Part shown: positions 1-64,000 of the stretch, in pieces
Numbering within the stretch: position 1 is the first letter of the stretch
Layout of the letters: the number at the start of each line of letters is the position of its first letter
NCBI GenBank assembly: GCA_904063045.1
Contig: CAJFCJ010000014.1
Span: 620,001-684,000 of the forward strand
DNA length: 64,000 nucleotides
Direction of reading: 5' to 3'
Source of the DNA: Dimorphilus gyrociliatus
Taxonomy: Eukaryota; Animalia; Annelida
Made by a program: the position numbers and the translations under genes
Notes under the pieces: generated by a model
Told to the model about the DNA's origin: nothing
Databases searched by the model: none
What the model saw: the letters and a program-made list of their open reading frames with translations, nothing else

Positions 1-125
1 GGAATGCGAGAGTGTCTCTTATAATTATTAAAGTATAGATTTGTAATCGAATTGAGATTGTAATTGAAAAAAATTTGAACAATAATAATATAAAAGTCTA
101 TATGAAATTGTACAGAGTGAAGCAT

Positions 126-775
126 TCATTCAGATGTACTAGAACTTGTAGTGGGTTCAGGCGCTTCCTCAGTATTTCCAGCATCAGCTTTATCGTCTAC
201 TACTATTGATTTTCGACTAGTTTCTTTCTGAATATTATAATGTAGTTTGCTTAATCTCTCCTAAGAAAAAGAGAAAAAAATTAGATATATTTATGTATTT
301 GTATTAGATAGCTGATCGAAAGTATTCCTTATGGTGCAAACCTGGGCATTCTGTAAGATATTATTGACTATATTTATACGTCGACGTGTATTATTTAGTT
401 TCTTAACATATGGGTTAAGATCAGCTGGAATGCCATGCGATTCAGATATTTTTTTCAAGTCTGCAAACAAAAAATATATTAACTTTGACAATTATGCATT
501 CAATGTACTAACCGTCATTTAGTATTTCTATACTGTGTTGCAAATCAACTTGACTTTGTCTATAAATTTATTACAAAGTAACAATCTTAATTTGCGAAAA
601 TTATGAACTGCTTAAAATATCGTTCCAACCTTACTGAACGAACACGATCGTCAACTTCCTGTACAGCTGGTGTAAGCAAGGATAATAAGCCTTCAGTAAC
701 GGCCTCCTGAGTATCATATTCTCCTGCTATTCGACCGGTTCCCGGGGCTGATAGAGCTTCTTCCTCACTCGACAT
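126..775 (-). CDS. SNAPIN: SNAPIN (BLOC-1 subunit 7), 4 exons
   Basis: Hand-spliced protein MSSEEE...EGLLSLLTPAVQEVDDRVRSVR-QSQVDLQHSIEILND-DLKKISESHGIPADLNPYVKKLNNTRRRINIVNNILQNAQ-ERLSKLHYNIQKETSRK matches SNAPIN motifs. Introns are GT-AG; stop TGA at 128-126. Confidence 0.9.
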
Positions 776-1099
776 TTGCCTATTGTTACACCTACAAGTG
801 TTAACCGGTTGGACAGATGACCGGTCATTGATTATTTTCAAACACTTTAACTTTATAAATTTGGCTTTTTTCTACGCCCACATTTTGTAAAATGTCTTTT
901 TTAAAGAACAATATTCGAAATTTAAAATAATGATAAAAATATATTTTCTCCTCATTACTGTAGGCTCACATTTGATAATTTATTAAATAACAGTGTTTTG
1001 ATGTAAAGGGTGATATCATGAGAACGAAATGCGTTATTTTTCCAACAACAAAAAATGAGAATTGTAATATAAAACATTGTCCTAGGAACTGGCAGTCAA

Positions 1100-3145
1100 C
1101 TATAATTCATCTTTATCAGCGCCGGCTTCTTCGCTACCTTCTGGAGGTGGTGGGGCTCCTCCGGCACCTTGGTAATGTTTGCTCATGATTGGTTGAACAA
1201 TTTCTTCCAATTCCTTTTTCTGTGCTTTGAAATCCTCAGCTTCTGCTTCTTGATGGCTTTCCAACCAGCTTATTTTTTCGGTAACAGCTTTTTCGACGGT
1301 GGACTTGTCTTCTTCGTTTAATTTACCACCCAATTTTTCCTTATCGCTCAATTGGTTCTTTAGAGAGTAGGCGTATGATTCTAACTCATTTCTGGCTTCA
1401 ACTCTATCCTTAACTTTCTTGTCATCGTCAGCGAATTTTTCAGCATCGTTAATCATACGTTCAATATCATCAGGAGACAATCTGTTTTGATCGTTATTGA
1501 TAACAATGTTGTTCTTGTTTCCAGTACCCTTATCTTCAGCGGATACCTTCAAGATACCGTTAACATCGATTTCAAAAGTAACTTCGATTTGGGGAACACC
1601 ACGGAGTGCTGGTGGGATTCCAGTTAAATCGAATTTTCCCAACAAGTGGTTGTCTTTCGTCATGGGTCTCTCACCCTCGAAAACTTGGATTGTGACTGTG
1701 GGTTGATTATCAGCAGCAGTTGAGAAGATTTGAGATTTCTTAGTGGGAATGACAGTGTTTCTTGGGATAAGCTTGGTCATAACACCTCCGACGGTTTCGA
1801 TACCCATAGTAAGAGGGTTAACATCCAAAAGAACCAAATCTCCAGTATCTTGTTCACCAGAGAGTACACCAGCTTGAACAGCAGCACCATAGGCAACAGC
1901 TTCATCAGGGTTGATACCTCTGGATGGTTCTTTGCCACCGAAAAATTCTTTAACCAATTGTTGGACTTTAGGGATACGGGTGGAACCTCCAACCAAAACG
2001 ATTTCATCAATATCTTTCTTTTGTAAATCAGCATCTTCCATAACTTTTTGTACTGGTTTCATGGTAGAACGGAACAAGTCCATGTTCAATTCTTCAAATT
2101 TGGCACGGGTCAAAGTTTCAGAGAAATCTTCACCATCGAAAAGAGATTCAATTTCAATTCTGGCTTGATGCTGAGATGACAAAGCTCTCTTTGCTTTTTC
2201 AACTTCTCTTCTCAATTTTTGAACTGCTCTGTTGGATTTTCTGATATCTTTTCCCTTCTTCTTCTTGTAAAGCTTGATGAAATGTTCGATAACTCTTTGA
2301 TCAAAATCTTCACCACCCAAATGAGTGTCACCATTAGTGGCAACTACTTCAAAAACTCCATTGTCGATTGTCAAAAGCGAAACATCGAAGGTACCACCAC
2401 CCAAATCAAAGACCAAGATGTTCTTTTCACCTTCTTTCTTGTCTAAACCATAGGCAATAGCTGCAGCTGTTGGTTCGTTGATGATTCTCATAACATTCAA
2501 TCCAGCGATGGTTCCGGCGTCTTTAGTTGCTTGACGTTGAGCATCGTTGAAATAGGCAGGAACGGTAACAACGGCGTGAGTAACAGTTTTGCCAAGGTAA
2601 GCTTCAGCAACTTCCCTCATTTTACTCAGAACCATAGCAGAGATTTCTTCAGGTGCGAAAACTTTACGTTCTTCACCTACTTGAACATCAATGTGTGGCT
2701 TATTGTTCTTGTTTACAACCTTAAATGGGAACAATTTGATGTCTGATTGTACAGTAGACTCGGTAAAGATTCTTCCGATCAAACGTTTAGCATCAAAGAC
2801 GGTGTTTTCAGGATTTGTAGTCAATTGATTCTTGGCAGCATCACCAATCAAACGTTCACCTTCGCCTGTGAAAGCAACGTATGAGGGTGTGATTCTGTTT
2901 CCTTGATCATTGGCGATAATTTCAACACGTCCATTTTTGAATACACCAACACTATGAATGATATAGATTGTTAGGGTCAACGATATTGATAATGATTCAT
3001 TAACTTACCATGAGTATGTAGTTCCAAGATCGATACCAATAACAGTTCCTACATTTTCTTTGTCATCCTTCTTCTTTTTCTCCTCCTCACTGTGTACAAG
3101 TGCTGCTATGAACGCAACACATACTAGTCCGACGAAAAACTTCAT
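1100..3145 (-). CDS. HSPA5: ER Hsp70 chaperone BiP/GRP78, about 662 aa, 2 coding exons (intron 2952-3008)
   Basis: Signal peptide [41 protein letters not shown] and [11 protein letters not shown] motifs, C-terminal KDEL. Confidence 0.98.
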
Positions 3146-3366
3146 TCTGAGAAAATGTTAACGTGTACAATCACATGTTCAAATTTTATACCATATACAT
3201 TAAATCTAGCCAAAGTCATCTTTTTTAACTTACTTTATTTTTAAGGTTAAACTCAAAAGAAAACGACTCAATATATTTATTTATAATTTGATACGTACTT
3301 CTTCGGTATTTTCAATTAATTTGCTTCGATATCTAGCGATCAGTCCTTTTTACGTCCGGCTGAATT

Positions 3367-3385
3367 CGTGTCGAACGATGATTGG
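3367..3385 (-). promoter_or_regulatory. ERSE-like element upstream of BiP
   Basis: Minus strand reads CCAAT-catcgttcg-ACACG, i.e. CCAAT-N9-CCACG with one mismatch. A further CCAAT lies at 3414-3418. Confidence 0.6.
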
Positions 3386-3708
3386 TCCAGATCAACAGAT
3401 TTGGCTATCAGTGATTGGTTGATCACCCACGCCGACAGAAAAGTACACGTGTTATTACACGTTTTCCGTTTTAATGTACTTCGGTTTAAAACGACACCGA
3501 TTGCATCATTTTTAAGCAATTAAATTTTTTTATTAGCCTATTTAAAGGTTTTCGGTAAAAAAAATAGGCTTCATCAATAAATGATAGAGTTTTAGGGTTT
3601 TTAAAAGGAACTATTTTTATGGAAAAAAAGTGCAAACCGGAAAGTCATTTCTGAATATCCGGTAAAGTATCGATCATTTGAACCTCAAACCCACGAGGAG
3701 AAGTTAGT

Positions 3709-3759
3709 AGAAATTTCAAGAAATTTCCTGAAACTTCTAAAAACTTCTAGAAGCTTTCT
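3709..3759. promoter_or_regulatory. Extended heat-shock element (nGAAn/nTTCn array)
   Basis: GAAatTTCaaGAAatTTCctGAAacTTCtaAAAacTTCtaGAAgcTTT: ten in-phase pentamers, eight of them perfect. Confidence 0.75.
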
Positions 3760-4029
3760 TTTATAGCATAGCTTTCCAGTTTCTTCTTCCTTAAGAACAG
3801 TCTAATCAAGTGACTCGTAATGCACAATTGGCGAAGCATTTCGGCATCAATTGCACTTTGCTGTCAAACCACGTGGTCGTGAAAAAGTACAAATGTAAGT
3901 GTTTTTCTTTTGAAATTTTGTTTAAATTGGATGGAATATGCATTATCATTGATTATGCTGTATCCATTTTGTCCCATAATTTACTTATGGGACAAAATTA
4001 ATTATTTACTTTAAAAAGTTAATTTCAAA

Positions 4030-5330
4030 ATGGCGGCTTCTACAAAATCTTATTTTTTAAAATAGATACAATACTAGACTATAAGTATGTGAACTATGAA
4101 GAATACCACAAAAGGAAATCAAAATTAGCAAATTTCGACTGTTCACTGGCGATATTGAGGAAACACGTGGTCACGACTTTTGAACAGGTAAGACTATTGT
4201 TTTTAATATTTTCCAATTTAATCAATGATGCATAAACGAATATTTGCTACTCCTTACTTAATGGATGACGAGTATCCCACCAAGATCTCTGAGAAAGCTT
4301 TAATTTGTAAAATAAAATGAAAATTTTTCAAATTATATAGTATAGTTTGCATTTCAGAATTGAAGATGGCTTCTACCAAAATTATTCGACTCCGAGTTCT
4401 TCGAGTAAGTCAACCATTCTTTTACAATTACTAATTGAATGATAACTGATGAATATATAAAGAATCAGACTATTCGTGGTGAAATGATATTAGCTCTATC
4501 TGACATAAACAGCACAAACTGTTTAAATTATTTATAACCAATTCCGAATATCAAATAATTGTTTACTTCGGAATTGGTTAGGATTTGCTTGATGATTATG
4601 AATATAAACTCTTATTAAATATTTTCTTTCTTACAGGAAAAGAACACAATTAGGTAAGGTTCCGAGATTTCGTCTATAAGCAAGTTTTGTAAGGCTATTT
4701 GACTTTGTGATGACAAAACTACTTGAATGTGGGAATCTCTCTGAAAAATAATGAAAGATTAGGTTAACTGAAAGCTAGCCAACAAACTCTAACACTTCTC
4801 TACTCAATATCAGAAAATAATAAACTATTTTTAACAGAAATTATCGGTTTTAAAGCCTGGAGAAAGTAGAAAAGGTAAGCATTTTATTTAATTTCATATA
4901 TAGATTTATCGAAAATGATGAAAACAGATAGGGACAATTGATTAAATCATGATAATATTTACAGACCTGTACTGAAATTTATAATTTAATTACAAATAAG
5001 TGTTGCTTTTTAAGACATTGATTAAAATGTTGTTTTTTTCCTTTTTTAGCAGAACACAACGACTTCAAAAGCCGGAAAAAACTAATGTAAGTTAAATTTC
5101 TATTATAGAAGTAATATTTTATCATGATGTAAAACTTTGGGACGTAATTATGATTTATATGATAACATCTTAACCTCTTCTGACTAATGATTTATACTTT
5201 AAAGTTCAATATAATAGGTAAATAACTAACTTTTCGCTTTTTTACAGATATTGGAGGTAAGGAATCGAAAACAAACGTCAGGAACGTCTTAAAAAATGAT
5301 GATTCTTTCATCATGTTCAACTGCACTGAA
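4030..5330 (+). pseudogene. Possible degenerate multi-exon gene of unknown family, divergent from BiP
   Basis: ATG lies in a CAAAATGGCGGC context and there are several exon-like blocks with gtaag donors and yag acceptors. The frame breaks in a homopolymer near 4055 and the exons do not join in frame. Confidence 0.25.
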
Positions 5331-6199
5331 TATTTTTGAAGATTATATATATCTGATCAAAACAATTTAATGAATTAATTATCTGTACTGTAAAAAATAG
5401 TCTTATGATAATCAATACAACAGATGGACACACGAAGTAAGAAGAACGATCTTCTAGAGAAGTTGATTGAAAATTGATCAAAAATACAATTTCAAAATCT
5501 AAATGATAGATAATACAATTTTTTTCTGCAATAATAAATTTACTAGACAATAAATATTAATTTATCTGAAAAATAAGGAACTTTTTTCTCTTGTTAATAG
5601 GGCGTACTATTTTACTCTATTATTCTATTTGCTTTAAATGAGCAATGCAAACATTGACAACAGTATATATATGTAAATTGATTCTATGTCTTCCGCTTTT
5701 TGATAATGCAATATTGTAAATTAATATGTTTGCGACCATGCTTCAAGAATAACAAATTGTCAGCCTATAAAGTCAAAATAATTACTAAATTGGGCCGAAT
5801 TCTCTATTTACCCAGTGACTGTTGAAAAGTAAGAATTTAGACTGCGAGTTATCAAATCAAGGTGAGAATATTGAGAAAAATATCTTGATTGATTTGAAAG
5901 AAAAAATTCCCTCGACGTTTAAAAAATCGCATTATCAAAAGATAATTATGCAGAAAACATGAAAAATCAAATTTATTTGGAAGTAACGACATTTAAAAAT
6001 ACTGTTAAAAGGAGATTATGCGATAAACGTTCACTTAATCTTTTTCGGACTTGACCAACAAGCTTTATTATAGATTTTTTGGTTGTTATGATGTGAATTT
6101 GAGAGATTTCAAAAGAGATTAGTAACAGATTGTACCAACAATGATTTCCATCTAGCAATATCCGACGATATAGTTTTAAAGGAAGGAAGAATTTCAACC

Positions 6200-6620
6200 G
6201 AAGATGACTTGAGCATTGATAAATTACGTCATATCAAGATGCAGACATCATTTTATTCTAATTGGTTCGTTTCCATAATCTACAATATTCGTTAAAAAGT
6301 TACAATTCAAATACTCATTACAGGCAATTCTAAACATCTGAAGGAAGTGATAAATGAAAGGATTAAAGATAAACATTACACAAAGGGAAAGTTTAGAAAA
6401 GTTAATTGAAGAAGAACTCGATATCTACAAAGAATGAATTATGATTGTAATAAGTAGAGAGGAGTTTTTGATGAATACGTTAATGAATCTGATAAAATAA
6501 AATATATATTAGAATATTTTAATGATTAAATCAAACGGACAGCAGACAACAGCTATTCAAGCTGCTTTAGATAAGGATTTCGCACTAATTCAAGGTCCAA
6601 CTGGTAACTGGAAAGAGTTT
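6200..6620 (+). pseudogene. Decayed HELZ2-like/SF1 helicase remnant
   Basis: 6538-6618 translates QQTTAIQAALDKDFALIQGPTG, then TGKS after a +1 frameshift (Walker A). Upstream sequence has stops and only weak similarity. Confidence 0.55.
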
Positions 6621-7219
6621 GAAAACTGCCTTCAAAAGTGATCAGTGTTTGGCTGGTAACGAAATGAGAATTAGTACAAACTTACTTTCTTTGTTTTTGA
6701 ATATCAAGGTACAACCGAAGAACGCTAGAATAGATAGAAAGGATATTGAGACAATTAATAAAGGAAGGTGCTGAGATGAAAATTAATGGATAATGGATAA
6801 ATTTTGAAAATGAAGAAAATAAATGTTCAAACAACGACAGCGATCTTCTCGATAAAATAATAAAAGACTGAAGGAATACTGTTATTATTATTAATGCAAG
6901 AGGAAAAAGAACTGGGACATTGTTTGAATTTTGCGAAACACTTAGGATAAACAAATAATCAATAAACGAATTTCTCAAAACGGTTTTTCTATCTTTTCAA
7001 AACAGTCATCTGTTTCCTGGGAATTTTGTTCTTATCTAAATATTCTTTATTTACTGATATGATAAAAAGATTTTATGGTAACATTACAAATAGCATAATG
7101 GTATTAAATCCTTCAGGGGTATTCTTTCATTTTATTCGTGTAAAAAATGTGTAATACGTCTACTATGAACTTTTGGGGTTTTACAACAATCTGTTGTCCA
7201 AATGCCTGTAATGATTAAA

Positions 7220-7229
7220 GCGCATGCGC
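7220..7229. promoter_or_regulatory. NRF1-type palindrome in the upstream region of HELZ2-like copy A
   Basis: GCGCATGCGC, also present in the homologous region of copy B (42960-42969). Confidence 0.5.
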
Positions 7230-7984
7230 TCATAGTATGGTTCCTTTTTACTTTACGTTACGTTACCTCTCATCATAAACCAAAAGGAGCTTTTTAAGGA
7301 TTGTAAGCAAGTACTGTTTTGTGTTTGCTTCTTATAAATACATAAATAACTAGTTAAGACAAAAGGAAATTTTTCTTTTAATTGTTGAAATTGAGTTTTT
7401 TTCGATGTTGCGTAATATATTATGGCCTATATTAAGCAATACAATTGTATTGTATATAAACTTATGTATTAATAAATATAGCTTTTATTGAGTCATTCTT
7501 TAAAATTCATTGGTTTTATAGATAAATAAATATAAATATATTAATGACGTATGAAAAAGAAATCGTAGATTTCCTAAGAGAATAAATTGGTTAATTATAG
7601 TAAAATCTATTACAATCCGATTAAACTTGTTTTTAGGTATAGGAAAGCTAGTACACGTCATTGAATATCTTACCTAAAATTAATTGAATGTGTTATTTTA
7701 CAGATATCGATTGTTTCGTCTGAGGACAGCGAAACTGAAAGTAGGAAAATTTTTTTTTTTAAATATGCTGTATATTACTGCTTGCACGATACCATATGCT
7801 TCAGAATTGTTTTAACAACGTAGATTCTAAGTTTGGAATATATTAATTATTTATTTCTAAGCTAATAATCGTTAATTCAAGGTTTGTATAATCTCTATTT
7901 TTCCGTATACATAGATATTATTAATAATTAGTTGAGCATTGTTATTAGACGCTAATTTCTTTTTCAGTTTCTAAAATATACGAT

Positions 7985-10900
7985 ATGGCGAATTCTTCTC
8001 AGAACAGGTTCCCGTATTATCTGGACAAAACTGTGCCTTTTCCAATTCCTTTTCGTAATTTCCCTACACAATTTAGTGTACCTCCACCTTCACTAGGTTT
8101 TTACAATACCTGTGTTAGAAATATGCCTCCCAACGTACCATATACTCCACAATTATCTCTACCGCATTATTGGCATCAACCACCCCCTTCAGCTACTGGG
8201 AGAGACTATGGCTTAATCAGAGAATTGATTCCTCCTATTGAATCAGTCGAGAGAAGAGACAACCAGCCTGAAACCAATATCTATAATAATAGCGATAATT
8301 CGAATGGAATATCAGACATTTGCTCAAATAACGAACCTACTACAAAACATGATTCTGCAACGACTAATATAATCTCAAATAGGGATACCTTGGAAAAGAG
8401 GGAGATGTGTCTTAAAATAAATAATGAAACCTATAAATTGTCAAAAGCATGTTTGCTGTGTTTTAGGTATCAAAAGAAAAAGAAAAAATATAAATGGGAA
8501 TTTGATTTAGATCATGTTTGTATGTTGAATTTGGTAATCGCTTGTAAAGACAAAGACAAAATTTATTGGCCAATTAGAAGTCGTTTACCTAACGCTAAAA
8601 ATTTCAAAATGGAACTATGTGAAAATGTTTCAAGGTGTGAAGATCACTGTACATCGCCACATAATATTGTTGAATTAGAATTATGGAATGCTGAAAGGAA
8701 CGGAAAGCTAGAAAAATCAATTGATGAAGTAGTCAAAACAGAGTTTTCTTTTTATTCAATAAACGGAAACTTTATTACCATTTCAAGAAAGGTTTTAAAA
8801 TTATTAAAAGGATGCCAAGACTGTTTCAAATACCATACTAAAGAAGGGAAACAACAATTAACCTATTTTAACCACCAACACGATTGTCTTACAACCAAAT
8901 TAATATTTTATTGTCAATCTACAAAAACATACTTTGAGATAAGACCTAATATTAATAAAAAAAAGCCTATATTGATTGAGAAATGTAAAAGATTTGCTAA
9001 AGGTTCTATTTGTCAAAAAAATGATAAAGAAAAATGCCGATTTTATCATCATGATTTGGAATTATTCATTTGGAACTGTATTTATAATAAAGTTTTGAAG
9101 TTTAATGATTTATTGAAGAGAGCGGAAACTTCTATCAAATATTCAAGTGCAAACAATAAATTCAAGCCTACAGGGAGCAAAATTGTTACAGAATCACCAC
9201 CAGATTTAAAATGGCTATGTAGCAAATGCTTTAAAAATGGACAAACATGTACAAGAGAACATCCATCGAAAACTTGTCATGTTTACAAGGAAAATGAATA
9301 TCATTGGGATATTCAAAAAGTTGCTGTTTATCAAAAAAAGATTATCCGATGGCCTCCAAAACGATATCTTGAAGAATGTCGAAATCAACTTGGACAAAAG
9401 ACTTGTCCTCTTGATGATAAATGCAAATTTGCACATTCAAAAGAAGAACTTCGAGTCTGGAAATGGATGCATAAACATAAATGTGAAGCGTTTGATCAAC
9501 TTATCAAGAGTTGCAAGCCTATTCAGAGTAAACACTCTTCGGACAATGAAAGAGTAAATACAACAATCTCTAATAATAACTTACCTTCAAGAGTTTGGAA
9601 TATTAGCGATAAAACAGGACTAATAAAGAAAGAATTTCCAGATTTACTATCTGGTAATCAAACAAAAACCTATACTTGTTTTCTATGTAATAATACTTGT
9701 AACTCGGAATCCCAGCTAAGACATCATTGCGATTCTCCAAAACATCGCTCCAAATCAAAGGACGATGAGAATTGGCGTTTTCGTAAACCGGATCCAGCTG
9801 AAAAGATGTCTGGATATTGTTTATGCGACAATCATTTCGATGGTAAAATATGTCAATATTCAAATCAACCTGAAGAATTGAATCTTTGTCCGAGAGCGCA
9901 TAGTGAAGAAGAGTTAAATGAATGGAGAATTAGGAAGAGATGCGATAATGAAAGAGAGAAATTGTCAAAAGAGGAAATGTCTTATGTAAAACATCAAAAG
10001 TCGAATTCAAAAAATTTTGTTGAACATTTAAATTACGTTAGAATATCAAATAACAAAGACGAAAGGAAGATATCAACACTAGAAGAACATTATGAATGGT
10101 CAATCACTTTGGAGGTGACTCTTTACTTTACTCAAAACTAAGTATAAAATGCTTTATTTCAACAGTCGAAAAGGAAACTTCAATACGCTCTCCTCCTTTA
10201 TGATTGTGGAAGGGCAAGTTTTTATATAGACTGTAAAGGAGAAAAGAAACACTTTTGTAAAGGATGTTCCCTTCAAATCTCAAATATGAATGGTAGGTCT
10301 AAAAACAACTGTTACTCCAATTACATAATTAAAAACTTATATTTCATTATAGATCGCTTTCAATATAATATTCTTTTGAAGTTTGAGAAATATCTATCTT
10401 ATTCTTATTGCCAATCTTTAATTCTTCAATTCGTCGATGACAAAAAAGTAGCTGAAGTGAAATTTGCAGTTGACACAATAAATATCAAGCAATTAAATGA
10501 TATTCAAACTAAACGTAATGATTATACCTTTACCTCATTGGATGCCGATCCTTGCAAGATTAATTTCTACGAGCATAGGCCTCTTAAACAGCCTGACTGG
10601 AAAATGAAAAATAATGACTTTGACATAAAAGATATATTTGATAAGAATTTTGAAAGTTTAACTCTAAAACGGAGAACTTACGAAGAATTTATGAAAAAAA
10701 TGATATGGCTTGAAGAGAAATGGGCCTATAAACTGGTTGAGGAAAAGTTCAATGGAACATATGAAATAGAATTGAAGAGTAACTATGTTTTCCCAAATGG
10801 AGAAACTATATGGCCCTTTTTAAAGGGCGAACTTTTCGCTCAAATTTCACTGAAAAATATCTGTTCACCTGATACGAACGAGGGTTACCTTTTGATGAGA

Positions 10901-13900
10901 TCTTGTGCTACTGCTCTTATTCAAACGGAGGATAAGTCCATTTATGAGGCAATTGTGGTAAAAAGTAGTGATTTTCAAATTCAATCTGAAGCTTTGACGA
11001 AAGATACCATTTTAGTCATTTTATCTAGAAAAATGGTAGAAGATTTGCATCTAAAATCAGAGCAGACTTTAAAAGGTCGTTTGCAATTTATTGTTGACTC
11101 GGAATCGTTTCGTTCTCATCTCTTCGCAGTGGAGAAAATTGTTGAATTCAAAGTTCATGACCGACTTTTTCCTAATACCAAAAATCTTTTGAATATAACT
11201 CGTCTACCAAAAATCGACTGGTCCAGATACGGATTTAAAGAGCCGAATACCCAACAACAAAAGGTTTTGGATAGAGTGATGTCACCGCCTCAGAGAGTAA
11301 ATCCTCTACTGTTAGTCTACGGTCCTTTTGGCACGGGAAAAACTGACACACTTGCCAGAATAACTGAATATGCTTTAGAGAGCTGTGATTCTAGTAGAAT
11401 TCTCATTTGCACTCATGTCAATGTTACTGCTGATATGTACATTGCAAAGTATTTTCATCAGAGACACAAGAAGATTTTACGAGTTGTTGATCCTCGTCGT
11501 TGGGTTTCAACCATAAATCAGCACAACAGAGAATACTGTTTGATGAATGATTCTCAACAGCATTTTAGACTTCCAAGCAGAGAAGAGGTTCGAAGTAATC
11601 GAATAATTATATGCACAACCGCAATATCTCTAGAACTCTATAAGTGAGTATTCATTGATTAGCAGCCGATGATTAATGTGAAGTTTATTCCTTATTATTA
11701 TTATCAACAGGTTAGGATTACGTGGAGAATTTACTCACATTCTGATTGACGAAGCTGGACAAATTCTTGAATGTGAAGCAATCATGCCATTACTTCTTAG
11801 TACTGATCAAACAAAAGTCATTTTGGCTGGTGATCATATGCAAATGACTCTACCGGTGAGGTCACCTTTAACTAGAAGCAAACAGTTTCATGTCTCTCTG
11901 TTAGAGAGGCTTGCTCGTTATTATACGGCATCTAATCAAAGCGTAACTGAGAGAGAAAGATGTTGTATCCTTTTCAATGAAAATTACCGAAGCCGACCGG
12001 AAATCTTGCAATTCCTTTCACAAAATTTTTACAAAGATAAAGCAAACATAACGTCTGTTGGAGAATTTCCACATTCAAACAAACCTTGTTTGTACTTTTA
12101 TCACGAAAACGGAAAGGAGGAGTTTGTAAATTTATCATATCGAAATATGGTAGAATTCAGTGCAACTTGTACAATTATCAAAGAACTCGTTGAAAAAGAA
12201 AACATTTTGTCCAGTAAAATATCTGTAATTGTATATTATAGAGAGCATATACAACTTTTAAGACGTTATTTGAGACGAATGCAGTATGGAGATGTAACGG
12301 TTCTAAGCACAGATGCTGTGCAAGGACAAGAATACGATATTATAATTATAAATACAGTAAGAACGAAGGAAACAGAAAGTGATGATGAACTGTTACTAGG
12401 CTTTCTCTCAGATCCAAATTTGGTTAATACAGCTCTATCAAGATCACGTGATCGTATTATCGTTATTGGCAATGCTACGAGTTTGATACAAATTGGAAAA
12501 TGTCAGAATTTATGGAGAAATTATATACAGCATTGTTTATCCAAAAATACAGCATTTCATCGAAATATGACAAGCGAAGAATTCAAATCGCTTCTTCATA
12601 GAAGAGAAAGAAGTGACAGTTTCGAATGGGAGAGGAAGATTGACGGAGACGTTATTCTTGAAAAATTAGGTGAAATGGACACCAGACATTCTCACAGCTC
12701 CACCAATGTAAGAAATGCGCGTAAACAATGGACAAAAGTAGATATTGAACAACAGCGACCAAAAGGACGACGTTTGATTCATGAAAGTGACGTTGATGTT
12801 GAAATGACAGCCGAAGATGCAGATTCTATACGACAATCTCAAGATTGGAGAGTTTTCGAACGATATCAAAGTAAAGAGTATCTTTCTCGGCTCTTAGAAG
12901 AGTCAGGGCATAGATATAAATTGTGTAAAATGTTTATAGTCACTGTAAACAACACGTGGGCCGAATATCAAGAAAACGGAATATACTACAAGGTTTCAAT
13001 TGATGGTTTAAAACATAGAGGCAGATCTTTTCATAATGACACTGTTGTTGTGGAAATACTTAGCGATATAAATAAAACGGAAGATATGTTTGGTAAAGTA
13101 GTTGGTATCTGGGAGAGAGAGAAGGATCCACGTCGATCACTATTTGTATGTTGGCCAGATATAGTTCCAGGAATGGCTATTCCATTAGATCACTCGATGC
13201 CAAAATTCTCATTATTTTCGCCTAGAATGAAAGATCACAAGACACAAAGGAAAATGAACAGGATTTCGATATACAGAATGACTCGTGATGACCATATCGA
13301 GTATGTGAATGACGAAATAGTTGATGCAGCCGATCCTGACAAATACGTGTTTGTTGTGAGATATTTAAAATGGAAGACGACTTGTTTGCATCCTCTGGGA
13401 GTTGCTGTTAGAGCTATAAAAGTTGGTGATAACATTGAAACGATAGATAAAATACTGAGAATTGAACACAACGTTCCAAGTGAAACGCAATCGGCTGTGA
13501 AAAATATTGTGAAATCGTATGAAATGTATAAATATTCTCTTCCAGAAGAGGCGACGAGGAATAGAACAGATTTGACAAAAGAATATATTTTCACCATAGA
13601 CCCTAAGGGATCTAGGGATCTCGACGACGCAATATCGTTCGAGGAAATAGGTGATGACAAATTACGAGTTGGAGTCCACATTGCCGACGTTGGATACTTT
13701 GTTAACAAAAACAATAGTGAAAGTCTATACAACTCTGCTTTACAAAGGGCAACATCTATGTATAGCAGAATAGGAGCGGTGACACACATGTTACCCGATG
13801 AATTGTCAAGCAATATCTGTTCTCTGCTACCTGGAGAGAAGCGATTAACTAAATCAGTATTTTTCACAATCACTTCAACCGGAGAAGTAGAGGACGAAGA

Positions 13901-16900
13901 AGATCCTTTTAATAGTTTTATTCAATCGAAAAAACAATTTACGTATGAAGAATTTCAAAAGATTCTCGATGGAGAAAACGACTTTTATATTAATTTCAAC
14001 AAATTGAAGATATTTACCAAGAAAATGAGGATAAAGCGACTGGGGAACAATGCATTTTCAACGACAGATGAACGTGAGAATTGGTCCTCTGTCGATGCGC
14101 ATCATCTTATCGAAGAGTTAATGATTGCTACAAATTCGATGATTGCTTTGTTTCTCAACAAAAATGTACCCTGTTTTCCGATAAGACGACAGAAAGCTCC
14201 AGATGAAGAATCGATGGACGAGTGGAAGAGTAAGTATAAAAAACATGCCGTCACCTCTTTTGAATTAAGGCATGCATTCTTGGGTTATGGAAGAGTATGC
14301 TCTTGCCAGAATACATGCCTATGTATTGAAAATTTGGAAGAAATCAATGAGAATGATAATGTAAAAATAACAAAGGAATGTTGGGCAAGAATTAAAAGAT
14401 TATTGAAAGTGAAAAAAGTGGAAAATATACGGGAGATAATACAAATAGTTAATGATGCCAATAGTTTACCTTTCCATAAAATGGGTCTAGTTGATTTATG
14501 GCACATTAACAGAAGTGGTGAATTTGCCCTTAGCACCGCTGATGAAGAAGATAAAATTCATTACGCTCTGAATAAAAGTATTTACACAAACTTTACAAGT
14601 CCAATAAGAAGATTTGTAGATCTTGTTAATCATTTACTTTTGGAATCTATATTGAATGATTCTCAAAGACATTCACTGTCGACAGACGATCTTGATGAAA
14701 TTACAGATATTTGCAATATAAAATCGAAAAAAGCAAAAGCATACGAAAAAGATACCGTAATTCACGGACTGGCTCTTCAGTTAAAAGATGTTCCATTGGT
14801 CACTCCAACAACTCTTCAATCCATCAATTGCAAACGTAGACATTTGGAAGTTAATCCGTTAAACTTTAAATGGATACAAGATAGAGAAAAATTCCTATCT
14901 TTTTCTTCTTTGAGTTTAACCAAAAGTCCAATAGTGAATGAAGAAGATGAATCAGTTTCTCTCTACTGGAGAGAGAGAATTTACGATCTCGATGCTAATA
15001 TGACTAAAGAATATAATACGGGAAACAGAATAGACTATAATTGTAAAAACTACAATGCTAATATCAACCTACAATCGTGGTTAGATATTCTCCAATCGTC
15101 GAAGAGTGATAACTACGAAGATTTATATAAAAGTATTGCAAACGCTTCGGAAGCTTTCATTCGTAAAAATAAGAATTCTGTTGAATTGTCGAGTGAAATT
15201 CCCATGGAAAAGAGAATGCAACGTGAAAATGCACAGAAAAATATATTATGCCTGAGGGAAAATGAACATTTCGTTGATTATACATTAACCTTAAAGAGGG
15301 GAGAAGTATTCAATATTCAAATTAGCCCACGAAATTTTCGAAGACTTTTAATTCCATCCTTGCAATATCTAAAGATAACACGAAAGCATGGTGTTTGTCT
15401 TGAACACTTACAAAATCCACTATGTTTTACTGATAGACGTGTCTATCCGGCTGCGAAAGTAACATATAGAGACGTTCGAGAATATTGCGGTTTGTGGTTA
15501 CCACTTTTAAATCTGGAAGCAGTAGAGTCTGCCATAGCTGATGGTGTAAATTTTACTGTTAGAAATGTTCCAATTGAGTGGACAAAATATGATGAAAATG
15601 AGGATGATTACGAAGGAACAATGGAAATTGGTGCATTTTTCTTTAACGATAGAAAATTAAACATCGAAGTTGGCGATTATATTTGTATAAAGTATTATAA
15701 TATTATGAAAGATGTAAAATTTGAAAGCAACATAATGCCTAGCCTAGAAAAAAACATGTTGAAGGAAGAAGCAGTTTGGATATGTCACGCCATCTGTAGT
15801 TCCAAAAATCTTTTTTCAAATGGACAACAAATCAATGAAAGATTAAATATTATACCTGAGCATCTTTTCCCTGAAGAACCTAACACTGGCAAAATAAGGA
15901 TGGATTTTGAAGTAAAGTCAATGAGCAACCGACCCCCGAAAGATTTTTGGAGCAGAAGTAAAGACACCCCCGCTACAATTTCAATTCATCATTTGCCTTA
16001 TAGCGACTCAGTTAAATTTTTAACTTTAAGGAATCTTCTTAGAGTTGAAGATGAATTTATTCATGAAATTGTGGAAGGACGTATTCATGATAACAACAAT
16101 GATAAAACACTTTTGAGTTTAAAGACGAATGATTACCTGAAAAAACCAAATGAGGATCAAGAGAAGGCTATTCGAAGAGCAATAACAAATCAATTTACTC
16201 TTATTCAAGGACCTCCAGGCACTGGAAAAACTCAGACAAGCGCTCAACTTATCTATCAGTTATGGCATATCAATAAAAGTAAGCATAGGGAAGAGAAAAT
16301 CCTTTATTGCGGTCCATCGAATAAATCAGTTGATGTTATTCTTAGTAAGTTGTTAAATAGGTGATATTGCATATTATGAATATGATTTTCTATTCTTTTA
16401 TAGAACATTTGCAGAATTTAAAGTCAGAAATAAATTATGTAAGAATTGTCAGTTCGGCAATTGAAAATGCAAATTATCCAGTACCAGGCTTTATTGCACA
16501 TGGTAAAGCTGAATCTAATATAGATGCTGAAAGTGAAATGATTCAGAATAGAGACCGAGTCTTACATTTCGAGATAAGATCGAACGGTATGCCATATGCC
16601 AACGAATTGAAATATTACGATGAGTAAGTAGAGGCGATATAAATTTATAATATATTTTTTATCTACATTTTCTTGTTTTTTCCGCAGGCTTTTTAAGAAG
16701 GCAAAGAACAAAAAAGTCGACATATTTCACACTGACATTCGAAAGTACAAAAGGTGTCTGACTCGTGCAAAAAAAACGTATTTAAGAGACGTTGAAGTCA
16801 TTTTATGCACAACTGCCTTGTCTCCTCTCAAAATCCTTGACAATGCACAAATAGGACAAGTAATTGTAGATGAAGCAGGAATGTGCACGGAGGCTGATGC

Positions 16901-17809
16901 TCTCATTCCTATTGTACATCACAATCCATCTAAAGTTATCTTAGTCGGTGATCATAAACAACTTCAACCAATTATCAAGAGTAGACGTGCAGCTCTTCTT
17001 GGTCTAAAGCAAAGTCTTTTTGCTAGATACGCGAAAAAGCTTGATACAAATATGCTTACGAAGCAATATAGAATGCATCACAGTATCGCTGAGGTTCCAT
17101 CTCAAATATTTTACAATGGAAGATTGAAATCTCCTCTTCCTTGGCAAAATTCAAAACCTGAGTTGTCTATTTGGCCTAATAGTAGTGTTGCGTGCGCATT
17201 CTGCGACGTGGTAGGGAAGGAAGAAAGTGAATTGGTTTCTACAGCTTCCGCCAGTGAAGCATCAAAAAGAAATGTTGAAGAAGCTATGCATACTGTCAAA
17301 GTAGTCAAATGTCTCTTATCGAAAAAACAAGACAGAAAAGATATAGTAGTTTTAACGCCATATCGGGCTCAAGTTGAAGAGGTCAAACACCAATTGAAAG
17401 AAGCCAGCAAAGAGTTGAAATGGAAGAAATGTGCGATAGAAAAAATTGAAGTTCAAACAGTAATCAAGTCGCAAGGATCCGAATGGAAATACGTTGTACT
17501 AAGTTGCGTAAGATCTCTTCCATTAGATCAAATAGAAAGTGAACCAAACGAATCATGGACTGCAAGGGTTTTAGGATTTATAACGGATCCAAATCAATTG
17601 AATGTGGCTATAACAAGAGCCAAACACGGATTATTTATCATTGGTTTGTACAAAATGAAATACGTTATAGGTGAACAAAAATGCAAATAATTTTCTCTCT
17701 TATAGGTAACTCGAGACTACTACAAGCAAACTCTTCTTGGTCCACATTGATAGATTGGTATAGGAACGAAGGGTGCATTTTATCAGGGACAGACTCTTTC
17801 GCTATATAA
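7985..17809 (+). CDS. HELZ2: HELZ2-like protein copy A (CCCH/C2H2 zinc fingers, SF1 helicase, RNB, SF1 helicase), about 3150-3170 aa
   Basis: Exons 7985-10114, 10166-11643 (possible in-frame 60-nt intron near 10293), 11711-16344, 16404-16623, 16688-17643 and 17706-17809 join in frame through GT-AG introns. Motifs: GPFGTGKT/LIDEAGQ, TIDPKGSRDLDDA and FTSPIRRFVD (RNB), GPPGTGKT/IVDEAGM/NVAITRAK. Confidence 0.93.
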
Positions 17810-18635
17810 TCGAATCTAAATGTTTTGGTTCAATGTAAATAATTGGGTTTATTTGTAAAAATGTCTTGTTGCTAACAACATTTAAGAGAAGTTGATAAGA
17901 AATACTTGCAAATCTTTGTATCTCTCCGAAAACATCGAAATAAACTTATTAACTTACTCATGTTATTATTAATCAATTCAAAGAGAGAGACTGTTTTTTA
18001 TGTTCAGTTGATGAAATTGAAAGACATTTCCGCATAAAACAAATTCAAACACAATCTTGAACATGAAAGGTTTGAATTCTTTTTTTTCCTGATAAAAGTA
18101 TCAACTATGAAAACGAGATAGACAAATCTACGAAATAAAACAAGAATTTTCAAAAATATGGTCTTTATGTGGTCAAGTTTTCAGCCAAAGGCTTGCCTCT
18201 AACAAATCTGCAGAAATGTCTTTTGTTTTATGTAATGAAGTCAATCTTGGTATATGAAAGATACAGGTTATTTTTAAAATATTCTACGGAATATTGGTCG
18301 CTATTTCTGTCGAAATTTCATCTTGAACTTGAAGTTTTCTTCTGTTTTATGTACGATATGAAATACACTCCGATCACGTATACAACATGAGGAAAAGTTG
18401 ATAAGAAATACTTGCAAATCTTTGTATCAATTCCGAAGAGTGTACGGTTCCTCGACACGAACCAGTCTTCTCTTTATTTGTAATTTATTTTATTATATAT
18501 AATATAAACGCTACCTCTAAAAACAATTAAAGAAACATTTTGGTTGTTATAGCGGCCGTCTTTTGCTTGAATGTTCATTATTTTTTTCTGAACACAGATA
18601 AATCCCGACATAATTGTTAAAGAAAATTAAATTAT
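9137..18635 (+). repeat. Left arm of an about 9.5 kb near-perfect inverted repeat
   Basis: ORF pairs mirror with a constant coordinate sum of 50674 (10286/40388, 11784/38890, 16818/33856, 17809/32865), so there is no net indel between those anchors. Confidence 0.97.
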
Positions 18636-19446
18636 AGGTGACGAAATACGATAATTCCCTCCAGCTGCAGTCTTTGGCTTGAATGTTCCAGAAAATGAAA
18701 TTTTAGCTGAAAAAATACGATCAATACATAGGCCTTATTTTTATCATATATACAGTAACCCCTTTTTTCGAGGTATAGTTACTAAAGCTATCATCATGTA
18801 TGCTGTATAGACGGCTCTGGCTTCATAACCATTGAATGATTTCGGCAATTTCATTCGTTGAAATCTTTCGGTTTGGTCTCCGCAAACTTTTTTTCATCTT
18901 TTAACTAATAGTTTCTGGTTGATTGGTTAATACTTTAACGAAAAAGTGGAGACGGAATATATGAACTGTACATTAAGAAACAATAGACGCTGGTAAGATA
19001 GTTTTATTGATATTGAATAAGTTTCTAGTTCATTAATTTTAAAGATGGATAGCGATCCCCCATTTATCGATATCAGCATACGAATAATTGAAGCTGTTCA
19101 AGCTGAAGATAGCTAGTACACGCAAATATCTCTAATTTTAAAGGTATAATTCATGTTTTACTATTACTGACATTAAATTTCCAAATTGACTGGTATGTAA
19201 AACATGGGACCGGTCGAAAACGGCCATAAATGAAATATAAGACATATATAATAAGCCTAATTGAACCAGTATAGTAACGGCGAAAAAGTCACTCACAGTC
19301 GTTCTAACTTTTAATCTATTTTATAATTTTCACATACGAAACAGAGAGATTGTTTTCTTTGTTTTGTTGATGAAATTGAAAGACATTTCCGTATAAAACA
19401 CCTCGAATCCAATCCTGAACTTGAACGCTTTGAATTATTCTTCATA

Positions 19447-19560
19447 CAGTACCGGCGGTGAGTCACTGTTACACCTCAAAAAAAAAACATTTTCTTTCCG
19501 TACTTTAATGTGGTAGGCCTATTTTCAATGGGAGCATAAGTACTTGTCACAATCACAAAA
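19447..19560 (-). mobile_element. Inverted copy of the Tc1 terminal segment
   Basis: TA|CAGTACCGGCGGTGAGTCACTGTTACACC... is the reverse complement of the element end at 31578-31706. Confidence 0.75.
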
Positions 19561-20535
19561 ATGAAATACGTTATAGATAAACAAAAATGCAAATAATTTT
19601 CTCTACTATCAGGTAACTCGAGACTACTACAAGCAAACTCTTCTTGGTGCAGATTGATAGATTGGTATAGGAACGAAGGGTGCATTTTATCAGGGACAGA
19701 CTCTTTCGCTATATAATCGAATCTAAATGTTTTGGTTCAATGTAAATAATTGGGTTTATTTGTAAAAATGTCTTGTTGCTAACAACATTTAAGAGAAGTT
19801 GATAAGAAATACTTGCAAATCTTTGTATCTCTCCGAAAACATCGAAATAAACTTATTAACTTACTCATGTTATTATTAATCAATTCAAAGAGAGAGACTG
19901 TTTTTTATGTTCAGTTGATGAAATTGAAAGACATTTCCGCATAAAACAAATTCAAACACAATCTTGAACATGAAAGGTTTGAATTCTTTTTTTTCCTGAT
20001 AAAAGTATCAACTATGAAAACGAGAAAGACAAATCTACGAAATAAAACAAGAATTTTCAAAAATATGGTCTTTATGTGGTCAAGTTTTCAGCCAAAGGCT
20101 TGCCTCTAACAAATCTGCAGAAATGTCTTTTGTTTTATGTAATGAAATCAATCTTGGTATATGAAAGATACAGGTTATTTTTAAAATATTCTACAGAATA
20201 TTGGTCGCTATTTCTGTCGAAATTTCATCTTGAACTTGAAGTTTTCTTCTGTTTTATGTACGATATGAAATACACTCCGATCACGTATACAACATGAGGA
20301 AAAGTTGATAAGAAATACTTGCAAATCTTTGTATCAATTCCGAAGAGTGTACGGTTCCTCAACACTTCACGAACCAGTCTTCTCTTTATTTGTAATTTAT
20401 TTTATTATATGTAATATAAACGCTACCTCTAAAAACAATTAAAGAAACATTTTGGTTGTTATAGCGGCCGTCTTTTGCTTGAATGTTCATTATTTTTTTC
20501 TGAACACAGACAAATCCCAACATAATTGTTAAAAG
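19558..20535 (+). repeat. Direct duplicate of the HELZ2-like last intron, last exon and 3' flank
   Basis: Near-identical to about 17653-18620. The acceptor at 19611-19612 and an open terminal exon at 19613-19716 are retained. Confidence 0.93.
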
Positions 20536-21246
20536 AAAATGAAAACCGTGGCTGACAAATGCGATTAATTTACATAGCCCCCTGGCGGATCTAATATAAA
20601 GTTTTGGAACCCCTTAGACACTCCAAGAAGATACCAACACTTTATCGTCGGTAAAGTTTGGTTAATACAGCTCTATCAAGATCACGTTTTCGATGAAAGA
20701 AGGCGATTCAACATAGCTCCATCTAGTGACATTTCTATAAATACTGTTAAATTTTTGTAACGTTCTCACTATCTTTCTCTGACGACACATAAATGTATAG
20801 TATTCTGAATATAAACGTACAGTTTATTATTAATATCATATAAATAGTAATTTATTCACTTATTATCGACAAACAATCCATTTTTTTTGCTCTCTCACCT
20901 ACACCAATAAAATTTATAGGATTTCATTATTTTTCTATAAGAAGAGCACTTCGCCCTCCGTCCAACATGTGGATATGCCTATAAGGAACAGAACTACAAT
21001 AATAGATCTAATACATAATTGGCTTACGGTAAAGAAGATTAGCGGTGAATGAGTGCGACCCGTTGCTAATGTAGCTATGCGTTTAGAAGGGAATCGTTAT
21101 ATCGACTGATAACGCTTAGACGTAGTCTTTATTCGGCAGAGAAAAAAGGGATTTTGTTTTTTTGAACAAAACTGCAGAAAAAACTAATTGAAAACAAACA
21201 ACTATTCAAACAGTAATAATAATCACTAGGAAAAAGCCAATCTAAA

Positions 21247-21712
21247 ATGGATACAGTCGATTTAATTGCCTCTCAGATGGAGAAGAACAACTTTACTGAC
21301 GATAATATGATTCCCGGTAACTTTTTAGCTTCGCAGCTAAAAGCTATTTATAACGATTCATCATCACTTTTTTGCCAAAGTGTTTATAGGTTTGTTCTTT
21401 AAATATGTCTCTGTTAATTGAACGTCTTAATAAATACTTAAATAGCAATCCGAAACATAAGAAAACTCGATGGGCTAGTCTCTATCATACAGATTTTATC
21501 CCATTGATGGAACAGAAGCCAACCAGCGTAAGATCCGACAATCTATTTAGAAGAGCTTCGCGAGGTTTACAAAGATCTAATTCTTTAATTGTTAAGAAAA
21601 AGGACAAAAGTCCAGGAGAAATAACGGATAGAGCAATGAGCGCTAAGGTAATTGTCTTAAAAGTAACATTAGACTATGTGTATATAAGATTAAAGCATAT
21701 AGAATTATATAA

Positions 21713-21752
<40 letters not shown>

Positions 21753-23960
21753 TGTATATATAGTATTGTAAAATATCTAATAGCTTGTTATGTGCCTAGT
21801 TAATAAAACGAACAGTGTTATACGGTAGACCTGTCTATTAATAATGTCCGTAAAGCAAATATTTTACTTAGATTACATCAAATTTAAATAATTCCACATA
21901 CAATATATATATATGTATATATACAGTATATAAATTATTAATATACAGTATATGTAATAATAAAATAATTAATTAGGTCATAGATTAACGCCCGTAACGT
22001 ACCTTATCTATCAAGCTTTTTTCTTTTTATGCAATATAGAATCGTTATACTTTTATGTTGAGTATCTACAGCAGATATTCCTATTCTGCAAAAAGTAGTT
22101 CAATATTTCTATTTATAAATATATTAAACCATAACCATTGAATGGATAGAGAACAACCGCAACTGGTAGGTTATAATTCATATATGAATGTATATATTGT
22201 ATTTATATATACAATATTCATAGAGAAATTCATAGATAAGTACACAGAGTTATCTATAAACAAAAAAGACAATCATCCTTGACAACACATGAATAATTAT
22301 GAATTGTCAATGAAATCTCTTTTAATTTTTGTCTCTTTCTACAATTTAATCTATTTGAAAGTAAACACGTTTTATTAATATATCTCTTCGTATTTCTAAT
22401 TAATTCTATTTAAATAATGTTTAAATAGAGATAGATAAAAAGGATGATAGGACGATAGGATGATATTATATTCAAATAGCAGTGTTGTTCAACGTTTAAG
22501 CTTATATTATGTCTCGATCTAGCGGCTAAAAGATTAATATAACTTCTTGTTGGTATATACGCTCATATAGTTCTATTAGCGGATTACGGTAGTTCAGTTG
22601 CTAGCAACGATCAATGGCGACGGTAATCTTTATGTTTTTATTCCTGAAATAGTTTACATATTACAGTTTATTCTTAAAGATTTTAAATATATAAGTGTAT
22701 CTTGTTAACAGATTTTTAGCTCTTGGAAAGTACCTGATAGGTTAACGGAGAATAACTACGAAAGAAAAGGTAAAAATTTTCAAAGTACAATAAGTCCTTC
22801 AGTCGTAATTAATGGGATTATAATACTAATATTAATCTTTCTCTCTCTCTCTTTATCTTTCTCGTTTTCTTCTCTTTTCTAATTAATTCTTTTTCTAATT
22901 AGAAAATGAACTGGAGGAAAAAGTCGAACCGAAAGTTCAAAATAAGATACCCAGTCCTACAAGTATAGGTGTAGGGGCTGGAAGAGTAAACTCTTCTAAA
23001 AGTGGATCCGTAAGTTGTAAGTAGTCTTTTATTAGATTATTGTCTCTTTACAATCAAAAACTACTTTTAATCTCTTGTTTTTCTTATTTAGTACCTGGTT
23101 TACCATTTTCGAAGATTTCCAAACCCAATTCACCAAAGAAAATTCAATCGAAAGACGATCAGCCAGAGATTAAGACTAGATCGCTATCGCCTAAACAACC
23201 AAAGTCTCTTCGAGTTAAACAGGTAGTTTACGTAGGCGTAAACACATTTTTATTATAGTCTTCTCTATTTTTCTTATTCTAGCTCTTGCAATCATTTCCC
23301 AATGGTCCTAACGGTAAACGAGAGGAATGCATTCAAGCCGTCAGATCGGACTCTACTTTTGTTAGCGCAAATGATAGAAAGTTAATCGAAAGAGCTTTAA
23401 GCCCAACAAGAAGAAAGGCTGATCCTTGTCAAACTGTTCAAGATTGGCTAAAACGCGCTACGGATAAAGGTCGGTATCTAAAATTCTATAATAATCGTTC
23501 AATGAAAATTTAACACAACTTTCATAACGATAGACAAGGTGGCGGCAATCGATTTTTTCAAGTCGCTGGTTAATTCAAAGTTACAAGATTCTTCCGCAGA
23601 CAACGAGGAGACTGTTAAACTACTCAAGATATTGGAGACACTTGATAAGTATGTGATTCTTTTATAAAAAGTAACTTCTAACTGGGTCGTGTCTTATTCA
23701 ATTGTATTTTTTCCAATGTTAGAAATAGGCCAGCAGGAACGTATACTCTGCCGAATGGAAGCCAATACAAAGATCCTGGATTTCGATACATAAGGCAATT
23801 GACGCCGGCAACTCGAACCAACAGATGGATGTATACGACATGGCACCATCTACCGCCCGAAAATGAAGCGGCTCCACCAGTAAATAACACGAGTTCGCAT
23901 TACGCAAAAACCCAAACTTTACCGCAGCGTCATTACGTTGTTCACCCTGATTTGGGATAA
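21247..23960 (+). CDS. Uncharacterised multi-exon protein
   Basis: Series of open exons with GT-AG borders: MDTVDLIASQ..., SNPKHKKTRWASLYHTDFIP..., ENELEEKVEPK..., PGLPFSKISKPNSPKK..., LQSFPNGPNGKREEC..., DKVAAIDFFKSL..., NRPAGTY...HYVVHPDLG*. The middle exons (22.0-22.8 kb) are uncertain. Confidence 0.7.
21713..21750. repeat. (TA)n microsatellite; similar tracts near 49871-49911 and 56813-56849
   Basis: Directly visible dinucleotide runs. Confidence 0.95.
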
Positions 23961-24086
23961 TAATTGAAAATAAGGAATCGCACAAAAATGATATCTATTA
24001 TTTGTTTTCTTTTCAGTATTATTACACTCGTTGCCAAAGTCTTTTTTTTAGTATAGACAAATTAAAGAAATACATATTAAGGCATA

Positions 24087-24658
24087 TTAATCATCGAGAT
24101 CCAAATCGTATTCATTATACAGTTCTTTAGTCGTAGTATTTTTCAATATAGCTACCAAAATGGAAGTTTTTATTAGAAGATTATACAGGGTATTTACTAA
24201 TCTTTTGTTAGTTATATACTAAGATATTCTATTCTCCTACCTAATTTTCCCATTAACATTTGAGCGGCATCTTTCACTTCATTATACTCGTGTAAGCTCT
24301 TAATATATTCGTTATACATAGTAAGGTTATATCCTCTATACGATTTTTAAAAAAAAAACACTATTTAAGTATACTATACTGGTTCTAATAGGCTTATTAA
24401 ATAGAATATTCCAAACTTTGATTCCAATTTTTCAATTTCTGCTATTAAACTAATATTTTTCTTCTCTATTTCCACGACTTTTTCCGATTCGGTCTTTTGC
24501 ACTGTTTCCTGTTGTATCTGAACATATTTTTTTAGTACGTTAGATTATCCTTTTATACTATAAATTGACAATTAATTTTTTCTTACGGGAGTTTTGAAGA
24601 TATTCGGCGGCGACTTAAACTTTTGCGCCCTATTTCCACGACTATTCGACTTGTACAT
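24087..24658 (-). CDS. SWI5: DNA repair protein SWI5 homolog, 4 exons
   Basis: Hand-spliced MYKSNSRGN...FKTP-IQQETVQ...IAEIEKLES-KGYNLTMYNEYIKSLHEYNEVKDAAQMLMGKL-AILKNTTTKELYNEYDLDLDD* carries the Swi5 signature LHEYNxxKDxxQxLMGKL. Confidence 0.9.
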
Positions 24659-26274
24659 TATCTATTAGTGTGTTAAAAATTACGTTCAACAAAAACTTTA
24701 ACAAAAATGGCGCAAAGAAAAAACTGGTAGGTGGCTGTATGTTTTACTTTTTATTGTAGTATTAATTGTTTAAAATAAATTTGTAATTTATTCGATTTTA
24801 AGGGATTAATATAGCTGAATTATTTTTAAATAGAATGAAAACAGAGAAACTGATTGAAGATAATCCAAACAACTTGCAAATATTTAAATGAAAAGGCTAT
24901 TATGAAAAGATCTCCTAAAGTAATTAACGTTACAGATGGAGCCACATAACGTAGCATAATATATGAAAGGATGAAACATATAAACATTTATTTCAATAAC
25001 AGAGGAAATAAAATTAAAATGATCAAAATAGCAGTTAATATTTGAATTAGTTATGCATTTGAACTTTGCTGCTAAAGAAAGTCTTTCTTGAAATATATAT
25101 AACGGTTCGGATATCGAAGAGCCATCTACCGTCGTGAAGCATAGAGAAGGAGGTAATATTCAAATGAGGACGGAAAGTACAGAGACATATTCCTAGGAAT
25201 ATAGACTGTTGACTGTGTAACTATCTTCAGCTTTGCGCAGGAGCAATTCCATCGCCGATGAGGTTATCCGAGGCATGGATATTGCTAGTTGAAAACTATA
25301 CCCAATTCCCCGCGATATTCGCTTGAAATATTAGTGAGTAATCGCAATTTTTGTCGGCTAGAAATAGCCAAATAATTACGCTAAACAACGTATTAGAAGC
25401 CTTACTAGGGTGTGGAAGAAAACGGCCATAAATCTATGGTTTTTACCCTAAGCCAGCCCTTGTTTTTGTCTATCCTTTTTGAATACCCCTAACCATTAGA
25501 TGGGACCCTCCTAAGAACATATCAACAGTTATCTTATTCCTCCTAACCATTTCCCAGGCTGAAATCTAACTTTCAAATATTTCATTTATGGCCGTTTTCG
25601 ACCGGTCCCATGTTTTACATACCAGTCAATTTGGAAATTTAATGTCAGTAATAGTAAAACATGAATTATACCTTTAAAATTAGAGATATTTGCGTGTACT
25701 AGCTATCTTCAGCTTGAACAGCTTCAATTATTCGTATGCTGATATCGATAAATGGGGGATCGCTATCCATCTTTAAAATTAATGAACTAGAAACTTATTC
25801 AATATCAATAAAACTATCTTACCAGCGTCTATTGTTTCTTAATTACAGTTTATATAAATTGTCCTTGTCCCTTCAAGGAGACTTGTAAACGCATATTATG
25901 AACCCAGCGCCATCTAGATTTGATAAAAATAAGGTCTATGTGATTGATCGTATTTTTTCAACTACAATTTTAATAATAACATGAGTAAGTTGATAAGTTT
26001 ATTTCGATGTTTTCGGAGAAATACAAAGATTTGCAAGTATTTCCCTAAGGTTTAGGGGGTATTTATGAATAGAAAATAATGATAATCTACTGAATATATA
26101 TGAAGAATAATTCAAAGCGTTCAAGTTCAGGATTGTATTCGAGTTTGTTTTACAAGGAAATGTCTTTCAATTTCATCAACAAAACAAAGAAAACAATCTC
26201 TCTGTTTCGTATGTGAAAATTATAAAATAGATTAAAAGTTAGAACGACTGTGAGTGACTTTTTATGCTCTTGTT

Positions 26275-29200
26275 TCATTTTCTTCTTTTCTTCTTCTTCT
26301 CTACATCAACCGAAAAAAGTATGTCACTCTCATTCTTCGAATATCTTTTAAACAAAGATGTTTGACCTAAACTTTTTGGAAAAGTTTTGGTGTTGAATAT
26401 TAAACTTGGTGGTTTTCGATTACCAATAAGAATAATGTTTTCAGGTTGATAATTAAGTAGCGGGATAAGAGAATCCATTTCGTTACATTTTCCAGCGTCA
26501 TTTATAATAAGATGGGTAAACTTTCCAGATTGTTGAATACAGTCTAAACTGCAAAGTTTGCATGTTGTTATAACAACATCAGCCTCTTTTAATACGTCTA
26601 TTTTGGCTTTTTTAACCAACTCCTTATAATCTTTTCTATTGAAACTCACAGGGTTTCTACAAATAGAATATTATTTACATTATACTGTGTAATTATCTTA
26701 TCATGTTGATAAGAAATCGACTTACTTTTCCATTTCTAGTATTTCTTTCGAATACTTTCCTTCACGAATGATATGATGCAAAGCTTTCTCTTTCAATATG
26801 ACAGGTTCCTTTTTATCCTCGCTCGAAAAGAAACCCACCAGATCATTCCTAAGTTTACAATCGGCTTTTTCTGTAACGTCGCTAAATACTTGAATGTAGT
26901 TCAGTATTTTCGAGTCTTTTGTTGTTATTTTCATTAAATTTTCTAGCATTTTGATATGAAAGTTAAAAAATTTGAATTGTAATATTTCCAGTACTTACTT
27001 ATCACATTATTTCCAGATTTTGCTGATGGACAACAAATTAATATCCTCTCAGATGATTTATCTTTGTCTTCAAGTATTCCATACGCAATAAAAGTAATCA
27101 ATTTACCGTTTAATACGGTATCTGCTGATTTAATGACTGAAAATTGTCGTTGAAGAGCAAATTCAACTGCTTCTTTCTGTTTTTTTTTCAGGTTTTTTAA
27201 GCCTTTTATTTTGGAAACAATAGAGATTTCCTTCAAATCAACTTTCGAATTGGTATTGTAATTTGTTATTATTTTATGGATCAAAGTATCTTTTTTAAGG
27301 TTCGGCAGCAAATCATTCAATACTCTATCTTTTTCCTTATACTCATTCAACTTTCGATAAACTTTTATAGTAGCATTTAGATGATCGGGTGGAAAATCAT
27401 AATTTGAAGATGAGATAATCTCTATCTTTATGATATTATCATTTTCAATGCAGACTCCGTGACAAATCCAAAATGAGCTTTTATTCTCAAATAGATCATT
27501 ATTTAATGCGGTATTGGTATTGGGAACTTGTTGACTTATGCAAAAGTAATCTCCTTTTTCAATTTCTATCATTTTATCATTAAAAAGCGATTGTTCCAGT
27601 TGAAAGACGCAGTAACCGTCACGGTAACGAACATTAACGTTATTCAAAGTAAATCTATCACCATATTTAATGGCCATTTTAACACTTTGAAAATTTAATA
27701 CAGGTGACCATATTTTTAGAAATTCTTCTTTACTTTCGTAGGTTGTATCTTTCTCGTTTTCATAGTTGATACTTTCACAGAAACAATGAAATGGATCTTC
27801 AATATGATCCATACAAAAACCAAGATTATGCTTAATGAACAAATACTGCGGTCTAATTGTAGGCTTAGTTGTTGAAGAGCCAATAATGACATCAATAACA
27901 TTACCCTTTTCCACTAATAAAGAGAATGCCACAGTATCAATATCTTTGGAGCATACTCTGACTTCTTCTTCGTTTTCATCCGGGTAAATTTCATTTATTA
28001 GGTCAGATATTAAAGCCTCCTTTCCGTTTGGATTTTCAATAGTTTCCAAGATTATTTTCCATTGTTTTGTGGATATTTTAAGAACTTGATCCTTCAAATT
28101 GAAGTTAAACTCCGATTCGTCGCTCTCGTATTGTTGTTCATTTACATGGAAAATACGTTCTTTCCATTCTAATTTTAAGCTGTCACTTGTCATGCTCTTA
28201 TTAAATGTTCCAAAATTGACAATATTCAATTCAATATCATTCAGTTCATAAGTCTTTGGCTGAACTACACTGAGTAAAATTAAGTTTCTCTTCTTATCTA
28301 GGGAAATACAAGTAGCTTTCTTTCTTTTAGTGAATCCATTTCCATGATGCTTTTCCACAAATTCTTCATGTAAGGCATTAATTATGGAATTTTTATCGTT
28401 GAACGACATTAGAATTCGTAAGAAATCTTCTTCGCTAGCTGAAATATCCTCCGGATCCTCATAAAACAAACGATACTGATTAAATACATCAATGATTCTG
28501 GTCATAGGTGATGTAAATGTCATTATGGTTGAGTCTAATGAATAACTCTCATCATCGACTTTGAATTTAGCAAAATGAGGTGATCTCTCGATAAAGGAGA
28601 GTTTTTCAAGAGGACGATGATCTATTTGTAGAAGGATTTTTCTTATAGTTTCGTACTTTTTCTGAGCCAAATTAATTCTAATAATATTCCATAATTCCTT
28701 TATAAAAACAATATTGTCATCTGTTGGAACGTGGCTTTCATTATCTTTATCATACGTAACATTCTTTCCGTTTGATTTAATAGTCCACCATTCTTCAACA
28801 TGTCCATAAGGGACATAGTCTTTATCATTTTGCAGTAATAGTTGAGTTAAAGCAACATTTGCTTGAATGTGAAGTTCTTGAACCATTAATAAAGCATCGT
28901 ATATATCCCATTTCTTGAAGGCAATATCTTCTGAGTAATTTTGATGATCAAGTCTTTGCTTTCTTGAAACTTTCGAGAATTCATACAGTGCACGTAAATC
29001 AGGGTAATCTTCAATTTCATTATCTATGACTTGTTGGACCTTCTCGTAGGTGATGACTATAGGTTGTCTAATTTTAAGACTTTTTTCTTCCTTATGCTTT
29101 ATTTTTGTCGTTTTACTGTTATATTGAAAAAATATGGAAATAGTATGGACATAGCTGTTAAAACTTGGATGACGTTCCATTTCGCTTTTATCGAAGAGAG

Positions 29201-30170
29201 GTAAAGTAGCATTTTCGCCAAAATTAAAAGATCTTCCTTTATATAAACTCTCCTTAAAATGATCTGATTCAATATAGAATGAGGCGTCGACTATATGGAT
29301 GCCAATTAAGTATTCGTTCTTTCTTAAAGATTGTACAGAGAACATACATTCAATTTCGTTGTCTGTTGATTGACTTTCTGTTATGATATATGATTTTATT
29401 GACCGGTCGAAGGCGTATTGTTTTGTTTTGCTAAGTTGCGGGAGTTTAGACTTTATCTCAAAAACTGGTTGTGTTATTTTTAAAATCTGTTGAAGTACTT
29501 CCGGATAAAACAAATATTCTTTTTGAATCTTACCAACAGTCAGACACAATGGACAATTAAACTCACTGTTCCACTTGAGATAGATACAAATGTAATAGTA
29601 TTTTTCTCTATCTCTTCGATCAATTATTTCGGACAGGGCCGTAATTTTACCTTCTTTAATTGGGTCAAATTTAAATACAAGTACACCATCGGAAATTGAC
29701 GTATCATTTCGTGATTTCACTGTATAACGATGGACACGATAAAGTGTTGGTATCTTCTTATCAAAGAAAGGAATCAGGTACTTTCCGTCTGGTTTACAAA
29801 TGTAATACGTGTATCTATAATCAGTAAACTTTACCAATAGACCTTCAACAAGAGCCTTTTGACAGTTAACTAATACTGTATCGTATTCGAATAGATTCGA
29901 TTGTTTTGTATTTACTTCAAAGGCTTTTCCCTTTTCATCGACGCCATACTTTTTGTTTTCCTTGTACCTTAAATACCGTTCTTTAAAAACGTCAGGTTTA
30001 TTTTCTAGTTTTTCTTTCAAACTGTCCAACATGTCATTTTCTCTAGTCCACCACGAATTTCCATCTTGTAGACGTAATGTTCTTGTATCATTTTCTGTCA
30101 AACGACTCTCAAAAGAATTCAACTCTTGCAGAATAATTGGTAAATCTGTGTTGTCGTCTCCGTTTGCCAT
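26275..30170 (-). CDS. Diverged, truncated HELZ2-like paralog C (pseudo-RNB plus partial pseudo-helicase), about 1256 aa
   Basis: Exons 30170-26999, 26942-26726 and 26656-26275 join in frame (3771 nt). Introns occupy positions and phases equivalent to copy A. Scaffold motifs IGIHIVDASFYI, FTSPMTRIID and ADVVITTC are kept, while catalytic motifs are degenerate. Confidence 0.85.
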
Positions 30171-30629
30171 CTTGTTATTGTTCGTTTCTCCAAAAGCGTT
30201 TTATACTAATGTTTAAATACTGTATATGCCGAATTTGTAGATATAAAAAATCAATACTGTATGAATGAATTTATCAATTGAAAATATAAAATGATTGTAT
30301 TATAAACCTGGACATCGTAAAGTTTGCTACATTAACTTTTCATTGATGATTAAAGTTGTTTATTGCTTTATCTTGTAGGAAAATAGTTTTAATTTGTCCC
30401 TGGTAAATTGCACCCTTCGTTCCTATAGAACAGCCAGGGGGCTATGTAAATTAATCGCATTTGTCAGCCACGGTTTTCATTTTCTTTTAACAATTATGTT
30501 GGGATTTGTCTGTGTTCAGAAAAAAATAATGAACATTCAAGCAAAAGACGGCCGCTATAACAACCAAAATGTTTCTTTAATTGTTTTTAGAGGTAGCGTT
30601 TATATCATATATAATAAAATAAATATAAT

Positions 30630-31706
30630 ATAAAGAGCTAAAAAGGATAAAAGATAAGCAAAGAAGTGGTAGACCGAAAAAAGTGACACCAAAGATGGAA
30701 AGGCAAATTACCAGGGCATCTAAATCATACCCCAAGTGGACGGCCCATCAGGTATTATATAATTCTGGTATACCTATATCTCTTTCTCTAACAACAGTGA
30801 AGCAGGCACTACGAAAAAATAACTTAAATGGGAGAATTGCAGCCAAAACACCTGCTTTATCTAAGAGGCAGATAATAAGTAGGAAAGAGTTCTGTAGAGA
30901 GAGAGAGAAAACTGGGGGATTGAAAATTGGAAAAAAGTAATTTTTTCTGATGAATCAAAGGTTGAGCTGCATCCTAGGAGAAGGGAGTTTGTTAGGAGGC
31001 CACCAGGTAAACGGAATGACCCCAAATATACCACAAAAACAGTAAAATTTGGGGGAGGGAATATAATGGTGTTTGGCTACATTAAGTTCAATGGAGATAG
31101 GGGCCTAGCTTTAGTGTCTAATCGCATGACAGCTTCGGATTATGTCAAAATTTTGAGCAGTCATGTTGTCCCAAATTATAGGAGAGGGGAAATTTTCAGC
31201 AGGATGGGGCTAGCTGTCATACAGCAGCCAGAACAAAAGCGTACCTCGAGAGAAAGGGAGTAGAAACACTGGATCCATGGCCAGCAAACAGCCCAGACCT
31301 GAACATAATTGAGCAAATATGGGGCATATGCAAAAAACGTTTAATGGCACGTAAGCCAAGAAACAAGGATGAGCTGTGGGAGATGTTCAGAGAGGAATTT
31401 TTTAAAATTTCAGAATTGGAAATTCAATTCTTATATGAGACAATGGAAAGAAGGCTTAGGGCAGTTGTAGAAGCTAAGGGTATGCACACAAAATATTAAG
31501 GCATTAAAAAATATAATATCCTGTAAATAACAGTCAAAATAACAACAAAAAAATACTTTTAATATTCTTTTAGAGTAATTTTTGTGATTGTAACAAGTAC
31601 TTATGCTCCCATTGAAAATAGGCCTACCACATTAAAGTACGGAAAGAGAAAGAAACAAGAAAATTTTTTGTTTTTGAGGTGTAACAGTGACTCACCGCCG
31701 GTACTG
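30630..31706 (+). mobile_element. 5'-truncated Tc1-family DNA transposon with a frameshifted DD35E transposase
   Basis: Motifs RSGRPKK, WKKVIFSDESK, VKFGGGNIMVFG, QQDGASCHT and WPANSPDLNIIE; stop at 31497-31499; terminus ...GCCGGTACTG at 31706. Confidence 0.93.
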
Positions 31707-32038
31707 TTTGAAGAATAATTCAAAGCGTTCAAGTTCAGGATTGGATTCGAGTTTGTTTTATACGGAAATGTCTTTCAATTTCATCAACAAAACAAAGAAA
31801 ACAATCTCTCTGTTTCGTATGTGAAAATTATAAAATAGATTAAAAGTTAGAACGACTGTGAGTGACTTTTTCGCCGTATACTATACAAAAATGGCGCAAA
31901 GAAAAAACTGGTAGGTGGCTGCATATATTTCAAGAAAGACTTTCTTTTCAATTATATTCATTTAAATTTTTCTTCAACAAAGAACATTCAAGCAAAAGAC
32001 TGCCGCTAGAGGGAGCTATTAATCGTATTTCGTCAACT

Positions 32039-35000
32039 ATAATTTAATTTTCTTTAACAATTATGTCGGGATTTATCTGTGTTCAGAAAAAAATAATGAA
32101 CATTCAAGCAAAAGACGGCCGCTATAACAACCAAAATGTTTCTTTAATTGTTTTTAGAGGTAGCGTTTATATTATATATAATAAAATAAATTACAAATAA
32201 AGAGAAGACTGGTTCGTGTCGAGGAACCGTACACTCTTCGGAATTGATACAAAGATTTGCAAGTATTTCTTATCAACTTTTCCTCATGTTGTATACGTGA
32301 TCGGAGTGTATTTCATATCGTACATAAAACAGAAGAAAACTTCAAGTTCAAGATGAAATTTCGACAGAAATAGCGACCAATATTCTGTAGAATATTTTAA
32401 AAATAACCTGTATCTTTCATATACCAAGATTGACTTCATTACATAAAACAAAAGACATTTCTGCAGATTTGTTAGAGGCAAGCCTTTGGCTGAAAACTTG
32501 ACCACATAAAGACCATATTTTTGAAAATTCTTGTTTTATTTCGTAGATTTGTCTATCTCGTTTTCATAGTTGATACTTTTATCAGGAAAAAAAAGAATTC
32601 AAACCTTTCATGTTCAAGATTGTGTTTGAATTTGTTTTATGCGGAAATGTCTTTCAATTTCATCAACTGAACATAAAAAACAGTCTCTCTCTTTGAATTG
32701 ATTAATAATAACATGAGTAAGTTAATAAGTTTATTTCGATGTTTTCGGAGAGATACAAAGATTTGCAAGTATTTCTTATCAACTTCTCTTAAATGTTGTT
32801 AGCAACAAGACATTTTTACAAATAAACCCAATTATTTACATTGAACCAAAACATTTAGATTCGATTATATAGCGAAAGAGTCTGTCCCTGATAAAATGCA
32901 CCCTTCGTTCCTATACCAATCTATCAATGTGGACCAAGAAGAGTTTGCTTGTAGTAGTCTCGAGTTACCTATAAGAGAGAAAATTATTTGCATTTTTGTT
33001 CATCTATAACGTATTTCATTTTGTACAAACCAATGATAAATAATCCGTGTTTGGCTCTTGTTATAGCCACATTCAATTGATTTGGATCCGTTATAAATCC
33101 TAAAACTCTTGCAGTCCATGATTCGTTTGGTTCACTTTCTATTTGATCTAATGGAAGAGATCTTACGCAACTTAGTACAACGTATTTCCATTCGGATCCT
33201 TGCGACTTGATTACTGTTTGTACTTCAATTTTTTCTATCGCACATTTCTTCCATTTCAACTCTTTGCTGGCTTCTTTCAATTGGTGTTTGACCTCTTCAA
33301 CTTGAGCCCGATATGGCGTTAAAACTACTATATCTTTTCTGTCTTGTTTTTTCGATAAGAGACATTTGACTACTTTGACAGTATGCATAGCTTCTTCAAC
33401 ATTTCTTTTTGATGCTTCACTGGCGGAAGCTGTAGAAACCAATTCACTTTCTTCCTTCCCTACCACGTCGCAGAATGCGCACGCAACACTACTATTAGGC
33501 CAAATAGACAACTCAGGTTTTGAATTTTGCCAAGGAAGAGGAGATTTCAATCTTCCATTGTAAAATATTTGAGATGGAACCTCAGCGATACTGTGATGCA
33601 TTCTATATTGCTTCGTAAGCATATTTGTATCAAGCTTTTTCGCGTATCTAGCAAAAAGACTTTGCTTTAGACCAAGAAGAGCTGCACGTCTACTCTTGAT
33701 AATTGGTTGAAGTTGTTTATGATCACCGACTAAGATAACTTTAGATGGATTGTGATGTACAATAGGAATGAGAGCATCAGCCTCCGTGCACATTCCTGCT
33801 TCATCTACAATTACTTGTCCTATTTGTGCATTGTCAAGGATTTTGAGAGGAGACAAGGCAGTTGTGCATAAAATGACTTCAACGTCTCTTAAATACGTTT
33901 TTTTTGCACGAGTCAGACACCTTTTGTACTTTCGAATGTCAGTGTGAAATATGTCGACTTTTTTGTTCTTTGCCTTCTTAAAAAGCCTGCGGAAAAAACA
34001 AGAAAATGTAGATAAAAAATATATTATAAATTTATATCGCCTCTACTTACTCATCGTAATATTTCAATTCGTTGGCATATGGCATACCGTTCGATCTTAT
34101 CTCGAAATGTAAGACTCGGTCTCTATTCTGAATCATTTCACTTTCAGCATCTATATTAGATTCAGCTTTACCATGTGCAATAAAGCCTGGTACTGGATAA
34201 TTTGCATTTTCAATTGCCGAACTGACAATTCTTACATAATTTATTTCTGACTTTAAATTCTGCAAATGTTCTATAAAAGAATAGAAAATCATATTCATAA
34301 TATGCAATATCACCTATTTAACAACTTACTAAGAATAACATCAACTGATTTATTCGATGGACCGCAATAAAGGATTTTCTCTTCCCTATGCTTACTTTTA
34401 TTGATATGCCATAACTGATAGATAAGTTGAGCGCTTGTCTGAGTTTTTCCAGTGCCTGGAGGTCCTTGAATAAGAGTAAATTGATTTGTTATTGCTCTTC
34501 GAATAGCCTTCTCTTGATCCTCATTTGGTTTTTTCAGGTAATCATTCGTCTTTAAACTCAAAAGTGTTTTATCATTGTTGTTATCATGAATACGTCCTTC
34601 CACAATTTCATGAATAAATTCATCTTCAACTCTAAGAAGATTCCTTAAAGTTAAAAATTTAACTGAGTCGCTATAAGGCAAATGATGAATTGAAATTGTA
34701 GCGGGGGTGTCTTTACTTCTGCTCCAAAAATCTTTCGGGGGTCGGTTGCTCATTGACTTTACTTCAAAATCCATCCTTATTTTGCCAGTGTTAGGTTCTT
34801 CAGGGAAAAGATGCTCAGGTATAATATTTAATCTTTCATTGATTTGTTGTCCATTTGAAAAAAGATTTTTGGAACTACAGATGGCGTGACATATCCAAAC
34901 TGCTTCTTCCTTCAACATGTTTTTTTCTAGGCTAGGCATTATGTTGCTTTCAAATTTTACATCTTTCATAATATTATAATACTTTATACAAATATAATCG

Positions 35001-38000
35001 CCAACTTCGATGTTTAATTTTCTATCGTTAAAGAAAAATGCACCAATTTCCATTGTTCCTTCGTAATCATCCTCATTTTCATCATATTTTGTCCACTCAA
35101 TTGGAACATTTCTAACAGTAAAATTTACACCATCAGCTATGGCAGACTCTACTGCTTCCAGATTTAAAAGTGGTAACCACAAACCGCAATATTCTCGAAC
35201 GTCTCTATATGTTACTTTCGCAGCCGGATAGACACGTCTATCAGTAAAACATAGTGGATTTTGTAAGTGTTCAAGACAAACACCATGCTTTCGTGTTATC
35301 TTTAGATATTGCAAGGATGGAATTAAAAGTCTTCGAAAATTTCGTGGGCTAATTTGAATATTGAATACTTCTCCCCTCTTTAAGGTTAATGTATAATCAA
35401 CGAAATGTTCATTTTCCCTCAGGCATAATATATTTTTCTGTGCATTTTCACGTTGCATTCTCTTTTCCATGGGAATTTCACTCGACAATTCAACAGAATT
35501 CTTATTTTTACGAATGAAAGCTTCCGAAGCGTTTGCAATACTTTTATATAAATCTTCGTAGTTATCACTCTTCGACGATTGGAGAATATCTAACCACGAT
35601 TGTAGGTTGATATTAGCATTGTAGTTTTTACAATTATAGTCTATTCTGTTTCCCGTATTATATTCTTTAGTCATATTAGCATCGAGATCGTAAATTCTCT
35701 CTCTCCAGTAGAGAGAAACTGATTCATCTTCTTCATTCACTATTGGACTTTTGGTTAAACTCAAAGAAGAAAAAGATAGGAATTTTTCTCTATCTTGTAT
35801 CCATTTAAAGTTTAACGGATTAACTTCCAAATGTCTACGTTTGCAATTGATGGATTGAAGAGTTGTTGGAGTGACCAATGGAACATCTTTTAACTGAAGA
35901 GCCAGTCCGTGAATTACGGTATCTTTTTCGTATGCTTTTGCTTTTTTCGATTTTATATTGCAAATATCTGTAATTTCATCAAGATCGTCTGTCGACAGTG
36001 AATGTCTTTGAGAATCATTCAATATAGATTCCAAAAGTAAATGATTAACAAGATCTACAAATCTTCTTATTGGACTTGTAAAGTTTGTGTAAATACTTTT
36101 ATTCAGAGCGTAATGAATTTTATCTTCTTCATCAGCGGTGCTAAGGGCAAATTCACCACTTCTGTTAATGTGCCATAAATCAACTAGACCCATTTTATGG
36201 AAAGGTAAACTATTGGCATCATTAACTATTTGTATTATCTCCCGTATATTTTCCACTTTTTTCACTTTCAATAATCTTTTAATTCTTGCCCAACATTCCT
36301 TTGTTATTTTTACATTATCATTCTCATTGATTTCTTCCAAATTTTCAATACATAGGCATGTATTCTGGCAAGAGCATACTCTTCCATAACCCAAGAATGC
36401 ATGCCTTAATTCAAAAGAGGTGACGGCATGTTTTTTATACTTACTCTTCCACTCGTCCATCGATTCTTCATCTGGAGCTTTCTGTCGTCTTATCGGAAAA
36501 CAGGGTACATTTTTGTTGAGAAACAAAGCAATCATCGAATTTGTAGCAATCATTAACTCTTCGATAAGATGATGCGCATCGACAGAGGACCAATTCTCAC
36601 GTTCATCTGTCGTTGAAAATGCATTGTTCCCCAGTCGCTTTATCCTCATTTTCTTGGTAAATATCTTCAATTTGTTGAAATTAATATAAAAGTCGTTTTC
36701 TCCATCGAGAATCTTTTGAAATTCTTCATACGTAAATTGTTTTTTCGATTGAATAAAACTATTAAAAGGATCTTCTTCGTCCTCTACTTCTCCGGTTGAA
36801 GTGATTGTGAAAAATACTGATTTAGTTAATCGCTTCTCTCCAGGTAGCAGAGAACAGATATTGCTTGACAATTCATCGGGTAACATGTGTGTCACCGCTC
36901 CTATTCTGCTATACATAGATGTTGCCCTTTGTAAAGCAGAGTTGTATAGACTTTCACTATTGTTTTTGTTAACAAAGTATCCAACGTCGGCAATGTGGAC
37001 TCCAACTCGTAATTTGTCATCACCTATTTCCTCGAACGATATTGCGTCGTCGAGATCCCTAGATCCCTTAGGGTCTATGGTGAAAATATATTCTTTTGTC
37101 AAATCTGTTCTATTCCTCGTCGCCTCTTCTGGAAGAGAATATTTATACATTTCATACGATTTCACAATATTTTTCACAGCCGATTGCGTTTCACTTGGAA
37201 CGTTGTGTTCAATTCTCAGTATTTTATCTATCGTTTCAATGTTATCACCAACTTTTATAGCTCTAACAGCAACTCCCAGAGGATGCAAACAAGTCGTCTT
37301 CCATTTTAAATATCTCACAACAAACACGTATTTGTCAGGATCGGCTGCATCAACTATTTCGTCATTCACATACTCGATATGGTCATCACGAGTCATTCTG
37401 TATATCGAAATCCTGTTCATTTTCCTTTGTGTCTTGTGATCTTTCATTCTAGGCGAAAATAATGAGAATTTTGGCATCGAGTGATCTAATGGAATAGCCA
37501 TTCCTGGAACTATATCTGGCCAACATACAAATAGTGATCGACGTGGATCCTTCTCTCTCTCCCAGATACCAACTACTTTACCAAACATATCTTCCGTTTT
37601 ATTTATATCGCTAAGTATTTCCACAACAACAGTGTCATTATGAAAAGATCTGCCTCTATGTTTTAAACCATCAATTGAAACCTTGTAGTATATTCCGTTT
37701 TCTTGATATTCGGCCCACGTGTTGTTTACAGTGACTATAAACATTTTACACAATTTATATCTATGCCCTGACTCTTCTAAGAGCCGAGAAAGATACTCTT
37801 TACTTTGATAACGTTCGAAAACTCTCCAATCTTGAGATTGTCGTATAGAATCTGCATCTTCGGCTGTCATTTCAACATCAACGTCACTTTCATGAATCAA
37901 ACGTCGTCCTTTTGGTCGCTGTTGTTCAATATCTACTTTTGTCCATTGTTTACGCGCATTTCTTACATTGGTGGAGCTGTGAGAATGTCTGGTGTCCATT

Positions 38001-41000
38001 TCACCTAATTTTTCAAGAATAACGTCTCCGTCAATCTTCCTCTCCCATTCGAAACTGTCACTTCTTTCTCTTCTATGAAGAAGCGATTTGAATTCTTCGC
38101 TTGTCATATTTCGATGAAATGCTGTATTTTTGGATAAACAATGCTGTATATAATTTCTCCATAAATTCTGACATTTTCCAATTTGTATCAAACTCGTAGC
38201 ATTGCCAATAACGATAATACGATCACGTGATCTTGATAGAGCTGTATTAACCAAATTTGGATCTGAGAGAAAGCCTAGTAACAGTTCATCATCACTTTCT
38301 GTTTCCTTCGTTCTTACTGTATTTATAATTATAATATCGTATTCTTGTCCTTGCACAGCATCTGTGCTTAGAACCGTTACATCTCCATACTGCATTCGTC
38401 TCAAATAACGTCTTAAAAGTTGTATATGCTCTCTATAATATACAATTACAGATATTTTACTGGACAAAATGTTTTCTTTTTCAACGAGTTCTTTGATAAT
38501 TGTACAAGTTGCACTGAATTCTACCATATTTTGATATGATAAATTTACAAACTCCTCCTTTCCGTTTTCGTGATAAAAGTACAAACAAGGTTTGTTTGAA
38601 TGTGGAAATTCTCCAACAGACGTTATGTTTGCTTTATCTTTGTAAAAATTTTGTGAAAGGAATTGCAAGATTTCCGGTCGGCTTCGGTAATTTTCATTGA
38701 AAAGGATACAACATCTTTCTCTCTCAGTTACGCTTTGATTAGATGCCGTATAATAACGAGCAAGCCTCTCTAACAGAGAGACATGAAACTGTTTGCTTCT
38801 AGTTAAAGGTGACCTCACCGGTAGAGTCATTTGCATATGATCACCAGCCAAAATGACTTTTGTTTGATCAGTACTAAGAAGTAATGGCATGATTGCTTCA
38901 CATTCAAGAATTTGTCCAGCTTCGTCAATCAGAATGTGAGTAAATTCTCCACGTAATCCTAACCTGTTGATAATAATAATAAGGAATAAACTTCACATTA
39001 ATCATCGGCTGCTAATCAATGAATACTCACTTATAGAGTTCTAGAGATATTGCGGTTGTGCATATAATTATTCGATTACTTCGAACCTCTTCTCTGCTTG
39101 GAAGTCTAAAATGCTGTTGAGAATCATTCATCAAACAGTATTCTCTGTTGTGCTGATTTATGGTTGAAACCCAACGACGAGGATCAACAACTCGTAAAAT
39201 CTTCTTGTGTCTCTGATGAAAATACTTTGCAATGTACATATCAGCAGTAACATTGACATGAGTGCAAATGAGAATTCTACTAGAATCACAGCTCTCTAAA
39301 GCATATTCAGTTATTCTGGCAAGTGTGTCAGTTTTTCCCGTGCCAAAAGGACCGTAGACTAACAGTGGAGGATTTACTCTCTGAGGCGGTGACATCACTC
39401 TATCCAAAACCTTTTGTTGTTGGGTATTCGGCTCTTTAAATCCGTATCTGGACCAGTCGATTTTTGGTAGACGAGTTATATTCAAAAGATTTTTGGTATT
39501 AGGAAAAAGTCGGTCATGAACTTTGAATTCAACAATTTTCTCCACTGCGAAGAGATGAGAACGAAACGATTCCGAGTCAACAATAAATTGCAAACGACCT
39601 TTTAAAGTCTGCTCTGATTTTAGATGCAAATCTTCTACCATTTTTCTAGATAAAATTACTAAAATGGTATCTTTCGTCAAAGCTTCAGATTGAATTTGAA
39701 AATCACTACTTTTTACCACAATTGCCTCATAAATGGACTTATCCTCCGTTTGAATAAGAGCAGTAGCACAAGATCTCATCAAAAGGTAACCCTCGTTCGT
39801 ATCAGGTGAACAGATATTTTTCAGTGAAATTTGAGCGAAAAGTTCGCCCTTTAAAAAGGGCCATATAGTTTCTCCATTTGGGAAAACATAGTTACTCTTC
39901 AATTCTATTTCATATGTTCCATTGAACTTTTCCTCAACCAGTTTATAGGCCCATTTCTCTTCAAGCCATATCATTTTTTTCATAAATTCTTCGTAAGTTC
40001 TCCGTTTTAGAGTTAAACTTTCAAAATTCTTATCAAATATATCTTTTATGTCAAAGTCATTATTTTTCATTTCCCAGTCAGGCTGTTTAAGAGGCCTATG
40101 CTCGTAGAAATTAATCTTGCAAGGATCGGCATCCAATGAGGTAAAGGTATAATCATTACGTTTAGTTTGAATATCATTTAATTGCTTGATATTTAGTGTG
40201 TCAACTGCAAATTTCACTTCAGCTACTTTTTTGTCATCGACGAATTGAAGAATTAAAGATTGGCAATAAGAATAAGATAGATATTTCTCAAACTTCAAAA
40301 GAATATTATATTGAAAGCGATCTATAATGAAATATAAGTTTTTAATTATGTAATTGGAGTAACAGTTGTTTTTAGACCTACCATTCATATTTGAGATTTG
40401 AAGGGAACATCCTTTACAAAAGTGTTTCTTTTCTCCTTTACAGTCTATATAAAAACTTGCCCTTCCACAATCATAAAGGAGGAGAGCGTATTGAAGTTTC
40501 CTTTTCGACTGTTGAAATAAAGCATTTTATACTTAGTTTTGAGTAAAGTAAAGAGTCACCTCCAAAGTGATTGACCATTCATAATGTTCTTCTAGTGTTG
40601 ATATCTTCCTTTCGTCTTTGTTATTTGATATTCTAACGTAATTTAAATGTTCAACAAAATTTTTTGAATTCGACTTTTGATGTTTTACATAAGACATTTC
40701 CTCTTTTGACAATTTCTCTCTTTCATTATCGCATCTCTTCCTAATTCTCCATTCATTTAACTCTTCTTCACTATGCGCTCTCGGACAAAGATTCAATTCT
40801 TCAGGTTGATTTGAATATTGACATATTTTACCATCGAAATGATTGTCGCATAAACTATATCCAGACATCTTTTCAGCTGGATCCGGTTTACGAAAACGCC
40901 AATTCTCATCGTCCTTTGATTTGGAGCGATGTTTTGGAGAATCGCAATGATGTCTTAGCTGGGATTCCGAGTTACAAGTATTATTACATAGAAAACAATT

Positions 41001-41537
41001 ATAGGCTTTTTTTTGATTACTAGATAGTAAATCTGGAAATTCTTTCTTTATTAGTCCTGTTTTATCGCTGATATTCCAACCTCTTGAAGGTAAGTTATTA
41101 TTAGAGATTGTTGTATTTACTCTTTCATTGTCCGAAGAGTGTTTACTCTGAATTGGCTTGCAACTCTTGATAAGTTGATCAAACGCTTTACATTTATGTT
41201 TATGCATCCATTTCCAGACTCGAAGTTCTTCTTTTGAATGTGCAAATTTGCATTTATCATCAAGAGGACAAGTCTTTTGTCCAAGTTGATTTCGACATTC
41301 TTCAAGATATCGTTTTGGAGGCCATCGGATAATCTTTTTTTGATAAACAGCAACTTTTTGAATATCCCAATGATATTCATTTTCCTTGTAAACATGACAA
41401 GTTTTCGATGGATGTTCTCTTGTACATGTTTGTCCATTTTTAAAGCATTTGCTACATAGCCATTTTAAATCTGGTGGTGATTCTGTAACAATTTTGCTCC
41501 CTGTAGGCTTGAATTTATTGTTTGCACTTGAATATTT
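32039..41537 (-). repeat. Right arm of the about 9.5 kb inverted repeat
   Basis: Reverse complement of 9137-18635 with scattered substitutions. Confidence 0.97.
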
Positions 41538-41945
41538 CATGGGAAGTTCCGATCTTACAAAGGTTTCGTGATTTTTTCGAATACATATGGTGTCCGCATT
41601 TGAGATTTTATTAGTCGTTGCAGAATCATGTATTATCGTTGGTTCGTTATTTGAGTGAAAGTCTGATAAACCATTTGAATTATCAGTAGTATCAAGGATA
41701 TCAGTTTCAAGCTGGTTGTCTTTTCTCTCGAATGGTTCAATAGAAGGTAGTTGATTCCAAACCGGTAGTAGAGATGATTGTGGAATGTGTTGTTCGCTAG
41801 GAGTCATATTTCTGACACCCCCATTGAAAAAAGGCATTGGAGATGGACTAAATTGTGTAGTGAGAAGAGGAATATGAAATGGAAAAGGCGCATGGGGTGC
41901 TAGTTCCGGACGATATAGGAACATCTCCTGAGAATAATTGGGCAT
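32865..41945 (-). CDS. HELZ2: HELZ2-like protein copy B, about 2900-2925 aa
   Basis: Same exon structure and catalytic motifs as copy A. It has a distinct, shorter first coding exon (462 vs 710 codons) that lacks two CCCH modules. Confidence 0.93.
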
Positions 41946-43169
41946 ATCGTATTTTTTTGGAAACTGTCAATAAAAAGAAATTGGCGTCTTATAACAGATT
42001 ACTCGCTTAAGTAATAGTTAATAAGAATATTGATAATATTGATAAATAAACTTTGAATTTACGTTGTTAAAGCTATTCTGAAGTATTTAGTATAAGCCAA
42101 GCAGTTTTATACAGTTTATTAGGTAAGATGGGGATAATTGATACACTTTGTATTTTTAGTCATAAATAGATCACTCATATTAATAATTTTAGTGTAACTT
42201 ATTTCTTAACCTTTTTGGATATCCGATGTATTTTTTTGGAGTTGATTGTTTCTCCATACTCCATGAATTCATATAGAGATTCTTACTGAACCTTCACTCA
42301 AAGTTTCATTACCAAAAATAGCTTTTTAAATATAAATATTCCTTGAAGAGGCCTAGCTTATTCACAAAAAACACAATGATTTTTTTGTTGATTGTAACGA
42401 TGCAGACATGACTTTCAGTTGCTTACACCAAAAGTATATGTGTAATGGTTTGACAGAACCGAATGAAAGTGTTCACAATGAAATTTTACAGATTAAGTAG
42501 TATATTTGGAAAGTATCAATAATATTAGTTAGACGGTTTTAAAATTACATCAAAGTGTATAAAATATTCTCATCCTGCGGAAACAGTTTAGGTTTCTTGC
42601 AGTTTCGTTTTGTACCAGAACAAAAAAATTCAATTTCTTTTCAGTAGAAAATATTCGATTGTTTATTTATCTAACCAATGGATTTTAAAGAATGATTCAA
42701 TAAAAGCTACATTTTTATTAATGCATATATAGAATACAACTGCGTAACTTAATATAGGTATATTACGCAACATCGATAAAAAAACTCACTTTCAACAATT
42801 AAAAGTAAAATTTCCTTTTATTCTAACTAGTTATATATAGATTTTTAAGAGGCAAACATAAAATAAGTTTGCTTACCATTCGTAAAAAGTTCCTTTTAGT
42901 TTATAATGAGCGGCAGCGTAACGTAAACTAAAATAAAACCATACTAATACTGTATATGAGCGCATGCGCTTTAATCATTACAGGCATTTAGACAACGGCT
43001 TATTGAAATACCCCAAAAGTTCACAATGGACGTATTGCCACATTAACAGTTTCAAAAGAATCCAATTCTTCACCTTTTTCACTGTACTTTAATTCGTTTC
43101 CGTCAAAGCATTTCGTGTTAATATTGAAACACATGGTGAATTTCTAGGTAATAATCTACTCTACTACAT

Positions 43170-43430
43170 AGATGAAATGTTCAGAACAACAACGTACTTT
43201 TGTTTTTATGATGATCATTTTACTTTTAGAATCTATGTCACCACGATATTCCATAACTCTTTTATAAGTTGAGCGCTTGTCCGAGTGTTTCCAGTTCCTG
43301 TAGGTCTTTGAATAAGAGTGTTTTTGTTTGAAATTGCTCTTCGAATAGCTTTCTTTTGATCCTGATTTGGTTTTTTGAGATCATCATTTCTCTTTCAGAT
43401 TAATAGATTGTTATCGTTATTATTGCATCG
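43170..43430 (-). pseudogene. HELZ2-like helicase-2 remnant
   Basis: Translates KKPNQDQKKAIRRAISNKNTLIQRPTGTGNTRTSAQLIK, against KKPNEDQEKAIRRAITNQFTLIQGPPGTGKTQTSAQLIY in copy A. Stops follow. Confidence 0.85.
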
Positions 43431-44816
43431 CTATAAGCTAAATGATTTATTCCATGGCGATGTTAAATATACCTGTAGTAGAAAATATTGCTGCAGTTCT
43501 ACTATATACTAAATCTCTCTCTATTAGATAAGATCAAACACTGTTGCAATCAATTCAAGAAGTTGAAGCTTGAATATCTATTGAATAGATACGATATCAT
43601 ATATTTACAACCATTCTTTACAACATATCTTTTTTGATCATAAAAATGATTATGAAGTAATTGCACCTGCTGACCTCTATTATATAAAAAAAGAATATAT
43701 TAGCATTAGTCATAACTAATAAATTCTTTAAAAACTGAATTTTAATGACATTGAAATATCGAGTGATTGAAAGAAAAGAGAAACATAAATATTATTAGTA
43801 TATTAAATAGAAATTTATGTATTCTTTCAAAAAAATTTATAAATAAATAATTTCAAAAATAGCTGATTTATGGAAAAAAAGTACTAGCACTTGAATTATA
43901 GGAACATCCCTCCGTCTTATCCGAATTGAAATTCCCTTCTAATCTAAACATTTAATGTCTATAAAGAAGGACATAAAATACTTAATATGAATAAAACTAT
44001 AGTTCATATTACAGCAAGAGTCAACTTCATCATCCGCTTCAACAGCTTCAATCATTCGAGGTCTGATATTGATAAATTGAAGAAAGTCATCCATCTTTAT
44101 AATTACCCTTACAATTTCGATAAGATTATCATCCTTGCCATGGTGCCTTTAAAATGCCTTTTTTAACGATTCCAACGACATCTATAGTTTACACATGACA
44201 AAAAATATACCTCTAGTTAACCTGTCGGCATAGAAAATACTATTGTAGCTGTATACTAGAGCCTTCTCTCTTAGATTGAGAGTAAATATTGTTGCAGTCG
44301 CTACTACAGTACTTTTTAAAAACTACTTAAAAGTACAGATAGCAATTGCTGAATATATCCTTTAAAACAGTTACGTTTACATAAAGTAATTTTCTGAGCG
44401 GAAGGCATCGATATATCCGTATAAGGGTAATATTTATCTATTTAATTTATTCTTTGAATTGTAAATATGAGATTAAAAAAGAAAAAAATCAGTAGTTAGA
44501 ATACTTTATCATTTTTACGGTTGAATTTGTTTTATTATAAGAAAAGTTGATTTTAATACAACCATTAATATAATACTACTCCGATAGACCCTATCCGTGA
44601 ATACGTCTAAAGACAATGTTTCATGGAGTATCAGTGAGATTAGACACATAAATAGAAATATAACATAAATAATAACTATACGATAGAAACTATTGAATAC
44701 TTCGTCATACTTCGACGTAATCATTCTTTTGGAATATTGTAAGTATGCCTAAATCAGAATTGAATGGGTTAACATTACAAGAGACACATGACACTTATAG
44801 AACAGGTAGTAAATTC

Positions 44817-45913
44817 TTAATATTTCATTTGTCTGTTTTGCCCAGTCCTAGTCGAATTGGAGGAATTAGAGTAGCTAGAAGAGAAGCGTTCATCGGTAGC
44901 GTCAGTCTTCCCTTGAGTAATTCGATTGCAACAGAAAAAACGAATTAAGAGATTGATAGAATTTCGTCTAAACGACGAATAAACACAAGTGAATATAATA
45001 ACGTTGACAAAGCTGTTTACGTTGGCTGACCACATGACAATAAAGTCTACAATTGGTGGATGTTCAATGGTTAGATTAGACGCAAAATCAATAAATACTA
45101 GGATCGAAAATGGCAGAAAAGCAACTGCAAATGCTGCGCCTGATATCAATATAAGTTTTACAGCCTTATTATTTCTTTGCATTTTAGCCTTATTTTCTTT
45201 CAAATCTTCACTTAGCATCTTGTTTTCTTTCAGCTTTCTTATAATGTTGAAAGTTGCGTAACTCATTAATATCGTACTCAAAAGAGGCATATAAGGAAAA
45301 GTTAGTACATAAAACCAAAAATATCGAATTTGGCAAGGGCACATAAATTGAGCATCCTGATATAAATAATATTCGTAGTTTTCAGAAAAAAAGAGTGGTA
45401 ACGAAAAGCTTGAAATGGGAACAAACCACATTACAAATATTGCTATTCTTATTCTTCTTAAAGTAACAATTTGACGATATCTGTTCAAAAATCATTGAAT
45501 ACTTAGACATTTATATAAAAAAAGGTTAATAATTACTTTATTGAATGAACAATTGCGAAATATCTATCCAAAGAGACGAGAACTACTGTATACATTGAAG
45601 TAGTCACACTCGACGAATGGATAATTCCAGATACCTGACACCAAATCATTCCGTATGGCCATCTTTCAATAACAGCTGAAACAATCGATGGTGCAACTGA
45701 AAGTAAACCGCAAGATAAATCGGCAACTCCCATATTGATGAGACAAATTCTCGGAATATATGGAATTTGTTTCGTAATTCTCAAAACATTAATGCCAAGA
45801 ATATTGCAGAAAATAATAAGAAAACTTATAATTGCAACAAAAGGAACTCTAATAAAAATTGGTAAAGGTAGAACTATCTTTTCATCTTCGTATGAAAAAT
45901 TTGAATTATTCAT
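44817..45913 (-). CDS. Class A (rhodopsin-like) GPCR, ligand unknown, 2 exons (intron 45481-45536)
   Basis: Seven hydrophobic segments, TM2 ADL, extracellular WPYG-x3-C, SLDRY, TM6 AFLP. Confidence 0.92.
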
Positions 45914-46880
45914 ATTTAACCTGTTTAAAAGTAACTATCTATAAGAGATATACTGCCTTGTTGGTGAATAGTTCTTCCTATATACTTACATAGATATATA
46001 CTGTATATATATAAGTATATTCTCTCTATTCATTAACATTTTTAATATAATGCATCCAATCGGAGCTTTCAAAAACGAATTTTAGCATTACTATCCTCCT
46101 CTCATTAATGTAATTAACGAATACTGCAAATAGTTCTCCTCTATGAACAAATCATTCCTTTAAATTTTTAAGTTAAATAGCACTTTAAATATAAAATCTT
46201 ACCAGGGAGGTTTCTTTAATTTTCCCATTATGACTAGATAAAATAATTGTGTAAACGGACAGGTAATTAGGTTATTAAAGTATCTTCTAATACTTTTAAG
46301 CAAGGCTATAAATAATATGAGGATCGCGTATGAACAGTGTGAGTAGTACAGTATGACCATTCGTAATTTTAAGAAAGTCACAGTGGAAAACAGGAGAATG
46401 GCAAGTCCCTATTAGTATACTAATATATGCTAATTGTATAATAAAAACATAAAAAGGCGTGTGTTTCTGTTATGTCGGTGACCTTGCTTTGATGAGCGAT
46501 ATATGATATTATAATGAGGAGAATGAAGAAAAGAAATATTTCAAACAGTGATACAACAATGATACGATAGGAGAAAAAAGATTCTGAGAACATGATTTTT
46601 TTAGTATTTTAATTTGTACTAAATTCTCATTTATTTAACAATTTTATACCTTAAAGAATATAACAGTTTCACTTCATTTTATAATAACTCTCCTAAGAGA
46701 GAGAGAGATAGAGAGGGAGAGAGATTTTTGCAAACTCTATCGTTAACTCCTGTGTAAGATATAAACTTATTAGAATATTAAAATCTTTTCTTTATTTTGA
46801 ATAGAATTCTTATTACTTAACTAAACAAAAAAGCATTCTTTATTACATTCAAAACACATAACTAATGAACTATGAAATTG

Positions 46881-49019
46881 TTAATCTTCGTAATTGGTAT
46901 GGGTTTCTCTATTCATTTGCCTCTGAGTCAAGTCTTTGAATAGACCATTACTTCTTATAAGTTCATGAAAGCTACCCTCTTCAGCTACCTTTCCTTTTTC
47001 TAACACGACTATATTATCAGCCTGTTTGATAGTTGATAATCTATGAGCTATTGTTATTACTGTCTTATTTTTCATAATTTTTCGAAGATTATCGTGTACT
47101 CTCTGCTCTGAATGAGTATCCAAAGCGGAAGTGGCTTCATCCAGTATTAAAATATCGGGTTTTTTAATTAAAGCTCGGGCTAAGGCTATTCTTTGCTTTT
47201 GACCTCCTGATAATTGAGCTCCTCGCTCACCTACTAAAGTTTGTAAACCGTCGGGAAAGGCATTAACGAAATTCAAGGCACAGGCATTTTCCAAGGCTTC
47301 TTTCACTTCTTCTTCGGTTGCATTAGGTTTGCCATATTTAATATTTTCTTCAACTGACATTGAAAAGAGAGTTGGTTCTTGTGGAACGTAACTGATATTT
47401 TCTCTTAAATAATCCGTATCCATGTCAGAAAGATTATGACCATTTAAATTGATTAAGCCAGATTCTGGAGTGTAAAGTTTAAGAAGAAGAGCAACAATTG
47501 ACGATTTACCGCATCCACTTGGTCCTACTAAAGCTGTTGATATTCCTGCTCTTAGCACCAAGTTCATATTATTTAGGACATTGGCATCCGGTCTGGAAGA
47601 ATAGTGAAAGGTGACATTCTCAAATTTCAAATCTCCTAGTAAAACAGGGCGAGAACTTTTAGTTTCGGTTTCTTTCTCTCCTTTAGAATCTAGCAACTGA
47701 AATAATCGTTGACTTGCCCCAGTACCTCTCATTAATTCAGAATAGAAACTTGAAAGACCGCCCAATGCAACTCCTACGTATGCAGCGTACAACAGAAAAG
47801 AAGATAAATCTCCCATGGTTAAAGATGAGGTAGACATCATTATCCCTCCGTAATAGAAGACTGATAAAACAATTACGTTACCGGATAAACCGGTAAATCC
47901 CCAAAATGCGGCGCTCATACTAGTTTCTTTCAATTGTAATTTTAAGACTTGTTGTAGTTTATCGGAATATCGAACAACTTCGTCACTTTCTTTAGCAAAA
48001 GATTTAACGGTAATCATATTGCTCAACCTCTCCTCAGCAACGTGCGTACTTTCCGCTAAAGCATCTTGAACCTTTTTTGTCATCTTTTTTAAAAATCTAC
48101 CATACATAATAGAACCAATAGCAACGGCCGGAACAATACTTAAACCAACTAAAGACAATTGAGCTGAAGTCCAAAGCATCATACCAACTCCACCAACAAT
48201 AGAACAAAGTGACCTCAATCCATCCGAAATATTCATTGTGACGGAATAAGAAACAAGTTGAGTATCAGCTGATAATCTTTTATGGAGAGATTATATGATA
48301 AAATAAGGATTTTTAAGACAATCCTATATAGATATTATACAATAATTTTTTACCTATTAATTAATTCTCCCGTTTTTCGTTTATCAAAGAATTCCATTTT
48401 TTGATTAACAATCGCTGAATATATCCTTTCTCTAAATCTCTTTGCGATTCTTTGTGCTGAATAACAAACAGCAAAAAAATTATTAAATTATTATTAAATA
48501 ATTATTTTAAAACATTAAACCTGAGCTCTGCATTAGGTAGAAACGACCTATATTTCCAACTGCACCAATAATAAATATTCCTAATAATAATCCACAAAAT
48601 TCATTTAATCGTTTCTGTCTCTCTTCTTCTGTTTGAGTTGTATAGATAATATCTAATACTCTGCCAATTCCGTATGGTACTGCTAAGGTTACTCCACTCG
48701 AAATAAATAGCAGACCGATAGCACCTGGATAGGTTTTACAGGTTAATGGCCTCCTTTATAACTGATTTATTCAACACTTACTAATTAATCTAGCTCTTTC
48801 GGGTTTAGCTAAGGAAAATAAACGACTTAAGTCGGATTTGGAAAGTTGAGCATTCTTTTTAGTTCCATTTGGTTTCAAAGCTTTCTTCGTCTCTTCCGAA
48901 GAGAGCCGTCTTATTGATTGCCCAAGCTTTAATGATGATTTGTTCATAAAACTTCCTTTAAATAATCGGAATGTGGAACCAAGTCTTGTCATATTTTGTA
49001 AGTACAAAGCGTAATGCAT
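46881..49019 (-). CDS. ABCB10: Mitochondrial ABC half-transporter ABCB10, 4 exons
   Basis: Basic presequence-like N-terminus; KTGELINRLSADT, GFTGLSGNVIVLSV and GGLSSFYSELM motifs; Walker A GPSGCGKS, signature LSGGQ, Walker B ILDEATSALD. Confidence 0.92.
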
Positions 49020-49867
49020 TCTTGACCTTTTCTCTGACTTATCTCTTACTTGTTAAATGTATTATCGCCCAAAAACATCTGGGAAGATTTCACGATTGTA
49101 GTGTAACTTAGAGAGGCATTAAATCAGATTAAACTTTATAATAAGTTTCACACTCGTTTCATAATGTTTTAACAAACTAGCCTTCTCTTTTTTAAAGTTT
49201 GGTTAGCTATTGCATATTTTTATTAGCAGTTTCATCAAATATACTATTTCCAAGTGAAATATTATATCTTTTTATTACCAGTTTTCATTTTATCTTATTA
49301 ATATACTGTATATACTAGTACAATCGCAAAGAATAGCTGAACAAAGGAGAGACAAAACATCAACAAACTTTAATCCAAAAAAAGGGACAAGTCACCTCTA
49401 TTACACTTATGCAACGACCGACTAATTGAACTCAATCTTTACAGGAAGAAAAAACTTCAATGTTCCCAAACTTAAACAGCGACAAATAGCATTACTATAA
49501 CATGAAGACGTAACTATATAACAGAATTTCTTTGGTAACAACCATCTACTTTGTAAAAATAGACAGTCTTGTTGGTATTAGTGAATTCTAAGAAATAAAA
49601 GTTGTGATAATGCTCATAGAACTGGGAGATTGATTGATTAAAATTTAGAATTTTTCTAAAGTTATAAACGTTTATTAAATGTACGAATAACTTTAATAAA
49701 TCAAATCTTTAAATAGATGTGGCAGACTTATGTAACACGTCAGACGAATATAGGACAATATGTGATATAATTAGAATTAACTACATCAGATTTGAATACA
49801 TTTGACTTGTAAATAATAACGAAAACCTAACTTTGCCTCTGTCGGGTTACTAAGTGTTTAGTTAATA

Positions 49868-49913
<46 letters not shown>

Positions 49914-50218
49914 GTGTTTATGCTAATTAAAGGTACTATTGTGTTCGATACCGAAGTAGGTTTGGGCCTACTTAACCCAGACGGATCATGAGATATAGGA
50001 ACGTACACAGTCACCAATTAAAAATTGAGTAGTACTGATACAACTCACTTTTGAGTATAAGAATAGAAAAAAACTCATCCTAAGTAGCAGGCAGACAGAA
50101 GAGTTTGATATTCTAATCTTTGAAGTCGCATTAGTTGTAAAATTCATCAATTTCCTTTAAAATAACTGACTCTAGTTCGAATTTTTGATAATTTTACGTT
50201 GGGAAGATTGAAGGAAAA

Positions 50219-51584
50219 ATGAGAATGGTTCAACTTATGCTAGTCATTCTGTGTACTGTTGTCTACTGCCAAGCTAGCCCTTTAAAACTTCTGTCGTTTA
50301 ATACTCGCTTAACAGCCGATGAACTGTACACAAGAAGTCGTTTTCTTAAGACTGTACAGACATTAAAGAGGCTTGACGCTGATGTATTATGTTTACAGGA
50401 AGTCTGGAATGATGAACATCTCTTTTCCTTGATTGAAGATCTTGAATGGAAATTTCCCTTTAGTTACTCTTTCGTGCACAATGTAGGTGGTCTATTGAAT
50501 GAAAAATTGGACTTGCCAAATTCGAAATGCTCTGAGAAGGATGGAGATAGATTGTTGAAATGCATAAAAAACAACTGCTTAAACAGCAAAGATTCTGAAG
50601 AGTTTCATTCTTGCTATGTTAACGAGTGTAATCCTTTTGACTTGAACTTAAACGAGGCTTGTAGAGAATGTACAACTCTTCAAATTGAAGCTTGTATTAA
50701 AATTATGCCGCAAAATGTGAATAAAGATAGGATTATGGAATGCCTTAAACAAATTAAAAGACCAAGAGGAATTTGCTCTTCAAGAACAATTGATACTAAA
50801 GCTAATCATGGATTGCTTATGCTTAGCAATGTACCTTTAAATAGTCAAAGAAGAGGTATATTCACTAAAGATTCGCTAATTGCAAGAGGTTTTTTGGAGG
50901 CAAAAAACAATTTTGGTGAAAAATTTGTATGTACTCAAATGACAACTGGAAGATCATCTGTATATAGTGAAAGTAAGTATTGAAATCTAAAGTGAATTAT
51001 ACAGCATAACTCAAAAAATATCGTGCTAAACTATTAATATATTAACCTTTTCAATAACAGCAAAGACGCATTTCAACAATTGGTACGATTTAAAGGAAAG
51101 CGAAGTAGAACAACTGGTAAACATGTATTCTCAATCAAAACAAACTTATATTTTGGGTAATTTCAATGTCGGTCCGGCCATGCCAAGTAATGGAATTAAA
51201 CCTTACTACTCCGATCTTTATAAGGTATAATAATTTTATATTGTTCCACAATAATTGATATAAATTGACAAATAGATAATGGAAGATCGCGGCCTGGAAA
51301 ACATTATTGTGAGAGAAGCTGGCAAATGTACACTTTGTGCTAACAACGAACTGGCAAAGGATGATATATCGAATTCATACATTGTGGATGGTTGCATTTT
51401 GGTCAACGTTGATCGCTGTAGATTATCAAATGAAGTTATTTTCAAAGAAAATATGCTACTAAATCCCAGAACTAGAAAACACTATCCACTTTCTGATCAC
51501 TACGCTACGCTATCAACATTTTGCGATAATTTAGAGCTATTCTTAACTAGCTCTGATGATGGCTCCGGGAGCGGTGGCAACTGA
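50219..51584 (+). CDS. Secreted EEP (endonuclease/exonuclease/phosphatase)-fold protein with a Cys-rich insert, 3 exons
   Basis: Signal peptide, LLSFNT, DADVLCLQEVW, ILGNFN and PLSDH motifs. Introns lie near 50972-51060 and 51226-51275. Confidence 0.8.
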
Positions 51585-51647
51585 AGTCAAAAGCAAAATG
51601 TGTAACTTATTCAATAAATTGCTCTTACTATAATATCATGATTTCAT

Positions 51648-53362
51648 TTATTGAACATATCGATAAATTAACCTAGGCCTAGCTCTATTCAAATAATAGA
51701 GCGTGAAGTATAAGCAAGTGGCTATAAGATACAGAACGGAAATCAGATAAAATGCTTTTACGTAGGTGGATGTTGAATCGAAGATAACTCCTGTTCATAG
51801 AAGAAGAATGTTGATTTTTAGTTTTCACATTTATACCTTCTTCTATTGGTAAAGCTTAACAAACCTGCTAAAGTAGGTCCCAGTAAAATTCCAATACCAA
51901 TACCACTTCTCACTATACTAAACATTGCAGTCAAATGTTTCCCATTTAACACTTCTCTGCTTGTACTATGCAAGGCCGCTAATATTGGACCTCCAGCTAC
52001 TCCGCTTACAGCACCGAACACCATAGTTCCCGCAAAAGTAGTTACCAACGACCAAAGACCAGTTATAATGCATAAAAATGCGCAGCAAAAGGCGTATATA
52101 GGTATAAATCTGCCTTTAGCTCGATCGCCCAAAGCTGATGTTACAAAACGAGTTATCAACTCGAAAACGGCAGTTAAGATCATTCCCCTTGAAGCTTTTA
52201 ATTGACTTATACCTAAAGTCGTCATATGTTTAACCAAAATCATACTAGGTGTATAATAAGCCATAGATTTAGTTATAGATGCAAATAGCCATATTCCACC
52301 AAGTATTACTTTAGTTCTGAGTGCAAATTCAATTTCATCCTCTTCCTTAATCTCTTCGTAAGCTTCCAAACAGAAGAAACGATTCATAAACGGAATAGTT
52401 GTTAACAAGACAACTGTTACAAGAATTACAGCCAATACGAGAAACGTCCATCTCCAACCAACTTTTGATAATATGTAATACACCAGTGGGTTAAAACTCA
52501 GCACCGCTGTTTCGTATATTAGAATTACTCGATTGTGTATTTATACATGTTTAACAGCTTTACAAAAATATAGGAAGGATAGAAGAAAAGTTATATTGAA
52601 AGAAATCGCTAATGGCTTCTAATAGAAATGATAGGCGTATGGGAAGAAACAGTTGAAAAGATCAACCAAAGGTATGTATTTTTAGGAGATTAGTAAGATT
52701 AATTATCGTATTTTTTACCTATAGGATAAGCACAAGTGACGATACTCGTAGCCAAAACGTTTCTTGGATGAGAATATGGAAAATATCTATTTAGAGCAGA
52801 GTATTGTGGGTTTAGTAAAAATGTGGCACCAATTCCAAATATTATTCCATGAGTTAACAATAAAACACCAGCATTTGGAACGAATATAGATCCTATACAA
52901 CCAATTGTTGATACAGTTAAGCCTACTAGAAGAGTTTTTGGAGTTCCTATTTTATCATCAACCCAAAAAGCAACCGGAGCTAATAACATAGGCCAAGCCG
53001 TAGCTAAAGATCCTATAAAGTCTATAAGATGGATTATAAAGTTGCGATTAACAAGCGTAAATTACTCTTTTTTTATATAATATTCCATTTATAAAGTTTT
53101 TAATAAACAAAAGAAAAGGTTAATACATGAATAAATAATTGAAATATGAAATCTTTTTACCTAGCAGAGCCATACTAGTTTTAAAATCTTCATTAATAAA
53201 GATAAGAATTTCACTATAACTAAATAATAATCCCATAGTAATTACGAATTGTATAATTGAACAGGTACAAATTATCCAATCATGATATTTAATCCCTAAT
53301 TTGTTTTCACCTTCTACGTCCTTGACGGATTTTTCAACAATATTCAGAGTTTCCATATGCAT
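51648..53362 (-). CDS. SLC16/monocarboxylate-transporter-family MFS protein, 4 exons
   Basis: Twelve-TM-type hydrophobic pattern with THGIIFGIG, RYF, GWRWTF and LGPTLAG motifs; last exon GVIFDSTSTYVKAFYLIS...YVQ*. Confidence 0.85.
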
Positions 53363-54004
53363 TGAATTGATTCAAAGCAGTTTGCCAAGTATTTACTTAT
53401 AAGATACTTTGACAAATAGATAGCTTTTCTCATTTATATACTTATATATACGTTCTACATCTGTTAGATTTAAAGATACTGTTGTAATAATCTATTTATT
53501 ATTTTCACTTTTCATAGTGAAAATCATTAAAAATAAATGGAAAACAAATTTTACTCCCGTCTTCCTCTATCTTCCATTCTTGTTATTATTTACCTTTTAA
53601 ACAGGAAATATATCACTTTCCCATAACTATTCGATAAATGTACGCCTATGTTTTTATGTTGTACAAAGTCTGTGTAATGATAACAACAATGGAATGCTTT
53701 TAAAGTGTTTTTTGCCTATCATTTGAATTAATCAAGCAAGAATGAAAATGAGTGAGAGTATATATATATATATAAATAAAGAGAGAATTGATTAATTTGT
53801 ATTTATATATAGCTCTTTATTGGACCAAAATATTGTTCACTTTTTCATTTATCTACATGCTTTGTTCCTTCTCTCTCTTCAGCAGAGTTATTATAATAAT
53901 TATGCAGATTATTAAAATGGTTCAAGATGAAAGTTCAAACAGTTTTTTAATATGTACTGTATATTTTATATGCAGGTAGGGTTTGAGAATGAGGTTAGGG
54001 TTTA

Positions 54005-54487
54005 TTACTTTCTATTTGGTGTAACCTTGACACTTGGTAAATTAGAATATATTCCATTTTCGGATATCCCTTTCAGAGTTGTTGGTCTTTCGATCTTTTT
54101 TGGTTGATTGCTTCCGTCGCTTTTCACAGTTATCCTTAGATTGCCTTCGGTTGGCATTTCAGCCTGTATCGTCTTCGTATCAGTTCCATCGGGAAGGGGC
54201 ACTGTCCTCGTGCACTCTTTTTTGACGGCGTGTCCATTTTCCTTGCTTTCGTGGGAAGCACCTATTACCAATGTTTTGTCTTCTAATTTAACAGATACTT
54301 CTGATATATCGTAGCCTGGAAGATCAACTTTTATTATGTAATTATCTCCTTGCTTTTCCCAGCAACTGTTTGATTTCATAAGGTCTTCGGAAAAGATATT
54401 TTTCATCTTTTCTTGAAACTCTTCCTGGCTCTTAAGAATTTCTTCCGGAACGGAGAATTCAGGAAAATCGACTCTTTGCAGTGCCAT
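54005..54487 (-). CDS. Small heat-shock protein (alpha-crystallin domain), intronless
   Basis: VDLPGYDISEVSVKLEDKTLVIGASHE...RTVPLPDGTDTKTIQAEMPTEGNLRIT matches the Hsp20 pattern. Confidence 0.9.
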   Translation of the reverse strand: MALQRVDFPEFSVPEEILKSQEEFQEKMKNIFSEDLMKSNSCWEKQGDNYIIKVDLPGYDISEVSVKLEDKTLVIGASHESKENGHAVKKECTRTVPLPDGTDTKTIQAEMPTEGNLRITVKSDGSNQPKKIERPTTLKGISENGIYSNLPSVKVTPNRK

Positions 54488-54856
54488 TACTTTTAGCTTA
54501 GTGGCGCAAAAAAGTATTACAGTTTTCTACAGGAAAACGTAAACATTGCTGGAATTCTTCCAATCTGGGCTAGCATAGGCTTATGTAACAAGAACTTTCT
54601 TCTTTTCGAAAGAAAACGATAAAGAGGGAAAAACAAAAAGACAAAAAGCAAGTGACTAGATGAATGGTATATTTATCTCGTCGTTAGGCAATCGAATATG
54701 AATACGATCACAGGTATTCGAACGAAAAGGATTAAAAGGGTGGCCAATAGATTGTAAAGAGTTAATCCAACAGGGGTTTCATTGCAGTAAGATGAAAATA
54801 GGCCTAGAACAGTAAACAAGTTTTACATGAAACTTACATCGCTCGATAGTTCTATG

Positions 54857-54870
54857 GTTACCTAAGTAAC
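54857..54870. promoter_or_regulatory. RFX X-box upstream of MOK
   Basis: GTTACC-TA-AGTAAC fits GTNRCC-N(0-3)-RGYAAC and lies about 270 bp upstream of the predicted ATG. Confidence 0.65.
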
Positions 54871-55135
54871 GGGTATTACGTGAACTAGAATTAATTATAA
54901 AGGTAGTATAAAAGATTCGTCAAAGGATTCTAAATAGTCGAGCCGCTAATGAAAAAGACTATGTGTACAGTAACCAGGGGACATTTAGCAGTAAGGGCCA
55001 TTTCAGTTCGATAAATACCTACTTGTAGTCGGATATATTAAATATAATAGGCGTCAATTTTTTTGACGCTTTCAATTAACAACGAATCTTCTACAGAATG
55101 CTTTTGAAAAGTAATTGGAATTAATAGAAGATCAG

Positions 55136-56810
55136 ATGAAAAAAATGACAATTACCGGCGAGACATTCCAGCAAAGTACGATCTATTTTTCTCTCTTATT
55201 TGGCAGTCTTTCTCCATTTTTCTCCCTTCTTCATTCCGATTGTTTCTCTCTCTCTCTCTCTTATTCTCAATTCTTAGTTCTCCTATTCTTCAATCAACCT
55301 ATGTTTCGAACTATCAAGCTCATCCTTTTTCATCCTGATTTTTTTCAAAAATAGGATACCGGCTACTATCAAAGAAAGGTGAAGGTACATTTTCGGAAGT
55401 GTTCAAATGCCAATGTATAGAAGACGGCTCTTACTGGGCATGTAAAAAATTAAAGCAAAGATACGAAAGCCTTGAACAAGTTAATCAATTAAGAGAAATC
55501 CAAGCGATGAGAAGATTAAGTGAACATTCTAATATACTTAAATTACAGGATGTTATATTGTATGTGATCTTGGCTATTTATAAATGTAGATATGCATTTT
55601 AAATTCATTAATTCCCTATTTTTTTCTTCCCCCATCCTCCGTCAATCCAATCATTTATTGGATAACTTCAAACAACGTCTGATAAAATCTTCTCTCTCTA
55701 TTCGTTAACAAAAAAAAACGCCTCTACAGTGAAAAACAAACTGGATCTTTAATACTTATATGTGAATTAATGGATATGAATATTTTTGAATTAATTAGGG
55801 GTAAGTGATATTTTTTTTCTTATAATTATTATTTATTGAACATGATTATATGATTCTTAATATTTGAGTGTTTCGAATATTCTATTACTTTGTAAGCCAT
55901 TCTAAATTCGAACAAAAAAACGAATTGTTTATTCAAAGCATATGGGAAAGGAAGGAGTGCTAAAGTAAAACAGAGGGGTTGAGAGAGACACAGAGAGAGA
56001 GAGAGAGGGGGGGGGGAAAGAAAGAGATTGAGAGAGAAGGGTAGGAAATGAGGAGGGGGAGGGGGTGATATTACAGGTGTAAGGAAACGGAAATTATAGC
56101 ATTTTGTTTAAAAAACAGCAGCAAAATAAAGCTTGTAAAGAGGAATAGACAGACAGGCAGAGTGAGAGAGAGAGAAAATTTGTTGGCTAATATCCAATAG
56201 CGGAAATCGGATTAGAAGAGATTAGCCGATATGCGTAGAAATTTTGAGGAATTATTCATAATAAAAGATTAACATTAAGCGGTTAAATTTCTTCATAAAA
56301 CAATAAAATTGTGTTATCAGGTCGTCGTCACTATTTAGATGAGAAGAAAGTAAGGAATCATATGTATCAGCTATTAAGAGCAATCGACTATATGCATCGG
56401 TTTGTACTATTAGACAATAGTGCTCTATAAAAAAAAGAACATCAGAGAGAATCCTCTTAGTATCCCTAATTAAGGGGAAAAGTCTCTAAAAGATGCTATT
56501 TACTGAGATAAACCCTCTTTAACGAATTTTTGCTCCTTGTCATCTTTTACTTATAATAACGGGGAAAATATTTCTATTTTAGGCCTATAATATCTATAGT
56601 TCATATTTATATTATTTTCCATTTTTTTGTCTATCCATCTATCTATCTATTCTCTATATTTCTTTTCCTTTGTTATTTCCATTTTTCAGGACGAAAACAT
56701 AATTTAGCAGAAAGTAGAACTAAACGCCTTGTATTTCAATTACTCAAAGCTGTAGATTACATGCATAGGTAAAGGAAAGAAGAAAGATTTAACATTAATT
56801 ACTGTATACA

Positions 56811-56851
<41 letters not shown>

Positions 56852-59217
56852 GGGAATAATAATATATTATTATTATTTATTACTAATATATATAATATAT
56901 ATATATATATATATGTCTTCTATACCACACATTCTTTCCTTCCACACACCCAAACAAATAAACAAGTCACACTACCTCTTTCTTTTCATTCTTTTACCTC
57001 TTTTCTTGAATGAATTAGCATTTTTTTTTTTTACTTTTGTTTATTTCTCTCGCTCTTTCTCTTTCTTTCTTTCTTTCTCTTCATTTTTCTTATCTAAACT
57101 GCTTTTTTTTCCGCTTTTATGCTTTAAACATTAAATAATTACCTTATAATTAAGGCTTTTTTTAACTAAAATACGCGTTTCTTTCTGTATAGAAATGGCA
57201 TTTTTCATCGAGACGTTAAACCGGAGAATGTGCTAATAAAGGTAAGAAAAAAAAAGAGATATTTGTATTATTTATTATATTTATCTTGGAAAACAATCAA
57301 TGAAGTTTAAGTGCGTTAAACAATTAATATATCAATGAATAACTACAATACATTTTAAGAAAACCAATAATTATTAGATTTATTCTATACTCTGCTGACA
57401 TCTACCGACAAAAGTTAAACTTTTACTGTATAATAGTGTAATAATAGTACTATTCGTAGTATATTATTTATCATGCGACCTTTTATTAAATGGATCTAAT
57501 TAGATTAATTGTTAATAGGATTATATATTTGTTATTATTGTTGTTATTGTTTCCTTTGAAATATTTTAGGACGACGTTTTAAAGTTGGCCGATTTCGGAT
57601 CATGCAGAAGTATACATTCAAGAGCTCCTTATACCGAATATATATCTACCAGGTGGTATAGGGCTCCTGAATGTCTTTTAACTGATGGATACTATAGTTT
57701 TAAAATGGATATTTGGAGTGTAGGATGTGTACTTTTCGAAGTAATGTGGTAAAAAGCTTTTATCTTTAATTTTTGCAAATAGTTAAAATAACTTAACTTA
57801 ATTAATATTCATGAATTAATTAACCTAATTATTTTTAACAAAATATAAATACATATTTGTATTTAATCTATTTTTAGTTTGTATCCACTTTTTCCTGGTT
57901 CTAACGAAGTGGATCAAATATCTAAAATTCACGATATAATAGGAACACCGGATCCAAGCATTTTGGATAAATTAAAAAAGTCAGTAAACAAATTCTATTT
58001 ATTTTAAAGTCTAATTTTTAATGGAAAAGTAAAAAAAATAAAAAAAAAAAAGACATTCAATAAAAAATTTTTCAGTAAAACTCGTGGAATAAATTTTAAC
58101 TTTCCACCAAAAAAAGGATCAGGAATAGAAAAATTAATGCCCCACGCTCCTAGAGATTGCATAGATCTTATCTATAAAATGTGCACTTACGATCCGGATG
58201 AACGATTAACAGCACGTCAGGCTCTGAAACATAGCTATTTCAAGGAATTAAGGTTTGTTATTCTATAGGATAGACAGGGAGGGAAATTAGTCGCTTAGTA
58301 TTAACCTATATTTTAAAACGGACTTTGCGTGTTTCAAAGTAGGAAACTAATTGGGTATTTCATCGATTTAGCAGTAATTCCAATACGGCAAATACTTTTA
58401 ATTCTTTAGCTATAGAATTTTTCAAGTAGAGTTTATTTGTTATGATTCATCTTAAGCCGATAAGCGATAAAAAGTCAACATTTGTTTGCGCTATCTTCCA
58501 CGTGCATTGTTCATATCTTGTCTCCTACTCTTCTTCTTTTGATAACTAACTTGTAAAGAGTATAAGTATTATACTCTTTACAAGTTATTTATCAATGAAA
58601 TAATGTACACGTTGTATCATTAACCGGTAAAAGGCCGTTGGCTATTGGTTATGTACAGGCCACATGTTATATATTACATAGCAAATCATATATTAATACT
58701 AATATGATTAAAGTTTAAAAAATATATACAGTATATACGCTGTATACAGTATAAAGAGCACAATAAAGAAAAGGAAGAAGCCTGTTCTATGTGTTTGCTA
58801 TGCGAGCGTAAAGGAATCTACTAATACTTTCAAATCTATATTAATGATTCAAAGAATTGCTTCTTTCTTTCAAGTTGTTCAAGTCAAAAAGCTTATAGAG
58901 AGATTTTATAATTCTTGCTAATCTATTAACAAAAAAAAGGATATAATATTCTATACACCTGAATTTTGCTTATATACAGTATATATATATATGTATTGAT
59001 ACCAGTAAGATTACTTTTAATTCTGATTTCCTTCGAAAAACATACAGATTATTAACTATAAAAAAAATTAAAATATTGAACGATAATACAAAATCCTTTC
59101 ATTTTGTGCTGAATAATATAAAATTGGAATTTATTTTGGATAATTTCACGGATATTGTATGGTTTTTTTCTGTCTGCCTGTCTATCTCTAGCTCTCTCGA
59201 TCTATCTCTCCCTATCC

Positions 59218-59254
<37 letters not shown>

Positions 59255-61162
59255 AAACCTTATCTGTCTCTACTCTACATTTTCTCTCTCTATTAACTGT
59301 TTAAATACTATGAGTTCGAATGCTAAACTACCGCCTGTTGAACTAGGAAAAAGTCTAATTTTGTAAGTATTTTCATATAAATAGTATATTCTTGTTTGTC
59401 TAAGGAAAAAAGAGAAAAGAATGTTGAAAAAATTATTCACTACAGTTTATTAAAAGGAGTTTTATGCGTTTTAAATGTGTAATTAACCGAAATCTTTCTT
59501 TTGTAATCAAGAAATATTACATATCAATGTTTATCTTATAAAAATAGAAGTATAGAAAATCAGAAAAGTGGAGCATTTTACGTATTTTGATTGATATATA
59601 TATATTTCTATTCTATTCTCTAATAAGAATTTTTCTCTAATACAATGGTAAAGTATATATACAGTATCCACATACCCGCATATATAATGCACATAGGCTT
59701 AGAAAACTGAAGGAAATTCGTTGTATAGTCAACACGAGGTTATTGTAAGCGTCGTCGACGTCATTTACTTTTTTTTTTACTTGAAAGAAGGGATTAGTTT
59801 TATATTTTGTGCTTAAAAAAGAAAGTCTTCTCTTTTTTGTCCTTTAACAATGAAATAGCAAAATGTATGAACTTTTTTTTTATGAACGTACCTAATACAT
59901 ACAATATTCAATCTAATAAATAATAGCTCAACTTTGATACTTTAATAGTTAAAAAAAAAAATCCAGTTTTAGATAAGCGCGATACTGACGTAATATAAAA
60001 TGAAACAACTATTGTCCCGACGTATTTAAAAAAAATCAATTTATTTGTAGAAAAGTGTTTAAAAAGTGAACGAAAACACCCACTCCACTCAGCTATTTGT
60101 TATATTTAATCTTCTCTAAGTATAATTCAAGTTCAAAGCTATTAAAACCTAAATAATTAGGTTATAGTTATATTGTATCTACATATACTTTTATATTGAT
60201 TATGGGATTTAGTTTTAAAAATGTCTTTCTTTCAATGTTCAACAGGGAACAGGAAAGGAGAGCTAAAGCTGAGAGACGAATGGAAGAAGAACATGCCAAT
60301 TCTGTGAAATTGTTAGAAACAAAAGTTATCTCTAATAATGCGTCTACGACGCCTAGGCCTACATCAGCTACTCGTCGTAATAATAATTTTTTCCGATCGG
60401 AAGGAGTAAAGCGTAAAAAAGATAAACATAAACGCCGAATGGTTTTATCTAGTAATAATGGAATGGCTAATGAATTGCCAAAAATGAATGTGATGCATTC
60501 TACTTATAAACCAACTTTTCATCTAAGTTCATATACAACAGCCGGTTCTTATCCAAAGATAAAGGCAAAAGAAATATCCTCGACAGACCCTTTGCCCAGA
60601 ATTAATACACTTTTTAAGCAAAAGAAAGTTAAACAAGTAAGAATGAATTTGCAAATATAATAGAATATTTTTTTTTGTTCTTTCATAATATATCTTATCT
60701 TTAATCTGTGTTTAATAAAAACAGAGCAATCAAACGTCCAAGAATATTATAAACGGCCATTATCAGTTACCGTCTATAGAACGGTAGGAAATGAGGTTAT
60801 AGTGATGTATATGAATATCATCAATTTTTTGTCAAAAGACTTAATATTTTAATAATTTTGTATAACCTGTTAAGACCTAAATTTCTACTGTTAGGTGAAG
60901 GAATTAAATGTATTTCTTTATTTTTGTATTTTTCACGTAAGATGTCTAATCTTGAAGCAAAACTGCATGAAACGATAATTTTAATCTTTCATATTTATGT
61001 ATAAAATATACAATATATTATATAAATATATATTTTAGTATATATATATATATAAACAATAAGCAATAAACTTTTGGTAATTTTAATAAAATGTAATCAA
61101 ATTTTAAGGTAACATTTTTTTTGTGTTTTTAATTGATAACAAGAGGACATTTATCCGACTAG
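55136..61162 (+). CDS. MOK: MAPK/MAK/MRK-overlapping kinase (MOK), multi-exon
   Basis: Motifs [61 protein letters not shown] and [13 protein letters not shown]; tail ...LPSIERGHLSD*. Confidence 0.93.
56321..56399 (+). other. MOK: MOK alternative exon A (79 nt)
   Basis: cag|[27 protein letters not shown]|gt, phase 1 to phase 2. Confidence 0.88.
56690..56768 (+). other. MOK: MOK alternative exon B (79 nt)
   Basis: cag|[27 protein letters not shown]|gt, same length and phase as exon A. Confidence 0.88.
58547..58587. repeat. Perfect 19-bp-stem hairpin in a MOK intron
   Basis: taacttgtaaagagtataa-gta-ttatactctttacaagtta. Confidence 0.9.
59185..59292. repeat. (CT)n-rich tract; related GA/CT tracts near 46697-46725, 55240-55260 and 55980-56060
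   Basis: Directly visible dinucleotide runs. Confidence 0.9.
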
Positions 61163-61221
61163 AACAAGATAAAAATGATAAAAGAATGACAAAAAAAAAA
61201 CCGTCTTTCTCGTTGGCCTCA

Positions 61222-63147
61222 TTAAGTTGGGCAACAAGGATTATCGGCTATTAATACCACGTCGACTCCGTAAGTCTCAATTAATTCCATAAGAAAGGAA
61301 CGGTCGCCCTGGGGATGTAAGCCCATTGAGGTAATATGGTCAGCCGTGATACTTTTCTCTTCAGAATTAGCCAAGTTTAGTAATGTATGGAGTATCTTAT
61401 TGTTACATTTAGTGAAGAAACTGAAATATATTATAATTTTATTGCTCGTTAAAAAGAATATTCTATTAACAAAGAATATTTACTTAGTGAATATGTCCAT
61501 TTCACTTTGGTTTTCATCAATCAATCCGTTTCTAGCTTCATATAGCTGGTTTAATCTCATAGTATCTGCGGGAGTTGGTTTTGCAATGTCAGACAATGAA
61601 TGAGAACTTGTTCTGATGTTTTGATTGTCAACGTATAAATCGTATAATTCACTCTTTAATTCAAATATCTTTTCAGTAGTACCTAAGAAGAAACAAACTA
61701 AAACAAGTGATATATATAAAATAAAATCCATACAAGCTACATAAGAAATCTCGCTCTGTAATGAATCTATATCGGCTACATTGACGAAAAAATGTGGTTT
61801 ACTCTCGATAGTTGATAATTGATAATTTAAATTATAGTTAGCCAACCAGCAGGTGCAATAAACTGTTAGTAAAGAGAACGAGACAAAATTCTTAGGCATA
61901 CAGATAAATATGAATATTTTCATTAGGTAAACCTCTGTAGCAAACATCTCCAATTGGCGGTGGTGAAAAGAAAAGTATTCTTTTTTGTAATAAGGCAAAT
62001 TTCCATATAACAAATAGTTTTTCAGCAAAGAATTTTATAAACATTTCAACACAATTGCTCGGGTGGCTAACCTGTTTTTTTGTACACATTTTAAACATAC
62101 TATACATAAATATGTACATATATGCTATATATATATATATATCTGAACAGTATATAAGTGCCTACAGCTGTTAAAATTAAAAATCTATAATATATAAATA
62201 CTGTATATTATACTTTGTTAATAAAAATAAATACATTTACATAGATATATTAATTAATAAATTAACCACTTCTATAGCTAAACCGTTGATTTCCTCATTT
62301 TCTATTACACATTTCCTCTCGTGATAGAACTTTTCCAAAGCATCATAAGAAGACGGTAGAGTAAGAGCGAAGCTAGAAACAAAAATAATTGAGTCTATTA
62401 TTTATTCTATTTATAGCAATTATGTGAATTAAAAGAGAAGAAAAAATAATAAGAAGACAGGGAAAAGAGACAGAGAGAGCGAGGGAGAAAGAAATTAAAG
62501 ACATATACCTTTACCTCTTTCTCTCATGTATATACAATATAATACATAGTTTATATATTCATTTAAATGGATGATTTGTACAGTAAACACTAGAATTCAG
62601 GACAACTGATAAACATACCTAACTTGCTCGGTTAGAAATGGTAAATGTTCGTATAGTGAATTGTAATTTGCTGATAGGATTCCAACGCTTTTCATTCTAG
62701 CACCACGTTCCAGTTCATTAGACACAGATAACTTTTCAAAACAGGCTAAGCCGAAAAAATTACCGTGTCGAAAGTAAACAAAGTCTGTCTTTAGGGTATG
62801 AGCTCCGCTACACAATGCTTTAAATTCGATGCCTTTCAAATCAATATCATTAGGTTCTTGCCATTCTATAATGTTCCCTTTATTTATAAGAAGGTATCTA
62901 TTAAATGGACAATATTCTTGTGTTCATTTATTGAATACAGACCGGCTTTTGTATCGAATGCAACAACAAATACGCAAACTATTCCACTGCTGCTTATTGA
63001 TGCTTTGTTGTGTATTAATTTATTTTTCGATAAACACTTCAGGACTTTATCATCTTCGAATAAACTCCTTAATTCTTCGCCATTCTCTAATATTTCACAA
63101 TTTTCGATAGGATCATTCAATAATGGTTCATTCTCTTCGGCAGCCAT
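61222..63147 (-). CDS. DENND11: DENN domain protein 11 (LCHN/KIAA1147), multi-exon
   Basis: Motifs [69 protein letters not shown] and [21 protein letters not shown]; ends ADNPCCPT*. Confidence 0.92.
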
Positions 63148-63154
63148 ACTTTTA

Positions 63155-63187
63155 CGCGCATGCGCAAGAGAGTTTTGGCGCCAAAAC
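63155..63187. promoter_or_regulatory. NRF1-type motif plus 16-bp E2F-type palindrome upstream of DENND11
   Basis: CGCGCATGCGCA at about 63155-63166 and GTTTTGGCGCCAAAAC at 63172-63187. Confidence 0.55.
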
Positions 63188-63231
63188 CGAAAATACAAAA
63201 AAATAAACAATATTCATCATTTATACTTTAT

Positions 63232-64000
63232 TTATCGTATACTGTCAGCATAGTATTTACCAGAACGTCTTAAACTTTCTTCAAATGTATACAAAGGTTT
63301 ATAACCAAGGACTTTTTGGGCTTTTCTGTCGGTGAATGTTAGCACTCTGCTAATTGCTTTTAACATATTAGGTGATGGGGTAAGATTAATTCGGACGAAA
63401 GGTGAAAAACACAATGTAATTAATTGCAAAAATAAAGTGAAAACATACAAAATTCCCATAGGAATTTGAAAGGGGCAAATTCGAAGCGACATCTCGCGAA
63501 TGAAGTGCTGAAAGAAGCGATTAGTGTTTGAAAGCGGCGTATCGTCCAAGACAAAGTACGCCTCCCCTGCGGCTTTTTCGCCGTCCTTATCAAGACTCTG
63601 GTGGGCAACCAGGTGGGCCCAGGCCGCATTTCCTACATATGTATACTGGCACTTGCTCTCTTCTGGCACTGAGGGCTGGACAACGTAACCCAAAACGGGC
63701 TTAATTGCCTGTGGTATGACCTGATAATCGCCCTCACCGTACATAGGGGTAAGCCTGAGGGAAAGAGTCCTTAAAGATTTGTCATTGGCATTTAAGACGA
63801 GTCTTTCCGCTTCACTTTTTGTGTGTCCATAACCAGGGAAGATAAAAGACGATGGTGGTGTTGGCAAAGATTCGTCTCCGTCTACGATGTCGCCTCCATC
63901 ATGTAGTACAACGTTAATGGAACTTGTATAAATTAGTTTTTTCACTCCAGCCTCTTTGCAAGCGTTGATAACATTTTTCGTGCCCTCGATATTCACGCCA
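63232..64000 (-). CDS. 3-beta-hydroxysteroid dehydrogenase-family SDR (3' part; runs off the window)
   Basis: Motifs NIEGTKNVINAC, LIYTSS, catalytic YGHTK, LRLTPMYGEGD and YVGNAAWAH. Confidence 0.9.
   Translation of the reverse strand, partial: GVNIEGTKNVINACKEAGVKKLIYTSSINVVLHDGGDIVDGDESLPTPPSSFIFPGYGHTKSEAERLVLNANDKSLRTLSLRLTPMYGEGDYQVIPQAIKPVLGYVVQPSVPEESKCQYTYVGNAAWAHLVAHQSLDKDGEKAAGEAYFVLDDTPLSNTNRFFQHFIREMSLRICPFQIPMGILYVFTLFLQLITLCFSPFVRINLTPSPNMLKAISRVLTFTDRKAQKVLGYKPLYTFEESLRRSGKYYADSIR

Follow-up and report, generated by a model that had tools for sequence, protein, structure and literature searches.

The closest described relatives of DgyrCDS9792, a gene of the tiny marine annelid Dimorphilus gyrociliatus, are HELZ2 (human PRIC285/PDIP1, a 3'-5' exoribonuclease) and the HELZ2-like genes of invertebrates, and it is from this family that the gene is descended. 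To our knowledge, HELZ2 biology outside vertebrates is unexplored. That HELZ2 is an RNB exoribonuclease induced by interferon is a recent finding, and the human protein is reported to restrict LINE-1 (PMC10516660; bioRxiv 10.1101/2022.03.26.485892). The RNase activity of human HELZ2 is abolished by D1601N, which replaces the third of four Asp, or by R1923L in the conserved S-P-x-R-R of motif IV, and one of these Asp tolerates exchange for Asn (PMC10516660). DgyrCDS9792 shares with HELZ2 the order of a putative OB fold, RNB, S1, linker and Upf1-like helicase 2, together with the family-invariant C-x2-H..C..H and Trp. It differs in being without CCCH zinc fingers, helicase 1 and the RecA2 of helicase 2, in the destruction of both its RNB and its helicase catalytic motifs, and in length, 1256 aa as opposed to about 2600-3400 aa.

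Inactive members of the RNB family, of which fungal Ssd1 is the example, are a described class of pseudonucleases (PMC8934651, PMC8097288). In the Ssd1-type pseudonucleases of the fungal RNase II/Dis3L2 family, as seems to be the case in DgyrCDS9792, selection maintains a gene whose product keeps the RNB fold but no longer has the catalytic Asp. When the DgyrCDS9792 model was compared with known structures, Ssd1 (7am1) was one of its best matches. If an RNB pseudonuclease is defined by a retained fold, lost catalytic residues and maintenance by selection, then DgyrCDS9792 would be one, judging by its sequence and modelled fold. By descent it stands outside the Ssd1 family, a fungal Dis3L2-derived clade, as it arose independently from animal HELZ2. 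Unlike Ssd1, a protein with established RNA binding and biological role, it also carries an extra dead half-helicase.

The third system for comparison are the Upf1-like SF1 helicases (Upf1, Sen1/SETX, MOV10). The C-terminal third of the DgyrCDS9792 model superposes on Upf1 and Sen1 over the barrel, stalk and RecA1 region, but the protein has no P-loop, no Walker B DE and no RecA2 and therefore cannot be a helicase. Mollusc proteomes (Bulinus, Batillaria, Dreissena) and other eukaryotic contigs also contain HELZ2-like ORFs in which the RNB motifs, the helicase motifs or both are degenerate. Those of Bulinus truncatus (KAH9515064.1), Batillaria attramentaria (KAK7471580.1) and Dreissena polymorpha (KAH3873318.1) resemble DgyrCDS9792 in substitutions of motif I Asp and/or Walker residues, and DgyrCDS14125, the third D. 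gyrociliatus paralog, is without one motif I Asp. Where a judgement was possible, these sequences differ from DgyrCDS9792 in being either full-length or one large exon of a full-length gene, and in a much better preserved RNB (Pfam E 1e-30 to 1e-51 vs 3e-13 in DgyrCDS9792). None of them is close to DgyrCDS9792 in sequence. An earlier note on this locus, made from the DNA letters, knew of no description of a dead HELZ2 gene paired with active ones. We too found no paper on dead HELZ2 paralogs in the literature, and the supplementary files of the genome paper (PMC7854359) do not mention HELZ2, RNB or the gene id of DgyrCDS9792.

Gene model and surroundings of DgyrCDS9792

The window, that is the whole stretch of 64,000 nucleotides that was analysed, carries DgyrCDS9792 on the minus strand at 26275-30170 (CAJFCJ010000014.1:646275-650170). 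The intact 1256-aa frame that the earlier note had reported here is free of stops and 100% identical to this gene, annotated as a hypothetical protein: splicing of 30170-26999, 26942-26726 and 26656-26275 gives exactly the annotated 1256-aa translation, with start codon, splice sites and reading frame all intact. Exon 1 (26999-30170, minus strand), defined by ORF and spliced translation, codes for aa 1-1057 plus 1 nt and holds an OB/CSD-like region, the degenerate RNB, S1, the linker and the first part of what remains of helicase 2. The spliced translation assigns aa 1058-1130 to exon 2 (26726-26942, minus strand), while exon 3 (26275-26656, minus strand) codes for aa 1130-1256 and the TGA stop and contains, according to the alignment, a RecA1 remnant with INDAG and GNRKPP (Pfam AAA_11, 2.8e-11). 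Intron 1 (26943-26998, minus strand; 56 nt, GT..AG, GTAAGT donor at 26998-26993) interrupts a Lys codon in phase 1, and its position and phase are exactly those of the third intron (16345-16403) of the intact paralog, copy A. Intron 2 (26657-26725, minus strand; 69 nt, GTAAGT..AG, phase 2) has the phase of the fourth intron of copy A (16624-16687) and lies ~6 aligned residues away from it, in a gappy part of the alignment. Exact look-up in public assemblies showed the 1075-aa ORF of exon 1 to be absent, and the 1256-aa product was found solely in GCA_904063045.1.

Copy A, which served as the reference for comparison, is a full-length HELZ2-like gene on the plus strand (7985-17815); the six-exon model made in this analysis encodes 3182 aa, and none of its RNB or helicase motifs is damaged. 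A second inverted-repeat arm (32012-41555, minus strand) contains copy B, which does not differ from copy A from position 9119 on. The two arms of this palindrome are 100% complementary over 9544 nt, and DgyrCDS9792 sits in the 13.3-kb spacer between them. The two active paralogs of the earlier note are the arms of this perfect repeat, and for most of their length they represent a single sequence that occurs two times. Elsewhere in the window tblastn with copy A detected unrelated HELZ2 relic fragments (19516-19713 and 43245-43453).

DgyrCDS9792 covers residues about 1541-2950 of copy A at 27% identity, which comprises the OB/RNB/S1, linker and first RecA parts only, and in this alignment both of its termini interrupt ancestral domains or exons. 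At the C-terminus the ORF stops where RecA2 should start, with a Lys/Arg-rich tail (EKKKKRRK). Just 12 nt past the stop ends a transposon-terminus-like repeated element (26101-26263) which has a 98% copy at 31709-31871, a 100% inverted partial copy at 19277-19400 and high contig depth; it probably marks the site of a rearrangement by which RecA2 was lost, or else was inserted into the 3' flank later. A transposon-encoded origin of the K-rich tail was ruled out, as 9-12 nt separate the stop codon from the end of the element. On the 5' side a further repeated element (30426-30637, 96% to 20382-20593) lies 256 nt upstream of the ATG and limits the unique flank available for a promoter. With copy A as tblastn query (E up to 10) no relic of RecA2, helicase 1 or the zinc fingers was found beside the gene, and the region upstream of it is without a coding remnant of zinc fingers or helicase 1.

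Since young repeats (98-100% copies) lie 12 nt from the 3' end, and another repeat 256 nt from the 5' end, the truncation of DgyrCDS9792 could be recent and the gene newly disabled. A diverged HELZ2 paralog, long functional whether active or already non-catalytic, would in that case have been truncated by a transposon-associated rearrangement, and what is now seen would be an untranscribed or useless relic, annotated ab initio, in which stops have yet to accrue. Both ends of the gene falling inside ancestral domains or exons, as well as the other HELZ2 relics in the locus, are consistent with such a history, whereas the intact start codon, splice sites and frame, and a repeated element that ends outside the CDS, argue against it.

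Catalytic motifs and predicted fold

Pfam recognizes RNB and part of AAA_11 in DgyrCDS9792 and nothing else; zf-CCCH, helicase 1 and AAA_12 are all absent. The N-terminal part that characterizes HELZ2, CCCH zinc fingers followed by the first Upf1-like helicase, is therefore not there, and of the second helicase AAA_11 pieces only are found, the ORF ending soon after motif III at the SLFKRY segment. Pfam and the alignment to copy A agree in this with the earlier view that the protein lacks helicase 1, the last RecA domain and the zinc fingers. The RNB domain (28470-29390, minus strand, aa 261-567) is strongly degenerate, with a Pfam score of 50.3 bits (cut-off 29.3) as opposed to 219.3 bits in copy A. 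PF25049 OB_HELZ2 gave no Pfam match, though the AF2 model has beta-rich OB/CSD-like domains that align to Dis3L2.

Motifs were called both from the pairwise alignment to copy A and from an alignment of 49 sequences. In RNB motif I (29343-29384, minus strand, aa 263-276) the family's FTIDPKGSRDLDDA has become ITESQSTDNEIECM, and both alignments give S, E, E and C at the four conserved Asp, all of which had been said to be lost. Motif II (MLP..CSL) is missing, and SPIRR is changed to SPMTR, the first Arg being replaced by Thr. The set of residues that marks an active RNB exoribonuclease, four motif I Asp of which the third is essential and motifs II-IV with SPIRR, is consequently not present. 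The alignments also display the helicase losses that had been listed. Where helicase 2 should have its Walker A (27108-27131, minus strand, aa 1014-1021, KSADTVLN), a 4-residue deletion plus SADT stands for GPPGTGKT and no GxxGxGK[ST] is left; Walker B (26491-26505, minus strand) reads INDAG in place of the family's [IV]DEAG, with DE turned into ND; and motif III (26407-26424, minus strand) reads GNRKPP in place of GDHKQL, GDH having become GNR. An active Upf1-like SF1 helicase has Walker A, Walker B DE, motif III and RecA2 motifs IV-VI, and DgyrCDS9792 does not. On the basis of motif chemistry and the published human HELZ2 mutants, the protein is predicted to be catalytically dead as nuclease and as helicase. 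Residues lining the RNB channel are often lost as well (R2028G, Y1887N, R2169T and Y2171I, in copy A numbering), which weakens the case for RNA binding via the canonical RNB channel.

It is extremely improbable that DgyrCDS9792 has remained an enzyme by means of an unusual active site, such as one in which Glu takes the place of Asp in metal binding. Glu does occupy two of the four Asp positions, with one more Asp and one more Glu nearby in the motif, and human HELZ2, as cited above, tolerates Asn at one of these positions. However, Ser and Cys stand at the first and fourth Asp, no motif II is left, Thr has replaced the first Arg of SPIRR, which is essential, and the deletion of Walker A together with the absence of RecA2 makes an ATPase structurally impossible.

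Structure prediction, which had been suggested as a check, yielded an AF2 model with a mean pLDDT of 70.5 and a pTM of 0.66 that was built with an alignment of homologs and so leans to the family fold. In Foldseek the N-terminal 60% of the model matched Dis3L2, the Ssd1 pseudonuclease, Rrp44 and RNase R, and the C-terminal part matched Upf1, Sen1 and SETX.

Age of the duplication and probable selection on frame and fold

The best HMMER matches of DgyrCDS9792 are all HELZ2-like, and trees join it, with a support of 99-100, to the dinophilid HELZ2 clade formed by copy A and DgyrCDS14125 together with the orthologs of these two, which agrees with descent from the HELZ2 family and not from Dis3/Dis3L2 or other SF1 helicases. 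Its end branch measures 3.4-3.9 substitutions per site, about six times what is typical (medians 0.56-0.89). A sister position to copy A alone, which would make the gene a post-speciation duplicate of copy A with explosive divergence, was rejected by the AU test (p = 0.0005), and a clade with copy A and the ortholog from a related species was marginally rejected (p = 0.026). These results indicate that the duplication behind DgyrCDS9792 is older than the split from the related species.

In 1.84 billion cluster representatives there was no ortholog that came closer to DgyrCDS9792 than its paralogs do: exhaustive HMMER search returned nothing above 39% identity, and only short fragments scored better against DgyrCDS9792 than against copy A. 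A word-based protein search gave the self-match only. Genomic contigs of the related species contain orthologs of both other D. gyrociliatus HELZ2 paralogs. One of its contigs (SRR23372228) follows the gene order of the window between copy A and 25331 and breaks off within a U4 snRNA gene, so that 907 nt are lacking to the 3' end of DgyrCDS9792; look-ups with neighbouring small ORFs gave no contig longer than this one, and tblastn of DgyrCDS9792 on the fetched loci of relatives matched only intact HELZ2 genes. In the single public run that contained the sequence (~60 Mb of contigs, 93% of sampled words, most likely genomic DNA, record filter applied) the contigs within 25500-31400 fell on the flanking repeats only. 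A collection of 15 billion proteins held no transcript-derived copy of DgyrCDS9792, and this, like the failure to find an ortholog, would fit a recently dead gene.

The 1256 codons of DgyrCDS9792 contain no in-frame stop, compared with 63-147 stops in each of the other five frames. In a neutral simulation that started from the copy A CDS and used local base composition, the mean number of stops was 24 once protein identity had fallen to 80% and 84 once it had fallen to 27%, and none of the 30 runs at each divergence level tried was free of them; by chance a stop-free frame lasts only ~1% protein divergence. Out of 132 columns conserved to at least 80% across 48 HELZ2-like sequences, DgyrCDS9792 keeps 59 of the 99 that lie outside catalytic motifs and 7 of the 33 that lie inside (Fisher p = 2e-4), along with 5/5 conserved Trp and the invariant linker C-x2-H..C..H. 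Stop counts, simulation and the pattern of conserved columns all sustain the claim of the earlier note that selection maintained the frame and fold of a pseudo-nuclease/pseudo-helicase. We infer from the sequence that selection, not chance, preserved the frame and the fold-defining residues across a very long divergence, which is a statement about past selection; as a stop-free frame can persist by chance for ~1% protein divergence, a recent loss would be invisible. The catalytic motifs, however, decayed long before any recent event while the fold residues stayed, so that DgyrCDS9792 would have been non-catalytic and selected for most of its history. Taking both sides together, we regard a recent death of the gene as unlikely, though by no means far-fetched.

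Possible function and implications

With moderate confidence we consider DgyrCDS9792 to be an old partial HELZ2 duplicate that lost catalysis and was kept coding by purifying selection on frame and fold, that is, a pseudo-enzyme. A partial duplicate of a dinophilid HELZ2-like gene, consisting of OB/CSD, RNB, S1, linker and the first RecA of helicase 2, would have evolved at ~three to six times the rate of the intact paralogs and lost the residues for RNA hydrolysis and ATP binding, and purifying selection on its frame and fold would have retained it as a protein-coding gene. The product would be a pseudo-nuclease plus half of a pseudo-helicase that could act only non-catalytically. By analogy with Ssd1, its role would most likely be that of an RNA-binding or protein-binding scaffold.

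The long branch could alternatively be attributed to an arms race with viral or transposon antagonists of HELZ2, in which DgyrCDS9792 would be a decoy or dominant regulator under positive selection that soaks up antagonists or binds and modulates the active copies. A frame that stayed open along an end branch of 3.4-3.9 substitutions per site would fit such a scenario, as would linkage to two identical intact copies within a palindrome, the recurrence of degenerate HELZ2 paralogs in molluscs, and the interferon induction and LINE-1 restriction reported for human HELZ2 in the sources cited above. Divergence is, on the other hand, uniform over the domains (about 27%) with no surface concentration, and the composition has drifted to AT-rich codons (FYMINK residues 38% vs 33% in copy A), which is expected under weak constraint. 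Between DgyrCDS9792 and its paralogs synonymous sites are saturated at 27% protein identity, which leaves positive selection inseparable from relaxed constraint. We find this explanation quite improbable. A broader idea, which we think rather unlikely, is that HELZ2, a nuclease-helicase directed against viruses and retroelements, repeatedly spawns dead paralogs in lophotrochozoans that are kept as non-catalytic partners of the active enzyme, be it as decoys, RNA-binding adaptors or regulators; the pseudo-enzyme lying between identical active copies in D. gyrociliatus would then be the most extreme and most tractable case.

D. gyrociliatus is kept in laboratory culture, and stage-specific RNA-seq and CAGE data exist for it (PMC7854359 names SRX2030658, a four-stage series of females and CAGE), so that the questions raised by the gene are cheap to answer. 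If DgyrCDS9792 proves silent or stop-polymorphic, it would be no more than a relic, though well preserved, of a HELZ2 locus prone to rearrangement. The D. gyrociliatus genome is very compact, 73.8 Mb (PMC7854359), and in a genome of this kind the functionless retention of a 3.9-kb gene would be unexpected. If the gene has been long maintained, it would represent a second, independent origin of an RNB pseudo-enzyme after fungal Ssd1, and it would point to non-catalytic functions in a gene family of the innate-immunity type.

Gene structure and the palindromic locus

The 1075-aa open reading frame at 26943-30170 (-) is 100% identical to DgyrCDS9792 (P0001), a 1256-aa NCBI protein of the annelid Dimorphilus gyrociliatus whose gene lies on CAJFCJ010000014.1 (assembly GCA_904063045.1), and joining the exons 30170-26999, 26942-26726 and 26656-26275 (-) gives exactly this protein. 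The stop-free 1256-aa frame described in the earlier note could thus be rebuilt by splicing, with no in-frame stops against 63-147 in the remaining five frames of the same DNA. Its two introns, 56 and 69 nt long, both start with GTAAGT and end with AG. They had been called orthologous. Compared with copy A, the full-length HELZ2-like gene at 7985-17815 (+), intron 1 matches in phase and splits the homologous Lys codon; intron 2 agrees in phase with the corresponding intron, their positions being only a few residues apart.

DgyrCDS9792 sits inside a 13.3-kb non-palindromic spacer between the arms (9119-18662 and 32012-41555) of a perfect, 100% complementary inverted repeat of 9544 nt, and each arm has one full-length HELZ2-like gene. 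These copies, A and B, are identical over nearly their full length, the differences being confined to the N-terminal heads, which are outside the arms. The palindrome reflects either gene conversion or a duplication of very recent date, or else an assembly issue. Copy A was modelled with six exons and 3182 aa, comprising CCCH-type zinc fingers, helicase 1, the HELZ2 OB fold, an RNB domain carrying FTIDPKGSRDLDDA, and helicase 2 with the motifs GPPGTGKT, VDEAG and GDHKQL. The spacer also contains a multi-exon plus-strand gene and a relic copy of the HELZ2 last exon (19516-19713, +, 64% aa identity); a relic of the helicase 2 Walker A region (43245-43453, -, 70%) lies just beyond the right arm, with a weak mirror-image HELZ2 hit on the left side (6513-6614, +). 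HELZ2 sequence has been repeatedly rearranged at this locus. A full-length U4 spliceosomal snRNA gene is found in the spacer at 25229-25368 (+; Rfam RF00015, 105.5 bits).

Loss of catalytic motifs

The only Pfam matches in the DgyrCDS9792 protein are RNB, weak at 50 bits, and parts of AAA_11. The protein aligns to residues ~1541-2950 of copy A with 27% identity, even across all domains; its start falls midway through copy A exon 3 and its end shortly past helicase 2 motif III. Pairwise and 49-sequence alignments agree that the four Asp of RNB motif I read S, E, E and C, motif II is absent, SPIRR is changed to SPMTR, a 4-residue deletion accompanies the replacement of Walker A, the Walker B region has NDAG for DEAG, and GDH has become GNR. 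All motif changes listed in the earlier note were reproduced, and its observation of a truncated HELZ2-like gene with an intact frame and lost catalytic motifs is confirmed. In human HELZ2, which naturally carries Asn at one of the four Asp positions, either D1601N (third Asp) or R1923L (motif IV, conserved S-P-x-R-R) suffices to abolish RNase activity (PMC10516660). Both positions are changed in the DgyrCDS9792 protein, together with two further Asp positions, and motif II is lost, from which we infer that it is catalytically inactive as an RNase. As judged from its sequence it also cannot hydrolyse ATP, because it has no P-loop, no Walker B Glu and no RecA2.

Age of the duplication and selection

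A 49-row tree and a careful 17-row tree group the protein, with 99-100 support, with copy A, DgyrCDS14125 (P0002, the third D. gyrociliatus paralog, on another contig of this genome) and the orthologs of these two in Logan assemblies from related species (P0009, P0176, P0023); its terminal branch measures 3.4-3.9 substitutions per site versus medians of 0.56-0.89. In the AU test its placement as sister of copy A alone was rejected at p = 0.0005, as was, marginally, a clade with copy A and P0009, the relative's copy A ortholog (p = 0.026). The duplication therefore predates the split from the SRR23372228 species, whose copy A ortholog has only 48% identity, with the proviso that long-branch effects could distort the placement. 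No ortholog of DgyrCDS9792 was found among 1.84 billion representatives, where the other two paralogs do have orthologs. Over ~17 kb, contig L001 of SRR23372228 runs collinear with the window, from copy A onward; it breaks off inside the U4 gene (93% conserved), 907 nt short of the 3' end of DgyrCDS9792. The relatives' HELZ2 orthologs on the genomic contigs L001, L002 (SRR23372216) and L008 (ERR14224705), with 48% and 35% aa identity, have the same exon structure.

That selection has kept the degenerate paralog, as the earlier note proposed, is well supported for the past. When the homologous coding sequence of copy A was evolved neutrally with local base composition (30 runs per level), a mean of 24 in-frame stops had accumulated at 80% protein identity and 84 at 27%, and stop-free runs were 0/30 at every level, even with frameshifts left out of the count. 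Within the retained part, 132 columns reach a conservation of at least 80% in 48 HELZ2-like sequences; of these, the protein has kept 59/99 outside the catalytic motifs versus 7/33 inside them (Fisher p = 2e-4), a pattern which uniform decay would not produce. It also has every one of the five conserved Trp and the C-x2-H..C..H set of the linker, which is invariant in the family. AlphaFold2 with a 42-sequence alignment gave a complete multi-domain model (pLDDT 70.5, pTM 0.66), its N-terminal part matching Dis3L2, the Ssd1 pseudonuclease, Rrp44 and RNase R and its C-terminal part Upf1 and Sen1. Because the alignment pulls such a model toward the family fold, this evidence is weaker. Long-term selection on a protein predicted to be catalytically dead is thus well supported for the bulk of the gene's history.

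Room is left for the explanation that the gene died only lately. Its reading frame ends 12 nt before a repeated element with 98-100% identical copies nearby and a second such element lies 256 nt upstream; therefore both truncations may be transposon-associated, the C-terminal one possibly being recent. Two families of short repeated transposon-terminus-like elements (26101-26263, 31709-31871, 19277-19400 and 17980-18084; 30426-30637, 20382-20593, 18470-18631 and 32043-32218), with copies 93-100% identical, bracket the gene and also occur 3' of copies A and B, several copies lying in the spacer. Contig depth over these elements is very high in a DNA sequencing run.

The linker set between RNB and helicase 2 (C786, H789, C877 and H904 of P0001; ~27459-27815, -) is invariant or nearly so in 42/42 aligned HELZ2-like sequences and may be a structural zinc site, of which we know no description.

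Degenerate HELZ2 paralogs and other pseudo-enzymes

Many HELZ2-like ORFs among the HMMER hits have a degenerate motif I, some of them with decayed helicase motifs as well; they belong to the molluscs Bulinus, Batillaria and Dreissena and to further eukaryotic contigs. Motif I Asp substitutions, in some cases with degenerate Walker motifs, are present in P0020, P0092, P0107, P0058, P0064, P0069, P0076, P0082, P0094, P0109, P0121, P0122 and P0140. DgyrCDS14125 and its ortholog P0023 (L006/L007, related species) both lack the second motif I Asp (RMADDA and EFRDDA), and motif II is degenerate in both species, with helicase 2 Walker A intact; this third dinophilid lineage may be a conserved, partly degenerate nuclease. 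Catalytic loss in HELZ2 duplicates thus appears recurrent, and DgyrCDS9792, with both ends truncated and all catalytic motifs gone, would be its most extreme case.

Inactive RNB proteins kept as RNA-binding proteins are established in fungi (PMC8934651, PMC8097288), among them Ssd1, whose structure is available (PMC8934651), and the Dis3L2 branch gave rise to pseudonucleases repeatedly (PMC8097288). According to Huntzinger et al., some RNB proteins have lost their activity, and HELZ2 is present in corals and molluscs (PMC10516660). The earlier claim that no comparable module had been described stands in so far as our reading of the literature brought up no account of dead HELZ2 paralogs, but not in view of the fungal RNB pseudonucleases and the degenerate HELZ2-like ORFs elsewhere. 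A decoy or regulator role of the protein is speculation. DgyrCDS9792 would be of the same kind as the known RNB pseudo-enzymes and a different variant of them, a HELZ2 paralog, which can be tested cheaply with existing D. gyrociliatus RNA data.

Follow-up and report, generated by a model that had tools for sequence, protein, structure and literature searches.

Evidence for mutually exclusive use of two tandem kinase-domain exons in a MOK-like gene of the annelid Dimorphilus gyrociliatus

Introduction

Among the MAPK-group kinases, p38alpha occurs as CSBP1 and CSBP2, which carry one or the other of two alternative copies of a kinase-domain exon, and the JNK genes of vertebrates (JNK1, JNK2 and JNK3) choose between exons 6a and 6b, which encode a later region of the C-lobe, unlike the alphaD-alphaE segment of MOK that concerns us here. 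The 6a and 6b isoforms have different partner preferences. Mechanistically, exclusivity in JNK results from a U12/U2 hybrid intron, and in JNK2 the long pyrimidine tract of the downstream exon sets the default (PMC1874599). MOK, LF4, MAK and ICK set cilium length in organisms from algae to mammals (PMC4171540, PMC6682161). How kinases of the MOK type recognize their partners is poorly known.

Here, we follow up a preliminary description of DNA from the annelid Dimorphilus gyrociliatus ("the worm" below), which had placed two mutually exclusive exons inside the kinase domain of a MOK gene, and we compare the locus with assembled RNA, with MOK loci of other animals and with the systems outlined above.

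Results

Gene architecture and identity

The window, that is, the whole stretch of DNA analysed, is 64,000 nucleotides long, and all positions are counted from its first letter. The exon map was built from open frames, tblastn with orthologs, and joints in RNA contigs from four runs: X5, assigned to the worm's own species because 11 of its 13 contigs agree with the window to 99% or better, and RNA-derived, since its contigs are spliced; X2, from a relative with about 5% exon divergence; X4, from another organism; and X1, a marine metatranscriptome. The features are as follows.

55136..55175, + strand: coding exon 1 of the MOK-like gene (ATG at 55136 or 55145; donor GT at 55176; the letters that precede 55355 in contigs of all four RNA runs match)
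55355..55559, + strand: kinase exon with the glycine loop GEGTFSEV, the ACKK lysine and helix alphaC (LREIQ), from RNA contigs
55730..55800, + strand: constitutive exon 5' of the pair, ending in ELIR plus one carried-over G, from sequence and RNA contigs
56321..56399, + strand: exon A, 79 nt, the canonical-like copy, encoding the alphaD-alphaE linker and helix alphaE, from sequence and joints in X5, X2 and X1
56400..56689, + strand: A-B intron, 290 nt, with U2-type ends and a donor (gtttgtac) that is not U12-like; its own removal was not seen (no joint from 56399 to 56690)
56690..56768, + strand: exon B, 79 nt, the diverged copy, from sequence and joints in X5, X2 and X4
57193..57241, + strand: constitutive exon 3' of the pair, with the catalytic loop, from sequence and RNA contigs
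57570..57748, + strand: exon with DFG, the TEY activation loop and APE, from RNA contigs (Pfam Pkinase, E 2e-17)
57878..57979, + strand: kinase C-lobe exon, from RNA contig joints and tblastn
58076..58252, + strand: last kinase-domain exon, donor GT at 58253, from RNA contigs and tblastn
60246..60790, + strand: 3' coding exons of the tail, given as one block (contig letters after 58253 match 60247-60276)

The exon at 55355-55559 corresponds to positions 1-66 of Pfam Pkinase (E 5e-11) and is joined to the exon at 55730 by a GT..AG joint in RNA contigs (55559 to 55730), and the donor of the latter exon (GGG/gtaagt) is a strong site. In the tail, tblastn with Bugula MOK matches 60475-60621 and 60719-60784.

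On sequence grounds, the gene is a MOK-like kinase of the RCK family within the CMGC group. Pkinase is the only Pfam domain detected in the exons, and the activation loop encoded at 57570-57748 is of the TEY type, as in MOK, whereas MAK and ICK have TDY. In an exhaustive representative search with the exon at 57570-57746, the leading full-length matches included the MOKs of Bugula and Ciona, and the best identity was 88%, with no protein of the worm itself coming up; the constitutive kinase exons share 193-204 of 257 residues (75-79%) with named MOKs of spiralians, echinoderms and chordates, and a C-terminal GHYQLPSIE motif is common to the MOKs of the worm, Bugula and Owenia. The GxGxxS/G loop, ACKK lysine, HRD, DFG and APE are all encoded by constitutive exons, so that no catalytic residue lies in the segment that is swapped and both isoforms are predicted to be active kinases. 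Structurally, searching the PDB by sequence yielded no structure of MOK, MAK or ICK, the nearest solved relatives being CDKL5, CDKL3 and CDK7; the swapped region can be aligned to CDKL and CDK structures with no gaps.

Two further observations concern the surroundings of these exons. In X5, two different sequences follow the exon end at 58252 (consensus agreement at the loose end 0.63), one of them being the exon at 60246 and the other not found by pattern search within the window; the 2-kb intron 58253-60245 may hold an alternative exon. At the equivalent place, Owenia has a cassette exon of 42 amino acids (locus L003, 23105-23233; protein models P0163 versus P0159). Additionally, a long open frame on the + strand at 50192-50980, 5' of the kinase gene, has a signal-peptide-like start (MRMVQLMLVILCTVVYCQA) and an LCLQEVW motif reminiscent of enzymes of the endonuclease/exonuclease/phosphatase fold.

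Two homologous exons of equal length and phase

Exons A and B are each 79 nt long, preceded by AG and followed by GT, and both enter in phase 1, with the G carried over from 55800, and leave in phase 2, with the A at 57193 completing the codon. The sequence thus agrees with the preliminary description of two homologous 79-nt exons of equal phase, with canonical splice sites, that bridge the ELIR exon to the next one; the layout of the flanking exons given there also stands, except that the downstream junction had been set at 57192, which is the last intron base, and the exon starts at 57193. In BLOSUM62 scoring against A of the 30,342 stop-free 27-mers in the six frames of the window, B reached 84 and the next best 26, so the similarity of the two is not due to chance; the same six-frame scoring found no third copy in the window. 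At the nucleotide level, A and B are identical at 43 of 79 positions (by codon position, 17/26, 17/27 and 9/26 for the first, second and third), and 13 of the 27 encoded residues differ, with identities numbering 5 of 15 in the first 15 residues and 9 of 12 in the last 12. Against orthologs, A reaches up to 21/27 identical residues and B at most 16/27. Exon A corresponds to Pfam Pkinase positions 92-115, and exon B alone has no Pfam Pkinase match at E 0.1.

Because 79 is not a multiple of three, messages with both exons or with neither stop early: after A, B would be read as TKT-stop (within 3 codons), and with both skipped the next exon would be read to a stop within 14 codons. That double inclusion and double skipping each shift the frame agrees with the preliminary description. 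Both early stops lie 5' of at least four exon junctions, for which reason nonsense-mediated decay is expected to act as a fail-safe and would probably remove messages that carry both exons or neither.

RNA evidence for exclusive use

All four joints expected of single-exon inclusion are present among the X5 contigs, with depths (given per assembled contig, so that rare forms are dropped, ratios are unreliable and no tissue or stage is attached) of 141 for the upstream exon to A (55800 to 56321), 50 for the upstream exon to B (55800 to 56690), 162 for A to the next exon (56399 to 57193) and 108 for B to the next exon (56768 to 57193), beside 286 for a constitutive contig. Neither an A-B joint (56399 to 56690) nor a skipping joint (55800 to 57193) was found among the X5 contigs. 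The exclusive splicing first proposed from the letters of the window is hence borne out at the level of contigs, and the junction check that had been suggested for it, from 55800 through A or B to the next exon, finds both exons spliced in rather than just one, for the run as a whole. The spliced contigs also rule out that B is a pseudo-exon.

Elsewhere, run X2 holds both forms, at contig depths of 52 and 18 with the A-junction contigs the deeper, and the differences listed for X2 in the exon at 55355-55559 are all at third codon positions; X4 holds B in a contig of 2764 nt and has no A contig, and X1 has the A form only. The balance of A and B seems to differ between samples. Taken as a whole, the joints make it very probable that one gene gives rise to two kinase isoforms through exclusive use of A or B.

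An unspliced X5 contig spans the whole A-B intron (56370-56718, ungapped, depth 37), and most other introns of the gene have zero depth; this contig may reflect slow splicing of long composite introns or retention.

Splice sites and the enforcement of choice

The two exons are unequally equipped for splicing, A having weak sites (20 of 40 bases before the AG are pyrimidines; donor TCG/gtttgt) and B strong ones (34 of 40 pyrimidines; donor TAG/gtaaag). We infer that the choice between them is probably a regulated competition, comparable to that in JNK2, in which A's weak sites would be set against B's strong ones. Two mechanisms known to make exons exclusive can be ruled out: U12/U2 incompatibility, which operates in JNK, since all donors are GT in a U2-like context, and steric hindrance, for which the A-B intron, at 290 nt, is too long.

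A repeat search for selector or docking pairing in the RNA found low-complexity GA/CT and AT matches only. GA-rich tracts 5' of A (55954-56040 and 56139-56177) are complementary to a CT-rich tract 3' of B (57044-57089), over 31 nt at 77% and over 22 nt at 86%, and pairing between them would loop out both A and B; these low-complexity tracts are probably not a selector element.

The exon pair in other animals

The tandem pair also turned up where the preliminary description had suggested looking, in the MOK loci of other invertebrates. In Biomphalaria glabrata, two copies lie 1.5 kb apart (locus L001, 28122-28202 and 29658-29738), and in Lingula anatina 0.5 kb apart (locus L004, 10506-10586 and 11110-11190); each copy is 79 nt long, is bounded by AG and GT and runs from phase 1 to phase 2, and within both pairs pS is saturated and dN is 0.32-0.43. 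More broadly, isoform pairs that differ just in the 27-residue segment are present in about 15 mollusc genera and in Lingula, mostly as RefSeq isoforms X1/X2 (the Elysia pair consists of GenBank models). Their distribution, and that of single-copy loci, is as follows.

Bivalve isoform pairs: oysters (e.g., Magallana gigas), Mytilus, Argopecten, Dreissena, Mya, Ruditapes/Mercenaria
Gastropod isoform pairs: Pomacea, Littorina, Babylonia, Haliotis, Gigantopelta, Physella, Biomphalaria, Elysia
Brachiopod isoform pair: Lingula
Single-copy loci: Owenia and Lamellibrachia (annelids), Lineus (nemertean), Bugula (bryozoan), Liolophura (chiton), Patiria (sea star)

Likewise, just one segment appears in the isoforms annotated for Tubulanus, sea stars and amphioxus. 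In the single-copy loci of Bugula (L006, 5921-5974) and Patiria (L008, 9031-9087), faint matches to the segment occur in the flanking introns (E 0.02-0.04), and they may be remnants of a second copy that has decayed, or due to chance. The Biomphalaria GenBank model P0192 contains both copies in series, amounting to an insertion of 24 amino acids relative to P0202, and the RefSeq isoforms X1 and X2 of the same species (P0360 and P0361) contain a single copy each; P0192 is likely a mis-annotated exon pair.

Across 16 pairs, the worm's included, the two copies differ at segment positions 5, 9, 10 and 13 in 14-15 pairs, and positions 17, 18, 26 and 27 differ in none. As for novelty, the preliminary description knew of no account of the arrangement in MOK, and no paper on it was found here, with literature searches on mutually exclusive exons in MOK and on the worm's alternative splicing yielding nothing relevant; isoform pairs of this kind are, however, already deposited in RefSeq and GenBank for molluscs and Lingula. 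The worm pair is a new, RNA-supported case, in a third phylum, of a pair that public gene models of molluscs and brachiopods already contain implicitly.

Age and selection

Comparison of A with B gives a pS of 1.02 (saturated), a pN of 0.32 and a dN of 0.42, and the core of the segment, comprising QLL, A and DYMHR in the buried half of alphaE, is kept in both. With synonymous sites saturated and dN only 0.42, and with the buried residues kept, both copies appear to be old and under selection, since an unused copy of such age would have lost its frame, its splice sites and its buried residues; selection on each copy, which the preliminary description had read from the two open yet diverged frames, is thus supported by the substitution pattern. 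Two related organisms also splice B in frame; there it differs at 6 of 74 compared bases plus the first exon base, with at least two protein changes (Gly to Glu at the first residue, and K12R). As this divergence is not below that of the single intron stretch compared, the between-species data add no evidence of constraint.

One origin or several

Evolutionarily, a tree of 39 segments (27 columns) joins the worm's A and B as sisters, weakly (support 87/62), and groups the diverged mollusc copies with the chiton single copy and Lingula copy 2 (86/75); a constrained tree that unites all diverged copies in a single clade is worse by 5.2 log-likelihood units, and the AU test does not reject it (p 0.29). 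Separate origins are favoured by residues that the members of a pair share and that are specific to their lineage (GR... and DYMHR in the worm, KSIE in Lingula, QLCKSV in venerids), and by a patchy distribution, which takes three gains, or one gain and at least five losses. A single old origin is favoured by the order of the copies, since in all three loci read a canonical-like copy with K10-V11 lies upstream and a Ser/Thr-rich copy downstream, and by L-x-E-S, which worm B and Lingula copy 2 both have. On these segments the two histories appear about evenly balanced, and the duplication in the worm may be independent. A bolder version, in which annelids, brachiopods and conchiferan molluscs each duplicated the 79-nt MOK exon on their own and every resulting mutually exclusive pair rewrote the exposed positions 5, 9, 10 and 13, strikes us as rather unlikely; if true, such convergence would argue for a so far unrecognized surface on RCK kinases that serves docking or regulation and can be switched, and that perhaps matches MOK to different kinds of cilia.

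Discussion

What the swap may do

Judging from its gap-free alignment to CDK-like structures and from the kinase fold, the swapped segment spans the alphaD-alphaE linker and the whole of helix alphaE, ending four residues before HRD. In ERK2, the D-motif docking groove, to which partner motifs bind, comprises L113, L119, H123 and Y126 with the beta7-beta8 turn, and segment positions 6, 10 and 13 would correspond by alignment to L119, H123 and Y126, in a linker two residues longer than that of ERK2. At position 6, A and B both have Leu, and positions 10 and 13 are among the four sites of recurrent difference. The swap would accordingly keep the buried half of alphaE (QLL.A.DYMHR) and rewrite an exposed stripe at positions 5, 9, 10 and 13; in MAP kinases the corresponding stripe lines the D-motif docking groove. 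Thus, we posit that the two isoforms may differ in the partners they bind, be these substrates or an activating kinase or phosphatase, a proposal to which we give slightly less than an even chance and which is the favoured one, ahead of a tuning of stability or activity and then of no separate role for B. Speculatively, the A and B isoforms could perhaps serve different ciliated cell types in a worm that moves by ciliary bands.

Three competing explanations stand beside this proposal. The two sets of joints could stem from two paralogous MOK genes or haplotypes rather than from alternative splicing of a single gene, which the shortness of the junction contigs leaves room for, as they are linked to the locus by the 28-30 nt of flanking exon that they carry; against this, A and B lie 290 nt apart in one locus with common flanking exons and intact splice sites, the contigs of both junction sets agree with the window to 99% or better, and for the like arrangement in Biomphalaria and Lingula the annotation gives isoforms of single genes, so that we consider such a second gene or haplotype extremely improbable. 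Granting alternative splicing of one gene, B might be spliced in and yet have no role of its own, as a tolerated minor isoform that stays open because the shared helix must fold. B is indeed more diverged than any ortholog (at most 16/27), misses the Pfam threshold and changes its protein sequence between close relatives, and the A-junction contigs are deeper than the B-junction contigs in X5 and X2. The saturation of synonymous sites at a dN of 0.42 speaks against this, as do B's intact and strong splice sites, the assembly of the B form alone (in the 2764-nt contig) in X4 and the molluscs and Lingula, which retain similar pairs differing at the same four positions, a coincidence otherwise hard to explain, which argues that the second copy has a use. 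We therefore hold a B without function to be improbable.

A use for B need not involve partner docking, however, and the swap could instead tune stability, dependence on Hsp90/Cdc37, or how alphaE packs onto the catalytic loop and, through this, basal activity. MOK is a reported Hsp90/Cdc37 client, several of the differences fall at semi-buried helix positions (14 H/L, 15 M/V, 16 Y/F and 22 I/V), and 11 of the 16 pairs differ at position 19 (L/C/V), all of which would fit such tuning. The recurrent sites 5, 9, 10 and 13, in contrast, are spaced as one face of the linker and helix and in the majority of copies hold polar or charged residues, a pattern more in keeping with a surface than with a core. 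Tuning of this kind seems to us unlikely as the main effect, if clearly less so than a B without function, and the switch in partner recognition remains the reading that we prefer.

Significance and comparison with known systems

A natural, selected swap limited to the alphaD-alphaE surface, and seen repeatedly among lophotrochozoan phyla, suggests that this surface is functionally important, and the A/B pairs are ready-made isoform pairs for tests of binding and localization. For annotation, spiralian MOK genes should carry two isoforms, and at least one deposited model, that of Biomphalaria discussed above, likely joins both copies in error.

The worm locus is most similar to the mollusc and Lingula MOK pairs, in which the orthologous exon, located between YELIR and NGIFHRD, has equal length, phase and tandem layout, one copy is used per isoform, and positions 5, 9, 10 and 13 are again the recurrent sites of difference. 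The worm is the first annelid case here; the two other annelid loci checked, those of Owenia and Lamellibrachia, have one copy. Among better-known kinases, JNK1, JNK2 and JNK3 of vertebrates likewise have tandem homologous mutually exclusive exons (6a/6b) in a CMGC kinase domain, and JNK and the worm MOK gene have in common a downstream exon with a much stronger polypyrimidine tract (PMC1874599 for JNK; the present sequence for the worm). Unlike JNK, worm MOK has sites that all look U2-type. The p38alpha pair, finally, is a parallel in another gene and at a different exon.
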